Part shown: positions 1 through 64,000 of the stretch, piece by piece
Position numbering within the stretch: position 1 is the first letter of the stretch
Layout of the letters: every line of letters starts with the position of its first letter
Assembly (NCBI GenBank): GCA_051294905.1
Contig: CM119374.1
Coordinates: forward strand, 17,856,001-17,920,000
Source of the DNA: Botryllus schlosseri
Taxonomy: Eukaryota
Reading direction: 5' to 3'
Length of the DNA stretch: 64,000 nt
The notes under the pieces: generated by a model
Seen by the model: the letters and a program-made list of their open reading frames with translations, nothing else
Database searches by the model: none
Told to the model about the DNA's origin: nothing
Position numbers and translations under genes: made by a program

Positions 1-512
1 ATGCATGATGTAAAGGGAAGAACGAAATTGAAATCGGAAGTGATATTTCGACTCAAGTTATAGGCAAGAAAGCACTCAATTGGCTGACATTAAGATTTTA
101 TTTGCTAGTGATACCGCCCGATTTGAAGAAGATCATTGCTACGGTAACCACAAAATTCAGACATTTGTCATTTCGTACTAACGTTTCGGACATTCATTTT
201 GTAACGCGATCGCCGTTACGGCCCCGCGCATACTGCGAATCCGGCGTTAGGATTTCGAGTAAGGTTACGATCAGCAAGGTGTCTTCGAGTTTAAGTAGTC
301 CGCATACGTGACGTGGACTGAATTCACCTCGTAGATTTGAATGCAACATACAATAATATATTTACTGTGCAGTGTGCACTCAATCGTACCTACCCCGGAG
401 ATCCTGTACGATCGAATACCTTCCCAATCGTGTCCTGAACTCCGTTGAGTACAACAGAAAGAGAGAGATCGTCTCTAAGACGTGATACTATAATCATTAT
501 AACAGCAGTAGG

Positions 513-940
513 TAGGGTTGCATTTGAAACAGAAATCAATTAAAAACAAACATGTTTATAACAAGGCCTTAATCTAAAACAAGTTTTTCATTGTTTTTTT
601 TTTAAGCCATGACGTCAGGAATGTTCAATTGTGACGTAATAATGGATTGACATTGACAATTGAAAATATAAGGTGAATATAGCTCCTTTGACGCAATATC
701 TGTACTATAACTGTTGAACCGACTATGAGTGTTTCAACCATCCCATATCGATGTACGTCGGCTAAATCGGGGGGTAATTGTCCGTATAGGCTCATACAAC
801 ATGTTTCTTGGAAAGTACTTACACAATTATGGCATAATTTTACAACTTAAAAAAAATTGAAGGCTTTTGTTTAGAACACTGTTCAAAACATGTTTTAAAC
901 AAAGTGTTTTAAAACGCCGTTTGTTTTAAATGCAACCCTA
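513..940. mobile_element. hAT-type MITE, family A copy 1
   Basis: TIR TAGGGTTGCATTT...AAATGCAACCCTA; 8-bp flanks GCAGTAGG/GCAGTATG (7/8); closely similar to 5487-5874. Confidence 0.88.
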
Positions 941-1215
941 GCAGTATGGTATATAAGCACAAATCAGCTCTTCTCACTGTCCAGCATACTCGGGAACGAA
1001 AGTGTTATCACGGGAAGCGGTGGAATGGCAAACAATATAGGCATGCATTCGCCTGAGGCGTGAAAGGAGTTATGAAGATAACATCCACAATCGATTAATA
1101 GGAGTAAAAGTTTCTACACGGTGCAAATCTACAAAGAACGCAGTTTCGCGTTTCTGTACGCATCTTTTTCAAGTTCGCTCGTGTAGGTTTCATAGCTCGA
1201 GACATTCATTCAACA

Positions 1216-4200
1216 ATGAAGATTCAGCAATATGACGCGAGCTTATCAAGCGCAGATTACGCGACGTTCGGAGGTAAGGTTAGCAAATTTTGCTCGATAA
1301 CGGATGATGCTGCGACGAAACAAGAATGATGTATCGCTGTGTCTAACATTTTATAAGTAGGCCTAGGCCCTATAATATTATGAACTACATTAGAGCTTGC
1401 TAGAAATCGTGTCGATCGAATGAGCACATACCATTTTCAAGGCAAGCCTGCATTATGATGATATCAGCAATATTACTTATGGACAATTAAATTTTACCAA
1501 GGAAACTGCAACGTACAAAAGTCAGCGAACTTCAAATTTTCGTTACTTTTGTAGGCCTATAAGCTACTATTTGAGTCCAGTTATCGGACATCAATTGAAG
1601 GATAAAAAATTATCGATTTTTGCGTACATTTAGGCTTAAACCCTACATCAATACGTCCTTTGAAATAAGCAGTTCTGTCGAGTTCATTTATAGTGTATGC
1701 CCTGGGGTCAAATATATAGCTTCGTGACATTTTCACTCAGTGTGTAGTTAACCGTCTAGCAAGTGAAGTTGTATTTATATTCATATTTGGGATCCTAAAA
1801 TAAGGAAGGTTTCCATTTAGATAACCAGCCGTTCATTTGATCCAATTATATCACAGCCAACTTTTGATCTAGTTTGGCTTTGTACGCATATGCAGATTGC
1901 AATTTACCTGGGCAATGCGGAGCCCAGAAAAATCTGTAACTAATCGAATTCAGGTTTACAATATTTGGTAAACTAGTATTTGAACATGAAAATTTTCATC
2001 ATTTAGTATTTTCACACGTGAATTCATCGTGAATGAATTTGAATCAGTGCTGGATAATAAAGTTTGATTTGAAACATGGTCAATACGCTGCACTCTGATG
2101 GACTATCACACATACACAATAATACATACTTATAAACATACTATCTAAATGTTATAACGTACGTTGCCGTGTATTACCCAGGTGATTCCTTTTTCAAGCG
2201 CGTTTTTGCGTCATCAGAGATTAGATAAAGAAAGATATTTCTCGATTTGTCTCGCCGGGGATATGCTTCCTGTATGGATATCGGGAGACTACGACGGGAC
2301 ATTGACGAAACGCTTGCTTTCGTATGATGACTCGCAATATGTATATTGTATATCTGTAGAGTAGGCGTTGTTTGCAGGGATGGCATATAGTCTCAGGTAA
2401 CGCGTCAGATATCGAGTACTGTTGGATTGCATAGTCACGATAATCGCAATTTCCAGAATTATATGAAAACTAAACACATGAGACATCAAATTGACATGTT
2501 TATCTACTTCAAGGGTTCTTAAAAGGTCTAAATAGCCTAAGGTCTATATATGGGTGGCGACCGCACCAGAGCGATCGTTTGTTATTTATGTGATATTTAC
2601 TGAATACCTCATAGCAACATTATTTCTTCGCGCTTTGCGCGATCTGCTGTGGGTAATCTAAAAATGTCCAGGTGCTGTGTTGGGTACTTAAGACAATATG
2701 CGAGACGCGCAGATAGGTGGTTTTGTATGAACATGACGCCATTAGGATATACAATTACATGCCCTAAATTTCCGAAGACACCCCCTACATCACCTCCACC
2801 GATAGATTTGATCGCATCGGCTGAGAGAGGGCTAAAAATGACGGTAATTTATGCAAGAACATATATTATTGCCAAAATTCATTCATGGAGTTTAAAAAAA
2901 TTCGCGTTCCACGCGTCTAGAGGATTTATTATGTCCATTGATATTTAATAACGGTAATACTTGCGGACCACTGATATGCGCGTATAGAGTCCCGTACCAA
3001 TGAATCGTGCATAAATAATGCTGTGGATAAATGCTATGTGACATCTACGGATGCACCTCGCTGAAGCAATTAGTTTTTTGAAATGAATCATGTTTCATAG
3101 AATCGCGTTGCGTACAATTGATTGTCTATTTGACTGTTATTGCATACGTGCCCGTGCAAATGTAGCATTCTAACATCATATTCTAACATTCTAACATGCA
3201 TACATTTCAATGTATGAGGCTTGGGTCGCGAGATGTCAATAAAACTCAGATTTGGCTCGCTCTCAGTTAGAGTTAAAGTTAAGAACCACTGCTACTTAAT
3301 GGTAGTGTGGTAGTTCCTCGTCGAATTCGTACTTTTATTATAATGTCACATCTGTATATTTCCTTCATCCAGTGTTACTAACGATCCCTATGCTCATGGG
3401 CGTCTACTTCGCGTTCAAAGACAGAAAAGATGTCACTGCGAAACAATACTTCTTCGGCGGAAAGGAGATGAATCCGGTAAATATTTTGACTAGCGCGTTT
3501 ATCTTATCATTACGAAGGTTTTTTTCGACGTCACTATTACCGCCACCTTGATCTACACTCCCCGGCGATGCTAACCCATCTGTTTATAAGTTTAGAAAAA
3601 GCTTAAATTGATAGTAAGCTATATTTTTGCAGTTAGGGATTCTCGGGATAGTTCGTTTTTTTAATTTGATATTAGAAACGTTAACGTATACTTCTGCATG
3701 GGATGAGAGAGGGAGGGTTCAGAAACCGAATAATCTCATTTATACGTAGGTGAACTAAATGATTAGACTGTAAGCGATAATATATAGACCTGGTGCCCTT
3801 ACCGCAGTCGAATACCACCTGAGGCGGTCAAGAGTATACGTAGTTGGTACTCAAGTAGAAGTAGAAGTAACATCGTGAATTTATATTCACGTACAAGTAG
3901 AAATGGTGATTTCCAGGTGAGAAAAAGACTTTGCATTCAAGACCTATTTTTGCATAAAATACTGAGAACTGTTGCTATAGAACGCCACAACACACACAGA
4001 TCAGTACATTGCAGGACATCAGATCGACTTCAGTTTCATTGCACGTTAGTTATCATGGTTTCTTACTAGAGACGATTTTGCGGCCATCCGCATGTATGTA
4101 CCAGTGTGTTAGCCGTCAGCTCGACACCGCATATGGATCTTGATTCATCCTTTGAATGACAAATACAATATCCATGACCAGCCAGCGAACAATCGACAGT

Positions 4201-7200
4201 TTTACACGACATGCAATCTTACACAATTGCTTCCAATGTTATCATTCCGTTTTCAGATTGCGGTAGGCATATCAACTGCAGTCACCAGCATTTCTGCGAT
4301 AACCATGATCGGGTATCCCGTTGAAGTATACCTGGTCGGTACAGCCTTCTATTGGGCGATGGGAGGTATACTTGCCGCCGTGGTGGTGTCATACATCTAT
4401 TACGTACCATTCTTCAACAACTTACAGCTGGACACAGTGTACACGGTAGGACTTTTACTGATTGCTAGGCATAGGAGTTGATTATGCGACCATTTTCTTT
4501 GACATCCAGAGGGGATAGAAAGGAAACATGGTTACATCATGCGACTTCGGGATCGCGAGAGAAAATGCCGGTGGGCTGCCGGTAGTGGTATACCACTTTC
4601 ACTGACGCAGTCAAACCTGCACTGTAATTGAGGCGCTTGTTGTGCTTTGAAACTATACGAACAGGCTTTGAAACCATGTCGCTTTTTTCAGTACCTCGGA
4701 CTGCGATATAGCGTTTTCACCCGAAGGATGGTAGCCGGGATGGTCGTGATTAATGAGGTTGGCATACATGCTAATTTCCTCTATACACGTGACGTTACAT
4801 CCCTTATGTTTCCATTGCAGATTTTCTACATGGGATCAATCATTTATATTCCATCATTGGCAATAAACGCTGTTACGCCTCTGCCGATAACAACTAGCAT
4901 CGCTCTCATCGGAGTAATATGCACGTTCTACACGACATTGGTAATGTCTTCTTACGACAAGGACGACGCAATATAACTAGAATGAATGAGTTATGAATTC
5001 AGATGTGATTAAAGTCTATCATCATCAGAGGTGGTGAAAGTATAGTCAGCGTTGCAATTCCAGTAGAAGCAAGAGTAACACGCCATAAATTTCTACTCAA
5101 TTGAAAGTAGAAGAGCGATTTGCAAATCATATCAAAACTACTCCACGTGGAAGTAGAAAGTGAAGGGACTTGAAACTACTGTAAGCACTTTAGTTTCAAC
5201 GAGTAGATTTGTTTTATGGGCTGCCTAAAGGGGGTGGGGTAAAGGGTTTGAGGTGAATGTAATGACCATCCTGTTGTGTTTCCAGCTCTAGGCTATAGGA
5301 GACTGCAAGCTCACTGCACCCGTATATGAGATGTGCTAAGTCTCGTAGTATTATTGTAGGTTTAAGTGATGTTTATCAAATCGTTGGTATTTTGGTCACA
5401 TGCTATAATTGGAAATAATTAAGCTACTAGAAAATCTTGTTACTAGATATTACGAATTCCACAACTGGGCGGGCGATAGTGCAAGTTAGGGTTGCATTTA
5501 AAACAAAAATCAATTTAAAACAAACATGTTTAAAAGAAGACCCTAATTTAAAACATGTTTTTTATTGTTTTTTTTTAGCCATGACGTCAGGATTATTCAA
5601 TTGTGACGTCATAGTGGATTGACATTGACAATTGAAAATATAGGGTGAATATAGCTCCTTTGACGAAATATCCGTACTGTTAATGTTGAACCGACTATTT
5701 TGAGGGTTCCAACCATCCCATATCGATATACGTTGGCTATATCGGGTGGTAATTGTCCGTAGGCTCATACAACATGTTTTTTGGAAAGTCTATACAAAAT
5801 TACGGCATAATTTGACAACTTAAAAAACAAAATTTTCTTTTTCAAAAACATCGTTTGTTCTAAATACAACCCTAGTGCGAGTGATAATATTAGGTTAGTG
5901 TATAATGAACTCCTTAAGTATGACAGAACTCAATTAAGAAGGTACCATAGAAGTTGAACTCCCGAATTGGGTGAAATTCAAGTCTCTTCAAGTTTTCAAA
6001 GTGTCAAAGTGAATTCCGAAAATGTTTTCCCAGTTTCCGACGTGCTGATCCGACTGAAGTCATTTCGTGTTTTATAGCCCTCTAGTTTACTGGACCTAAC
6101 ATATCGATATCGCCTTCCGACACATGCCACCTTTTTTGTCACCTGGCCTTTTATATTATCTTCTTCTACTTTTCATTCAGAGAGCATGTGCATGCCTCCT
6201 ATTTTACATCGCCTCGGTTCAGGTGGAGTTTTATTCCGAAGAATTCTCCAGGCCGTTTCGACACCTTCCTGTCTTTCATTGTATCGCAGTCTTGTGGTGT
6301 ATTGAAATGATGAAATTTTTAGCAATAGATTGAATTGAATTGAACCTACATGCCAAGTTTAGCCCGGGATATAGGAGTGGTAGAACTTGAGATTGAGAAC
6401 AATTTTGAAGCAATAAACTATTAACGGATTTAACATCGTAATTTCATATGTTGGCCCGTCTGACCATACCGCCTGTTGTCTCACATAGGGCGGTATGAAT
6501 GCTGTGGTGTGGACAGATGTCGTTCAATCTCTGCTCATGATAGCAGCGTCGCTCACTGTGTTCGTAATTGGGTCCAATTCGGTCGGGGGATTGGAAAGTC
6601 TCTCTGCGGCTGTAAAACGAGGAGAGCGTGACACCTTTTTCAAGTAAGGCGATTTACAGAGAGTCCTATGCATTATACTGGCTTGCAGCAAGACAATAAC
6701 TACTCCTACTTCTGTATAGATTCGGAGACTTCGATGTTTCATCGCGAAAACACCCCGTTGCGTTGGTGATAGGAGAGTTCTTCGTGTTCACGCAATACTT
6801 GGGCTTTACACAGGCGATCTACCAACGCCTTCTATCCTGCAGGAATGTCAGACAATCAAAAAAGTAAGTGTGTACGAACATCACGTCGAGTACCGTACCA
6901 AGCACCCCGAGACAACTTTCAAATTTTCATCAACACTTGAACCACTTGAACTTGAAAAAATAAACATGGATTCTAACATGGTAATGACATGAGTCGCTCC
7001 ATCTCATATCGACTCCACGAGAACGTCGACACGGATTCTGAATTTCATGTTCAGGCATGATAAGGCTTCTACATGTCTTGGAATCTGACAGTCACCCTAA
7101 ATGTCACAGTATTCCCGAATCAGACACTTATATATATATATATATATACATATATTTATATAGCAGATAGTTATATTTATAGAGCTTCCGATCAGACATG

Positions 7201-10200
7201 GGGTAATCGCGATTAGTAATCGTAATCGATAACGACGATTACAGCATTTTCAAGTAATCATTATCACAATCGATTACATTCGAAAAAATTCCGAAGTAAT
7301 CGTAATCGACTACTTCTCATATCTAATCGATTTCTCTGTGAAAGAACGATTACTTTTTATTTGTACAAGGACTATGACGTAAACTGAACATTCGTAAACA
7401 AGGAAGAGATATTATACCAGGATCGTGATACCACAAACGTCTGATTTTCAAACGCCACTGCTCATTGTTACGTCAGAAGCAGCGTATTAGCTTTGCGCGT
7501 CATTGCGTAAGAAGTATCCACAGTAAATAGATATTCGATGTACGACGTACATTGTATACGTACGTCGTACATTAGTGTGATTGTAAGAACACCCGCCGTG
7601 CTTTACATTAGGTAATCAAGACCTTCCACACGCCACTACCTTGCAGCAGTATAATTTGTCTCTGCTCTGCCTAGTTTAAAATAGTAACTTATGTATTGAT
7701 GTTTGGTTATGCTTAGTTAAACGCAGTCTGACCGTTGCTGTTTGGCGCGCAGTAGGCCTATCTAGTACGTACGTACACCGGACAAAGATTTGATATTTTG
7801 TACTCGTCAAATAAAACATTGTGCGGTTTCCACAACGAAGCAGTAAAAATCAACAGCTGGCGATATATATGAATATATCATAACCGAGCCGTTTTTGCCG
7901 TTTCTCGTAACTGCAGCTTGCAGTATATCTGTATCTCGGTATATCTGTATTAAGCATATTTTCATGTTCGCTTCGCCTTATTCTCATATGACTCTACTTG
8001 AAACGGGCGCCGATCGGTATTTCACAATTCTTTACTCAACATTGGGACCTGCCGCCATGGCCATGGGCTTATATATCATGTTAACGTGGGATGTAGCTGG
8101 AATCAGGACCAAAACAGCAATTCGTCCCCCAGTCCAAACGTTGGTTTTGGCCCGCATAGGGTGGTAATCTCAAGTTGAAGACTGAAATTCGTCAATCATA
8201 TTATTAATTGTATTATATTACTATTAATTTTTAATCCTCTCTCAGCCCCCGATGGTCAGATTTACCTGTAGAGTTTGTTTGATTGAGGTAATCATGGTGT
8301 TTGTCGACTACGACGGTCATTTACACCAGGCCGATTTTCTACATTTTTGATTCCGTATCTGCCGACTTGTAGCAAGTCCCACTTCTAGGCTTTTTGTAAG
8401 ACACCACTTGCGCGGATGAGGCGGCGAGGAAGAGCCTAGATAAACCTCCAACACTTAGGTAGGAATTCTGAAGTCGACCTCGGTTGGAGTCGGACCCGCA
8501 ACCCATTGGTGTTGCAGCCGTGGATTATACCACTGCGCTATCTCGCCACACAATTACCTACTTGAAGACCTGGGGGAACGTAATTCATAATTCATATTAT
8601 CTTGTTACAATTACTTTAGTGTATGTTGGTAATTCGTGACCTCCGATTTGTTGCATAATCAAAAGATATTGCGGTGGCTCAAACGTAGCAGACTAAAAGA
8701 AAAACTTTCGTGAGACGCAAAAACAAATCGTCATGTCTTATATCTGATTGCATGTCTAGCAACTCAAGTTGTAAATTACTAGGATCAGTGGCCACATTAA
8801 GTACAATAGGACGTGAAAACAATTTCATCGTGGACAAAAAAGCATTCATTCCGTCAATGCGGGCGTTGAACTTAACAATCAAGCCAAATGATCCATTGGT
8901 CTGATGGTCAGATAGCGTTGTAGAACGTGTTGTAACACCACCTGCACTTAATTAAGTCTGGTGATGAGCAGACTTAAATTTGAGTGCCTATGCAAACGCA
9001 TTTGAGTGTGAGCATACTCTTTGACGTGAGTTGAGTAACGAAATCGTTGCTGAGTAGAGAATCGCTACTTGACAGCAAAGGAATTGGTCTCCACCCTTAA
9101 TTATAAACTCCAGATTCCAAGCCAAGCAAGTGTAATTTTTGAATATCGATATATTCGTTTATGTTATAGATTGATTTTTTATTATATTTGTTGGATTTTC
9201 CGACATCAATGGGAGCAGCAAATAGGCTATCTGGGAGCCGCGGTTGGGAATCACTGATCTAGAGAGGATTTTCAAGTTGATTAGATCTCTCGAAAATACT
9301 CTATAACTTATGTTGGTTTACGAAATAATTCTTGAGTCCCCGTCGAGCCCGCTTTCCAGCCTATTGAGAAATTTGGGGTGCGGCAGTTATGGCCTTGGCA
9401 AGAATGCGGATAGTTGGGCGCGATAAATTGACCTCTATAAAAATGGGCAATGGGTACATTATGACATAACAAGCAAATGACGCATCTTTCTTAAAGGGAG
9501 TTTGTTATCTCATTAGGCCTTTTCCGCGCAATCCATATATGGACTTCCAGCATAGCTTCTAAGATGCAAAATAAATGTAATCGTGAATAATCGTGATTAC
9601 TTTTCCAATGTAATCGTAATGGACTACTTCCTGATTTCGCTGTAATCGTAATCGTAATCGTAATCGCGTCATTCAGAAGTAATCGTAATCGCAATCGATT
9701 ACATTCATGAAGTAATCACCCCATGTCTGCTTCCGATATGCGGCACGGCATCAGACGTGATGGATTACACAACGGCTACAGCCTGAATTTGAGTTGCTAG
9801 AATAAAAGCGTATCTAACGACAGATTATATGTACACAGGTTGGGGTGAAAGGTCAATTTGAGTCATATTTAAGACACGGGTTTATGCCAATCATGTTAGG
9901 TAGAGAGATGATTGTTAACAAGTTGGCGTGGACTTGGAAGAATTTGTTTCATGTCTAAGCATGAAAGAGGTGGGACCCGGTTTAGACCAGTAAGGTATAG
10001 GTATAGTAGAAAAAGTAGGTATAGTTTGTCAAAGTAGTCATTGATGATACTCAATGACAAGAACTGATAGCGCCTTTCAAAACATGCCAAAACTACCTGA
10101 AAGAGTAGTAGCAAATGAGAGGTCTAGAAATCACTCAAGTGATGCAGATGTATTCCAAAGCTATACTCTCCACTTTACAAATCTAATATGAAAATGGTGA

Positions 10201-13200
10201 GCAGTTTGACTTCAGAACTGTTGAAGCAGAAGCATAGAAGTAGTCCAAAACAAAATAACCACTGTTCTAAGTACCTACACGTAAATACCTTCCTACGCTG
10301 CTATGCGTACAAGCATAATTTGGATTAAAATGTTGTACTCGATTTATACCGCGGTAGGTCTGAGCTAGGTCTCTTCCTTTGTGTGTCATGGGTGTATTTT
10401 CACACCCGGTATATCAGGGGTGGTATGCGGGTGAAAATCACACTCTTTTCGCTAAGAGTGATAGGCATAACGTGATTGAATACTTCGAAAAAGTGGCTGT
10501 TCAGTTTTACTGGTGACCTCTTGAAGTTGGTTGAAGGAGGTTGATTGCAGCCTGCATTGAGACCGAAAACATGTCCAAATTAGTATACTTCGTTGGTTAA
10601 TTCGGGGACGAAATTGTGTTAACGAAGCATAATATTCAAAATATTTCATTTAGCGCCATACTCGCCTACTTCTTCCCGGCTATGTGCATCATAACGCTGT
10701 CGATTGCGAACGGCCTTCTGCTCTACGCGTACTACGAAGGATGCGACCCAGTGCAATACAAACTAATTCAACGCCGCGATCAAGCGCTGCCTTTACTGGC
10801 TCTAATGGAATTCAGTAAAATTTTGCCGGGACTTGCCGGTGCCTTTGTGGCGGCAGTATTCAGCGGGAGTCTAAGGTAAGGATCGGGCAGGAGAGAGTCT
10901 CATACAAGGTCGTGTCTTGCGGTAAAGTTTAGTTTAGTCAATCCAATAATATTTCCACTATAAAATTTGAAGCCACGCGTATTTTCGTCCGCTATTATAT
11001 CTGTTATGACTTGTAAAAAGTGTCCTCTTTTTCGAATCTCAAAATATTGTACATTATGTGACATAAATTCGTTCAATATACCGATCGAGAAATCGACGAA
11101 AACGTGCTGAATAGTCGGCAATCGGTAATTCTGATCGAAACCGTATAAGCAATGAGCATCAATCACGGTATCATCCTTATAATTGATGATTGACGTACTT
11201 TATAGTTTGATGTAACCTTCGTATCTAACCCTATTTTGTCACGAACTTCGTGTGGCAGCTGACAATACTAAGTCTGGAAACTTGTAATCGTCCGAGAAGA
11301 GGATAACATAAGGCAGTATCGATATATATTCAATGGTATATAATCGGCATGATTACAAGAAATAGCGTCGATAGCCTGGAGTCAATAAAAGTCCACACGT
11401 TACCACTCATTATGACGTTACTATATCATTATTGATTTAGAGAAAATATTGACCGTTCCTGCCGCCATGTGGAGAAGGATCATACATTCGATAATTTTGC
11501 GACCATACTTATTTAAATTTAAATTGTCACGAGGCTTCAAGTTGATCACGACAGACTTTAAGGCGAATTCACACATGCACGGTTCCCAGCCACGATTTTG
11601 CCGTGCGGTTTTCCATCGTACGGTTAACAGGCCGACTTGACGTGGAAATGTTCACACATGCACGATTCGTGCGTGGCAGCTGTCTCCGCGGCTATCGTAC
11701 GGTCGATTTCTTCGCTTTTTTGCTGCTCTACTTAACTCAACAATCTTCAAGACCATCAATGATGTTGATATAAGCGTATTATGTCTGATATAATCTACAA
11801 TATTCAATGTATAATCCGAAAACTTCATATATTCATGCCTTGATATAGCTCGTTCATGTTTATTTACAAGTTTTATGTTCAATTTTCATTGAATTTGCCA
11901 ATAATTGAGGAAACGATATTATGAATATATGCATATATATATTGATATAGATATACACAACGGTCGGTTCTAATTTTCCGGAGCACACTACTTACTCATG
12001 TGGTTTAGGTTTTAGATTACTTCAAATTCTACTTGACAGTTTTCAGATTTACAGGCAAATTGGGGTCTAGAATATAGGCTACTTACTTAAAATTCCCTGC
12101 TTCTGCGTCTACTTGATTATCAACGATGATTACTTTGTCCATCTCTAGACATTTATCGTTAAATGGAGGGACGCATTGGATTTTCCTACCATGCCAGATA
12201 TGGAACATAATGATCGACTCAGACTTTGAAAACTATAGGTCACGTTGGATATCTATGAGTGTGATTCGCATCTTCTAATGATGTGGTGTCGCAGTGTCCA
12301 CTTGGAACAGTTATCGAATTATGTAACGCATCATTATTAATATTATTTTTATTTATACGGTCCGTGTCTCTTTAAAGCACGTTGTCTTCTGGTCTCAATG
12401 GATATGCGATGGTATTTGTGGAAGATTTTTGCCCGATGTTCTTTCCGAGAATGGGTCAGAAAATGAAAGTATTTGTTGGGAAATTGAGCGGTGAGTTTAA
12501 CTGAGTAGAGCCCGATCAAAGTATTTATATGCAAACATGGTGAAATATCGCAGCGTTAGTTCTGGGAACGATCGTGACTGTGATGGCTTTTGGGATCTCC
12601 AAAGCGCAGGGCAACATTTTCATGCTCATGCGACAAGTCTCGGGATCCATCGTTGGAAGCATTCTGGGGATCTATCTCCTTGGAATATTTACTCCGTGGA
12701 CAAATTCTGCGGTATGTATGCCTTTAAATATATCAGAGCTTGGCAATACCAGTAAAGCGTTTCTACCAGAAATATGCGAATTATTTCTCTAGATCTGTCT
12801 ATTGCTTTCTTCCGATCATTTCATTGAATGTATACTGAGCGTGGCGCAAATAACCATCATCGGTTGAAAGCGCCATTTTTTCCCATAATAATAATAATAA
12901 GAGACCAGAAATATAGACACGTATTTAGATTAGGAATATAAGATAGTCCGGGTATTTTGACCAGATTAGGGTTGAAGCAATGTTCCCTCTAAGCTGCGCA
13001 CGTGCGCAAATGCGCAGTGCTGACACGGTCTCTGCGCACAGAAAATCTGAGTTGCGCACGAAAAATCCGAAGTGATGACCTATTTTTTGTCGTTATACGC
13101 ACTATTTTCCAAGGGTCTGCGCAGTGAGTTGGTGAGTGTGCGCAGACTCGTCCAAAATTAGAGGGAACATTGGGTTGAAGTATGGAATTTGATATGGTTC

Positions 13201-16200
13201 AAACTAGGGGTGGTGTGAACATCTAAAACAGGCCTGGGCAAAGTGCGGCCCGCGGGCCAAATGCAGCCCGCGAAGCTATTCTGTGCGACCCGCGAAAGGT
13301 TGCTTGAAATTGAAAATATAAAACCTACTTTTTAATGTTGCTGCGTGGATTAAAACCATAGGATGTATAAACTGAACCAGAAATTTACTATCAAGCCTGT
13401 TCATTAACATGTCGCAATTACGCAGACTACAGATTACGCATTACACGGTCTGTGTTTCAAATTATTAGGTGATGCATTTCCAAATCCCTAATTCGTAAAA
13501 CAAGTCAAGCAGTGCCCGTGATTTCTATGAGTATATCACCACCCATAAAGGATGTTAAAAATGAAATCCGAAAGTTTAAATTCAAGGATGGTTCGGAGGA
13601 CTAAATATTTGTTTACTACCCGTCTTTTTAGGAGTTAGTGCCGAGAAAGTCGCCGTGTTTAAGGAGTATAATTGAAGTCGGTTCTATGACAAAAATACGA
13701 AGACATACCCTCGGTCAAGACACGGCGAATTTCGGAATAACTGTAAGCTTGGCTCAATAACAAGGCATTTCCGGCAAGCTGTACACTTCTCGGAAACCGG
13801 CTATCCAGACAATAAGCTTCATAATATCCCCAGGACCGTATCTGCCGCACCCTAAACCCCCCAATTGGGAGGCGAGCTCGAAGGGCACCCAAAATTATTT
13901 CGTGAACGAACATAAATTATAGAATGTTTATTTTTTGAAAATTTCTGCAACTTCTTTCAAATAGGCGCGATTTAGAGATCAATGGTTTATATAATTGGCC
14001 ATTTCGGCGTCAGCCATTACCGCGCCACGACTCACCAAAATATATGAAGTTTAGGGCAACACGGGATAACGAGAATGCACTGCAATTGCAACTGCTGATC
14101 AAATTAACCAAGTAAATGCGAAAAAGCTCGACCTCGAGAAAACCTTGGCCGAAAAGGACTGCCCTTATGCTGATCGGAAACCACTATGTTCAATTGTCCA
14201 TAGGCAATATTTGCCCGTGAAGAAATACCAATTGGGAATTGTGTGCGTCTTTTAGTTTAGTGCGCTTTGGCGATTTCAATATCTTTTTACATAGCAGACG
14301 TGAGGTCACGAAATAACAACATGCAACGAAGATTTATGCCCCCACCCCCGAATATTTCCGGAAAGCTGAATATTTCGGGCAAACTGTTGTAACAAAGCAA
14401 GTAAAATATTTGAAATTATCAAGGTGCATGCTCGTTTGGTGTTGATTTTTTTATGCTGCCAGCGCCATGTATAGAGTGGCCCGCAGTTGAAATGCAATAA
14501 ATTTCAACCAATGATGTTATAATGAAGCGAAAATTGTAATATATGAATAAGGTTCACAGTGCAGAGTGCAGAACCTACCAAGGTTCGTTTGTGAACGTGA
14601 ACCTGAAAAATTCCGAGGTTCACACACAGAACGTGAACGTGAACGTGAACCTCACGTTCACACCATCCCTAGTTCTAACATATAATGCAAGTTTTTAGTG
14701 GTTATGATTTTAGGCACGCTGCCATATGCGAATGTGGATTTATTATGAAGAATCACCGATCTCTATGTTCTATTGTAGAAAATGCATTTTTCATCATTTT
14801 TTGCGGATGATCACACGATTAGGCTACTAACCCCCTATGGGCCTACGGTGATCATAATTTTTTGAACTATAAATCCAGGGTTAAATTATGTAGTCTGTAA
14901 CCACATAATTTGGGAAGCAAGTGACTCTAAAACACGAACATCCCCTTCGACCAGCCTTCATCGTGGTCTGTTTACCGGTTGGAGTAGGCTACATTTATAA
15001 ACTATTTTGATTTGTGGTAAGCACTGAACATAACACAAAATACTGACATTAGTCAAACTTAAGGATAGGACAACATTGACGGTTCAGGACCCGCTGACCC
15101 CAAGTTAAAATCCATGCGAGACCTAAGCGGAATTCGATTTATGTTCAAATAAAGATTCATCTATCAAATCACAGGGAGCAATCACAGGAGCGGTGACGGG
15201 GTACATGTTCATGATTTGGATATTCTACGGCTCAAACTTTTTACCGCACCGGCCTCCGCGCGTACCATTGCTGCCAACATCAGTGGCGTTATGTCCTGCG
15301 AGAAATTACACGGTTGGCAACACAACGATCTTGCCAGAAGTGATTACGACTACGAACGCAACCTTCACCATCGAACAAATCGATGACGGGTAAAGACATA
15401 GTTGTACAATGTACATTCATACAATGCTGAGGAGGACTAACTCAGTCTGCAATAATTCCAGGTACTCGTTCGCCGAGACGATGTACAGCATCAACTTCCA
15501 TTATTATGTACTGATTGGTTGCTCAGTGACAATGATAGTCGGATTGGTAGTGTCATTCCTAACAGGTTAGAAGCGATTTCGGAACCTTCCCTAAAATATT
15601 TGCATTTCGTTCCGTCTATCTATGCAATGAGTTATCCTACTCGGATAACTCATATGATAAATATAGGCATGATCCGTTATCAATGGCGATGCGAAAGAAA
15701 CAATGATAATTATATCCAGAACGGACATATATATTAGGTTATGCAGATTGCGTTAGTAAGATCCATTTCTGTGACTGAGAGATGTCACCGGTGATTGACT
15801 GAGATAAATGTGCGACACATCCCCACACATCATCCCAATTAATCTACCACTACAAACTCAGCAATTTGCATCTACTTCGCAAGGCATTATACTTAACACC
15901 TCAACTGCACTGAAAAGTGACCATATCCTGAAAAGTAATCCTTCATATGTACTGCATTAGATTATTTCCAGCTACTTTTTCGATTTGTCTGATTCGAACA
16001 GCAGTTAAGCTAGCCATGGGCAAAATGCACAATTATGTAAGCTGCGTGCACTTAGTCAGGACCGGAACAGCGCCTCCTTAGTCCTTATATAGTGGCCACC
16101 GTCTTGGGCTCCCATATTAGATGTTTAACCAAACTGGTGGATAATCTGTCACACTTACTAGACCAAACTCAAATTTATACAGCGGGCTCAGACTGCTGGG

Positions 16201-16616
16201 ATAAGACGATATGGTCCTTGATATTTCGGTGCGTGAACAACTGAACATGAACAACAACGAATATCATTAGACTCAATTCTGTGAATTATGCGTATTTTTA
16301 TTATTGTTTTATTCTGATATTTTTTATGAGCAGCAGTTGTGGTCCTGCACGTAGTTTTAGGCTACTCGTATCCCGGTCTACATAAACCTGTAGTTTATAG
16401 CTCAAGTATTTTTATCACATAACAGGACATCAGAAGGGCCGGGACGCTGACCCAAAGCTTTTTATGCCGATATTGAGCAACCAAAAATTACCGCAAACCG
16501 TCATCGCATTTTTCCGTTTCGGCGTCCCACACGAGGCAAACCGGTTGGATCGAGATACAAAGGAAAATTCCCTGGACAAACACGAATTGGAGCCTTTGAA
16601 AGACGAACTGATATAA
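1216..16616 (+). CDS. SLC5A8-like: Sodium:solute symporter, SLC5A8/SLC5A12/NIS-like, 13 exons, ~612 aa
   Basis: Phase-consistent GT-AG exons 1216-1273, 3373-3476, 4257-4445, 4692-4757, 4821-4940, 6489-6643, 6720-6863, 10654-10875, 12378-12490, 12554-12711, 15175-15389, 15462-15565, 16426-16616 sum to 1839 nt. Family motifs: DYATFG, YFFGGKEM, GGMNAVVWTDVVQ, GCDP, PGLAGAFVAAVFSGSLSTLSSGLN. The exact paralogue cannot be assigned. Confidence 0.93.
5487..5874. mobile_element. hAT-type MITE, family A copy 2 (SLC5 intron 5)
   Basis: Same TIR and interior as 513-940; flanks GTGCAAGT/GTGCGAGT (7/8). Confidence 0.88.
7129..7161. repeat. (TA)n microsatellite
   Basis: Run of TA dinucleotides with minor interruptions. 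Confidence 0.9.
7193..9729. mobile_element. Non-autonomous hAT-type element (2.5 kb) with GTAATC subterminal repeats
   Basis: TIR CAGACATGGGG...CCCCATGTCTG; perfect 8-bp TSD CTTCCGAT; clusters of GTAATC/GATTAC at both ends. Confidence 0.9.
8284..8549 (-). mobile_element. tRNA-derived SINE, family 1 copy 1
   Basis: Minus-strand head GGCGAGATAGCGCAGTGGT (A box) and GGGTCCGACTCC (B box-like); homologous to 37597-37878. Left boundary approximate. Confidence 0.8.
12978..13172. mobile_element. hAT-type MITE (195 bp)
   Basis: TIR CAATGTTCCCTCTAA...TTAGAGGGAACATTG; perfect TSD GGTTGAAG. Confidence 0.92.
13205..14671. mobile_element. hAT-type non-autonomous element with nested fragments
   Basis: TIR TAGGG(G/A)TGGTGTGAAC...GTTCACACCATCCCTA; flanks GTTCAAAC/GTTCTAAC (7/8); GTGAAC repeats at the right end; another hAT end (CAGGCCTGGGCAA) nested at 13229. 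Confidence 0.8.
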
Positions 16617-18874
16617 GCCATAAGACATGATAAATGACTTCACCTTTATTATAGGCCTATATAGGTAGGCTAATTCGCATATAGGCTACCAGGACTCAGC
16701 ATTCATTTTATCATCCAAGAAATACCCCAACGGAAGAAGAGTTAGAGGGAAATGTATAAAACTCAATTGTTGTCACCTCTAAACATAAATCATATAAAAT
16801 TATATGGTGGGATATATCTATTAAAAGTATGGAATAGTCGGCTTATCGACTGAAATCCTTGGATTTTCGTTCAAATAAAGGAGATGTATAGAGAAAGACT
16901 CGGTAGTCCAGAGAGCCCCTGGCGTCTTATTCTATGTTATGCAACATAGCCATGCGTTACGCACACCGTATAGTACAGTATACAACGTACAGTAACACCA
17001 TACTGTCATATATGACCAGTTGACCACGTAGGCCTACTTTGTGTGTTTTGTCCCAGTGGCGGCTCGTGACAATATCGGGTGGTGGGGCAAGGGCTGCGAG
17101 CGACTTTTATCAACATTTCGTCACAATGGCGTTTTCCAACGTAAAAAAGTAACTTTATGATGGTCACATGAATTTCCCGACAACAGTGATTTTAACGTAG
17201 GTGCCGCGAGAAGTTTGCCGGTGAGCCGTGACTTGAAGTGTGGTAACAAATGTTTTATTCATTTATTTTTAATCAAAGGATTATTTTACAAATTGTACGT
17301 GAACTAAGAATCGTCCCTATGCCACGAATCAAGTATCAGGTCATCCTTAGTAGCATGCGTTTTGATTTCATGGTAGAGTTATAGATTACGCAAATCGATA
17401 GACCCTAAAATCCGACCGTCACCCCAAATTCGAAATCCGGATCCAGTCCGGCCAGGTAAAAAAACATTGAAATCCTGCTCCTGCTCCTGAACCGGACTGT
17501 GGCCATCTCTGGTTACGACCAGGTGATAATAGGCAACCAAAGCGGAGGCACCCGGCGTACGATTGGATCGATAGACTGGACAACTTCTAGACCTCTCATT
17601 TTCGCTCTAAAGGCAACTGCGTAAACTACGTACGGAATAAAGATTAAATACGATTCATGTTCGCACTTGACTTGACCTGACTAATTCCAACGACTAGAAC
17701 TCGAGAGATTGCGTAAGCCTAACTGGAAAGGTCAACGAGTTCGGACACATACGCAATTGTTATCTCATAGATTGGGCCTGTCAATATGGGCTCGAAAGTC
17801 ACGTGACTTTTCAGCATAGCAACCACCGTCTGGGGCCAAGCGCGTTTCTGGTATCATCTTCTCTGCGACAGTAATGCATTTGTATGTCGCAATTTCTGCT
17901 ACTGCCCTGGTCTTTGCTGTCACATTTTGTGTTTGTGTTACAGGATTGATTTTTTTTTTCGTGCAGATAGATGACAATGTGTAGTATTCAATTAACATGA
18001 TGGAGTATAGAGCAGTTTAAGATAGCCTATGTCAAACAAGTAATTCCAAGGTTTAGTACTTTCATCTGGACCTACTAACTATTCATCGTATGGCTGCAGC
18101 ATTATTATGCTTCAAGTGTATACTTATCGACACCGAGACAGTGATCAGTCAACATCGGAGATTAGTAATATTGTAACATTACCGTACCGTGTTAAATTTG
18201 ATTTCAGATGGATTTGGTTAAGCTACTTTTACGATTTGCGAGTTCTTCAAAAATGATCCGAATCTGGTCAAAAGAAGTCAAAATGATTTAGACAACGACC
18301 ATCCAACATCAGCAATGTATGGTGGAGATGGCAGTGAATTGGGAAACAGTCAGTTCAGCCATGAGTATAATGAAAGTTTATGACGTGGAGGTTGGTAATT
18401 GCAAAATTACCTGAAAGATTGGGGAAGCGTTGGATTTGAGTTCGAATCCCACTTGACGCAAGTGGGTCGGAGCCTTATCTGGACTCCCCACTGCTTACCT
18501 AACTACATGAGCAGCGTCATGTAATCAAGCCCAGATGGCTAAGTAAAGCCAATGAGGCTCTAAAATCGGCATCACTGACGAGGACATATGAAAGCAAGCA
18601 AGAGAAGAAAGATGGTCAACGAATGGGTGACAGGAACTCAGAAAAAGCTTATCAAAAAGCAAAGAGACCCTTGAACTTGAAAGCATTTATTTTGTGGTGC
18701 AAACAGACGATCATCATCATCATTGGTTTATTACCAATTTTATCAGTTCGATACACCACAAAATGCGATACAATGAAAAGACAGGAAGATGTCGAAGCGA
18801 CTGGGAGTAGTATATGGAATCAGGACACTTATCTTGACCTAGGCGATGTAAAGAGGAGGCATGCACATGCACAC

Positions 18875-19542
18875 TAGGGCTTTTCAGAAATGACTTTTTT
18901 TCTCAAATCGTACTGGGACTACTGGCTACTTGATAAAATTGTTAGGGTTACTTAATTTAGGCCTACACACAAAATTTGGTTCAATTCCAGCCAGTAACCG
19001 CTTTGGTACAGAAGTAAGTTTCTATTTATTATTTTAAATAAATAATAAAAAATTCGAAAATTTTCTGTTCACCCCGTGAAAGTGTTAGGCTGTCTATAGA
19101 AACGATGCTCACCAAATTTGATTCAATCCCAACCAGCGGAAGCGGAATTATCGCCGTCGAAAAATTTGGATTTGAATAAAATAGTATTTACGGTGAGCAC
19201 AACTATAATAAATAAACAAAGAATCGGTCACCGTAAATACTATTTTATTCAAATCCAAACTTTTCGACGGCAATAACTCCGCTTCCACTAATTAGAATTG
19301 AACCAAATTTGGTGAGCATCGTTTCTATAGACAGCCTAACGCTTTTATGGGGTGAACAGAAAATTTTCAAAATTTTTATTATTTATTTTTCCATTATAAA
19401 TAGAAACTTTCTTCTCCTGTAGCAAAGCGGTTACTGGCTGGAATTGAACCAAATTTTGTGTGTAGGCTTTAATTAGGTAACCTAACAATTTTATCAAGTA
19501 GCCAGTACGATTTGAGAAAAAAGTCATTTTTGTAGAGCCCTA
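18875..19542. mobile_element. Almost fully palindromic hAT-type MITE (668 bp)
   Basis: Starts TAGGGC, ends GCCCTA; ~320-bp arms around a ~30-bp spacer near 19197-19227; perfect TSD ATGCACAC. Confidence 0.93.
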
Positions 19543-19791
19543 ATGCACACTGAATGAAAGTGAAGAAGATAGCATTTCCACCTTTTCAGAGTACTATGTA
19601 ATATTGCATACTTGCCGGAGTGTTATATTTTTTAAAGTAGTTTTAGGACATGTTTGCGGCACTTTTGTGATGTGTGTATTGATAGATATCAAGTGTCCCT
19701 ATTCTACCAAATCAAGATCATTAATAGACTTGAGCGTTTATGAAGAAAGTCTTCATTTTGAAATGAGTCGGTCATCGGTGATACTATAGTA

Positions 19792-20461
19792 CAGGGCCGG
19801 CCAACCCGTGGCCCGCGGGCCACATGTGGCCCGCGAGAAGGTTTTGAGTGGCCCGCGAAGTAATTTCCGAAATTTCTAATATCAAAAATGGATTGCATAG
19901 ATTGTGAAATTGCAAGGCAAACCAAAAATTTGATTAGTTTGGCCGCAACACTTGAGATGTGATGACTAGAATATCAGTTCCGACGCATTGACAGATCCAT
20001 CAGCCAGTCACATATTGGTATATCTTCGTACACTACAATAAAGCAGAATAATTTGCGATAGATTTATCAAAAGTAAAAATCTTCTGCAAGCTTAGCGCAA
20101 CATGTTGTCACTCGATTCCTTGTTTTTTAATATTGTTGCCCTTTTTGTGAAAATGGAAGAACGCCTGATGTATCAGATTGAGTCCAACTATATTCGCGAT
20201 TACGAGACAAAGTGTCGTTCAACATATGCGACCTGCGTTTGCGCTCGCAGTAAGATCGTTGGATATGGAACCTAGGGACGGAAAGGTTGACGCATGTTGG
20301 TCGCAGCTTTCGATACCGATATGTCCATGCGCCGAATAGCCCATTTCTCGCAAACTTAGCCCAGCGATATACGACAGGCTCGCAATATAGTCAAGTGACA
20401 ATATTATTGACCTATGAACAATCGAATGTGGCCCTTTGGCTGAAAAGGTTGGCCGGCCCTG
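19792..20461. mobile_element. hAT (Buster/Charlie-like) MITE, 670 bp
   Basis: TIR CAGGGCCGGCCAACC...GGTTGGCCGGCCCTG; perfect TSD CTATAGTA; GGCCCGCG subterminal motifs. Confidence 0.92.
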
Positions 20462-20869
20462 CTATAGTACTTGCCCAGCATCACAAGTACTTTGACAAGT
20501 GCAGGGCAGCTTGTGCACTGCATACTCAAAACTTATGCCATTTAATTGTTTTGGACCCGACGATTACCTCAAGATTCTGAATAGAAGAACTACCTAATTC
20601 TGATATTATAATATTTCCACAACAATACTTTCTTGATCTTGCATACTCTCGCTTGATTTTACAAAATTCTAAGAGTGCTGACGAAATCAATAACTGGCGA
20701 ATAAATTCGACAAATTCACAACTTGAGAATGTATTTCCTTTGTACCGAGAATGAAACAAATAGAATGTAGGTATTGGTCACAGATTAGGTATTCCTGATT
20801 AATGTTGCCAACTTACCATAGACGGATGCAATTTTGACTCAAGCTATACACTGCTACTGTGGAGGTAGT

Positions 20870-21560
20870 CTTAAACTGACGACTCACTTAAACACACAGA
20901 GTTGGCTTGAAAATGGGCAGCCATAAGCAATACAATTGATAGGACTGTGTTGGTATATTGAAATTGACGAGAATAACAGCAAGCAACATAACTGTGAGTA
21001 CTCCATGGGAATCTGTAGTTATTGCGTTTCTGCATCGCGTCGACGTAAGTATTTCCCATTGACAAGCCAAGATCCTGAACGGCGTTTGTGTAAATTTAGG
21101 GTGCTCTGGCCCTGAGAACGACGGTAAGGGATACCAGTGTTGTTGGGTCCGTATGGTTACGAGGCTGGTCTCACACAAATGACCTACTGGTGGCATTGGT
21201 GTACCATATGTCGACAACAATGTCAGTTCCTTCCCAGCGTTTTGGGTGGATTTCTTCCAAGTTCAGGAAGTATATGTGGTCCCGACTTTTAAGGCCGGAA
21301 GCGTCTCCAAGTGTTCGCTCCACCTCCCTACGGTGACGTCATTTTATAGACAGTTGAGCTGCATTTTCTCACCGTTCAAGGGGTAAATAGCGTGTGTGTG
21401 CTTCTCGTTCTTGCGATAAAGGAGATGGTGTCTTCTGGAGAGCAGTTTTTGGCAGAGATACCGATTGCATCATACAAAATGCCTGGATCAGAGATGCCCC
21501 GGATATGGTTTACATATAGCGCACAGTGCAACTTCACTAGCACAGCAATCAGGTACAGAT
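20870..21560 (-). pseudogene. Ty3/Gypsy integrase C-terminal remnant
   Basis: Frameshifted minus-strand reading RWSEHLETLPALKVGDHIYFLN...HPKRWEGTDIVVDI...LVTIRTQQH resembles the recalled Gypsy integrase tail (RWSEHT..L..L.VGD.V.IQN..P.RW..TG.VV..R.T.RNR). Boundaries approximate. Confidence 0.55.
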
Positions 21561-22019
21561 TAGTGAGACTAGCATCAATGTTTGCATTGATTTGTTAAAC
21601 ATCTGAAAGTAGGTATCTATAAAGAGAATAAAATGGTTATGAATTAGCCTACCCTCTGATTTTTGTTCAAGAAATTTGTGTAAATTTTGTATAGGGCAAT
21701 GCAAAAGCTACTGAAGGTAGAAAATTTTAAATTTGGCTAAACTAGCCCAATTTGTTATACATTTTTTTGAAAACTCAACCATTTCATGGCGTAGCCAGTA
21801 AAATTCTATAAAACTATTTTATTTTTTCAATAATTTTTTTTTTGAAGAATCTGATAACTTCACTTCTGCATGTTGGAATTGAGCCAAATCTAGTGTGCAA
21901 CCTTTCTTCGAGCCAACCTAACAATTTTGTTCATGAGACAGTGAAATTTGAAAAAAAAGTTGTTTTTGAACAACATTGATGTATAGAAACTTGATCAAAA
22001 TTTAAAAAAAAACATTGGC

Positions 22020-22690
22020 TACAGTGCCAGTACTAAATTATACGAAGTAGTGTCACGAGTAACAGCAAGACCTGGTCTTCCATTAAAAGAATCTTTACAT
22101 TCCAGAGTTAGAATGATACCAAATTTTAAATCACTGCATCATCACAAAAACCAAGTCGAAAGTACGGTACTCTTGTCCTTGTCCGGCAATAGCAGTCTTC
22201 TCAGCACTATCCTTGAAACAATCAATAACTTCCTTCTGATTGGCATGGTTCAACATAAATTTGGCTGACCGAAATTCTTGATTATCTTTTTCGATAAATG
22301 GCACAGATATCTTAATAGCTAACCGGTGCCTGCAGTTGATGCATCTATTCTTAGGACAATTTTACTATATAAACACTTTAATAAAAATCTAATAATTGTG
22401 GGTTATCTTAAATCATTTGCTATTGAAGCTGACTTGATTACGCTGTCTTGGGGCACACAAAATACCGGTGTGACATTTGATACCACCAAACAAACAAGTC
22501 AACATAGATCAAATGTTAATTATATTTATCATTCTATCTAGCCTTATTAATTTCAGTCACCTTCCTGTCGTTTTCTGGCAATTTAGAAGTCGATGGAAAG
22601 ACTATTCCGAATTGTTTTCTCATCCATTATAACAAATTGGCACGTTATACCCTGGCATTTTGCGCGGCTGCAAAACAACATAAACCTACC
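22020..22690 (-). pseudogene. THAP-domain transposase N-terminal remnant
   Basis: Minus-strand MPGYNVPICYNG*ENNSE*SFHRLLNC...*LKLIR resembles a decayed THAP zinc finger; position fits the transposase of the 17769-29343 element. Confidence 0.4.
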
Positions 22691-23104
22691 TAGTTGGTGT
22701 CTAAAAGTCCTGAAACTAGCTAATAAGTCATAGAAGATAACATAAAACCCAGAACTGTACTTCAAACAACCTCACTGAGACAGAAAATACGATTTGAAAA
22801 CAGACCAATAACGCAAATTAACCACTGTGATTCTAATAGAATTCTCGGGAATTATATATGTTCATGTGAAACACAAAAAATAGCAGGGGCATCATGGTAT
22901 TTTTCAGTTTATAATTTTTACCGGAATTCCAAAAACCACTTGCCAGATTTTACAATATTTATTTTGTGACAGGTTATCGGGATACCTGATCAAGAATGCG
23001 ACTCAATCAGTAAACACAGGTGCCCAACTGTAACACAGATTTGCAATAAAAATGGTTTGAAATAACTTAGGAATAGGAACAGACCAGAATCACAACCAGC
23101 TCAA

Positions 23105-25165
23105 TGAAATATCGCGTTGATCAATACATAGACACACTTGAATTTCCGACAAAATCGATACATATATAATTGAAGAATTACCCATGTTGGGACCCTAAAG
23201 AAAGATATTCAACCGCATCAGTGGACGTAAGTACCCCTAATAAAAAATTATTGACGATCATTAAGCTTCGGAATGACAAAGGAACAGAACAGAATCCGAA
23301 TGAATTCGGTGGAATATCACCTCGTTCAATACTTAGACACACTTGAATTACCGACAAAATCGATACATATATAATTGGAGAATTACCCATGTTGGGACCC
23401 TAGAGGAAGATATTCAACCGCATCAGTGGACGTAAGTACCCCTAATAAAGAATTACTGACGATCATTAAGCTTTGGAATGACAAAGGAACAGAACAGAAT
23501 TCGAATGAATTCGGTGGAATATCACCTCGTTCAATACATAAACACACTTGAAATCCCGACGAAATCGATACATATATAATTGAAGAATTACCCATGCTGG
23601 GACCCTAAAGGAAGATATTCAACCCCATCAGTGGACGTAAGTACCCCTAATGAAGAGTTATTGACAAACAATAAGCTTCGGAATAACTCAGGAACAGAAC
23701 AGAATCCAATCGAATTCGGTGGAATATCGCGTCGTTCAATTCAAAGATACACTTGAATTTCTGACAAAATCGGCACATATATAATTGAAGAATTACCCAT
23801 GCTGGGACCCTGAAGGAAGATATTCAACCCCATCAGTGGACGTAAGTACCCCTAATGAAGAGTTATTGACAAACAATAAGCTTCGGAATAACTCAGGAAC
23901 AGAACAGAATCCAATCGAATTCGTTGGAATATCGCGTCGTTCAATCCAAAGATACACTTGAATTTCTGACAAAATCGGCACATATATAATTGAAGAATTA
24001 CCCATGCTGGGACCCTAAAGGAAGATATTCAACCCCATCAGTGGACGTAAGTACCCCTAATAAAGAATTATTGACGATCATTAAGCTTCGGAATGACAAA
24101 GGAACAGAACAGAATTCGAATGAATTCGGTGGAATATCACCTCGTTCAATACTTAGACACACTTGAATTACCGACAAAATCGATACATATATAATTGGAG
24201 AATTACCCATGTTGGGACTCTAGAGGAAGATATTCAACCCCATCAGTGGACGTAAGTACCCCTAATGAAGAGTTATTGACAAACAATAAGCTTCGGAATA
24301 ACTCAGGAACAGAACAGAATCCAATCGAATTCGGTGGAATATCGCGTCGTTCAATCCAAAGATACACTTGAATTTCTGACAAAATCGGCACATATATAAT
24401 TGAAGAATTACCCATGCTGGGACCCTAAAGGAAGATATTCAACCCCATCAGTGGACGTAAGTACCCGTAATAAAGAATTATTGACGATCATTAAGCTTCG
24501 GAATGACAAAGGAACAGAACAGAATTCGAATGAATTCGGTGGAATATCACCTCGTTCAATACATAAACACACTTGAAATCCCGACGAAATCGATACATAT
24601 ATAATTGAAGAATTACCCATGCTGGGACTCTAAAGGAAGATATTCAACCCCATCAGGGGACGTAAGTACCCCTAATGAAGAGTTATTGACAAACAATAAG
24701 CTTCGGAATAACTCAGGAACAGAACAGAATCCAATCGAATTCGGTGGAATATCGCGTCGTTCAATCCAAAGATACACTTGAATTTCTGACAAAATCGGCA
24801 CATATATAATTGAAGAATTACCCATGCTGGGACCCTAAAGGAAGATATTCAACCCCATCAGTGGACGTAAGTACCCCTAATGAAGAGTTATTGACAAACA
24901 ATAAGCTTCGGAATAACTCAGGAACAGAACAGAATCCAATCGAATTCGGTGGAATATCGCGTCGTTTAATCCATAGATACACTTGAATTTCTGACAAAAT
25001 CGGCACATATATAATTAAAGAATTACCCATGTTGGGACCCTAAAGGACGATGTTCAACCCTATCAGTGGACGTAAGTACCCCTAATAAAGAATTATTGAC
25101 GATCATCAAGCTTCGGAATTACTCAGGAGCAGAACAGAATCCGATCGAATTCGGTGGAATATCCC
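23105..25165 (+). repeat. Tandem array of ~10 x 205-bp units (left arm)
   Basis: AATTACCCATG recurs every 205 bp (about 23177-25022); the ORF track repeats at 205-bp spacing. Confidence 0.97.
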
Positions 25166-25415
25166 GTTAGTCAATATAATAATACTTCAAGTTACTCCTA
25201 CACCGTGATATGTACAATTCATTTATGTTGTTGTACATGATAACTAACCAAATTGGCGCCGGCTTTGCATCGAACACAATTTCCTTTTTAAAACAGTTCC
25301 AAGAATATATAGTCTACTAGTTAGAGTATAGCGAAAAGTAACGATATAGCGTGTGAAATTGTGTTTTCAAATGTATAGGTGGAGGGGGGTATATTCAGTT
25401 TATTTTCGTCTACTC

Positions 25416-25784
25416 CAGTGGTTCCCAACGTGGGCGATTTGGCGGTCTAGGGGGGTGAAAATGACGAAGAGGGCGATAGGGGGGCGAAAATGGGAAAATG
25501 GACAAAGGGGGCGACAGGGCGAGAAAATAACGAAGGAGGAGATAGGGGTGCGATGACGCGTCAAAACGGATGACCTTTTTTTTCTTCATTTAGTCAACCC
25601 ACGGTAATTTCGTTACAAAAGTGTGTCAAATTAGACATCGAGCCGAAAATTTGACCTTTTTTTAGTCAACCCGCCGGTGATTACAGTTTGTATGCCCAAT
25701 TTTCGGTAAACAAAATTTGGGGGGCGATGATCGGTGTTGACCTTGAAAAGGGGGCGATGGGTCGAAAAAGGTTGGGAACCACTG
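25416..25784. mobile_element. hAT (Buster-like) MITE inside the foldback spacer
   Basis: TIR CAGTGGTTCCCAAC...GTTGGGAACCACTG; perfect TSD GTCTACTC. Confidence 0.93.
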
Positions 25785-26048
25785 GTCTACTCCTTCGGTA
25801 TAATTTACCAATGTAGATGAGCAGGCACCGTTGGTTGGATCACTAGACACCATTCTATCTAGGATTTCAGAAAACTTTGAAATATAGTCGCTCTTATGAT
25901 CAAGTATAGTGCGGCGCGGATGGACAACTACTCTGATATCTTGTCTTTTCAATTCGCTGGCCCTACTTCGGTCCAACTCTAAGGTCGGATTCTTGAAATG
26001 ACCGTGATCCTGTCGTAAAACCCCGATATTATTCATTTACTCACACGG

Positions 26049-26240
26049 CAGTGTTGGGATCAGGTCACTACCTTCGAGTCACGAGTCATCTCGAGTCATT
26101 GCACATTTTGACTCGAGTCAAATTAAGTCAATCGATTTTCGAAGGTGACTTTAGTCAAGTCAAGTCACTCATTTTTTGGAGGTGGCTTGAGTCGAATCAA
26201 GTCGAATCAAGTTAAGTCACGAGAAAAGTCGCAATTCAAC
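26049..26240. mobile_element. Fragment of a GACTCGAGTC-rich MITE family
   Basis: Starts CAGTGTTGGG; dense GAGTC/GACTC repeats as in other copies in the window. Right end not found. Confidence 0.6.
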
Positions 26241-26929
26241 TCAAATTGAATTTTCGAAGTATGAGTGATAATTCATAGTCATTAGCATCACTCGTTGCGT
26301 GAAAGACAGCTAGATTAATTGAATTAAATTTGATTGAATCAAACAACGAATATAAATTTAAATACCTGAGTAACCGTGTAGCTGAATGCTACAGTCTGGT
26401 AGTATCAGCAGATCTAGGCAGTGGTTCTCAACCTTTTTGTCTCCGCGGACCCCCTTGAACCTGTCACAGACCCCCGCGGACCCCCAAGTTTTAGATCGGA
26501 TTTAGCTCGATTATCGAGTAACCGTTATCTGCCTTGCCTGCAAATATCGACCTTATGCTATAGGGATCAAGCAACCAGAATGCTAACATTCCCAACGGAT
26601 TGTCTGATAGCATGCAAGGTTATAGTTGTTGAAGAGAGATTTCTAAAATATGAAATCTGAAGTTTTAAGCAGAACAATAACTACCAATGGCATGTATATC
26701 GCGCGAAGCGTTCAAAAAATTTCAGTTCAGTGCAGCTTTGCGCCCCACTTCAGATGCTTTCACCTATCCTAGTTTGAGAACCAAAACAGATGAATGTGGA
26801 GGATTGCAAATACTACGATATCACCGTACTCGAATTTGCACAGCCCTAGTGATATCATACTTTGACAGAGCGACGCGTTCTCTCTTAAATTCTGCTGATC
26901 ATGTGGTAATTGAACGAGAGGACGCGCGT

Positions 26930-28960
26930 ACGTTCTGTTCCTTTGTCATTCCGAAGCTTGATGATCGTAATTAATTTTTTATTAGGGGTACTTACGTCCA
27001 CTGATGGGGTTGAATATCTTCCTTTAGGGTCCCAAAAGGGGTAATTCTTTAATTATATATGTGCCGCTTTTGTCAGAAATTCAAGTGTATCTATGGATTG
27101 AACGACGCGATATTCCACCGAATTCGATTGGATTCTGTTCTGTTCCTGAGTTATTCCGAAGCTTAATGATCGTCGATAATTCTTTATTAGAGGTACTTAC
27201 GTCCACTGATGGGGTTGAACATCTTCCTTTAGGGTCCCAAAAGGGGTAATTCTTTAATTATATATGTGCCGCTTTTGTCAGAAATTCAAGTGTATCTATG
27301 GATTGAACGACGCGATATTCCACCGAATTCGATTGGATTCTGTTCTGTTCCTGAGTTATTCCGAAGCTTAGTGATCGTCAATAATTCTTTATTAGGGGTA
27401 CTTACGTCCACTGATGGGGTTGAATATCTTCATTTAGGGTCCCAGCATGGGTAATTCTTCAATTATATATGTATCGATTTCGTCGGAAATTCCAGTGTGT
27501 CTATGTATTAAACGAGGCGATATTCCACCGAATTCATTCGTATTCTGTTCTGTTCCTTTGTCATTCCGAAGCTTAATGATCGTCAATAATTCTTTATTAG
27601 GGGTACTTACGTCCACTGATGGGGTTGAATATCTTCCTTTAAAGTCCCAGCATGGGTAATTCTTCAATTATATATGTATCGATTTCGTCGGAAATTCCAG
27701 TGTGTCTATGTATTGAACGAGGCGATATTCCACCGAATTCATTCGGATTCTGTTCTGTTCCTTTGTCATTCCGTAGCTTAATGATCATCAATAATTCTTT
27801 ATGAGGGGTACTTACGTCCACTGATGGGGTTGAATATCTTCCTTTAGGGTCCCAGCATGGGTAATTCTTCAATTATGTATGTATCGATTTCGTCGGAAAT
27901 TCAAGTGTGTCTATGTATTGAACGAGGCGATATTCCACCGAATTCATTCGGATTCTGTTCTGTTCCTTTGTCATTCCGAAGCTTAATGATCGTCAATAAT
28001 TCATTATGAGGGGTACTTACGTCCACTGATGGGGTTGAATATCTTCCTTTAAAGTCCCAGCATGGGTAATTCTTCAATTATATATGTATCGATTTCGTCG
28101 GAAATTCCAGTGTGTCTATGTATTGAACGAGGCGATATTCCACCGAATTCATTCGGATTCTGTTCTGTTCCTTTGTCATTCCGTAGCTTAATGATCATCA
28201 ATAATTCTTTATGAGGGGTACTTACGTCCACTGATGGGGTTGAATATCTTCCTTTAGGGTCCCAACATGGGTAATTCTTTAATTATATATGTGCCGATTT
28301 TGTCAGAAATTCAAGTGTATCTATGGATTGAACGACGCGATATTCCACCGAATTCGATTGGATTCTGTTCTGTTCCTGAGTTATTCCGAAGCTCATTGTT
28401 TGTCGATATTTCTTTCATAAGGTCACTTACGTCCACTGATGGGGCTGAATATCTTCCTTTAGGGTCCCAACATGAGTAATTCTTTAATTATATATGTGCC
28501 GATTTTGTCAGAAATTCAAGTGTATCTATGGATTGAACGACGCGATATTCCATCGAATTCGATTGGATTCTGTTCTGTTCCTGAGTTATTCCGAAGCTTA
28601 TTGTTTGTCAATATTTCTTTCATAAGGTCACTTACGTCCACTGATGCGGTTGAATATCTTCCTTTAGGGTCCCAACATGGGTAATTCTTTAATTATATAT
28701 GTGCCGATTTTGTCAGAAATTCAAGTGTATCTATGGATTGAACGACGCGATATTCCGCCGAATTCGATTGGATTCTGTTCTGTTCCTGAGTTATTCCGAA
28801 GCTTATTGTTTGTCAATATTTCTTTTATAAGGTCACTTACGTCCACTGATGGGGTTGAATATCTTCCTTTAGGGTCCCAACATGGGTAATTCTTTAATTA
28901 TATATGTGTCGATTTTGTCGAAAATACAATTATATCTATATATTGAACAACGTGATATTT
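26930..28960 (-). repeat. Tandem array of ~10 x 205-bp units (right arm, inverted)
   Basis: CATGGGTAATT-type motif recurs every 205 bp (about 27036-28881); reverse complement of the left-arm unit. Confidence 0.97.
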
Positions 28961-30024
28961 CATCGTATTGGTGGTGATTCCGGTCTGTTCGTATTCCTGA
29001 GATATTTCAAACCATTTTTATTGTAAATTTGTTTTATAGTTGGGTACCTGTGTCTACCGATTCAGTCGCATTCTTGATCAGATATCCCTTTAACCTGTCA
29101 CAAAAAGCTATTGTAAAATCTGGCAAGTGGTTTTTGGAATTCTGGTAAAAATTCCTAACTGAAAAATATCATGATGTCCGCGCTGTTTTTTGTGCTTTAC
29201 CTGAACATATATAATTCCCGAGAATTCTATTAGAATCACAGTGGTGCAAATTAACACAGGGAGCGCCTATCTAATATAGTTGTTTGGCCCCAGCGAACCA
29301 CAAGTCACGTGACTTTCGAGCCCAAATTGAATCCAGAACATCAATTTGAATGGTCTTTGAAGAACTAAGGACAGCAGCCTCGGAACTTCGGTCTCGGAAC
29401 AACGTAGGACATTTTGGCCTTGAAACTGGAGACTGTGACACAACACATACGGCTTACTGTCTATAAGTCTGCTGCGAAATCGCCGTTGGAAAATATATTA
29501 ATATATAAATACATGAATAAAAGCCGTAACTTAGTATACTGTTACAAGAAATCATCGACAAGTAGCATACGCAATCTCATAACCCATTCCGGTATGGTAC
29601 ACTGTCAAAATCAATGCAAACAGACGAACACCGAACTTTAAGTAAAATAGATCGAGGAATAGGCTGATCGAATGATCAGCTGTTAGCCGACATCGAAAAT
29701 GAAATAGCTATCGCAATTGACAGGGGATTGTAAGCAAATGGTTTGAAGGCCACAATTTCACAGTGAAATGGACATTGGCGAACATAAAATTATGCGAATA
29801 CTTGAATGCAAACCGAGAATCTTGGTTAGCTGTTTCATGCGATCATCGAGATATACCATTGGAAATATCATCACCGATCTCGTTATGGAACGCAGACTAT
29901 AGATTAGCACAGACCGACACCGGCTTTTGCGTGAGATCCGCAATGACGTAGGTAGGCTAAGTATCAGATCAGCGCGCATCTCTACCATACTCGACCTCGA
30001 AAACGAAATAACTGCCTCAATCAT

Positions 30025-30197
30025 TGAGTGTCAACTTTAAGACTTGGCACCGCGTTCGATACTAAAATCAAGACATACCGTGTGAAAGCTCATGACAGAT
30101 CTAGGTATGGAACATCGTTAAAATCAATAGAGATCAATAACGGCTTTTGCGTAAATTTGTTGGCGATAAATGAAGAGTCAGCTCTTACTCGACTTTG
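30025..30197 (+). repeat. 173-bp direct duplication, copy 1 (copy 2 at 33481-33653)
   Basis: Identical to 33481-33653 except one T/C difference (AGAGATCAAT vs AGAGACCAAT). Confidence 0.97.
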
Positions 30198-30283
30198 TTT
30201 TTACCAGCATTGTGCTCATACTCAATTTGGTCTAGTTGACTCTTTGGCTATCACCACTCAAAATTTATTATCCTGAACAAGCA

Positions 30284-31865
30284 ATGGCTGGCACTGCACG
30301 CGCTCCGAATTTCAGCATAGCTGAAAAAAATGGATTTATCGACTTGATTGGAAAATACCCCGTTTTGATTACCAGCAAAACTAGTGGACAGAGCGATAAG
30401 GATTTTAGAAGGAATAAAGAAGCGGCCTGGCGCAAACTTGTCAGTGAATTCAATTCATCAGGAATTGCACAAGTGGAGAGAAATGAGGACAAGTTGAAAA
30501 AACTCTGGAAAAATTTGAAGAGCGATTGTAAAAAGCATGAGGCGCAACGAGTACGGGAGCAAAGAAAAACTGGTGGTGGAATACCTGACCTTCAACCAAC
30601 TGCATCAGACATGATCTATGCCAAGATCAAAAGTAGGTGCTGCAGTAATCCATCATTCCTTGTGTAGACTACATAATAATTCAGGATTGTTTTTCACAGG
30701 TTTGATACCAAGTCAAATAAGTAGCATCCCCAGTCAATTTGATGATGATTCAATATCAGTACAAGTGCAACAAGAGTCATATGCAGGCTGCGAAACACAA
30801 ATGGAGGCGCCATCTTTCAGCACCACAGAAAATGTAGCAGGCATAGAACTGCCATGCTCTGAAATAGGTCTATATATATCTGTATATACACTTGAATGGT
30901 GATAACATGATCTAATACGATTTATCTTTAGGTTCTTCTGAAACTTCTATGGTCGAACTTTTTTCCGTTCCGACACTGAACCGTAAGTATACAATACAAT
31001 TTCTATTCACTGCTTGAGAATTTACTGGATATTTTCTGATAGATCCTAGTTCACCTGATCTGTCAACGTCTGGGGTTGCAGTTGGAACTTCAACTTCAAC
31101 TTCTACTTGCTCCGTCATGAACAATCCACTACCAAATCAAGGTAAATTCGCATTCATTTCTGATTTAACCATTGTCTATTTCTGGGATGGCCGGACATTT
31201 GTGCGGCCGTCGACACGTAATTCAATTAGTATGTGCTTGCGGCCGTCAACATGCAAATTGAATTTCGGAATTGAGAGATTTTAATTATTCTTGAAATTTT
31301 CAATTCGGCTTCATTTTTCAACTACAATATAGTAATTGAATTATGCAATCTGATCCCCAGAATATAGTAGCCTACAGATGCGAGCAGCAGAGGAAAATAA
31401 TTCAGAATAGATTCACTTGAATTTTTCCAAATAAGCATCAGGGATCTTGACCACTATAATTATGAAAACCCGCTTTACTTGCCAAAGCATGATAAAATCA
31501 CTTTTCGCAGACCAGGAACGGACTTGAAAAGTGCTGGTCTACGGACCAGAGGTTGCCGCCCCTGCTATCAACTGCGGAATTTTGGACATATTGCAGCAAT
31601 ATAAATATCAACATTTTTTTTAAACTCATGGTATTTATCATTTTCATCTTTCCAAACAGCTCGCTCTAAGCCTAAGGCCACCTATGAAGAAATGAGGTTG
31701 GATGTACTAAACGCTAAATTGGAGGAGAGCAAGGCTAAAAAAAGACTCCTGGAAAAGGATTTGGAAATGAGAGTTACGGAGACGAGAATGAGACAAATTG
31801 AGCATGATCTCAAAGTGAATCATTATAAAAAAAAGTCCGAGATGCTGGACAAAAAGTATCAGTGA
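30284..31865 (+). CDS. Harbinger Myb/SANT-like DNA-binding protein, 5 exons, ~290 aa
   Basis: Exons 30284-30632, 30700-30867, 30932-30982, 31043-31141, 31660-31865 (873 nt, open, GT-AG). Motifs RAPNFSIAEK, KEAAWRKL, KLKKLWKNLK, KTGGG and a C-terminal coiled coil. Confidence 0.88.
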
Positions 31866-32191
31866 ATTTTTGCTCACTGAATCCAGTGTCTGAACCAATT
31901 TTCTGTATACTTCGTTCAATTTCGTTGACACGCCATTCTTTTCTTGCCGAGGTTTTCCACACTGCTCATGCTATCCTGTATTGCAATTTATAAAATTGCT
32001 TCCACCGTTTTTCTACACCGCTTAAGCGCTTATGCTATCCTGCTATACTGTTTTATGCTATCCTGCTATACTGTGTTAAACTTACTATCAGCCGCTATGC
32101 GAATTTTCATTTTTACATGACACACGCAATAAAGCTCATGTTTGTTTCTTTGTAATTGAAATGGAATGTGTAGAAAAAGAATATTCATGGA

Positions 32192-33253
32192 TTAGTTTGA
32201 AAAGTGTCTCAAAATTATGCTTTGTCGCTCGGATTGTCCAGAAGGAGTCGATGCGACATGAGGGTGGTCTGAAGCATCTGGTTCGAATACGTCATCAACT
32301 TCCGTTTCATCAGTCATCTGTCGTGTCCGAATTGCCAGATTATGAAGGCAGGTTATGGCCACAACGATATTCGTGGAATTGCTGAGCTTGGTCCTCATCG
32401 GTATAGCTAAGGCGAAAAATCTTTTTTTCAGCATGCCAAAGCACTGCTCTATGCGAGAGCGGGTTACAATATGAGCGTGATTATACTTTTTTTCGGCCGA
32501 TGTTCTTGGTGATAATAGTGGTGTAAGTAAGTAGCTCCTCAGTGGATATCCATTATCCCCAAGCAAATATCCATCGATTTGATTATCTTCGAATCGATCA
32601 CGGATCACCGAATTGTCAAAGATTCTTGAATCGTGACAAGATCCATACCAACGTGTGACAATGTTTGTTACGACTCGCTGTGCATCACATATCATTTGAA
32701 CGTTCAATGAAAAATAACCTTTTCTGTTCCGGAACACCTCTGCATTATCACCGCCAGGGGATATTATGGGTAGATGAGTACAATCGATTGCTCCAACAAC
32801 GTTTGGGAAGCCTGCAATGTCATAAAATTCTTGCTTTACTTTGGTGAGGTCAGTAGGAAAATTCAAAAACAGGAGCTTCTTGCGGCATATGGCACGGGTA
32901 ATTTTGTGAATGCTTCTGTGAGCAGTTACTTTGCTTATACCAGCTAGGTCACCATCAGTCTGTTGAAAATGGCCATCCGCGAAAAACCGTAAGGCGCAAG
33001 TTAGTTGTAGTATTGGCGGAAGAGCATGATCTCTGCAGGTCAATTCTTCATCATCTTTCAACAGCCCAAAAAGATAGTGAGTTGCGTCTTTTGAAAACCG
33101 GAATCGCAGTCTGAACTCGTTGTTCGAATACCTTTCGAAGGGGTTCTGAACATCTGCGAGATACTTTCTTGGCAGTCTGTACTGTTCATCATCATCGTCA
33201 GTAAATTCCAACAACTCCAGCAATTCCATAATCCTCCACTGATCTCCTTTCAT
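32192..33253 (-). CDS. HARBI1-like Harbinger transposase (DDE_Tnp_4), 353 aa, intact
   Basis: GAIDCTH, NRKGYFSLNVQ, GSCHDSRIF, YLLGDNGY and RSRIEQCFGMLK motifs give a complete D-D-E triad. Confidence 0.95.
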   Translation of the reverse strand: MKGDQWRIMELLELLEFTDDDDEQYRLPRKYLADVQNPFERYSNNEFRLRFRFSKDATHYLFGLLKDDEELTCRDHALPPILQLTCALRFFADGHFQQTDGDLAGISKVTAHRSIHKITRAICRKKLLFLNFPTDLTKVKQEFYDIAGFPNVVGAIDCTHLPIISPGGDNAEVFRNRKGYFSLNVQMICDAQRVVTNIVTRWYGSCHDSRIFDNSVIRDRFEDNQIDGYLLGDNGYPLRSYLLTPLLSPRTSAEKKYNHAHIVTRSRIEQCFGMLKKRFFALAIPMRTKLSNSTNIVVAITCLHNLAIRTRQMTDETEVDDVFEPDASDHPHVASTPSGQSERQSIILRHFSN

Positions 33254-33480
33254 TCATCCACGAGCAACTCAAAACAATAACAATCTGGCCTCGGTTCCGT
33301 GTTGAACTCGCTACAGCGACGAAGTAGACAGTAATTACTCGCAACTAACGGACTTGGCCGAGCGCGGCGCCAAATTGACATTTGAAACCGAATTAAGACC
33401 GCCGTCGCCTGGCGTCTCGGCCAAGTCATTCACTGGCCTTAAGCCAGGTCTAAATTAAGACAACTTTTTGAAACCCACCC

Positions 33481-33653
33481 TGAGTGTCAACTTTAAGACT
33501 TGGCACCGCGTTCGATACTAAAATCAAGACATACCGTGTGAAAGCTCATGACAGATCTAGGTATGGAACATCGTTAAAATCAATAGAGACCAATAACGGC
33601 TTTTGCGTAAATTTGTTGGCGATAAATGAAGAGTCAGCTCTTACTCGACTTTG
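33481..33653 (+). repeat. 173-bp direct duplication, copy 2
   Basis: Begins with TGA immediately after the Harbinger right end. Confidence 0.97.
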
Positions 33654-35110
33654 GAAACGAAATTACCACCCACATAGTTCAGTGACAAACTTAAAACTTG
33701 TTACATCGGTCGATACTAACACTTACCGTGCCAAATGTCATGACCGATCTCGGTATAGAACATCGTCAAAATCAATGGAGACCAATACCGGCTTTTGAGT
33801 AAAATCCGTTTGCTGTACTATGTACATGATAGATCAGCACACACTGAACTTCGGAAACGGAATTACTACCATTATCTTTAAGTAGCAAGCCTGAAACTTG
33901 GAGCAGTGTTAAATACTACCTTCACGACATATCATACCAAGTTTCAAGAATTATCATGGTGCGAAACACCGTCAAAATCGACCTATACCAGCAAAGGTCG
34001 ACTCAACGCATATTACGGTAACCGAGTTCAGATATAGATACGATTGTTACATCACACCTTAGGGGCGAGTAGGCATATTTGCCCCGGTTGCTCGGCCATT
34101 TTACGAATAGGAGAGAGTAAATCACCGTTTCTATATTGTGCGCGGCTTTGAGAGAATAGATAGTGAAAGCTTGTTATGAGCGCTACCGGGGCAAGCCCCG
34201 GCTAGGCATTCACAAAGCGAAAACACAGAAGAGAATTCGATTTTCGCAGAGACTTCGCTATGTATGGGCGTTTGCAAGCGAAAGCACAAGAACGCGGGTT
34301 TCGCTGTGATCTCGGTATATATTGATTGCTGTGCGTCTATAAATGGTTAAATTGTTATTGAACAGAATTTTAGGTGGGGCAATGCCCCAGTTGCCCTATA
34401 GGACGAGCCGCCACTGTTTTGTCCTATATAATAACGTGTGCAACTGTGCATGTGCAATTGTGCATTCATAAATACCTCATGGGACCACCCATTTCGCTAT
34501 CATACTGAATCTTAATTCTACAAATGCATAATTCCCGAGTAAAACCGTCGTTGAAGAAGTATTGTGTATAATATACGTTAACCTGTCAGGAAAGAACTTA
34601 CGCGAGGCCGGTAAGAAGAAACTTGCAAATGTATTAAATTCATAATTCCTAAGAACTACAATAAATGTCTGACCCCAAAGCTTGGTTCGCCTCGCAGCAT
34701 ACAGTTCCCCTGTAGCAATTTCAGGAAGAACAGAAATTAGAATAAAATGGAGCATTAGAAAAAAATCATCTAGCTGTCCTATTCTGGTAGGATGATCGTC
34801 TTGGCGACTGTTCGAAAAAGATAGTATCCTTTTCAAACCGGAAAATGGGCCACGGCCCAACAAAGGTCGGGAACCCCTGTCGTACGCTGACTAACTTGAC
34901 CTATCCAGCAAATATAACGCAGGCTTGGACGAGCACGTGATTTATTAAAAATCGTCACAACAGTCCACGCGGCGGACCGTGACGATTACGACCGGAAAAC
35001 TGTCGCGTTAGTTCCGTTGTTAATGTTTCGGGTAAACTCGTCATGTCGACGCAGAAAGTGATGTCTTCACCAGCACTACAGTAGCAGGCCGGCACACAGA
35101 CCATGTGTCG

Positions 35111-38100
35111 CTATTTCGAATAGTGTTCCTCTAACGATCTTGCGAGAAATTCCCAGTATTTGCGCCGTATCTTGTCCGTTTCGCTGGCCAGTTCCTCGCA
35201 TATCTGCGGGAGTGAAAATTAATAGAAGAGGCATGTATTGGTGGTTCGGTTTACTAATATTGTCGGTCGGCTTGAAACCAGATCGGAATATATCTGGATT
35301 TGAATGAAAACGGATTTATAATGTTTAATTGTATTTTGTAATTGATGAACTGAGGTGATCAGTAGGGCAAGTTTTTGTTGCAGTTAAATCCGTGAAAAGT
35401 TGCATTTATTTTTGACAAAAGTTGCACTAAAAGACCACATTTTGCTCGGTTGACCATAAAAAAAAAGACGTCAACTTTCCGGCTCAGCTCCCGAAATACC
35501 CGCAAGAGCGTTACTTCAGTGCTGATTTACGGTATTTCAGTCGAATTATTTGGCCGTGTATTTCACCAAAATCAAAAATACTTTCATGAAAAATCGAAAA
35601 AGTTGCATGAAAAAAATGGACAAAAGTTGCAAAAAGTTGCACTATAAGATTCCTTCAAACAGCTTAAAACAGCATTCTACATATCTTACGAGTATTTAGG
35701 AAGCTGCCGGAAGCTGTAAAAAAGTTGCAAAAACTTGCCCTAGTGATCAGTAACCAAGTACTTACAGTTTTCCGCAGTACCCAAATACGTTTTGCCTACT
35801 AAGTAAAGTAGGTATGTGATTTATGACTACTTCCACTTGGCAGATTTTAAGGCAAAAATACTTACTTTTTGCAGTTTAATGTTATAAAATAGAACGGAGT
35901 TTTGGGGTTTGTTTGCATCACTTTATGAGCAGATTCGCCGTGCCAACATGGCGGAATAGCCTCTGTATCGTAGTTAATGAATATATTTTCGAAAGCAGAA
36001 CCTAGTTGTGGTGTCATTGGTATCACATTAGTACCGAACATGCACCCTGCAATTTTTAAAGTAACAAGGCTAGTCACCACCAAGTGCAAAAGGCAGGGTT
36101 GTAACCAAGTCACAAGGCTACGATTTACAAGTCAATCTCACTTTTATAGTTTTGACTCGAGTCAGAACCAATTCACCACCAAGTCCAAGTCATCGGGCAG
36201 AGGCACGAGTCCGAGTCATGGTATTATGACTCGAGTCCGAGTCCAAGTCATTGTGTTGACTACCCAGTTTCCAGTTGAAGTCTTGATTAAACCCACATTT
36301 TATAACTCTGTTCGGTGATATCGAATAGTTCGCATTTATAATATACTAATTTTCCTCACTTTTAACAGTTTCTGGTCGAATTTCCAAGTACCAGTACTAA
36401 TACACGTAATATCAATAGTGGTCTCGGCCGTCAGAAACTCGAGTCATATGACTTGGTCCGAGTCATGCGCCGCTTCTACTTGAAATAGAGTAGAAATTTA
36501 TGTCACATCCACTCAGTAGTGGACTGGAGTATCACGACAAACTGCTGCCCCCGTCTTCGTAACTTTCCGCCCACCTTCATCGCGCTTTGCAACGTCTCCT
36601 CCTTATTCTCGGCAACGTTCTTCTCCAGCTGTTCCTCGTACATGTCCAGCAAGTACGCTGCGATCTGCGGCGATTTCAATCCCTCTTCCCTCCAAGAATG
36701 GACTTGCTTGTTCAGTTTATCGCTCCAGAGCAACCCGCGCTCCAGCAGAATTCTAGAAATAAAAGCGGATTCAATGAACTAATCAGTTACGGCTGGACAG
36801 TAGGTTCTTAAACGGGCTTCACACTAACCCCAAGGGTTCGACAGACATACTGATCTGCAGCAAATATTAATAATCATCTTTTTGTTTGCGGTGAAAGTAA
36901 TGTTTTTGCGGTTTTCTTCTTTTAACACTGATGTTGATGCTAAGTTCATTCTGTGCAGTAGCATTCAATTGTGATGTGATTTTTGTTTTTGTGACTAAGC
37001 CAGTGGTTCCCAACCTTTTTCGTCTCGTGGCCCCTTGGCCGATATTTGAGCTGAAACTCCCCCCTATGAAAACTTTGCCTGTGACAAAAAAGGACCTTTT
37101 TAACGCACAACCATTTGTTGACTGAGCATTTACTGGACAATCATATTCAGATATGACCGAGCTATGTCGAATGCGAACCGCACAACACTGTGGTAAAGTA
37201 CAGCTAAACTTGAACTGCTTTTTTACCGGTCGGGTAGCCGCTGACGAAACTTAAATCACTAAGTCAGTTTGCTATGGCCTCGAGTCGAATCGATGAATTT
37301 GATATGTTTTTCACATTAGCTCATATGTTGACTTAAAAAGGTAAACAATTTCACCAGCGGCCTTGTGCTGAATTTGGCTTGACTTTTTCCTGTTTAGTCG
37401 CAATTTGGTCGGGAGGCTGTCGCGGGCCCAACGAAATCGTCTCGCGAGCCTCATTTTATCAGGGGTTGTATATATCTACGGAAGGCATTTAAACATACAC
37501 CCAGCTGAAAATCCGCCAAAGAGACATACAATTGTAAAGAATTAGTTTCAACATAACAGTTGTACCATAAAAATCTAAAAACCTTGTGAACCCTGTTGGT
37601 TTGTTTTGAGGCGTTCATGGTGTGTGTTGTCTACTATGGTCATTTATACCAGGCCAATTTCCTGCATTTTTTTATGTTCCGTAGCGGCCGACTTATAGCA
37701 TGGACTACTTCTAGGCTTTTATAAGACACCGCTTACACGGATGAGATGGCGAGGAGGTGCCTAGATAAACCCCCAACACTTAGAGGTAGGAATTCTGGAG
37801 TCGACCTCGGTCGGACTCGAACCCAGAACCCATTGGTGTAGCAGCTGTGGAGTTTACCACTGCGCTATTTCGCCACAATTGTGAACCCTGTGTATCTTCC
37901 GATACAACGCCAAAGCCAGATTCCCCCTAAAAATTTCAAAAATTCCCCCCAAGGGGGGAATTCCTCCCCGGTTGGGAACCACTGGACTAGGCGAAGATTT
38001 ACGGTTTTCAAAATAGCTCAAGGGTTCGCCAGTTTAGTAAAGGTTAAAAAACTCTGAGGTAGACACGAAAACCAGGGATATCTAGACTAAGTCGACTAAC

Positions 38101-41100
38101 TATAGATAGACCTGACAAAACCCATGGCGTTAATAATTTGACTTGTGATAATCAAAGTGGCTTTTGAACTAGTTTCAAGTCACACAATATCTAACATTAT
38201 TTCGGCGTGTGCAGACCTGAAAGATTTATCTCCCGTTCCTAAATATCGACAAATGTCTATCGACCAGTGTTGGATAAGAAACTGCAAAGGCTAGATTGAT
38301 ACATATTACAGCCGTGGTCCTCATCGAAACTATACCCACCCTCGAAGGTAATTCCAAGCGCTTTCGTTCTTCGTAATGATATCAATCTTTTTTATGACGT
38401 ATCTACAACAAAAGAGAAATGGAAATTAAGAAAGGGATTGACTTCATCGTTTTGAAACGATGGCGGCCAGCACATACTCTATTTCATCGTGCAGCACTTC
38501 GTCTGTAATCCCCGTCGTGTGAGTGATGACGTAGTATCGGTGATTCCAAGCGGAGTTATTGCGCATGTCTGAATCGAGGAATTTGTCGATAAACTCCAAT
38601 TCTCCGTCCCAGAGTTTGTATGACTGCATGAAATATTGTTCTCTACGTTAGCAGCTGGCAGTACTGGTTAATCGAATAGGAATAGGACGTTATATATTTT
38701 GTTGGTGTTTTTGCAGCATATATACTGACTGATATACATTATACATACACACGATATGTGCATATATATACCATGAGTGCATGATGTACTTATGCCGCTG
38801 GACCAGGAAGGTACAGATATAGCCTTGTATGGCTTTCTAAGTCTTGCACCAGCCCTCCATGCTATGAAATGCCAAGCGGGGAAACCACAGATACCAGTTT
38901 TACCGATCAGGTCATTGGTCTGACCTGACCGGGGATTTAACCCACGATCCAACGATCAAGAAGTCGGATGCTCCACCACTACGCTAAATTGTCTGTGAAA
39001 GGCAGACTCGGCAATTTTGCTGGCGTTGAAAGAGAATTGATTCTCCATCCTGCAGTGTTGGAGTAGTGATTATTGAATTATAAGGGATCATTGGCTTTGG
39101 CTACTAGGCAAAGTCCATGATCCTAACTGATCCCTTACAGCCAGAAGTGGTCAGTGATGGCGTATTTCTACTTTTTTTGAGTACTCAAGTAGGTTTGGTC
39201 TATTTACACTCCCGACTCAACAGGTTATGATTTTAAACTGCTGCCACCTTTATTGAGTATTTCTCAAGCAAAACTATCTACTTTATGCACTTACGATTCA
39301 GTGCAGTAGGAAATAGCTTCGGCGTATATTTGCATCCCTACAATTGCGGGAAACAGCCCTGTATCAAGGTACATGATGATATTTTTCAACATTGGCCTTA
39401 CGCATGGTATCAATAGTCATTTTGGGTTAGTATAAAGATGCATTTTGCGATTTCCCAAGCAGTCACTTTCACTCAACTGCTGAAAGTAGCTTATCCTTTT
39501 TTAACTACTCTCTTACAAGTAACCTACCGTATATACGTTCAGTAAGACGACAATGGTATGGGCAATTGAGCGAGAATGCGCCTCTCATAATAATACTCAT
39601 AATTGACTCGACTTGCACTCGAGTATTGCGCATGACTCGGGCCAAATCATATGATTCGAGACTCGGAGGGGGCTCGAAGAATAGTACAGTAACCATCCTA
39701 TTGGGATTTCGTCTATTGGTACGAATACTTTAAAATGCGACCAGAAACTGCTAAAAGTGAGAAAAATTAGTAGGGCCTATATTATAAATGCGAACCATTC
39801 GATATCACTTAACAGAGCTATACAAAGTGGATTTAACAATAATTTATCTGGAAGCTAAGCAGGCAACACAATGGCTTGGACTCGGGTCGTAATACCATGA
39901 CTCGGACTCGACCCTCAACTCGCAGACTTGGACTTGACTCGGTGGTGAATTGAACATGACTCGACTTGACTAGAGTAAAAACTAAGTGGGATTGACATTT
40001 GACTCGGAGCCTTGTGACTTGGTTACAACCCTACTAAAGATTCACTGACGTGTGACAACATATGACAAAAATATATAGACGTATTCAATCATATCTGTTA
40101 TATTCTCATGTTTTCTCACACAGCACACAGCACACTATTACCTTCACAACCCACTGTCTGTGCTGCCAGGCGTGATAGTTTTTCTGGTCGAGATTCAAAA
40201 TTTTAGCAGTGAACTCCAATTCTTTCGAAGGGTCATCGGTCCATTCCACCAACGCTCTTCGGTGATGCCAAACCTGAAACGACAAATCTGTTTTTCCGAC
40301 GGCTCAGTCAAAGGAATTTAACTTGAAGCAGTCTACAGGACCATGTCAGGCGCGATATCAATGTCAACTTTATGCCAAGGCATTCGCAGCTCAGCCATGG
40401 CTTCAGATCGACAAATATCAATGCGAGAGTTGAAAATTTCACATAGTTCAGGAGTTAATTCATACTTTACCAAAAAAATGATTGCGACCAAGTTGCAATG
40501 ATTGACTAGGGTGTGAAATATAACCTAAATCAATTCCTGAAATTGTTGGGATATGGTAATTCTAGGGACTCAATGTACAGTGTGGACGTGGACTTGTTTT
40601 CGCAGTAATGTTATTCATAGCACAACTACTATCAAATCTCGAAATCTAGTTATCCCATAAAATAGAGAAGCACATGACTGGACCCATCATGCCTACCAAA
40701 TCCATCCAACATTGGCCAAAGCCAAGCGCAATAGATCACGTGGGCACCAAAAGGGCCAGTGAACGTTAGGTTTTTGAGAATTGGTTAAAGGCAGTAAATT
40801 CAAATCGTTGAAGAGGTATTATCACCTGGTAATTCTTTTGTTGTTCCACAATTATATCCGCCAGAAACTTCATTTCTTTGTACATGTCTTTATTCAAATG
40901 CTTCAGAAGAACTCGCCTAAAGACATCACCCCCAAAAAGGTTGCGTTTAGTAAACACCCAAAAACCAGCTGCATGCATTAATAATATTGCAGTAGCAATA
41001 CTATTTAAAGTTGCGATGAATCATAAAGTTCTTTGCAGTGTTAAAGACTGGTAATTTTCAAGTGGTCACTTGATGATTTGAGACTAAAAAAATATATTAA

Positions 41101-41897
41101 ACAAACTAGGGTGGAAAATGGCATGGAAAATAGGAGTAAGCCATTGCACACTTTGCATTGGCAATGGAGATTTGGCGATAAATTATCTCTTTGTCTTCCA
41201 ATTTCAACATAGAATATGACAATGTTTAATGCATTACCTGTACTGCCAAACTGTATAATTTGCAGGGTTCATGCTGATTGCGCTTCGGGTCAGCTCAAGC
41301 GCTCTATCGCTTTTTTCATTAGCTTTTAATACAGCTCGGAAATACTCGAAAACATCTTTGACTGAAACGTATATAGGCTACATGTTAGCAGAACAGATAA
41401 CAGTCATTAATCAAGTTGAAGCTTCATCTTCAGTTTACAATATTTTAATACACTCAGTCAAGTGGTGCAAGTAAGCCGAACATACAAATTTACCAGAATT
41501 TACGATTCACATCAAAGTCTTGTACCAAAAAAAGTTAAATAACCAAGATCGGTAATCAGGCACAGACCAATATTGTAGGCTAACTAACATTTTTCACTGT
41601 AAGCTATCTGCACAACAGGGTGAGGTCCGTCATTTTGAGGTACAGGGACCACATCCTTCCATTCTGGCCGATCCCTGAAATATAGTTGTTGTTAAAATAA
41701 ACAATATGAATCGAGCTGTTAATGTTGCTTGAAAAATGAGCACAATAAATCAAAATATTATGTTCACTCGTGACAAAATATTGTATTGACCATGAATGGG
41801 CAATCCTTATCGGGAAGTATTTCCATCTATCACAATTCTAGTGGTATTAATCTTACCGGTAAAAAACGTATTCTTCTTCTTCCTCCGAAGAAGACAT
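35111..41897 (-). CDS. FNTA: Protein farnesyltransferase/geranylgeranyltransferase-I alpha subunit, 9 exons, ~317 aa
   Basis: Exons 41897-41857, 41674-41589, 41361-41238, 40916-40826, 40273-40142, 38623-38478, 38402-38340, 36752-36575, 35203-35111 (954 nt). Motifs [66 protein letters not shown]. Confidence 0.97.
36094..36467. mobile_element. GACTCGAGTC-rich MITE fragment in FNTA intron 8
   Basis: Starts CAGGGTTGTAACCAAGTC; similar to 58218-59903. Confidence 0.7.
37001..37984. mobile_element. hAT (Buster-like) MITE carrying a nested SINE, FNTA intron 7
   Basis: TIR CAGTGGTTCCCAACC...GGTTGGGAACCACTG; flanks GACTAAGC/GACTAGGC (7/8). Confidence 0.85.
37597..37878 (-). mobile_element. tRNA-derived SINE, family 1 copy 2
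   Basis: A box TAGCGCAGTGGT and B box GGTTCGAGTCC on the minus strand; 13-bp TSD TTGTGAACCCTGT (37584-37596, 37879-37891). Confidence 0.88.
38765..38993 (-). mobile_element. tRNA-derived SINE, family 2 (possibly MetaSINE-like core)
   Basis: Minus-strand TAGCGTAGTGGT (A box) and GGGTTAAATCCC (B box-like), then GGTCAGACCAATGAC...AAAACTGGTATCTGTGGTTTCCCCGCTTGGCA. Core assignment is from memory. Confidence 0.65.
39590..40033. mobile_element. GACTCGAGTC-rich MITE copy in FNTA intron 5
   Basis: Ends GTGACTTGGTTACAACCCTA; homologous to the other family copies. Left end approximate. Confidence 0.7.
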
Positions 41898-43169
41898 TAT
41901 TATCTTGTCCGATTGTCCGTATATATGTAATCTGTAAAATACTGTTCATTAAATACAAAGTAATGACTTCTTTTGTAACCACTGGTTACAAGTCCGTTAT
42001 TCAGAAATTTGGGCTCAATTATTTTTAACAATGACGCGCTAGAAAGGTGCTGTGCCATATACCACACCTGCTACACCACGGATCTATTCTGATGTAGTGA
42101 GAAAATATGTCATATTGCTTAGTTAAAAAGGGAGACCTTTCACCCCTTGGTTAGAGGTTTCATAGCGACCGACCTTACTTTGCCCCCGCTACACGCCCCA
42201 CGCCGATATGACACCCACTCCTTACGTGCGCGTATAAATTGTGTTCTTTTTGTGCAGGCACAGATTATGCACTGTACCGACTGCAACTGTTTGCACGCAC
42301 TGATTCTATCGTGTTCGTAGCTGTGGTTGACGTGGTCTCTTCTCTCGAGAAATATTGCCTATATTCATCAACCTTCCTCAACCAATATACCCCGATGACA
42401 GTCCAATCTAATCCTGATTCTGTGAGTGAGCACACTTTCAGATTTAACGTCGCTTGGCTAAAAAATACCGGATCCGAAAATGTCCTGTTTACAAAACCGT
42501 AATTAATGGACCGTGCAAGCATAGATTGCAGATTTCGGACGAGTACTCTATGAAAATTGCAAGGCTAAATCCAATCCTGTTGTTGAAAAACTGTTATGCC
42601 GTATTTTATGTAGCATATACTTATTGTTGATATCCTCCGGACTACAGATCACGATATCCTTTAATCGTCTTGGAAGTTATGGACAAACATGCAAAAGATT
42701 ATTAAATCCCATGAATATTATATAGACACTTACGTGACCTTTGACACGAACCAATCAGGTTGCAGCAGGATGTAAACAAAGAACAGGGCCGGGCAAGCTT
42801 ACTATGAGCTCTTATGGAAAAAGGTTGAAAAATGAAGGTTTTAAGCAAAATTGCGTTGAATTGGGGATGACTGGCCTTAATGAATAGTAATAGCGTAGAG
42901 CTAGTATGTAGTTGCAGCTTTTAATCTAGGATGAACATGAATGGTGGCAAGTACGCATCAGCGTGCTGTGTTCAAATGCATGGGTTTTTGACAACTTTTC
43001 GGATTAAGCGACGATTGTTGTATACTATACTATAGGATTGTGGTAATGCATATTTTGACGATTTCATTGGCTCCAGGTCTCGAGCGAAATTTTCAAGCAT
43101 ATCTCATGTTCAGAAATATATGCTATAAAATACAGTTGCTGGCACACATCACACTATTTTTGTGTATTG

Positions 43170-43900
43170 ATTATGAAACTTGAAAGCAATGGAGATTCTA
43201 TCGAATTTCTGGATTTGAGTGGAACAGCATCTTCTTCTAACACCGCGGAGAAAGCTACGAAGTATTTCATGGAGCGCTACGTACACGACTTGAAGATAAA
43301 GATTGAGGAGACAATCCACTCTTTGTGGAAGCAATATTCTATCTAGTGAACAGCCAATGTTATCGCAACTTGCGGAAAAGTGAGATAACACACTCAATGG
43401 AAATACACGTTTTCAGAAAAGCCATTATTGATTCGTCTTGCACTTGTGAGACAGGGTAAGTAAGGAAAAGAAATTTCTTTAGAGACTCCTGCAATAGATA
43501 TTGTAACCATGATTTATTTTCACATTAGGTTCTGATATATGCTCTCATGCAAATGCATTGATTAAGACAATCCAGCACCTGAAGCTACAAGGACTACATT
43601 GTGATTTGCATCAGCATCAGTGAGCTCGATCGTGATCGACAAGCAATCTATCGACCGTACTCGCAACCGATCAACTCCTGCCTCAAGGTAGATTTTGGTG
43701 TATCTGGTGTCTTCAGTTTTATAACATTCCACCAAACACAAATAATCCTAGAACATTTTCACCTGGAGAATTGTTCATTCAACAAATTGGGCATCTAAAT
43801 GAGCTTCAATGCAACACCACTGGAATATATATACATGCACTGTTGGTACACACTGACCACGACACCGCGCGATTACGATCCGTAGCATGCTATTAGGCAT
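43170..43900 (+). pseudogene. ISL2EU ORF2 remnant (SWIM zinc-finger region)
   Basis: KATKYFMERYVHDLKI, then SCTCETG joined across an intron to SDICSHANALIK, a CxC...CxH SWIM pattern. Boundaries approximate. Confidence 0.6.
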
Positions 43901-43959
43901 TACGATATTCACAATGGAACTGAATTTGCACAATTGCCAAATATGTTGCGTCATTTATT

Positions 43960-45320
43960 TTTAATTTTCAATCTTGAATTAGAGTATGCAATTAGTCCAT
44001 ATTTGGTTAGTTGTGATACACAGTGCTGCATAGTATGACACCGGACAAAATTTTATGCTCCTAGATTCTTCCGATCAGCTATTCAATATGAATTCGTTGT
44101 CTCGTCGTCTTTCTTTATGCGGAACAGTCTGGCTCAGGCATTTGACGGTGTGCCAAATCATGTGCAGGAATATTCAAATCTAGATTCAATTTCTTGATTT
44201 CAGACTCGGTGGTGAATCCCTTTTCTGCCATGATAGCATTGCCTGGCTCCCCATAACTGAACTCCATCATTTTCTTACATTTCTTGTCGAATCCACATAT
44301 TTAACTAATATTTCGATCTGAAATGCTCCCTGTGAATAGTTCCTGCACGAAAGTAAGTGCACCACAAACCATCAATCCTTTCAAAGTTGTATGTGATTTA
44401 TTGACAGTCAATAATCATTCTAGTTTTGAGAAATCATGAATGAATGCAAATGGTGCATTTTTAAGAACCACATATCTACATGGCCAAATTGAAATTTAAT
44501 GAAGCAGTTACATATGGTTGACCCAATGGTTTGATACTATGCTTACAGCAATACTATAAATTTGACGTCAGTAGGATAAGTCGGGCAATTCAGAAAGAAT
44601 TTAATGTAATCTAGCATAAAATATCAGCTTCTCCGCATCTTTTGACATTATGATGCTCCTCTGAGAACTGAACTTCACTAGCAATAATTGTCCGTCAATT
44701 TGTAATTTTCCTGGACGAGTTTCCTGTTTTGTGCTTCTACTTCTTCCAGAAATTTGAATTTCTTGAGTTTTATCCATCGACTTCCTGTTTCTGCAGCTTC
44801 ATAAAAGATATCCATCAAGCCTGCGCAAAATATATAATATGTTTATTTTACAGAGCAACACTGCTGTGCAGGGCTGCAGGCACCTATCAAAGCGTACTCG
44901 TCCGACTCATGCAACGTATCACCGCTACCAATTTCAACTATTCATCTCATTATTGAATATATTGCTCTCAACAATTTCAATGACACACCATCAAGCAACA
45001 AAACTGGAGTGGAATAAAACGAGACACACACCAAGTTGATTGTGGCATCAAGTGTGACTGCATTTCAGATTGGACTCATTTTGAAACGCAGAATTGTTTC
45101 ATCTAAATTATGTCACGATTCAATATTTTTGGTACAATATTAGATACCGTGTGTCATTTAATAAAATGAGAATTCCGATGACTACAAGGAAGTCCACATG
45201 CCTTTATCCAGATGTTACATTCTTCCATGCATCTTATTGGCTCTGGGAAAGGTACAAGCGCACACCAGGAACGGTCTGGGTAGCCATCTCCAAGTTACTC
45301 AGGCTATTAGCACAGTGTTT
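43960..45320 (-). pseudogene. THAP + DDE_Tnp_4 transposase remnant of ISL2EU
   Basis: CNIWIKACGLP (THAP-like, about 45200); FTGSISDRNI (about 44315-44336), NAIMAEKGF (about 44213-44240), LNIP and QRIHIE (about 44083-44100); multiple stops. Confidence 0.75.
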
Positions 45321-47759
45321 ATCCTGATTGATTCAATTATGGAATGTGACTAGTCACATTCCATAATTCAATACATGAGCTAGAACAAAAAATGACGATT
45401 TCAGCTGGGAACGGATCATATTGCCTAACATATATCATATTAATATGATCATTGAAGAGGCAGACAAGTGTCCAGTGTAACAGTAATTTGCTAAATAATA
45501 ATACAGACTGCAGACTACTATATACGATTCCATAAATAGAACGCATATAACGCCAAGCCTACATAATGAATACCCCACATATCCTGACTCAAGATTCCTC
45601 TAATACATGCTATTCGGTACGACAATCCTATAGTATACGACTAAGGATAATACAGTAATAGTTTCATCCGAAAAGTTGTCAGAAATCCATGCATTTGGAC
45701 ATACCATGCCGATGCGTGCTTGCCACCATTCATGTTTATTGTAGGTTAGAACACTGCAAATACATACTAGCTCTACGTTATTACCATTCACCAAAGCCAG
45801 CTATTCCCAATTCAATGTAATTTTGCTAAAAAATTATATTTTTCAACCCTTTTCCATAAGAGCTCATAGTAAGCTTGCCCGGCCATGTTCTTTGTTTACA
45901 TCCTGCTGCAACCTGATTGGTTCGTGTCAAAGGTCACGTAAGTGTCTATTGACATTCAGCCAAATGAGTCCATTTTGACATCCTTCGCATGGTTCGCTGG
46001 TTTCGGTCCAGTTTTACTTTGGTGAACATGGTAAACATCGCAAGTTCATAATCGTCGGTTATATAGTTGGTTGTACTGGCTGACGGTGGCTGTACTTGTG
46101 CAAGGGTGAATTTAAACTTGATCCATACTAGTAAGTTATAACCTTTTAATCTATGTAAATCATAATGTTAAAATCTCGGAAATCATCCTTTACCTTTGCC
46201 GCTTCGACCGAATACTAGTAAAACACCGCCCCATCAAGCCTTGTTTATTGCTTTATCTGATTTTCGTCGTGTCAATGTCATTGTTATTGAACTTGACCTA
46301 TTTTAGCGTGCCTAACGTTGTCGCATCGACAACCAAAATATTCAAATGTTGCGGTCAACTTAAAAAGTGAACCATGTAGATGCCTAGATGGTAAATTGGT
46401 AATCATAATCATAGCTAATCATTAAATCAAGTTTCTCCGACAATACTTTGTTTGTACTGGTCAGTTCCATTATGGAGAAATTCATCACTATGAAAAGAAA
46501 TTGCAGTCACAACGACTTGGAATAGTCTTTAGTTGACATCCACCTAGACCAACATATTTTGATGAAGCCGATGAAGGGAAAACATGTAAAATGAGGTATT
46601 GGGACTCCCTAAAAGGTAACAGATGATAACATTAAATGAACATATGTTAAATCATGTACCGGTATAGCATGTGGACATGCCCAATACATAGATTGATACG
46701 AAATCCGCCATTCTGTGTTTGTGTTGGGAATACCATTACACTAGACTTGTTGATGAACTGTGATATCAGGAATATAATATATATGCACGGTTTCTCCAAT
46801 TTGGCGTATTAGTATTTAATCGATTTAGATGTAGAGCGACACTTTACTAAGTTGCAACCTTCTGACAGCGATGTAATTTCGCAATTCATTCTAAAACATA
46901 GGGTATTATTCATTAATTGTAACTCTCCTGACCATTACAAATCTTCTTTTCTCTCGGTGATAGAAGGCCCGTAACACTTCCCTTGGTATTTTCTATTAGA
47001 TGTTACAAGATGCAATCAATTTATGCTAAATTGAGTCTCGAGAGAAGTCAAGGTCCGAATTGTGATCTAATATGTCAAGATGTAAACTGGACTATCTCCA
47101 ACGCTAGCTGTTTTTACTACAAGGGATTGTTTCATATTATCATATTTTATTATACCCGTCAATTTCACATTGTTACATTGGTGTGTTTGCGGGAGAGAGA
47201 GAGAATATATTCAAAATCAATTGTGGAATGACACACACAACAAAAAATGATCGGATGCACTACAACTAGGCCAAAATGCAGTTCATGAAGGAATTGTCAT
47301 GCAAAATGATTATTAGTTAGGAATTTATGATTAATAGAGTTACAGTAATTGGGAGATGATGCTGATGTGAAATTTTCTGGCGTTATTGGGAGTAATCAGA
47401 TCTATAGGCTATTGGGTAGGCTACTCAGTGTAATAGAGAACATAACATTTGGTATGAGAACTACAATTATGAAAGTAATATACGACAGTCCGAGCTACAC
47501 AAAAAGTGACGCTGACGATTGTGGTGTAAACATACGCCTGGTACTGTGAAGCATCCGATTATAAACTGCTCAGGAGCAATTCCAGATCTTTTGCAAATGA
47601 TAATGAAATATCTTACATGGTTTTTCAGGCAAGAACAATTCTATAATTGTATGATGAAACAAGAGTGCTTATAAATCATATTTTTCACCTTCCACCTATC
47701 AAAAGTTTTGTAGCTAAAATAAACCTGAAATATTCTGCCTGCATTTCTGGGAATACGCG

Positions 47760-48650
47760 ATGAGCGAGCCCGGGGAATTACGACACAAGTCCGATTCGTC
47801 AGACTATCACCAGCGTAGCTGCTGGGTGTGTTTCGGCACTGACGAAGACGGGGATATGAATTCCGCCTGGGTGAAACCCTGCCGATGCAAGGGAACCACC
47901 ATGTGGGTGCACCACACCTGTCTCATGCGGTGGATTGACGAAAAGCAAAAAGGACATTCCTTCAACAAAGTCAACTGCCCGCAGTGTAACACCGAATACG
48001 TCATCGTGTTCCCTCCGTTTGGGAAGCTTGCGAAAGCTATCCAATACATTGACCATTTGGTGTATAAAGCATCACCGATTGCCGCCACTGGTGTGCTTTT
48101 GGGTTCTCTGTACTGGAGCGCGGTCACGTACGGAGCCATCACTGTAATGCAAGTGTTAGGTCACAAAGAAGGACTAGATATGATGGAGCGGGCCGATCCC
48201 TTGTTTTTACTTGTGGGCCTTCCCATGATCCCGGTTGTTTTGATTCTGGGTAAAATGATACAGTGGGACGATCATCTCCTGAAATTTTACAACAGGCACG
48301 TTCACAAGTTGTACGCGCTTAAAACTTTTTTCTCGGGCAGTACGATGCCCAGGTCGATTCAAACCATTTTGCCGCCCGTCCCAGTCCAAGCTCGACAAAC
48401 TAGGGAGATAAAATTCACAAGGGTCCTGTGCGGCGCTTTGATATTTCCAACTGTAGCCACGCTATTCGGAAAGCTGTTATTTCACAGCGTCAAGTCCAAT
48501 TTGCGCCGTAGCGTTTTAGGGGGTATGTCATTCGTATTCCTGAAGGGGATCTTTAATATCTACTTGAAATTTCAAGTGCAGAGCAAGCTCGGGCAAAGGC
48601 AGATTAAAGATTATATCGCCGAGGATGATGATGATTCTGATGACCCATGA
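47760..48650 (+). CDS. MARCHF5: Mitochondrial RING-CH E3 ubiquitin ligase MARCH5/MITOL, single coding exon, 296 aa
   Basis: RSCWVCFGTDED...WVKPCRCKGTTMWVHHTCLMRWIDEKQKG...CPQCNTEY, followed by YWSAVTYGAITVMQVLGHKEGL, ADPLFLLVGLP, TRVLCGALIFPT and SVLGG transmembrane blocks. Confidence 0.97.
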   Translation: MSEPGELRHKSDSSDYHQRSCWVCFGTDEDGDMNSAWVKPCRCKGTTMWVHHTCLMRWIDEKQKGHSFNKVNCPQCNTEYVIVFPPFGKLAKAIQYIDHLVYKASPIAATGVLLGSLYWSAVTYGAITVMQVLGHKEGLDMMERADPLFLLVGLPMIPVVLILGKMIQWDDHLLKFYNRHVHKLYALKTFFSGSTMPRSIQTILPPVPVQARQTREIKFTRVLCGALIFPTVATLFGKLLFHSVKSNLRRSVLGGMSFVFLKGIFNIYLKFQVQSKLGQRQIKDYIAEDDDDSDDP

Positions 48651-48895
48651 ATTTTGTGCAGGCCTCTTTTGTAGGCCATTATCGTTTGTAACTTGTAAAT
48701 GCCACTGGGCACTCTTACTCTTGTTTGTTTCTTCAAAACCACAGTATCAATATGACTTGAGTCATCATCTATTTATTGTAAGTATGGAATTGGTCGATTT
48801 ATGTATGTCATTTTTGAGAGCGTGAAATTTTTCATTGATATTGGGCCCATCTCTGGAATTCAAAACATAAATCAAATGTGTAACTTCGGCTAAGC

Positions 48896-49306
48896 CAGTG
48901 GTTCCCAAACTTATTCAACCCATCGCCACTTTCTCAATCTCGACACAAATTTTCACCCCCTCCCTATATTTACGGTTCAAAAAAGAGGACGTCTAAACGG
49001 GAAATATATTCACCTAAACTCTGATTGCTGGTAAATTTACTAAAATAGGCTGTTTTTCCGAGGTGGAGGGTGCCCGGAAAACAGGTTTCCGCGTCTACTT
49101 TCCATTGAGTAGGCCTTTTTTTCGCGTCGTATGCGGGATAAGCCAAGCCGTTATCACGTGCATTTTTGGGCCGTGTTAATTAAATATACGTCATTGGACG
49201 TTTTTAAAATTTTCGCCCCCCCCATATCGCCCCTCTGGTGTTTTCGGCCCCTTGTTTCATAACATCGCCCACTGGGGGGTTGATATTGTCAACGTTGGGA
49301 ACCACA
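48896..49306. mobile_element. hAT MITE related to 25416-25784
   Basis: Starts CAGTGGTTCCCAA, ends GTTGGGAACCAC (decayed); shares ATCGCCC-rich subterminal motifs. Confidence 0.65.
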
Positions 49307-49787
49307 AGTTTAATTGTGGATTATATTGCATAACATGATGAGTGAACGAATCCTAAAACATCTAATATGAGAAATTCGATAATTTGAATGGTGTTTTTAC
49401 AATTTTATTATGTTATGTGCAATGCCCGTGTACTGTACATGTATAGCTAACTTGTTCCAGTGACGTGTTCAGGAAGGCATACAACTTGAAATTTGATGAT
49501 CATTCTGAAGTTCCAGTGGACATATATGTTAGACTTTGTACCCAACCTCACGTCATGATTACTTTTCTAGCTATTCTATCATTGATGGGTCTGTCACTTC
49601 TGTTTGTGAACTAGTAGACTTTTTGGAAATCTGTTGTTGTATATCATGAATAATTATGTTACTATATTTCATGTAGTGGTGAACGCTGATATTGAATGTA
49701 TTTGACTCTTGAAAGGCGCAAATTTAGTTCAATGATTTCTTATGGGCGATTTTTTGTTTTATTAGTGAAATTAAGTAACGATATACG

Positions 49788-52700
49788 ATGTCATATCATA
49801 CGCTAAATCAGTATTTACAAGAGGTAAGTGACTTTTCTTGAAATTTTTAAGTTTTTCAAGCTGCTGTACTACCGCTACTGAGTACTGCCGCAAGACAACC
49901 ATATCTGATAGAAACCTTTTGATTATTTCACACTTTCATTTGGGTGCCTTGGGGTCGACTTTTATCAAAATACGCCAAACAAGCCTGTGCCTACAGAAGG
50001 AGGTTTTGTAACATCTGAAAATAGTAGCCTACATTGAGCGTAAGAGCTGTCTCCGCCCCGATTATTCGAAATTTCATGCCTGCGACGTCATATTTTGTGA
50101 TGCAATTCTCGATATACAATGTTCTTTTCAATTCTCTACTAGTTGCTGACGATTACCCTGACGCGTGTCGGCCAAAAATATTCGGGTTCATTTCAATATG
50201 AATATACTATTCAATTTCACAGAAGTGTAGTTAAACAAATTCTATTTCACACAAGACATGTAAATTTATCAAGCTGACAACCTCCTTAAAATTGCAGCCA
50301 AACTATAATGCCAATCACTCATTCCGACTGTCCTAGAAATTGCTATTTCCACTCTGAATTAAGTTCACTGCATTACTTATATCTCTATGCTACTTGATCA
50401 CCAATAGTTACTACTTTGGCCGTGTCTCCATTCAGGTGTCTTCGGTGCTAGACGAATATGACGGTGACGGTTTCGCACGCTTGGTATCATTCAACGACCC
50501 GCACGTCGCTAATTCTAAGCTGCAGAGTGAAAATGCAATCGGCAGCTGTCGTCGCTTCTTTGACAGTCCTTACGACGAAATCATTGCGGCTCATCTCAGG
50601 TGAGTGATACTGAGACTTTGTGTATGCGGATGTAGCCGGCAGGGTTTTACCAAGTCGCAAGGTTCCGAGTCGCGAGTCAATTTTACTTTTGCGGTTTTTA
50701 CTCGAGTCAAGTCGAGTCATTTTCAACTCGCAACCGAGTCGAATACAAGTCAGTGAGCAAATGGTCGAGTGCGTGGCATAGTTTTGAGACTCTAGTTCAG
50801 GGTTGTAATGACTCGACTCAAGCCACTTTTTTTTGGTGACTCGACTTAACTCCAGTCATTTTTTCGAATGCGTAAAATGACTCGACTCGGCTACTAGAAC
50901 GGCCTTCATTGTAACTTTTAAGAATAGTAAAGTTACCAACCACATTATTGGTATTTCGTCTATCAGTCATGATAATTGGAAAATAGGGCCAGAAACTGTT
51001 AAGACTAAAGAAAATTACGATATTATGAAAGCAATCCACGCAATATCACTCGAGCAGAGTTGTAAAAGTGGGTTGAACCAGATTGAACAGAAAACCGAAC
51101 AGTGAGCATAATCACTTGGACTCGGACTCGAGTCAAACCACTATGACTCGGTGGTGAATTTAAAGTGACTCGACTTGACTCGAGTCAAAACTATAAAAGT
51201 GAGATTGTCTTGTGACTCGAAACCTTGTGACTTGGTGACTTGACACTTTTTTGAAATTCTTAGGTCATATCGAAGGCCTCGCATTCATACTTATTTTTCT
51301 CACTCTTAACATGTCTGTTAACGGCTACTAGGGTTGTAATGACTCGAGTCACAATTTTTGATGACTCGACTTGACTCGAGTCATTTTCTTGAAAATGAAA
51401 ATGACTCGACTCAACTCGAGTCAATTTTTGTATTGACTCCACTTGTACTCGAGACTGGGTCTACCGAGACAGGCATTCATTGTAATTTTGAAGAATAGTA
51501 AAGTTATCACACTATTATTATTTCGTCTATCAGTACTGATACTTGAAAATGCTACCAGAACTATTAAAAGTGAGGAAAATTAGTACCGGTATATTATGAA
51601 TGCGAAGCATTCGATATCACCAAGCAGAGTTGTAAAAAGTGGGTTTCACTTGACATTAACTCAGAACTGAACAGTCAACACAATGACTTGGACTCGGACT
51701 CGGGTCGAAACAGATTGACTTGGACTCTTACTTGACTCGGTGGTGAATTTAAAATGACTCGGCTTGACTCGAGTACAGGCCGAGTCGAGTGACTCAAGAA
51801 AATGACTTAAGTCAAGTCGATTCAACAAAAAATTCCGACTCAAGTCATCACAACCCTGGTAGCCGTTAACGAGTCGGTAAGGCCTACTGAGGGCGAGTGT
51901 CTTTACCTGTGCTGCTTATGTGTTTTGGATTTTAGAAAGCTTATGATATTGCTTCTACCATTGACTCAGTGAGTTTTAAAATGTAAAATTTGATCAAGTA
52001 AAATGCCAGTTTTGGGTGAATTTCCGTCGAATTGAAGTCAGTGGAAATCACTAGCCGATGGCGTTGGTCAAAGTGGTCCGTGTTTTTACTCACGTGGAAG
52101 TCGCAATTTACAAGGCATGAAAAAACACACTTCAAGAAGAAATAAAAAATACGAAAAGTACTTGATTTGAAAAGTCAATTTGCTCGAGGGGTCGTATATT
52201 GTTGGCGGTAAATCTGAGGTGAATACTACTTTATAGAATGCAAGATGTTTCTTCGTGAGTAATGCAAATTGACATAAGTAGATTCTTGGAAAATTTATTC
52301 AGTTACCGTGATACAGGGACTATTTCACACGGTGTTCATGAAATTGTTACAAACTTATCCCAAAATTGCCTTCGAGGTTTTAAAATCCGGAATTATAAAA
52401 AATATGTTGTTTTGCCTAAAAAGTGTTCAAGTCAAAGTTCAAGTCGTCTCAAAACATATAACGGCTTGAGTACCCCAATTTTCCATGTATAATGCGCAAA
52501 ATTTTACCGATTTTTTGCCCTAAAATAGGGGGGTGCGTATTATACATGGGTACAGCAAGCCTTGAAAAAAAATCCTTCGATCAAAAACTTGAAATCACAC
52601 CTTTCTTCGTGCTTGTTTAAATTGCGCATCAGCTCTAGCCATTGGGCCCCGTAATTCGTATTATAGAGTGTAACGCGCTGCCAAATAGAGAAGCGTGTTA

Positions 52701-55700
52701 CCAATCAACGAAAGCGTGTTTCTAATTAATGAGAGTCATCTGCAAAGCACGCGATCTCTTGCTGAGTGGGTTTGCCGTTTGTACGCGAGCGAAATTAGGT
52801 CGCTAATTGCTACAAACGTGCGCGGCAATCCTTGTTGATTCATCGCGTCAAAGCCAGGCCTCAACAATCGCATACACAAGAGGCCATGTGCGCGAGATAT
52901 AATCGCTTGCGTAATCAGTCGCATCTCCAACAGGACTGGTGCGCCCGACATAACCGTTTGCCTGAGCAATCGCATCTGTAATTGTAATAGGCCACGTGTG
53001 CAAGATGTCGTGTGTCGCTAGCCTGAACAATCGCGTCGCCGACCTTACAGGCTTTAGTTACTATCTACTCTCGTTTAGAGATAATGCCAATAATGGTATT
53101 ATGATTAGCGATCATTATGTCATAATTGTTCGACAGTGACATCGCAAAACAGAATAACATCGAATACTAAACCGCAACTATTCATGTAGGGTCAGATCAT
53201 GTCAAGTGATCCAAGCCATATCCCCCACCATCTCGAGCCGACATGAAAATTGGCATGATTACAGAGCTTTGTTTTCTGATTTCAGAAAAACAAATTTTGT
53301 GAAAATCGGTCGAGCACAACCGAAGATGTGGCCATTCAAAAATTGCAGTTTTTGTGATCGCTCAAGCGGAAAAAATGTCAGAAATTTACACATGTAATTG
53401 AAATTTGCTATATTTTGGTCAAATTGAGGTTGTTGAGGGTGAAACTTCCACACTTGGTCATTTACATCCTACTTGATACTTTGCCCCCTTCTTTGACACC
53501 TGGGGTTGCATAGTCTGACCTTTAACCCCGTGAATCTGTTAATGTCTTCAAAAATCACTCATGTGTGACGTCATATTTAATTGCAAATATCTTTTGGCTG
53601 AGAGGTGATGTCATCAAGTGTTAGGTGTCATTGGAAAGCTCTTGACAAGGACTTTCAAAATCAACAATAACTTTCCTCGCTAAAGAATCATTATATTAGA
53701 AAAATTTGTTGTAAAAAAGTGTTGAAAAAATATTTGTATTTTGAAATGTTATTACAATTTTACTTTTACAGGCTGCACGGTATTGGATTAAGACTTATGT
53801 TTGTAGTATGGATACTTGTAGTATAGGCTCTGTTTTGGAAGCTGTTTGTCACATAAAGGCCTACCGATATCAAAAGCAAAAATTAGTGTCACTGGATGAT
53901 CTAAATGATGAAGAACGAGAGCTTCTGAAAATCCGGGTTGGAGCAGAATGCAACATCAATACTAGTACCGGTGCTGATCTTCTGACTACTGGTACAATTT
54001 GCACGTTTCACAAGTATAAATTTCTTGACACTTATTCTGCATCATATAAATCCTGCTGTGATGTATTTGAAGGCCACACAAGACCTATCAAAAAACAACT
54101 AGGCATCATTTCTTTGAACTGGTTTAAACGAATTAAGCACCACGACAGTAGCTTGAATATAATTCCGGGCAGGAAACTGTGCAACAATTGCAGATATAAA
54201 ATGGAAAAAAAGCTTGAAAGCAATCCTGATACATCATTGAGTACTAGTGGAAGTGAGTTGGAAGAAATACAATCACAGTTTGAAGCAGATTCCTCACTAT
54301 CATCTCTAAATAAGAGTCTTCATGCTGTTGGTGAATCTCCACTAAAGCTGCATGCTCTTTCTGGTAATCGGAAAATCAGATACGGCAAAAGAAAATTAGA
54401 AGAATTGAATTTCAATGTTAGAACAAAGCTTGCCACGGTTTTACATGTTGATGAGATTCAAGAATTAGTAGAGACGGGAAAAGAGGAATATGAAAATGAA
54501 GCTGCTTTTGAAAATATCATATCAGAAATGAAAGAAAAAATCAGTAGCCCTAATTCAACAAGAGCTCAAAAAATTTAAGTCTTAACAATGGCTCCAGAAA
54601 ATTGGCCAAGAAAGAAAATCTCGGAAATTTTTGGAGTAAGTGAAAGGTTAGTGAGACATGCGAAAGAGCAACGAAAAGACAATGGAGTTTTTTCTTTACC
54701 ACCACCACGAAAAGGGAAGATGCTTTCAGATGAAACAATTGAAACAGTTGTGAAGTTTTTTGAAAACAACGAACACAGCAGGTTGATGCCAGGGATGAAA
54801 GACCGAGTTAGCATTAAAAAGAAGGTGTATAAACAAAAACGTCTACTTTTGTGTACTCTGAAAGAATTGTATACCTTGTTTAAACAGCAAAACCCGCATG
54901 TGAAGATTGGATTCACTAAATTTTGTGAATTGAGGCCAAAATGGTGTGTTAGTGCAGGATCATCTGGAACACATGCAGTATGTGTCTGCACCATACATCA
55001 AAACGTTGTTCTTATGTTGCATGCTGCCCACATTGAAGAAACTTATAAAGATTTGCTTCAATTGTCAGTCTGCAATATTGAAAACAGAGACTGCATGCTG
55101 CAGCGTTGTTCGAACTGTCCCGGATTTGAACCAGTTCAGGAATTACTCAACTCAAAATTTGAAGATGTGGATGAACCAATTTCTTTCAAACAGTGGGTGT
55201 CAGTTGACCGAACTGATCTTATAACTCAAACCTTATCAGTAACTGAGTTTATTCAATTATTATTGAAAAGGCTTGCGAATTTAGCACCACATCATCACAT
55301 TTCGCATTCACAGTCTTTATATTTGAAAAAACGTAAACAAGATATGGATCATCAAACAGCTCTTGTATTAATGGATTTTGCAGAAAATTACTCTTTCCAC
55401 ATTCAGGATGAAGCTCAGGGGTATCATTGGACCCACCGAAGTTGCACTGTGCACCCAGTAGTTTGCTACTACAAGTCTGCAAGCAATGAAATTTTGCATT
55501 TTAGTCTCTGTTTTCTATCCGAAGAGTTGTTGCATGATGCAGTCATGGTTTATTTGATTCAGCGTAAAACAATTCAAGTTCTCAAAGCAACAATTCCCGA
55601 TTTGGACAATATTGAATATTTTAGCGATGGTTGTGCTGCGCAGTACAAAAACAGAAAATCTTTTTACAATTTGTGCAAGCACAATGATGACTTTAAAGTG

Positions 55701-58700
55701 GACGCCGCTTGGTCCTTTTTTGCCACCAGCCATGGTAAATCGCCATGTGATGGAGTTGGTGGCACTGTCAAAAGAGCTACAGCAATGGAAAGTCTGAGAC
55801 GCCCACTGAATGATCAGATTTTGAATGTGGAAGGAATGATGTCTTATTGCGTGCCAAATCTTCAAAAAATAAAATTTATAAATTTGCTCAAAGACGAATT
55901 GGATGCTACAAAATCTTTTCTGGAAACTCGATTTCAGCTCGCAGCCACAGTCAAAGGTACTCGAGCCTTTCATCATTTTAGGCCATTGTCATCAACAAAG
56001 CTAGGAGCAAAACGTGTCAGCCAAGATGAGCACTATGCGTTGGAAGTTGAATTGAATGAAGACTCTGAAAACCAAGAACACATCCTTCAAAGTGAAATTA
56101 TTCAAAACCAATTTGTATGCGCGGTTTATGACAAAAAGTGGTACATTGGCATGGTCATAGAGTTGGATAAGCTAAACAACGATGCTTTGGTTAACTTCAT
56201 GCACCGTAAAGGTCCATCTCTGTTTTTTCACTGGCCACAAAATAAAGACTGTTGTTGGACACCATTCCAGCACATTTTGTGCACAGTAGACGTTCCTTCT
56301 TTAGTCAATAGTCGGGGACAGTATGAACTGTCAAAAGAATCAAAAGTGAAAGTGGATCGAGGTTGGGAAAAATATCATAAAAGATAAATGTATCTGATGT
56401 GTGAAAAGTAATCATCGCTGCACAATATAAAAACTACAAAACCCACAGGACATTGATGTTTATTGTCATGCTTAGTGCTGATTGTCACTCAAATCTATTG
56501 TGTAGACACAAAAAATATTGTATCTCATCATTGTGTTAATTTGGAATTCTTATATGTTTATGAAGTATTTTGTGTATTCACCACAAACTGTGCAGCAAAA
56601 ATTCCTTCAATATTTGAAAATCGGTTTGTTCTATAAGTACGCAATGTGAGAATTTTTCATTAAAACATGCTATTTGCAGGTTAGTTTCTTTGCACTCTTA
56701 CGGTGTGTAATGGTTCTTTAGCGAGGAATGTTATTTTTGATTTTGAAAGTCCTTGCCAAGAGCTTTCCAATGACACCTTATACTTGATGACACCACGTCT
56801 TAGCCAAAAGATATTTGCAATTAAAAATGGCGTCACACATGAGTGATTTTTGAAGACATTAACAGATTCGCGGGGTTAAAGGTCAGACAATGCAACCCCA
56901 GGTGTCAAAGAAGGGGGCAAAGTATCAAGTAGGATGTAAATGAACATGTGTGAAAGTGTCACTCTCAACAACCCTAATTTGACCAAAATATAGCAGATTT
57001 CAATTACATGTGTAAATTTCTGACATTTTTTCCGCTTGAGCGATCACAAAAACAGCAATTTTTGAACGGCCACATCTTCAGTATTACTTGACCGATTTTC
57101 ATAAAATTTGTTTTTCTGAATTCAGAAAGAAAAGTTTTCTAAGCATACCAATTTCCATGATAATCTGAGATGGTGGGGGCATAAATTGAAATTTTTCTGG
57201 ATCACTTGACATGATCTGACCCTGTACTCATGTACTGCGAATGCGGGATGCGTACTATGCATGGGTACAGGCTTTTTTCCTAGAATATACATGTCATTTC
57301 AAGGGTGAATATTATACATGGGGGCGCACTATATTCGGAAAATTACGGTAATTACTGATTTGTTGATTCGTCCTGTTCGAGTATCCACGGAAAGAGTCCA
57401 TTTTCCGACGGCTGTTCTCGTCGAATTGCAGGGCTTGCTGGTGCGTTGCGAATCGAGACTTCGGCGAGGCCCACAACAGTCAAGTGGCGACGGTGCACGC
57501 CTTTGTGAGGGCCTTTCAAGTTCAAAAAGACGAAAACTGGTAGGTTAGGAAACTTGAGGACTTGCGTTGACATTGCTTGTGAATGAATCCGCATCTAATA
57601 GAGTCAACCTGTGTCTTTGTGTTGAACTCCTGTTTCAATAGTACTGGGCCTGACAACGCTTATTAAAACTGCTATCTATTCAGAGTGATTGTAAACGATC
57701 TCTTCGCCCCGATTTTTCGGAATTTTATGACAGTGACGTCATATTTTGTGATACAATTTTCGAGATACAATGTTCTTTCAAATTCTCTACTAGTTGCTGA
57801 CGATTACCCCTAACGAGTGTCAGCCGAAAATATTCGGGTTCATTTCAATATGAACGTATCATTCACTTGTAAATTATAATTTACCGTAAACTTTGACAGG
57901 GCCTTGCCCATCATGTACACGTTGATCTTGGACCTGAGGAGATTTGCCGACAAGGTACGTCCGAAACAAACGCGACGTTGTCAGCCCGTTGACCGTGTCG
58001 ATCTTTTTAGGCTGAACAAATCGTTCTGTCCTCCGGTAAGGGAAGGAAAGGTGACACTCTAGAAACAGCTGCCGAAGTCGTCATGAGCTGTTTCAGAGTC
58101 TGCGCAAGTGATGGGTAAGTCTGTTATGCATCCATCTCTCAATATCATAGTTTGTCATCGAATTCAACACAATGTCTTTTAAAAGGTCATTGAACATATG
58201 AGTAGGGCTGTGCAAAGCAGGGTTGTAACCGAGTCACAAGGTTCCAAGTCACAAGTAAATGTCACTTTTATCGTTTGACTCGAGTCAAGTCGAGTCATTT
58301 TCAATTCACCACTGAGTCAAGTCCGAGTCAGCTATTAGAGCAGGGGTCACCAACACGCGGCCCGCGAGGTCCTATTTTGCGGCCCGCGACCCGATTTGAA
58401 AAAAATTCAGAAAAACGCTTAGTAAATCATTTTGAAACGCTGAAATTGATTTCAATTGAAACATAATGTTGTTGTTGTTCAAAGTAAGCCATTATACTGT
58501 GCCCAATATCACTATTCCTTTCAAGTTGAAACGGCTTCGGCATGGTAATATCATTCCCTGGATGAAGAATTTGCTGGTACGAATGGGCATAATATATTGC
58601 CTTGACGTGCAATGGCCCACGACTGCCAAGACCGAGACGCGGGAAAAACAACTTCGGGCTCTCCAAAAGACCATGCTTTACGAGGAGATAGTTGTCTAGC

Positions 58701-61700
58701 AAGCAGGCCTACCGTGTCTAGCTAACCCAAATATTGATTCTTTAATCCAGGGGTGGCCATCTGCGGTAGTAGAAGGGAAATTATGTGGCTGTCGACACTT
58801 TTGATAACAACCCTACGTTTTCTAAGATACTCCCTGCATCAGCTCTATCGGTGAATCTGATCACATTGGCCGGGAAAGGATAAATATTTTATAGTAATAT
58901 GTGAAACTATACGAATATTGACGAAATTCACTAATAACATAGAAAAATTTTTCGCGCTTCGCGACTACAGGCCCCGGTTTCCGGTGGCTCTTTACAACAT
59001 AACTACTAACGATTTCGGTACGCTTAGTAAGCCGATATGTATAAATGGATTAGTTCGGAGTGTACCGGCAATGGACATGGACAATTTAACCTGGGCATTT
59101 GACCCCAGCTAGTTTATTACGACTAACCACCGGTATGCGGCCGCAGGCTAAATGAGTAATCGAAATGCGGCCATGAATAGCAAAAATGTTGGCCACCCCT
59201 GTTTAGCGGCTACAGAGTGTTGTCAGGTATCGTGTACAGCTCATAGTTCAAAATATAACGAAATTGATGATCATGATAATTTTTATTATATTTGTGTTTG
59301 TTCAATAAAATATTATTTCCTTGTGGTGACTATAACCGTCGCCCATGTAAGAGAGCACAGCATTGTAATAACGTAGAGTTATCAGATGTGGTTGTTGAAC
59401 TGCGTTGCCAACTTTTACATCGATATTGATGTCCTGCGGCCCGCGGTCTCTAGGAATTCGGAAAAGTGGCCCGCGACCCATTTTGAGTTGGCGACCCCTG
59501 TATTAGAGGGTCGAGTCCGAGTCATATTGCTTTGACTCGAGTCGAAGTCATTATGTTCACTATTCAGTTTTCAGTTGAATTCGGTTCAATCCACTCTTTT
59601 CAACTATTCTCGAGTGATATAGAATGGCTCGCATTCATAATATAGGAATTTTCCTCAATTTTAACAGTTTCTGTCCCTATATTCCAAGTGGGCTACCAAG
59701 ACTGATGGACGTAACAATAATAATGTGGTAACTTTACTATTCTTTGAAGTTACAACGAAATGTCTGTCTTGGTTGCCCTAGGCTCGAGTCATGACTTGGT
59801 TCGAGTCATGCGCGAACGAGTCGAGTCATTTTACGCATTTGAAAAAATGACTCGAGTAAAGTCGAGTCGCCAAAAAACTGCGACTCGAGTCATTATAACC
59901 CTGGTGCAAAGTCTAGTACTTCGCTGATTCAATTCCGAGTAGAGTGTTAAGCTTCAAGTCCAGTCCAGTGTTGGAGTAAGAATCATTGGGACATATAGGA
60001 AGAGTTGAAATAGGTACCTGGTATGCAAGTTCAACAAAATATTAAAATATATTGTTTGGCAAGAAAATAATGCCAACTACTGATCGTCAAAGATGATTCT
60101 GTTTTTAATAACCATAACCAACTCGAATCATTGCAAGTAATACTTCAGACTTATTCGAATGCTCTGACCGTTGTGCCTGTGACTCGATTCAAAACACTAT
60201 GACTCGGACTCGACACTCTACTTGCACTTGGGCTTGACTCGGAGGTTTTTGGAAAATGACTCGACTTGACTCGAGTCAAAACTATAAAAGTTAAGTTGAC
60301 TTGTGACTCGGAACCTTGTGACTTGCTTACAACTGTGCATATGAGCATGCGACACAATAGCATGAGGGTTAAATTTGGGTGGGTTTACGCTTATAAACTC
60401 AAAGGCATGACTGTTTTATGCAAAACTCATTGGCATTGCGTCCCGTGCTGAAATGTCAGGAAAGCACGATATCTTGTGAAAGATTGAAGGGTATAAACTT
60501 GATGCTTTCCGAGCACCGAGTAAGCAATAAAATACGGCACTACACTTTTAACAACAAGTGATTTTATAAAATATTTAAGTATTTCTCTTGATCAGATTAC
60601 AGCAAATGAGTGTGTCCCATTTTAAGTTTTGTTAATCTATAATCATTATTACCGTTCACTGTTCTTTTCAGACGCTCGTCGGTCGACGTTTCCAAGAAAT
60701 GGGGAATGCTTTTTCTCGTCAACCAACTCTTTAAAATATATTTCAGGTTGGCCTTTCGAAGTTTTTGTGTACCGGTACTTCTAGAGTAGGCCAAAGTGGC
60801 AGTTTCCAAGCCAAGCAAGTAGAACGTTGAATTTTAATGGTTTGGACTGTGTTTGGTGTATAGCTTTCAGAGAGTAGTTTGTGGGTTATCCCTCCGCGCT
60901 TTATTCTGCGAGTAGCCCCGACAACTTTTGAAACTTGTTAGGCGTGTCTTGTTGTCAGATGTGAATATACTTGAATATACTTGTACCTACTGTAATGTTA
61001 CTTATAGACTAATTACTATTCTTTTTCATCTAGAATCGGAAAGTTACATTTATGCAAACCGTTGATCCGGGCCATCGAGAGCAACAATATAAAAGATAAA
61101 TTCACTCTCGCGCAAAGGGTTACTTATAAGTACGTCTGCTCTGAAATTCTCTGCTTGAATGAAAACACTTCTTCGTTTCATCCCTCTAGGTTTTATGTCG
61201 GAAGAAAAGCAATGTTCGACAGCGATTATAAAATGGGTGAGCATTTTAGGACCATCGTCATTGGTGTACGCCATCCCGTAATTGGCTGTAGCAAATTACA
61301 TGTAGTCTTCTATCTGTCGCTGACTGCTCGGTAATTGAAGTAGGAGTTACCGGTACTCGTATTAAGGTTGCAAATTTCTACTCATTTACAAGTAGAAATA
61401 TTCAAGACGTGCCAAAACTGCTTGGAGTGGAAATAGAAAATGAACAATCCTCAATTTACTTTTTACCTTTACATATCCAAAATGTAAGGGGTGAGCAAGT
61501 CTGCCAACAACAACTGTCCTAGTAGTAATCTCAAGACGTAATCACTGAACCCGCTTGATTACTGCGACATTTTTAAATGACACACGGTCCCTTGCAAAAT
61601 CGACACAAGACACCATGTTTGATTTTATGGTGTCAATCGGACAGGTGTAGGCGATTTTTTTTTTTGAGACCAGCACTGCTATGTTTGCTTGCGTTTTTTA

Positions 61701-62729
61701 GAGTGCAAGTCTAATATCGGGAATCGCGTTCAACCCTTGAAAACGGTTGTCTTGGCGTCCATAGGGCGATTAATCTGATCTCTGGGGGACGAATCCTTGA
61801 TTAACGATATAATGTCGGACCACCATCGAGTTTGAGTAATTTCAGTAATGGGTACTGACTACAGCTGATGTTGATTTACTGTCCGCCTCTAATGTGTCTG
61901 TCGTGATGCAATCATGTTACCTTACAGCCGACGAGTTCTTGAGTTTCGCCTTCAAGAACTGCCACTCCAGTTGCAAGAAGAACTTGAAACTGATCATGAC
62001 ATACCTGGTGCCTGTGAAAATGCTTCTCGGCAGCTTGCCACCGAAATCGATACTCGAACGGTACGGCCTCGAGCAGTACGGCAATATCGCAAACGCCATC
62101 AGGTACAATGCTGGTTTGTTGACCAAACGTTGGTCTCTCTCGTGAGCTAGCACTCGATTTTAGGACTGGGAACGTGCAGCAGTTCAACGAGACTCTGGGC
62201 AGTAATGAAAGTCTGTTTATCAAGACCGGGGTGTATTTAATTTTGGAGAAACTGCGCGCCGTGGTGTTGAGGACGTTGCTGAAACGCGTGTCGGAATTGT
62301 TGAACACGCACCAAGTTCCGTTACAGTCCTTCCAGAGCGCGTTGGAAATGCAAGGGGTGAGAATCGCAAGAGCCGAGTACTTGCACTACTTACTCTAGGG
62401 TAGCGGACACCCTCCACCCCGTTTAGTTCCAATTTAGCTCAATTATCGTTCAAACTTCATTTGGTATTGATTGCTTTTATGCGACATTCATTCCTTGTTT
62501 CAATAATTTAATGACGAATGGCAGCTGGCGAAGTCTTCTGAGCTCGTCGATGGCTGCTGCCTTTGACAGTCCGATTTTTCAGATATCTGACATCGATATG
62601 GACGAAACCGAGTGCTTGGTGGCGGGCCTGATCTATTCCGGCAATATACGAGGATACATTTCACACCAACACAAGAAGCTGGTTATCAGCAAAAAGAACG
62701 CGTTCCCGCCGGTCTTGACCACGACATGA
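49788..62729 (+). CDS. PCID2: PCI domain-containing protein 2 (TREX-2 subunit), 11 exons, 399 aa
   Basis: Exons 49788-49823, 50436-50599, 57432-57539, 57900-57954, 58011-58114, 60672-60746, 61034-61129, 61190-61236, 61928-62102, 62164-62356, 62583-62729 (1200 nt). Motifs [65 protein letters not shown]. Confidence 0.97.
50050..50215 (+). repeat. ~165-bp dispersed repeat; second copy at about 57700-57862
   Basis: Shared GACGTCATATTTTGTGAT...AATTCTCTACTAGTTGCTGACGATTACCC...TATTCGGGTTCATTTCAATATGAA in PCID2 introns 1 and 3. Confidence 0.85.
50639..51245. mobile_element. Adjacent GACTCGAGTC-rich MITE copies or fragments
   Basis: CAGGGTT starts at 50639 and near 50798; interiors match the family. 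Confidence 0.65.
51329..51858. mobile_element. GACTCGAGTC-rich MITE with inverted 12-bp flanks
   Basis: TAGGGTTGT...ACAACCCTG; flanks GTTAACGGCTAC / GTAGCCGTTAAC. Confidence 0.8.
53187..57224 (+). mobile_element. DNA transposon with ~510-bp TIRs encoding a CMC/Chapaev3-like transposase, in PCID2 intron 2
   Basis: TIRs about 53187-53693 and 56708-57224, ends (T/C)AGGGTCAGATCATGTCAAGTGATCC; 8-bp flanks TATTCATG/TACTCATG. Confidence 0.9.
53808..56387 (+). pseudogene. ~859-codon transposase split by one in-frame TAA (54576-54578)
   Basis: ORFs 53808-54578 and 54588-56387 share a frame ([12 protein letters not shown]). N-terminal Cys/His cluster ([21 protein letters not shown]); core [39 protein letters not shown]. 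Superfamily label is from recalled motifs. Confidence 0.85.
58218..59903. mobile_element. Complete GACTCGAGTC-rich hAT MITE with a nested element
   Basis: CAGGGTTGTAA...TTATAACCCTG; perfect TSD GTGCAAAG. Confidence 0.9.
58341..59500. mobile_element. hAT (Buster/Charlie-like) non-autonomous element
   Basis: TIR CAGGGGTCACCAAC...GTTGGCGACCCCTG; perfect TSD TATTAGAG; GGCCCGCG motifs. Confidence 0.9.
60130..60335. mobile_element. GACTCGAGTC-rich MITE fragment
   Basis: GACTCGACTTGACTCGAGTCAAAACTATAAAAG...CCTTGTGACTTG matches other family copies. Confidence 0.6.
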
Positions 62730-62907
62730 CATCGTTGAAAATTGTTACCAACGTATTTTTTAGAAAAAATATGAAATTTTTCACTGCCTCATTGCCTGTT
62801 CATTAGTGAGGTGTCACTTGAGGTGCCTGTCATCTGTTAGTTTGGTAAAGCATCATGGTATATCTGATTGCCTGGAAGATTGTGTGTGGGTTTGGTGTAT
62901 TAGAAGT

Positions 62908-62968
62908 CTGCCGCAACAGAATTGAATACAACTGGAGCTGCCGCAACAGAATTGAATACAACTGGAGC
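62908..62968 (+). repeat. 30-bp perfect tandem duplication downstream of PCID2
   Basis: CTGCCGCAACAGAATTGAATACAACTGGAG twice in tandem. Confidence 0.9.
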
Positions 62969-64000
62969 ATCACGTATCTCTCTCAGTAGAGCACCAGTAG
63001 GTTGGATCCCGTCAAGGTTATAAATGGAACTATCCTGAATAGGTTGTGGGCGGGATTCTAGAGTTGGCATTATCTGACTAGTATAACAAATCGCCTCTTG
63101 AGGATTTTTGTATTGTCAATCTCGACTGATAGTTACCAATGCGGATAAAACACTTTAAATTCTTCAAAGTTGGACAGATGCCACGAATGGCAATCCACAT
63201 ATTCCATGCCAACCATGTTTGATAAAAAGATCCATGAATTCACAAAGGATTGAGTGGATTCAGCCCAACATCAAAAGACGTCCGGCTACATTTCATTTCC
63301 AGATAGGGCATGTTAGTGGGAAATGATATTCGGGTGCTTCATGCATTAATACCAAGTCTCACGCATATACTGCAAGCAACACATAACGAAGTCTATCGAG
63401 ACTCACACACAATTACCCTACGAGCGCTCTCTCAACGAAAGGTCAATTCATACTTTCTATGCTGTCAGCCTGCGATGTACTTAGGCTTGAATCTTATGAC
63501 ATAATTACGCTGTGCCGACACTGTAAGTTTCACCAATTATTACCATCAGTAAGCCTATCACAGCACAGTATGCCATATGCCAACCTGAAGCTACCATGAA
63601 TGTAGATGAAGATCGACCTTGCAAGCACCCTTGCTTAGAGGACAATCACTTTCAACGTGATCATGGCGCTTACTGGGGCAAGGCAAAACCAAGATTCTGA
63701 ATGTAGTGATGATGCAACAGTCTGTAACATGCGGAAAGTTCAAAGAAGTTTCATTTATGAGACTTTAATAAAATAATACCAGTTTTACATCCCATAAAGA
63801 TAATTTCGGGCATTTTTTTTCGACAGTACCTATTACATTGCACTTTACGAAAATGCTGCGGACTGATCATGACTTCACAGAAATGCTGTTACCGCTTACG
63901 TACGTAGCTTTGCGCTACATTGGATGATGCGATATGACTAATCAAAGTTTCAAGGCTTAACTCGGTGCGAACTAAGTATCGAAACTAGAACTTTCATTGA

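What the first reader, a model, noticed from the sequence alone, without database searches (positions are those of the whole stretch)
17054..34416. Hidden 17.4-kb matryoshka: nearly the whole intergenic space is one TSD-bounded element
Seen: matching 14-bp TIRs and a perfect TTTTGTCC duplication 17,363 bp apart. At least four nesting levels lie inside: outer hAT > ISL2EU (17769-29343) > foldback (22821-29245) > hAT MITE (25416-25784), plus two more MITEs, a Gypsy remnant, a tandem repeat and a Harbinger with intact genes. The outermost (oldest) TIRs and TSD are pristine while the enclosed ISL2EU is badly decayed. Inference: either the unit moved recently as a giant cargo-carrying transposon, or the locus is a tolerated TE sink, possibly a piRNA-cluster seed, between two convergent genes.
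Basis: partly seen in the sequence, partly recalled or inferred. Interest (0 to 1): 0.8.

Follow-up and report, generated by a model that had tools for sequence, protein, structure and literature searches.

The report
Young hAT element stuffed by later insertions
The 17.4-kb stretch is one copy of a very common, very young 2.4-kb hAT-type transposon that other mobile elements later landed in, which is an ordinary transposon nest, and nothing shows it is a giant cargo-carrying transposon.

Summary
The 14-bp inverted ends (17054-17067 and 34403-34416) and the 8-bp duplication TTTTGTCC are exact.

The interpretation does not hold. The ends belong to one copy of a 2,369-bp non-coding hAT element. 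Its 14-mer end occurs about 3,450 times in the genome. Three collinear pieces (17054-17783, 29325-30197, 33481-34416) rebuild the whole element and differ from the subfamily consensus by only 0.5%. The outer layer is therefore young, and its clean ends are normal: 35 of 38 sampled family copies, from 1.9 to 11.6 kb, have perfect 8-bp duplications.

Two blocks split it:
- An 11.5-kb block: a 3.7-kb non-autonomous ISL2EU-like element that carries one inherited MITE, one private hAT MITE and a private 6.4-kb foldback.
- A 3.3-kb Harbinger fragment that has only one true end and is flanked by a 173-bp duplication of the host element.

The three junction 30-mers tested are each unique in the 495-Mb assembly, so no second copy carries this interior. 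About a quarter of sister copies carry their own single insertion. A contig from another individual stops matching exactly at 17053, which suggests an empty allele. Other first-stage notes of this scan (unchecked) report nests inside hAT MITEs elsewhere in this genome.

Verdict: an ordinary nest, of low interest.

The parts
17046..17053 (.). Left copy of the 8-bp target-site duplication TTTTGTCC
   Evidence: A contig from run X5 stops matching exactly at 17053.
17054..17783 (+). Outer non-autonomous hAT element, piece 1 (canonical positions 1-730), including the left TIR CAGTGGCGGCTCGT
   Evidence: 99% identical over its full length to 39 of 39 scored non-self genomic hits and to L001, L002, L003 and L010.
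17787..29324 (+). Insert A: a non-autonomous ISL2EU-like element. Its TIR is TGGGCTCGAAAGTCACGTGACTT. The canonical form is about 3.7 kb; here it is 11.5 kb because of nested elements. Bases 17784-17786 (ATA) and 29325 (A) at the junctions cannot be assigned.
   Evidence: Canonical copies L014-L016 align to 17787-18867, 19543-19792, 20462-22822 and 29246-29325. The TIR 21-mer occurs 79+76 times, with a modal pair spacing of 3.65-3.77 kb. No ORF gave a Pfam hit.
18875..19542 (.). hAT-like MITE inside A, TIR TAGGGC..., TSD ATGCACAC. It was inherited: the nearest A copy (L011) has it at the same place.
   Evidence: L011 aligns without a break across 18630-19792 at 97.8%. Ends read.
19792..20461 (.). 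hAT-like MITE inside A, TIR CAGGGCCGGCCAACC, perfect 8-bp TSD CTATAGTA. It is absent from all seven other A copies examined.
22823..29245 (.). Foldback element inside A. Its arms are inverted arrays of about 10 copies of a 205-bp repeat (23075-25167 and 26932-28959). The flanking duplication is up to 10 bp (GCAAATTAAC). The loop includes a MITE at 25416-25784 that other foldback copies share.
   Evidence: Loop 25101-26827 is 96.5% identical and contiguous with L021. The A/foldback junction is unique in the genome.
29325..30197 (+). Outer hAT element, piece 2 (canonical positions about 731-1603)
   Evidence: 99.1-99.5% identical to L001, L002, L003 and L010.
30198..33480 (+). Left-truncated PIF/Harbinger copy, 3.28 kb of a 4.7-kb element. 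The right terminus ...GAAACCCACCC is present; the left 1,415 bp, including the left TIR, is missing. The Myb-like ORF (30284-30667, +) and the 353-aa DDE_Tnp_4 transposase (32192-33253, -) are intact.
   Evidence: Pfam hits. 99.6-99.8% identical to full-length copies. Truncation shown. Full-length copies have the TIR GGGTGGGTTTCAAA and a TTA TSD. One aa difference in the transposase.
30025..30197 (+). Left copy of the 173-bp duplication of host hAT sequence that flanks the Harbinger fragment
   Evidence: Both copies align to canonical positions 1431-1603. The two copies differ at 1 of 173 positions.
33481..34416 (+). Outer hAT element, piece 3 (canonical positions 1431-2369). It includes the right copy of the 173-bp duplication (33481-33653) and the right TIR.
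   Evidence: 99-100% identical to 39 of 39 scored non-self hits and to the canonical loci.
34417..34424 (.). Right copy of the TSD TTTTGTCC

Best explanation
A 2,369-bp non-autonomous hAT element inserted into TTTTGTCC in the space between two genes. It was presumably moved in trans by the family's 4.55-kb autonomous element, which encodes a 696-aa hAT transposase. This happened recently, during a large burst of the family.

The copy was then hit in place by other active elements:
1. A non-autonomous ISL2EU-like element entered at canonical position about 730. It already carried one MITE.
2. A hAT MITE and a 6.4-kb foldback entered that element. This happened either here or shortly before the element arrived.
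3. A Harbinger fragment with one true end was joined in at canonical position about 1603 by an aberrant event (one-ended transposition or break repair). That event also duplicated 173 bp of the host.

The composite is a passive nest. Its intact ends and TSD reflect its youth and do not show that it moved as a unit.

Shown: the anatomy, the youth of the outer copy, the uniqueness of the junctions, and the frequency of nesting in sister copies. Inferred: the order of the events, mobilisation in trans, and the mechanism of the Harbinger event.
For: - **Family size.** The 14-mer TIR occurs 1730+1720 times in the genome, against 7+7 for the reversed control.
- **One element.** Three collinear pieces rebuild the canonical 2,369-bp element at 99% identity.
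- **Youth.** The copy shows 12 substitutions and one 3-bp deletion against the consensus of 7 canonical copies, 0.5%. Sister copies range from 0.13% to 0.88%.
- **Perfect TSDs are normal.** 19 of 20 position-sampled copies have them, as do 16 of 18 larger copies up to 11.6 kb.
- **hAT identity.** L049 has the same TIR, an 8-bp TSD and an intact 696-aa ORF with DUF4371 and Dimer_Tnp_hAT. Its ends are 78-88% identical to the window element.
- **No second composite.** The three junction 30-mers tested are unique in the genome at up to 3 mismatches.
- **Nesting is common.** 5 of 20 copies of the same young subfamily carry one insertion each, at five different positions. The A family also ranges from 3.65 to 18.3 kb.
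- **The inner families are themselves young or active.** The Harbinger is 99.6-99.8% identical to full-length copies. A is 96-98% identical to L011.
- **Likely polymorphic.** Junction-spanning words occur only in the probable source sample. A 721-nt contig from another study's run (X5) matches 16657-17053 and then continues 306 nt unlike the stretch laid. Allelic divergence in the flank, about 2-6%, exceeds the element's 0.5%.
Against: - Cut-and-paste movement leaves no second copy, so unique junctions cannot strictly exclude that the composite, or the 11.5-kb inner block, was assembled elsewhere and moved here.
- Four or five hits on one young copy is in the tail of expectation. My rough estimate, from about 0.1 insertions per kb in sister copies, is about 1 in 1,000 copies.
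- A is 2-3.6% from its nearest relative, more than the outer element's 0.5%. It therefore had a history elsewhere, during which it may already have gained the foldback and the MITE.
- The A/hAT junctions are not a clean AT duplication.
- The internal junctions were not checked against reads, so the continuity of the composite rests on the assembly.
- The letters of the X5 contig beyond 17053 were not seen.
Confidence: 0.82

Rival explanations
1. Giant cargo transposon. The whole 17.4-kb composite, built at another locus, was mobilised through its intact hAT ends and inserted here as a unit, creating the TTTTGTCC duplication.
For: Both TIRs, 730 and 936 bp of subterminal sequence and the TSD are intact. 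An intact family transposase exists. TSD-bounded family copies of 7-11.6 kb exist.
Against: No other copy in 495 Mb shares any of the three tested internal junctions. The large sister copies examined owe their size to their own different insertions or to the transposase gene. The clean TSD needs no special explanation in this family. Nothing observed requires movement of the unit.
Confidence: 0.08
2. Partial cargo. Only the 11.5-kb inner block (the ISL2EU-like element already holding the foldback and both MITEs) moved as a unit into the hAT copy, so the locus saw three events, not five.
For: A is 2-3.6% from its closest relative L011, against 0.5% for the outer element, so it had a history before it arrived. 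It demonstrably carried MITE 18875-19542 along, since L011 shares it. A-family TIR pairs up to 18.3 kb apart exist.
Against: The A/foldback junction is unique in the genome. The foldback and MITE 19792-20461 are absent from all seven other A copies examined. This is a sub-variant of the main explanation and does not exclude it.
Confidence: 0.3
3. The two ends are independent hAT insertions, or the product of recombination or misassembly, and the matching 8-mer is chance.
For: The family is very abundant, about one TIR per 144 kb.
Against: The pieces are complementary, collinear, non-redundant parts of one 2,369-bp element on one strand. An 8-mer match has a chance of 1 in 65,536. A contig of the probable source sample crosses the left junction without a difference.
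Confidence: 0.02
4. The locus is a selected TE trap, a nascent piRNA cluster, and not a neutral nest.
For: Five private layers in one intergenic spot. The contents come from several active families.
Against: There are no small-RNA data. Sister copies elsewhere are hit at a comparable rate per kb. The insertion appears absent in another individual, which does not suggest a fixed functional locus.
Confidence: 0.05

Closest known systems
Non-autonomous hAT elements, that is internally deleted derivatives mobilised in trans, as Ds is by Ac (my own knowledge)
   Same: 8-bp TSD and short TIRs beginning CAG. No transposase in the 2,369-bp element. An autonomous relative with the same TIR encodes a transposase with the hAT dimerisation domain.
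   Different: At 2.4 kb it is long for a MITE. Its ends are only 78-88% identical to those of the autonomous candidate found, so the true master may be another copy.
Nested transposon clusters in intergenic DNA, the classic case being nested retrotransposons between maize genes (my own knowledge; not checked in the library)
   Same: Successive insertions of younger elements into earlier ones, each with its own TSD, filling an intergenic space.
   Different: All layers here are DNA transposons, and all are very young (no more than about 1-3% diverged). The outer layer is a cut-and-paste element that could in principle still move.
ISL2EU group of the PHIS superfamily (AT TSD, target A|AT|T; PMC4482050)
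   Same: Insert-A family copies are flanked by AT on both sides in L011 and L015; the left flank is AT in all five copies read, and L014's right flank is not AT.
   Different: No transposase was found for this family in the loci I could fetch. In the window copy the AT dinucleotides are offset by one extra A at each end, and one base of the canonical target is missing.
PIF/Harbinger (TWA TSD, DDE transposase plus a Myb/SANT protein; PMC4482050)
   Same: Two ORFs with DDE_Tnp_4 and Myb_DNA-bind_5. Full-length copies are 4,705 bp with TIRs and a TTA TSD.
   Different: The window copy has one terminus only, no TWA duplication, and a 173-bp host duplication, so it did not arise by standard transposition.
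Macrotransposons, in which two nearby Ac/Ds elements mobilise the DNA between them (my own knowledge)
   Same: A large stretch bounded by hAT ends and an 8-bp TSD.
   Different: Here the ends are the two halves of a single element, not two elements, and there is no evidence of movement.

Membership tests
hAT superfamily (non-autonomous member) | 8-bp target-site duplication | tested here: met
   TTTTGTCC on both sides. 35 of 38 sampled family copies have perfect 8-bp TSDs and the other 3 differ at 1 base.
hAT superfamily (non-autonomous member) | Short terminal inverted repeats | tested here: met
   14-bp perfect TIR CAGTGGCGGCTCGT, present about 3,450 times in the genome.
hAT superfamily (non-autonomous member) | An autonomous relative with the same ends that encodes a transposase with the hAT C-terminal dimerisation domain | tested here: met
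   L049: 4,550 bp, same TIR, perfect TSD, 696-aa ORF with PF14291 and PF05699. The Atlas neighbours are ZMYM1-like hAT proteins.
hAT superfamily (non-autonomous member) | No transposase of its own | tested here: met
   tblastn with the family transposase finds nothing in the window. The longest ORF in the three pieces is 104 aa.
ISL2EU (insert A) | AT target-site duplication (PMC4482050) | tested here: inconclusive
   Left flank is AT in all 5 other copies; right flank is AT in 2 of the 3 read (L011, L015; L014 not). The window junctions read GTCA-AT-A|TGGG... and ...CCCA|A-AT-TGAATCC against the canonical target GTCATATTGAATCC.
ISL2EU (insert A) | PHIS-type DDE transposase in an autonomous relative | not tested
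   Canonical 3.7-kb copies have no ORF over 116 aa.
PIF/Harbinger (30198-33480) | DDE_Tnp_4 transposase plus a Myb/SANT-like second protein | tested here: met
   PF13359 at E 1.5e-30 and PF13873 at E 1.3e-12.
PIF/Harbinger (30198-33480) | Two TIRs and a 3-bp TWA duplication | tested here: not met
   Met by the full-length copies L057 and L058 (TTA). The window copy lacks the left 1,415 bp and is flanked by a 173-bp duplication instead. It is a fragment of a family member and is not a complete element.
Foldback elements (22823-29245) | Long inverted arms built of tandem subrepeats around a loop, with a short flanking duplication | tested here: met
   Arms of about 2.2 kb, 90% complementary, each about 10 copies of a 205-bp unit. 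Flanking duplication of up to 10 bp. About 15 further loci have the same arms.
   The three internal junction 30-mers tested are each unique in the genome at up to 3 mismatches.
piRNA cluster | Dense, uniquely mapping small RNAs | not testable with these tools
No small-RNA run was examined.

The most novel reading that the evidence does not exclude
The composite is still a working 17.4-kb hAT vehicle. With both hAT ends intact, it could be, or has been, moved by the family's transposase. It would carry a Harbinger transposase and Myb gene pair that has lost one of its own ends. In that case one transposon family would be ferrying the machinery of another.
Probability: 0.07. Interest if true: 0.5.

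Novelty: new member of a known kind. Interest (0 to 1): 0.15.

Why it matters
Mainly as a correction. A pristine TSD around a messy interior does not show that the interior travelled with the ends. It can simply mean that the outer element is young and the genome is full of active transposons.

Two by-products are useful:
- This genome holds a hAT family in a very recent, probably ongoing, burst. There are about 1,700 end pairs, one subfamily is 99% identical, an intact transposase exists, and this insertion is probably polymorphic.
- Copies of that family serve as dated landing pads. From them one can read the insertion rate of other families, about 0.1 hits per kb within about 1% divergence.

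Tried and rejected
- **Second copies of the composite.** A whole-element search and three junction patterns found none.
- **An alternative haplotig with an empty site.** The left flank 16330-17053 is single-copy in the assembly.
- **Reaching an allelic contig through the ORF next to the right TSD.** The look-up of encoding contigs has no record of it.
- **A Gypsy remnant inside the element.** Pfam on ORFs and tblastn with a Gypsy pol, an RT and the hAT transposase gave no hit between 17054 and 34416.
- **An autonomous ISL2EU-type copy for insert A.** The loci in hand have no long ORF.
- **A preference of the Harbinger for hAT targets.** The flanks of three Harbinger copies, chosen without regard to hAT, show no hAT sequence. 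L008 (Harbinger inside a hAT relative) was picked as a large hAT pair, so it is ascertainment and carries no weight.
- **Orientation of the left flanking gene from a spliced RNA contig.** The two aligned pieces are separated by 100 unaligned letters in the record, so no splice site could be read.
- **Literature on amphioxus hAT MITEs.** The search returned nothing specific. I did not establish the organism.
Full report
**1. Observation**

The 14-bp ends and the 8-bp duplication are exactly as described. CAGTGGCGGCTCGT lies at 17054-17067 (+) and 34403-34416 (-). TTTTGTCC lies at 17046-53 and 34417-24. In the window these are the only two matches to the end sequence at up to 2 mismatches, where 0.06 would be expected by chance.

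**2. What the ends belong to**

The 14-mer occurs 1730 times forward and 1720 times reverse in the 495-Mb genome. The reversed control occurs 7+7 times. The window is G000:C4:17856001-17920000.

The first 715 bp of the element is 99% identical over its full length to all 39 scored non-self hits. The last 936 bp is 99-100% identical to all 39 scored non-self hits. Where both ends of a copy are in the lists, they usually lie 2,369 bp apart.

Four such copies (L001, L002, L003, L010) align to the window in three collinear pieces:
- canonical 1-730 to window 17054-17783
- canonical 729-1603 to window 29323-30197
- canonical 1431-2369 to window 33481-34416

All three are at about 99% identity. The two ends are therefore the two ends of one 2,369-bp element that has been split twice.

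Stitched together, the window copy differs from the majority consensus of seven canonical copies by 12 substitutions and one 3-bp deletion, which is 0.5%. The seven copies themselves range from 0.13% to 0.88%. In sequence terms the outer layer is young.

**3. Is it hAT?**

Yes, on three counts.
- Twenty end pairs taken in positional order from contig C1 range from 1.9 to 3.1 kb. 19 of them have perfect 8-bp TSDs.
- Eighteen larger pairs, from 2.9 to 11.6 kb, have 16 perfect TSDs and 2 with one mismatch.
- One copy (L049, 4,550 bp, perfect TSD) has a single intact 696-aa ORF with DUF4371 and the hAT dimerisation domain. Its nearest Atlas clusters are ZMYM1-like hAT proteins. Its ends match the window element at 84% (left 340 bp) and 78-88% (right 1.8 kb).

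The window element has no similarity to that transposase. It is a non-autonomous family member.

The TIR-defined family contains several subfamilies, 75-99% identical to the window copy. The 2,369-bp form makes up 3 of the 20 in the positional sample.

**4. First split: 17784-29324**

The inserted block ends in TGGGCTCGAAAGTCACGTGACTT and its inverse (17787 and 29324). That 21-mer occurs 79+76 times in the genome, and paired ends are most often 3.65-3.77 kb apart.

Canonical copies (L014-L016) align to window 17787-18867, 19543-19792, 20462-22822 and 29246-29325. The window copy is therefore a complete 3.7-kb element with three additions:
- **18875-19542.** A hAT-like MITE with TSD ATGCACAC. 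The closest relative L011 (96-98% identical) has it at the same place, so it was inherited.
- **19792-20461.** A hAT-like MITE with TIR CAGGGCCGGCCAACC and a perfect TSD CTATAGTA. It is absent from all seven other copies examined.
- **22823-29245.** A foldback. Its arms are inverted arrays of about ten 205-bp units. The flanking duplication is up to 10 bp, GCAAATTAAC. It is absent from the other seven copies.

The foldback family has about 15 other loci. Its loop, including the MITE at 25416-25784, is 96.5% identical and contiguous with L021. That MITE is therefore also inherited and is not an event at this locus.

The 3.7-kb element has no ORF with a Pfam hit. L011 and L015 are flanked by AT on both sides; the left flank is AT in all five copies read, and L014's right flank is not. 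This fits the AT duplication of ISL2EU (PMC4482050). The label rests on that feature alone.

In the window the junction is not clean. The canonical target is GTCATATTGAATCC. The junctions read GTCAATA|TGGG... and ...CCCA|AATTGAATCC.

**5. Second split: 30198-33480**

This block encodes a 353-aa DDE_Tnp_4 transposase and a Myb/SANT-like protein. It is 99.6-99.8% identical to copies elsewhere.

Those copies continue to the left with shared sequence where the window copy stops. The full element is 4,705 bp, with TIR GGGTGGGTTTCAAA and a TTA duplication. The window copy lacks the left 1,415 bp, including one TIR. It keeps both ORFs, with one amino-acid change in the transposase.

It is flanked by a 173-bp direct duplication of host hAT sequence (30025-30197 and 33481-33653) and not by TWA. 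The two copies of the duplication differ at 1 position.

This is not standard Harbinger transposition. I infer a one-ended or break-repair event. The scan has a separate note on this feature (s1-291546).

**6. Did the unit move?**

Thirty-base words across the hAT/A, hAT/Harbinger and A/foldback junctions each occur once in the genome, even at 3 mismatches. A search with the whole 17.4 kb found no locus that combines the parts in this arrangement. It did find another diverged hAT relative with a foldback inside it (L018).

Sister copies show that nesting is routine. Of 20 copies of the same young subfamily, 5 carry one insertion each, of 0.5-1.7 kb, at five different positions. That is about 0.1 hits per kb.

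From that rate, two hits on the 2.4-kb element plus two on the inner element would be expected in roughly 1 copy in 1,000. This is my own rough arithmetic. In a family of this size it is the expected tail and does not count as an anomaly.

Cut-and-paste movement cannot be excluded in principle, because it leaves no second copy. Nothing here calls for it.

The inner 11.5-kb block may well have arrived with some of its cargo. It is 2-3.6% from its nearest relative, more than the 0.5% of its host, and it certainly carried one MITE along.

**7. Polymorphism**

In contigs of the probable source sample (X2), a 142-nt contig crosses the left junction (16937-17078) without a difference. Only 25 of its letters lie inside the element, fewer than the 31 on each side that the tool asks for before a record counts as bridging.

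A 60-base query made only of junction-spanning words is held only by runs of that sample. This rests on just 2 sampled words and is weak evidence.

In a run from another study (X5), a 721-nt contig at normal depth matches 16657-17053. It then runs on for 306 nt that match nothing in 14800-19300. The match ends exactly at the last base of the TSD. This is what an empty allele would look like.

I could not see the contig's letters and had no further read-laying run, so this remains a strong hint and falls short of proof. The X5 contigs differ from the window's flank by about 2-6%, much more than the element differs from its consensus. This fits an insertion younger than the alleles around it.

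**8. Setting**

The exon to the right (38444-38629, minus strand) is a prenyltransferase alpha-subunit repeat, so that gene's 3' end points towards the element. RNA-type contigs cover 15174-15388 and 16420-16605 on the left. I could not fix the orientation of the left gene. The element fills most of the space between them.

**9. Verdict**

The paradox of clean old ends around a decayed interior came from equating 'outermost' with 'old' and 'non-coding' with 'decayed in place'. Interest is low.

The by-products are an apparently active hAT family with an intact transposase, a one-ended Harbinger insertion with a long host duplication, and a usable internal clock for insertion rates.

**Limits**
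- The internal junctions were not checked against reads.
- The organism was not identified.
- The ISL2EU label was not tested at the protein level.
- Small RNAs were not examined.

Noticed in passing
window 30025-33653: The Harbinger copy has only its right terminus, lacks 1,415 bp on the left, keeps both ORFs, and sits between two copies of a 173-bp stretch of the host element. It looks like a one-ended or repair-mediated insertion, not standard TWA transposition.
   Followed up: partly
L049 (G000:C1:14104430-14108979): A 4,550-bp hAT element with the same 14-bp TIR, a perfect TSD and one intact 696-aa transposase ORF (DUF4371 + Dimer_Tnp_hAT). It is the likely autonomous source of the burst.
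   Followed up: partly
L011:1394-5067: A Gypsy-type pol ORF of 994 aa (protease, RT, RNase H, integrase start) that looks intact. It is nested in another copy of the ISL2EU-like family.
   Followed up: no
L007 with L044 (G000:C1:13417098-13428183): An 11.1-kb TSD-bounded copy of the hAT family. It holds two inverted ORFs of 859 and 768 aa with reverse-transcriptase hits.
   Followed up: no
G000:C5:12928522-12946840: A pair of ISL2EU-like termini 18.3 kb apart, larger than the window copy. It was not fetched.
   Followed up: no
L018 (G000:C6:16653870-16663145): A diverged relative of the hAT family (83-89%) with a foldback of the same satellite family inserted near its left end.
   Followed up: no
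window 16159-16309: Contig depth in DNA runs jumps about 100-fold over roughly 150 bp of the otherwise single-copy left flank. This indicates a small high-copy repeat.
   Followed up: no
window 17784-17786 and 29325: The junction of the ISL2EU-like element with its hAT host has an extra A next to each terminus and lacks one T of the canonical target, instead of a clean AT duplication.
   Followed up: partly

What the first reader, a model, noticed from the sequence alone, without database searches (positions are those of the whole stretch)
22821..29245. Foldback element whose arms are inverted 205-bp satellite arrays
Seen: 44-bp perfect termini, an 8-bp TSD GCAAATTA, ~300 bp of decayed unit-like sequence, then about ten 205-bp monomers per arm in opposite orientation around a 1.8-kb non-coding spacer. 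The element can form a ~2.3-kb stem. Established: foldback elements (Drosophila FB, Galileo, Tetris; some MULEs) have modular TIRs and can seed satellite DNA and rearrangements. The ACCACTGTG terminus with an 8-bp TSD does not match a superfamily I can name. An alternative reading is ends CCACTGTG (22822-29244) with a 10-bp TSD and one mismatch, which would be MULE-like. The monomer is about one nucleosome repeat long.
Basis: partly seen in the sequence, partly recalled or inferred. Interest (0 to 1): 0.8.

Follow-up and report, generated by a model that had tools for sequence, protein, structure and literature searches.

The report
Foldback transposon with satellite-array arms
This is a real 6.4-kb non-coding "foldback" jumping gene whose two inverted arms each carry about ten copies of a 205-bp repeat; it is well preserved, but the layout is already known from flies and beetles and recurs elsewhere in this genome.

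Summary
Window 22821-29245 is a 6425-bp element with perfect 44-bp inverted tips and an 8-bp duplication, GCAAATTA. Its two arms (2315 and 2314 nt, 91% complementary) each hold about 10 units of a 205-bp tandem repeat. A 1796-bp middle domain has no coding capacity.

It is not an assembly artefact. The arms differ by 9% and carry two monomer types in different order. Independent read sets hold the left arm/spacer junction and the spacer. Contigs from two related organisms follow the left flank and leave exactly at the insertion point. The terminus exists in many sequence variants, so this is a multi-copy family.

The best reading is a non-autonomous foldback-type cut-and-paste DNA transposon. 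It compares with Tetris, Galileo and the Rehavkus/FB elements that carry satellite arms.

The superfamily stays open. No transposase is present. The only symmetric perfect duplication is 8 bp, but the flanking direct repeat is really 10 bp, so a Mutator-type 9-10 bp duplication is not excluded.

One added detail: all 18 monomers have their closest relative in the same arm, which shows arm-specific concerted evolution.

This scan noted similar satellite-armed foldbacks on other DNA of this genome, which those notes call an ascidian. Verdict: a new member of a known kind, of modest interest.

The parts
22813..22820 (.). Left copy of the target-site duplication, GCAAATTA. The direct repeat runs on to 22822.
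   Evidence: read directly from the sequence.
22821..22864 (+). Left 44-bp tip, the perfect terminal inverted repeat. It starts ACCACTGTG and contains the 7-nt palindrome CACTGTG.
   Evidence: 2 matches in the window, 0 in shuffles; 0 mismatches in 44 nt against 11 in the next 56.
22821..23074 (+). Left terminal (flanking) domain, 254 bp. The inner ~85 bp are a degenerate partial monomer.
23075..25167 (+). Left array of 10.2 units of 205 bp. Two monomer types occur, in the order 1 1 2 2 1 2 1 2 2 from outside in.
25136..26931 (.). Middle domain (spacer) of 1796 bp, non-coding. About 680 bp are family-specific; the rest is nested MITE sequence.
   Evidence: depth and loose ends.
25416..25784 (.). 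Nested very high-copy MITE of hAT type, with TIR CAGTGGTTCCCAAC and a perfect 8-bp duplication GTCTACTC at 25408-25415 and 25785-25792.
   Evidence: I2, D8; depth.
26049..26789 (.). Two further nested high-copy repeats. One starts at 26049 (CAGTGTTGGGATCAGG, with an internal 37-bp tandem repeat). The other is a MITE from 26419 (CAGTGGTTCTCAACC) with a decayed right end near 26783-26789.
   Evidence: loose ends at 26048/26049 and 26419 with low agreement.
26932..28959 (-). Right array of 9.9 units of 205 bp, in inverted orientation. The monomer types run 2 2 2 1 1 1 1 2 2 from outside in.
28993..29245 (-). Right terminal domain of 253 bp, 89% identical to the left one.
29202..29245 (-). Right 44-bp tip.
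29246..29253 (.). Right copy of the target-site duplication, GCAAATTA. The direct repeat runs on to 29255.

Best explanation
This is a non-autonomous foldback-type class II (cut-and-paste) transposon.

**Shown:** it sits as an insertion inside another repeat, bounded by perfect 44-bp inverted tips and a target-site duplication. Each arm consists of a 254-bp terminal domain followed by about ten 205-bp tandem units. The middle domain encodes nothing and has itself been colonised by very abundant hAT-type MITEs.

**Inferred:**
- A transposase encoded elsewhere in the genome binds the conserved tips, and possibly repeated sites in the arrays. It excises the element and reinserts it with a staggered cut of 8 bp.
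- The arrays grow and homogenise within each arm by local duplication (steps of 2 units, 410 bp) and by gene conversion.
- The sharp contrast between a perfect tip and 13% divergence just inside it means the two arms were already unlike when this copy last transposed.
For: - **Anatomy:**
- **Tip conservation:** 0 mismatches in 44 nt, then 11 in the next 56. The chance that none of those 11 falls in the first 44 positions is 0.0017. The whole 210-nt non-array remainder has 28 mismatches.
- **Insertion boundary:** a 933-nt contig of run X27 and a 1115-nt contig of run X30 align to the left flank 22403-22822 and then run on unlike. An empty site ...GCAAATTA-ACACAG would end at exactly that position.
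- **Multi-copy family:** 26 distinct contigs of run X1 cover position 22881 with the other letter. Depth over the terminus is several times that of the spacer-specific stretches. Organism D holds an 88%-identical copy of 22962-23317.
- **Independent support for the structure:** an X27 contig spans the left arm/spacer junction at 25116-25438 with 6 differences. X8 contigs cover 25222-25438, 25766-26066 and 26227-26442 with 1-3 differences.
- **Not a palindromic read artefact:** the arms are 9% apart and carry the two monomer types in different order. All 18 monomers have their nearest neighbour in the same arm (97-100%, against 93-95% across arms).
- **No coding capacity:**
- **Known parallels:** Tetris (PMC4079207), Galileo (PMC3573991 and PMC3688188), Rehavkus elements with satellite arms (PMC12581902). 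Subterminal repeats raise binding and excision in Muta1 (PMC5499845).
Against: - No second copy could be read base by base, so neither the duplication length nor mobility is shown from several insertions.
- The contigs that look like an empty site differ from the flank by about 3.8%. They are probably other copies of the host repeat, not the same locus without the element. Their continuation could not be compared with the right flank.
- No autonomous partner was found, and none of the three transposase-bearing elements in the window has matching ends.
- The right spacer/arm junction and the unit number are not confirmed by independent reads.
- The one motif shared by tip and monomer (AATTATATATGT, inverted) is weak: 14 of 500 shuffles score as high.
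Confidence: 0.85

Rival explanations
1. It is specifically a Mutator-superfamily foldback of the Rehavkus / FB-NOF type. Its partner would be one of the satellite-armed Mutator-type elements that other notes report in this genome, and the true duplication would be 9-10 bp.
For: - The direct repeat at the ends is 10 bp, GCAAATTAAC. That allows perfect 9- or 10-bp duplications if the tips are offset by 1-2 nt.
- MULE duplications are 8-11 bp, and Spectre and Muta1 give 8 or 8-9 bp.
- Most foldback elements are assigned to Mutator (Tetris paper).
- Other notes of this scan, unchecked here, report Rehavkus/NOF elements with 195-bp satellite arms in this genome.
Against: - Rehavkus gives 9 bp, and no symmetric 9-bp solution exists here.
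- The symmetric 10-bp reading needs a mismatch.
- No transposase, PHD or Ulp1 remnant lies in the middle domain.
- The ends could not be compared with those elements.
Confidence: 0.35
2. It is a non-autonomous member of a superfamily that makes 8-bp duplications and is not Mutator: P (as Galileo is), hAT, Merlin, or a rarer one such as Zisupton.
For: - The only perfect, symmetric duplication is 8 bp.
- Galileo (P superfamily) has the same layout, including tandem repeats of about 210 bp inside the arms and terminal segments of about 40 bp conserved between families.
- A Merlin element with repeat-filled arms is noted in this genome (unchecked).
Against: - Galileo gives 7 bp.
- The tip ACCAC... 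does not fit the hAT end consensus as I recall it.
- One insertion cannot fix the duplication length, and no transposase is available.
Confidence: 0.45
3. It is not mobile. A local inverted duplication of a pre-existing 205-bp tandem array would have produced the structure, and the flanking 8-bp repeat would be chance.
For: Only one copy was read in full. The arms are old enough (9% apart) for a local origin.
Against: - An exact 8-10-bp direct repeat lies precisely at the boundary of a perfect 44-bp inverted tip.
- The tip is far better conserved than the adjacent sequence.
- The terminus is present in many variants and in another organism.
- Flank-only contigs end at the boundary.
Confidence: 0.03
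4. The palindromic arrangement or the equal unit number (10 and 10) is an assembly artefact.
For: Long palindromes and tandem arrays are hard to assemble. The short contigs laid here cannot count units. Arms equal to within 1 nt despite independent turnover are a little surprising.
Against: - Chimeric foldback reads give identical arms with no spacer. Here the arms differ by 9%, carry the monomer types in different order, and enclose a 1.8-kb spacer.
- The spacer's junctions recur in independent samples.
Confidence: 0.05

Closest known systems
Tetris, foldback transposon of Drosophila virilis (PMC4079207)
   Same: The layout is almost the same: a terminal flanking domain, then tandem repeats of about 220 bp, then an inner domain in each arm. 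The middle domain is non-coding and variable. Duplications are 8-9 bp in complete copies. No transposase has been found. Part of the terminal domain resembles the repeat unit.
   Different: There is no sequence relationship, and the host is a marine animal (an ascidian according to other notes). Tetris repeats are also known as an emerging stand-alone satellite, which was not shown here.
Galileo, P-superfamily foldback-like element of Drosophila (PMC3573991, PMC3688188)
   Same: The arms are long and internally repetitive, with tandem units of about 210 bp in the F group. Unit number changes independently in the two arms. Terminal segments of about 40 bp are conserved. Extra transposase (THAP) binding sites lie in the tandem repeats.
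   Different: Galileo gives 7-bp duplications, and its complete copies encode a P-type transposase. Here the duplication is 8 bp (or 9-10) and no coding copy is known. The arrays are also much longer here, 10 units against 1-4.
Rehavkus / FB-NOF foldback elements of the Mutator superfamily, including Rehavkus elements whose inverted termini are satellite arrays in Tribolium (PMC12581902, PMC6446971)
   Same: [quoted passage not shown] The repeats evolve in concert. Other notes of this scan report such elements in this genome.
   Different: Rehavkus gives 9-bp duplications and encodes a transposase with a PHD finger. Neither is seen here, and membership could not be tested.
Muta1, Mutator-like foldback element of Aedes aegypti (PMC5499845)
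   Same: It gives 8- or 9-bp duplications, has a short palindromic terminal motif, and has subterminal tandem repeats that strengthen transposase binding and raise excision. That is the mechanism I infer for the arrays here.
   Different: The Muta1 repeats are 12 bp in a 145-bp TIR, against 205-bp units in 2.3-kb arms here. Muta1 is autonomous.

Membership tests
Foldback-type transposons (a structural class: FB, Tetris, Galileo-like) | Long inverted arms made largely of tandem subrepeats, able to fold back. | tested here: met
Foldback-type transposons (a structural class) | Conserved terminal inverted tips flanked by a target-site duplication. | tested here: met
Foldback-type transposons (a structural class) | Dispersed multi-copy family with different flanks. 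| tested here: inconclusive
   One search shows many contig variants and raised depth over the terminus, plus a diverged copy in organism D. No second insertion site could be read. There is no other copy in the window.
Mutator superfamily (MULE, Rehavkus, FB-NOF) | Target-site duplication of 8-11 bp, 9 bp in Rehavkus. | tested here: inconclusive
   8 bp is perfect and symmetric. 9-10 bp is perfect only with tips offset by 1-2 nt. 10 bp symmetric needs 1 mismatch.
Mutator superfamily (MULE, Rehavkus, FB-NOF) | Mutator-type DDE transposase (with PHD finger and Ulp1 protease in Rehavkus/NOF), in this copy or in a partner with the same ends. | not testable with these tools
   This copy has no coding capacity, and the rest of the genome could not be searched.
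P superfamily (Galileo-like) | Duplication of 7-8 bp and a THAP-domain P transposase in complete copies. | tested here: inconclusive
   An 8-bp duplication is compatible. The transposase cannot be tested.
hAT superfamily | 8-bp duplication together with short TIRs starting with the hAT end consensus (C/T)A(A/G)NG. The consensus is recalled from memory. | tested here: not met
   The duplication length fits, but the tip reads ACCACTGTG. By contrast, the nested MITEs and the outer host element start CAGTGG.
Satellite DNA in the strict sense | Long stand-alone tandem arrays outside the transposon. | tested here: inconclusive
   Summed contig depth over the arrays needs no more than a few hundred monomers, which element-borne arrays could supply. 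The depth is no copy number, and no stand-alone array was seen or excluded.

The most novel reading that the evidence does not exclude
The family may belong to a foldback lineage not yet described. It would have a true 8-bp duplication and a palindromic CACTGTG tip, and would be mobilised by a transposase that is neither Rehavkus/Mutator nor P. Its 205-bp units would be amplified inverted pseudo-termini that serve as extra transposase-binding sites and seed dispersed 205-bp arrays in ascidian genomes.
Probability: 0.12. Interest if true: 0.5.

Novelty: new member of a known kind. Interest (0 to 1): 0.3.

Why it matters
Foldback elements with satellite-built arms are a known route by which transposons create, carry and spread tandem repeats and provoke rearrangements. 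They are well documented in Drosophila and Tribolium. My searches of the open literature paired no paper on tunicates with foldback elements. If the other notes are right that this is an ascidian genome, this clean copy adds a chordate-side example.

It also shows arm-specific concerted evolution unusually clearly: two monomer types, all 18 nearest neighbours in the same arm, and yet arms equal in length. The copy gives a defined 44-bp tip and a 205-bp unit with which the whole family, its partner and any free-standing arrays can be found.

It does not open a new question.

Tried and rejected
- **Other copies in the window:** none. The tip search allowing 3 mismatches found only the two ends. 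BLAST of the terminal domain, flanks and spacer found only MITE fragments.
- **Other copies through protein databases:** I used ORFs that run through the monomer. Two homologue searches found no candidate, and ten exact look-ups found nothing.
- **JGI metagenome contigs:** one scan with the tip and one with a degenerate conserved monomer block both gave 0 hits.
- **Earlier findings by sequence:** blank. Searching by terminal-motif words failed.
- **Literature by sequence strings** of the tip and the monomer: nothing relevant.
- **Sea-urchin TU foldback elements:** I recall them as a possible parallel with 8-bp duplications, but could not find or open the papers. They are not used as evidence.
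- **Structured RNA in the monomer** (hammerhead or tRNA-derived): no Rfam or tRNA match.
- **Transposase remnant in the spacer:** no Pfam hit for the 124-aa and 95-aa ORFs.
- **Partner among the window's own transposons:** the Harbinger at about 30-33.7 kb, the element at 53187-57224 and the outer hAT-like element all have unrelated ends.
- **Transib/RAG-like reading** of the CACTGTG heptamer: rejected, because no 5-bp duplication fits the flanks.
Full report
**1. The observation**

- The 44-bp tip ACCACTGTGATTCTAATAGAATTCTCGGGAATTATATATGTTCA occurs exactly twice in the window, at 22821-22864 (+) and 29202-29245 (-). No shuffle gave a match.
- GCAAATTA lies directly outside both tips.
- Tandem Repeats Finder reports a 205-bp array at 23075-25167 (10.2 units) and its inverse at 26932-28959 (9.9 units).
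- The longest in-register inverted repeat is 22962-25135 / 26932-29105 (2174 nt, 90%). The tips add 144 nt at 90%.
- A global alignment gives arms of 2315 and 2314 nt at 91% identity.
- The two arms can pair along their whole length as single strands: 2140 paired positions, about -2190 kcal/mol with DNA parameters.
- The 1796-nt middle domain has only short ORFs. The two longest, 124 and 95 aa, have no Pfam match. Nothing in the element matches Rfam or a tRNA.

**2. Two refinements**

- The non-array terminal domain is 254 bp. Only its inner ~85 bp align to the 3' part of the monomer (z 3.2 left, 6.3 right). The outer 170 bp do not (z -0.9 on the forward strand).
- The direct repeat at the ends is really 10 bp, GCAAATTAAC at 22813-22822 and 29246-29255, because the two bases after the right GCAAATTA happen to equal the first two bases of the element.
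  - Perfect 9- or 10-bp duplications need tips offset by 1-2 nt.
  - 8 bp is the most economical reading, but one insertion cannot settle it. An empty site cannot settle it either, since all readings predict the same empty-site sequence.

**3. Is it real, and is it an insertion?**

I laid Logan contigs of four runs on 22400-28399. X1 and X8 are two studies of organism A. X27 is organism C and X30 is organism D.
- **Spacer and junctions.** X8 contigs cover 25222-25438, 25766-26066, 26227-26442 and 26502-26688 with 0-3 differences. X27 has a 328-nt contig across the left arm/spacer junction (25116-25438, 6 differences), and contigs at 25764-25946 and 26590-26783 with 1 difference each. So the composite spacer and its left junction exist in independent samples.
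- **Left flank.** A 933-nt contig of X27 and a 1115-nt contig of X30 align to 22403-22822 and then continue with unlike sequence. The end at 22822 is exactly what an empty site ...GCAAATTA-AC-ACAGG predicts. These contigs differ from the flank by about 3.8%, and the flank has raised depth. They are therefore most likely other copies of the repeat that hosts the element, not the same locus.
- **Terminus.** At 22881, 26 different X1 contigs carry the other letter, and similar counts hold at 22958, 23013 and 23022. Depth over the terminus is several times that of the spacer-specific stretches. X30 holds an 88%-identical copy of 22962-23317. The depths are sums of assembler word depths and cannot be turned into copy numbers.
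- **Wider occurrence.** Marine and seawater metagenome runs also hold part of the element's words.
- **Against a palindromic assembly artefact.** The arms differ by 9% and differ in internal order (section 4). The unit number and the right spacer/arm junction remain unconfirmed by independent reads.

**4. The arms**

Cut in the TRF phase, the monomers look like mosaics of two half-types. Cut 139 nt later, they fall cleanly into two types about 87% alike.
- From the tip inward, the left arm reads 1 1 2 2 1 2 1 2 2 and the right arm 2 2 2 1 1 1 1 2 2.
- Every one of the 18 full units has its closest relative in the same arm (97-100%). The best match across arms is 93-95%, and mirror partners are never closest.
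- Near-identical units two apart (L3 = L5 = L7 at 99.5%; R3 = R5 at 100%) point to duplication or conversion in 410-bp, two-unit steps.

So the arrays evolve in concert within each arm, as described for Galileo and for Rehavkus-borne satellites. That both arms nevertheless hold the same number of units is either chance, a sign that conversion rather than unequal exchange dominates, or selection for symmetric arms. I cannot tell which.

**5. The tip**

Between the arms there are 0 mismatches in the first 44 nt, 11 in the next 56, and 28 in the 210 nt of the remaining terminal domain.
- The chance that none of those 11 falls in the first 44 positions is 0.0017.
- A dead inserted copy is under no selection. 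The simplest reading is that the arms were already unlike when this copy last moved, and that only the 44-bp tip is constrained by the transposase.
- At the four sites where the two arms differ and the reads were listed, most contig depth carries the right-arm letter (73-95% in X1). The left subterminal domain of this copy is therefore the less typical one.
- The tip holds the 7-nt palindrome CACTGTG.
- A 12-mer of the tip (AATTATATATGT) recurs, inverted, in the best-conserved block of every monomer. However, 14 of 500 shuffles score as high, so this is only a lead for repeated binding sites.

**6. The middle domain and the surroundings**

- The spacer carries a MITE at 25416-25784 with TIR CAGTGGTTCCCAAC and a perfect 8-bp duplication GTCTACTC.
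- It carries two more high-copy repeats, from 26049 and from 26419. Their boundaries show as loose ends with low agreement and very high depth in all four runs.
- About 680 bp of family-specific spacer remain.
- The foldback itself lies inside a 17.4-kb hAT-like shell, 17054-34416, with TIR CAGTGGCGGCTCGT and duplication TTTTGTCC.
- None of the window's transposase-bearing elements has ends like the foldback.

**7. What it is and how it works**

Best explanation (0.85): a non-autonomous foldback-type cut-and-paste transposon mobilised in trans.
- **Shown:** the anatomy, the insertion boundary, the tip constraint, multi-copy status, lack of coding capacity, and arm-specific concerted evolution.
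- **Inferred:** transposase binding at the tip; a role of the arrays as extra binding sites that raise excision, as shown for Muta1 subterminal repeats and for THAP sites in Galileo repeats; and hairpin formation.

The superfamily is open. My split is Mutator/Rehavkus-type about 0.35, an 8-bp family of another superfamily (P, Merlin, hAT or a rarer one) about 0.45, and the rest unassigned. hAT is disfavoured because the tip does not fit the hAT end consensus as I recall it.

**8. Comparison and novelty**

- Tetris of D. virilis has almost the same modular layout, 8-9-bp duplications and no known transposase.
- Galileo has tandem units of about 210 bp in its arms and conserved tips of about 40 bp.
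- Rehavkus elements of Tribolium have satellite arrays as inverted termini.
- Other notes of this scan, which I did not test, report many satellite-armed foldbacks on other DNA of this genome. They call it an ascidian, and they include two elements with exact 8-bp duplications that may be relatives.
- My searches of the open literature paired no paper on tunicates with foldback elements.

This is a new member of a known kind. Interest is 0.3.

Noticed in passing
window 17054-34416: A 17.4-kb hAT-like shell with a perfect 14-bp TIR (CAGTGGCGGCTCGT) and an 8-bp duplication (TTTTGTCC). It encloses the foldback and a Harbinger, so the foldback is a nested insertion.
   Followed up: partly
window 25416-25784, and 26049-26789: Extremely abundant hAT-type MITEs (TIRs CAGTGGTTCCCAAC and CAGTGGTTCTCAACC, resembling Charlie/MER5-type ends as I recall them). 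Summed word depth runs from 26,000 to over a million in the organism A runs, and these repeats are present in all four runs laid. Flanks of other copies of the 26419 MITE often read TCTAGA.
   Followed up: partly
window 30025-33653: A Harbinger-type element with a Myb/SANT ORF (30236-30667) and a DDE_Tnp_4 transposase ORF (32192-33253). It is bracketed by a 173-bp direct repeat at 99.4% identity (30025-30197 and 33481-33653).
   Followed up: partly
window 53187-57224: An element with long inverted ends (TAGGGTCAGATCATGTCAAGTGATCC...) and ORFs of 256 and 599 aa. The 599-aa ORF has no Pfam match. Its ends are unrelated to the foldback.
   Followed up: no
window 47760-48650: An intronless 296-aa ORF with a RING-variant (MARCH-type) domain. 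It may be a host gene.
   Followed up: no
window 22403-22820 (left flank): The flank is itself repeated. In run X27 its contig has about 7-10 times the depth of the spacer-specific contigs, and contigs about 3.8% different are present in organisms C and D.
   Followed up: partly
window 22821-29245: Marine and seawater metagenome runs hold 9-10% of the element's sampled words, presumably from DNA of this animal or of relatives in the water.
   Followed up: no

What the first reader, a model, noticed from the sequence alone, without database searches (positions are those of the whole stretch)
30025..33653. One-ended Harbinger flanked by a 173-bp target duplication
Seen: the structure is A-X-[Harbinger without left TIR]-X-Y, where X (173 bp, one mismatch) starts with the TGA abutting the intact right TIR, and A-X-Y reads as continuous host repeat. 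Established: Harbinger TSDs are 3 bp. Inference: a recent aberrant event in which the right end joined by transposase and the left was resolved by repair, or excision repair switched template from an empty allele into the element.
Basis: partly seen in the sequence, partly recalled or inferred. Interest (0 to 1): 0.7.

Follow-up and report, generated by a model that had tools for sequence, protein, structure and literature searches.

The report
Left-truncated Harbinger with 173-bp flank duplication
A young Harbinger jumping gene has lost its left 1.4 kb and is bracketed by a near-perfect 173-base copy of the neighbouring DNA, most likely a scar of break repair after a failed excision; it is real but a one-off of a known kind.

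Summary
Window 30025-30197 and 33481-33653 are a 173-bp direct repeat with one mismatch, and they bracket a PIF/Harbinger copy at 30198-33480. That copy keeps its right inverted repeat, abutting TGA, and lacks its left end. At least ten other genomic copies run 1,414 bp further left to a matching inverted repeat, mostly with 3-bp duplications, so the copy is truncated. The aberrant joint has 3 nt of microhomology (TTG, 30195-30197).

The "host repeat" is a 2.36-kb hAT-like non-autonomous transposon with at least 330 near-identical copies. All 16 paralogs inspected read A-X-Y with a single X identical to the right X. Its own 8-bp duplication matches on both sides, so both halves belong to one insertion.

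Both junctions are unique in the assembly. I found no progenitor junction, no reciprocal fragment and no donor copy.

Best reading (about 0.55): a normal insertion, then an excision-type break. The left end copied 170 bp from an empty template and was joined by microhomology to an incompletely restored element. Half-transposition, or tandem duplication followed by excision, cannot be excluded.

Reads gave only contigs, so the joint is not independently confirmed. An earlier scan note on this same stretch gave the enclosing host transposon's bounds; the scan has no such note on other DNA.

The parts
17046..17053 (.). Left 8-bp target-site duplication (TTTTGTCC) of the enclosing hAT-like host transposon
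   Evidence: the same 8-mer flanks 17054 and 34416. Three paralogs also have matching 8-bp TSDs.
29323..30024 (+). 'A': host-transposon sequence left of the duplicated block. The first part of the host element is 17054-17787, separated by an 11.5-kb nested insertion.
   Evidence: paralogs align 17054-17787 + 29323-30197 + 33481-34416 at 98-99.5%; the A|X joint is identical to empty paralogs, with no footprint.
30025..30197 (+). Left copy of X (173 bp). It carries the only difference, a private T at 30134.
   Evidence: the T variant otherwise occurs only in two old (95%) subfamily copies that differ at 6 more X positions. The C variant has 330 exact 36-mer matches.
30195..30197 (+). TTG microhomology at the aberrant joint; it fits both the end of X and element positions 1412-1414
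   Evidence: flank comparison. (alignment to a full copy starts at 1412). (full copies match the query from 30195). (contigs of full copies fit from 30195).
30198..33480 (+). PIF/Harbinger copy lacking its left 1,414 bp; equals positions 1415-4701 of the 4.7-kb subfamily
   Evidence: 99.6-99.8% identical to the full copies L002 and L003.
30284..31865 (+). Myb/SANT-like accessory gene (several exons). Exon 1 starts 88 bp from the aberrant joint.
   Evidence: Myb_DNA-bind_5, E 7e-13, on 30284-30634. The exon structure beyond exon 1 is inferred, not tested.
32192..33253 (-). Transposase ORF, 353 aa, uninterrupted
   Evidence: DDE_Tnp_4, E 1.5e-30, full profile; one private residue against other copies.
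33467..33480 (+). Right terminal inverted repeat core (14 nt, perfect against the left TIR of full copies)
33481..33653 (+). Right copy of X. It begins with the TGA target triplet and is identical to X of all 16 young paralogs examined.
33654..34416 (+). 'Y': rest of the host transposon up to its right TIR (...ACGAGCCGCCACTG)
34417..34424 (.). Right 8-bp target-site duplication (TTTTGTCC) of the host transposon

Best explanation
A 4.7-kb Harbinger first inserted normally at a TGA inside a copy of an abundant 2.36-kb hAT-like transposon, giving A-TGA-element-TGA-rest of X-Y. Later a double-strand break arose at the element, most simply by transposase cutting during an attempted excision or a cut at the left end only.

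The left chromosomal end (A-TGA) then primed repair synthesis on a template without the element. That template could be one of the >=330 near-identical host-transposon copies, the homologue, or the element's own right flank. It copied about 170 nt of X.

The right side either kept, or re-copied from the sister chromatid, the element from its right end back to position about 1412.

Synthesis aborted, and the two 3' ends were annealed at a 3-nt microhomology (TTG/CAA), filled in and ligated. This is aborted synthesis-dependent strand annealing finished by microhomology-mediated end joining.

The product is A-X-[element 1415-4701]-X-Y. With one terminal repeat it can no longer be excised, yet it keeps an intact transposase ORF.

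Shown here: the anatomy, the truncation, the microhomology, the availability of empty templates, and the family's habit of microhomology-joined deletions. Inferred: the order of events, the nature of the break and which template was used.
For: - Truncation is real: ten other family copies at distinct loci extend 1,414 bp further, to a left TIR with 3-bp TSDs in 8 of 10 complete copies.
- The right end is a normal transposase joint (TIR|TGA), as at the other copies, whose flanks read TTA/TAA/TGA/ATA.
- The A|X and X|Y joints are identical to empty paralogs, with no footprint. This fits templated copying from an empty site.
- The joint X|1415 has TTG microhomology.
- Empty templates are plentiful: 330 exact matches to a 36-mer of X, with paralogs at 98-99.5%.
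- The host transposon's 8-bp TSD matches on both sides, so both halves are one insertion.
- The family shows 9 internal-deletion junctions, 8 of them with 2-10 nt microhomology. That is the signature of abortive gap repair.
- The left X carries the only, private, substitution. This is compatible with error-prone repair synthesis but is not diagnostic.
- Literature: aborted HR followed by end joining after P-element excision (PMC3330096); gap filling with a bias to nearby templates and microhomology in animal TIR elements (PMC8277862); abortive gap repair in PIF/Harbinger (PMC2213677).
Against: - No progenitor allele (A-TGA-left TIR) exists in this assembly, so the prior normal insertion is inferred.
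- A 3-nt microhomology arises by chance at roughly 5% of random joints (my calculation), so it is weak support on its own.
- No other truncated copy examined shows a flank duplication, so this is a single event without replication.
- The joint was not confirmed by spanning reads.
- The sequence alone cannot separate this model from half-transposition, or from tandem duplication plus excision.
Confidence: 0.55

Rival explanations
1. Half-transposition. Only the right end was joined by transposase to the top strand at TGA. The element was broken at about 1414, and that end was joined by end joining to a second target-strand break 173 nt away. Filling in the long stagger produced a 173-bp 'target duplication'.
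For: The right TIR|TGA joint is canonical. The other joint is a non-TIR microhomology joint. No progenitor junction exists in the assembly. A single event explains everything.
Against: No left fragment ending at about 1411-1414 exists anywhere in the assembly. Single-end events are not documented in vivo for PIF/Harbinger (my knowledge; one search found none). It needs a coincident second nick and a coincident break inside the element.
Confidence: 0.12
2. Tandem duplication followed by excision. After a normal insertion, a 3,456-bp tandem duplication of [element 1415-4701 + X] arose by microhomology-mediated joining between sister chromatids. The upstream full-length element then excised precisely and left the truncated copy behind.
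For: It gives exactly the observed sequence, including a clean A|X joint if excision is precise. The family is recently active: copies 99.6-99.8% identical sit at different loci with TSDs. Structures of full element, short flank piece and fractured element are known for maize Ac/fAc (PMC4270019).
Against: It needs one more independent event than the best explanation. No intermediate is seen, since both junctions are unique and no second copy lies nearby.
Confidence: 0.12
3. Ectopic origin. The fragment [element 1415-4701 + X] came from a Harbinger insertion in another host-transposon copy. It entered this empty copy either by gene conversion after a break at the X|Y boundary, or as a circular DNA that recombined through X.
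For: There are >=330 near-identical host copies, so homology for such exchanges is ample. A circle closed at TTG and integrated through X gives exactly X-element-X.
Against: No other locus in the assembly has the Harbinger right end joined to X, nor the hypothetical left junction. The donor would have to be lost, or on the unassembled haplotype.
Confidence: 0.06
4. Assembly artefact: the X|1415 joint comes from a chimeric read or a misjoin among repeats.
For: Both partners are repeated. No spanning read was seen, because only contigs were available and none of the 32 listed pieces bridges the joint.
Against: Overlap assemblers do not join sequences that share 3 nt. The whole 3.5-kb unit lies within long-read length in a chromosome-scale contig. 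The likely source run holds 9 of 11 sampled words of the 160-bp joint query, against 7 of 11 in every other run of the species. The copy has its own private substitutions.
Confidence: 0.07

Closest known systems
Abortive gap repair / aborted SDSA products of cut-and-paste transposons (Ds from Ac; internally deleted P elements; PIF/Harbinger deletion derivatives, PMC2213677; P{wa} 'aborted HR', PMC3330096)
   Same: Both show a transposase-type break, short repair-synthesis tracts and a final joint at a few nucleotides of microhomology. The same family here has 8 such internal joints.
   Different: The usual products keep both ends and lose the middle. Here one end copied an element-free template, so the left terminus is replaced by a 170-bp copy of the flank.
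Gap filling that creates Pack-TIRs in animals (PMC8277862)
   Same: Filler DNA is copied from a nearby or homologous template into a broken TIR element, with microhomology at the breakpoints and a bias to nearby templates.
   Different: In Pack-TIRs the filler lies between two retained TIRs. Here the filler replaces one terminus, so the product is immobile rather than a new mobile chimera.
Fractured Ac (fAc) and composite insertions at maize p1 (PMC4270019, PMC3744419)
   Same: Both involve a terminally deleted element next to duplicated flanking DNA, with breakpoints joined by 4-9-bp microhomology.
   Different: The maize cases come from alternative transposition using the ends of two elements, and involve kilobases to megabases. 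Here there is a single element, 173 bp, and no second element end nearby.
One-ended transposition of bacterial Tn3-family elements (from memory, not checked here)
   Same: One precise inverted-repeat end and one variable end.
   Different: The bacterial process is replicative, and as I recall its products carry the normal short target duplication. The enzyme family and the host domain also differ.

Membership tests
PIF/Harbinger superfamily (the element) | DDE transposase of the DDE_Tnp_4 type | tested here: met
   PF13359, E 1.5e-30, profile 1-158 of 158, in the 353-aa ORF 32192-33253 (-).
PIF/Harbinger superfamily (the element) | Second gene encoding a Myb/SANT-like DNA-binding protein | tested here: met
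   PF13873, E 7e-13, on 30284-30634 (+).
PIF/Harbinger superfamily (the element) | 3-bp target-site duplication (TNA/TWA type) | tested here: met
   For the family, 8 of 10 complete copies have identical 3-bp flanks: TTA x4, TGA x2, TAA and ATA. For this copy only the right-hand TGA is present, and the flanking repeat is 173 bp.
PIF/Harbinger superfamily (the element) | Terminal inverted repeats at both ends | tested here: not met
   The family has a 14-nt perfect TIR. This copy has the right TIR only, because the left 1,414 bp are absent. It is a fragment of a member, not a complete element.
Abortive gap-repair / SDSA-plus-end-joining product | Microhomology at the novel joint | tested here: met
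   TTG, 3 nt. The chance expectation is about 5%.
Abortive gap-repair / SDSA-plus-end-joining product | Identifiable template for the copied (filler) DNA | tested here: met
   X is identical, bar one private base, to the adjacent right flank and to 16 of 16 young paralogs. There are 330 exact 36-mer matches genome-wide.
Abortive gap-repair / SDSA-plus-end-joining product | A progenitor allele with the complete element at the same site | tested here: inconclusive
   It is absent from this assembly.
hAT-like non-autonomous transposon (the host 'repeat') | 8-bp target-site duplication and short TIRs | tested here: met
   the TIR is CAGTGGCGGCTCGT... with its reverse complement at the other end. 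Matching 8-bp TSDs occur in the window copy and in 3 paralogs.
hAT-like non-autonomous transposon (the host 'repeat') | hAT transposase in an autonomous partner | not tested
   I did not look for an autonomous partner.

The most novel reading that the evidence does not exclude
The structure records a true half-transposition by a eukaryotic PIF/Harbinger transposase. In this reading a single-end strand transfer of the right terminus into the target was completed by host repair at a second nick 173 nt away. That would be a natural eukaryotic counterpart of bacterial one-ended transposition and would produce a long, L1-like target duplication.
Probability: 0.1. Interest if true: 0.6.

Novelty: new member of a known kind. 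Interest (0 to 1): 0.3.

Why it matters
This is a clean natural example, resolved to the base, of how break repair at a cut-and-paste transposon can swap a terminus for a templated copy of flanking DNA.

The result is an element that can no longer excise but still encodes an intact transposase and a Myb-like partner. That is a natural 'wings-clipped' helper, which could keep mobilising the many deletion derivatives and related short elements in this genome.

It also shows that a transposon nested in a highly repeated host element has hundreds of ectopic 'empty-site' templates available for repair. It remains a single locus, and the underlying repair pathways are well described.

Tried and rejected
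- **Spanning reads.** The one reads call returned only Logan contigs. None of the 32 listed pieces, out of about 45,000, bridges 30197/30198, so this says nothing either way. The word search gave weak support only.
- **Ectopic donor for the left X through its private T.** The two other T-bearing copies belong to an old 95% subfamily and differ at 6 more X positions, so they are not donors.
- **Exchange between two different host-transposon loci.** Rejected, because the host element's 8-bp TSD matches on both sides.
- **'Full copies start at 30198'.** Rejected.
- **Recurrence of the structure.** Ten truncated or diverged copies were checked, and only the window copy has a flank-to-flank repeat.
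- **Reciprocal left fragment ending near 1414.** None found.
- **Progenitor or second occurrence of either junction.** None found.
- **Exact-protein look-up of the transposase, to find an alternate haplotype or other assemblies.** Nothing on record.
- **Not attempted:** expression of the truncated copy, an autonomous partner of the host element, and naming the organism.

Full report
**Observation.** The region was read directly and scanned for repeats.
- Window 30025-30197 and 33481-33653 form a 173-nt direct repeat, spaced 3,456 bp apart. The single difference is 30134 T against 33590 C.
- The surrounding DNA is a loose array of ~200-bp units that are only 64-85% alike. A 99.4% pair is therefore a recent duplication and not array background.
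- There are no N runs in 29700-34100.

**The element.**
- The - strand ORF 32192-33253 (353 aa, uninterrupted) matches DDE_Tnp_4 over the whole profile (E 1.5e-30).
- The + strand stretch 30284-30634 matches Myb_DNA-bind_5 (E 7e-13). This is the two-gene layout of PIF/Harbinger.
- A search of the window's own genome with 30198-33480 found many copies.
- In ten other copies at distinct loci the sequence left of the point equivalent to 30198 is conserved element DNA, not flank.
- In the complete copies it runs 1,414 bp further, to a left terminus GGGTGGGTTTCAAA. That terminus is the inverse of the right terminus over 14 nt.
- Eight of ten complete copies have identical 3-bp flanks: TTA four times, TGA twice, TAA and ATA.
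- The longest version of the family is 5,035 bp. The window copy, L002 and L003 belong to a 4.7-kb subfamily with a 333-bp internal deletion.
- The window copy equals positions 1415-4701 of that subfamily at 99.6-99.8% identity, with about five private changes.
- Its transposase ORF differs from the others by one residue.
- The missing 1.4 kb holds no long ORF. It carries the left terminus and, presumably, the upstream region of the Myb-like gene, whose start codon lies 88 bp from the joint.

**The joint.** The host reads ...GACTTTG followed by GAAACG. The element reads ...GTATTG followed by TTTTTACC. The three bases TTG (30195-30197) therefore fit both. This is seen in three ways:
- by flank comparison;
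- in the alignment to a full copy, which starts at 1412;
- in genome matches of full copies, which start at 30195, and likewise Logan contigs of full copies in two runs.

By my calculation a 3-nt overlap is expected at about 5% of random joints, so it is suggestive only.

**The 'host repeat' is a transposon.**
- A+X and X+Y each hit 40 of 40 scored places at 99-100%, out of more than 2,000 first-look candidates.
- Paralogs align as window 17054-17787 + 29323-30197 + 33481-34416. That is a 2.36-kb element with termini CAGTGGCGGCTCGT... and 8-bp target duplications, which makes it hAT-like and non-autonomous.
- The window copy has TTTTGTCC on both sides (17046-17053 and 34417-34424). Its left and right halves therefore come from one insertion, which rules out an exchange between two different host-element loci.
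- An earlier first-reader note on this window gave the outer bounds 17054-34416. I used it as a lead and verified it.
- In 16 of 16 paralogs A, X and Y are contiguous, with one X identical to the right X. The A|X and X|Y joints in the window are identical to these empty sites, without a footprint.
- A 36-mer of X with C has 330 exact genomic matches. With T it has three.
- The two other T copies belong to an old 95% subfamily and differ from the left X at six further positions. The T is therefore private to the left X, and no donor can be named.

**Uniqueness.**
- The X|1415 joint and the right-terminus|X joint each occur once in the assembly.
- A 30-nt pattern for the expected normal left junction (A-TGA-left terminus) is absent at up to 2 mismatches.
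- No copy of the left part ends near 1411-1414.
- Of ten truncated or diverged copies examined, only the window copy has a flank-to-flank repeat.

**Reads.**
- A 160-bp query centred on the joint had 11 sampled words. One run, probably the assembly's sample, holds 9 of them. All other runs of the species hold 7. This is what is expected if only that run carries some locus-specific words.
- The single reads call was given 5,121 letters and returned Logan contigs only. Of about 45,000 pieces, 32 are listed, and none bridges the joint. That is no evidence of absence.
- The joint is therefore supported by the assembly and weakly by the word counts, but not by spanning reads.
- A misjoin is unlikely on general grounds. 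The two sides share 3 nt, and the unit is far shorter than a long read.

**Mechanism.** The most economical account has three steps.
- A normal insertion took place at the TGA.
- A break of the excision type followed.
- Two-ended repair then used different templates at the two ends.

In detail:
- The top-strand 3' end of A-TGA invades an element-free copy and is extended by about 170 nt.
- The bottom-strand 3' end on the X-Y side holds, or re-copies from the sister chromatid, the element from 4701 back to about 1412.
- The two nascent 3' ends (...TTG and ...CAA) anneal and are filled in.

The polarity works, and each step is documented elsewhere:
- repair after P-element excision often aborts and is finished by end joining (PMC3330096);
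- animal TIR elements acquire filler DNA from nearby templates, with microhomology at the breakpoints (PMC8277862);
- PIF/Harbinger families diversify by abortive gap repair (PMC2213677).

Within this family, 8 of 9 internal-deletion joints carry 2-10 nt of microhomology, so such repair acts on it routinely. The hundreds of near-identical host copies make invasion of an empty template easy. The private substitution in the left X would fit error-prone repair synthesis, but one base proves nothing.

**Rivals.**
- Half-transposition explains the canonical right joint and the absence of a progenitor. It needs two coincident extra breaks and has left no donor remnant.
- Tandem duplication of [element 1415-4701 + X], followed by precise excision of the full copy, gives the same sequence with one more event. 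It resembles the maize Ac/fAc structures (PMC4270019).
- An ectopic donor, or a circle integrating through X, is possible, but no donor locus exists in the assembly.
- An assembly artefact is not excluded without reads.
- The present sequence cannot separate the first three rivals. Population genotypes could.

**Comparison and verdict.**
- The element is a fragment of a bona fide PIF/Harbinger family member. As a copy it fails the two-termini and 3-bp-duplication criteria, because of the rearrangement.
- The rearrangement belongs to the known class of transposon break-repair products: abortive gap repair, gap filling and fractured elements.
- Its particular form, a terminus replaced by a templated copy of the flank, is uncommon but not new in principle.
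- It is real, recent and neatly interpretable, but it is a single locus.
- One consequence worth noting is that the copy is fixed in place with an intact transposase ORF.

Noticed in passing
window 17054-17787 + 29323-30024 + 33481-34416 (with TSDs at 17046-17053 and 34417-34424): The 'host repeat' is a 2.36-kb hAT-like non-autonomous transposon with TIR CAGTGGCGGCTCGT and an 8-bp TSD. It has an internal array of ~200-bp units. At least 330 copies share an exact 36-mer, most at 98-99.5% identity, so it is a very young and abundant family. An older subfamily at ~95% also exists (L067, L069).
   Followed up: partly
window 17788-29322: An 11.5-kb block is inserted in the same host transposon between positions equivalent to 17787 and 29323. 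I did not analyse its other contents.
   Followed up: no
L004/L013 (G000:C16:13637687-13642721) and the other family loci L005-L011, L018: The Harbinger family has a 5,035-bp longest form and many internal-deletion derivatives. Nine deletion joints were seen, eight of them with 2-10 nt microhomology. Several derivatives share the same joints (544/863 and 1767/3003), so deleted forms have themselves transposed.
   Followed up: partly
genome-wide, e.g. G000:C13:17313165-17313598 and G000:C6:17870690-17871273: There are dozens of copies of a sister family. It shares the first ~587 bp at 92-93%, the last ~433 bp at 82-85%, and internal parts at 65-73%. These are probably related elements that could be cross-mobilised.
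   Followed up: no
window 31193-31400: A ~200-bp stretch inside the Harbinger, apparently within an intron of the Myb-like gene, is itself a dispersed short repeat. It has many genomic matches at 71-89%, and contig depth here is about 50 times that of the rest of the element. It is present in all family copies, so it is an old nested or captured short element.
   Followed up: partly
G000:C3:210014-213488 and G000:C6:27759114-27763630 (L008/L027, L011/L026): Two family copies do not show a clean 3-bp TSD. One has TGA against TCA. The other has flanks that share TGAA.
   Followed up: no
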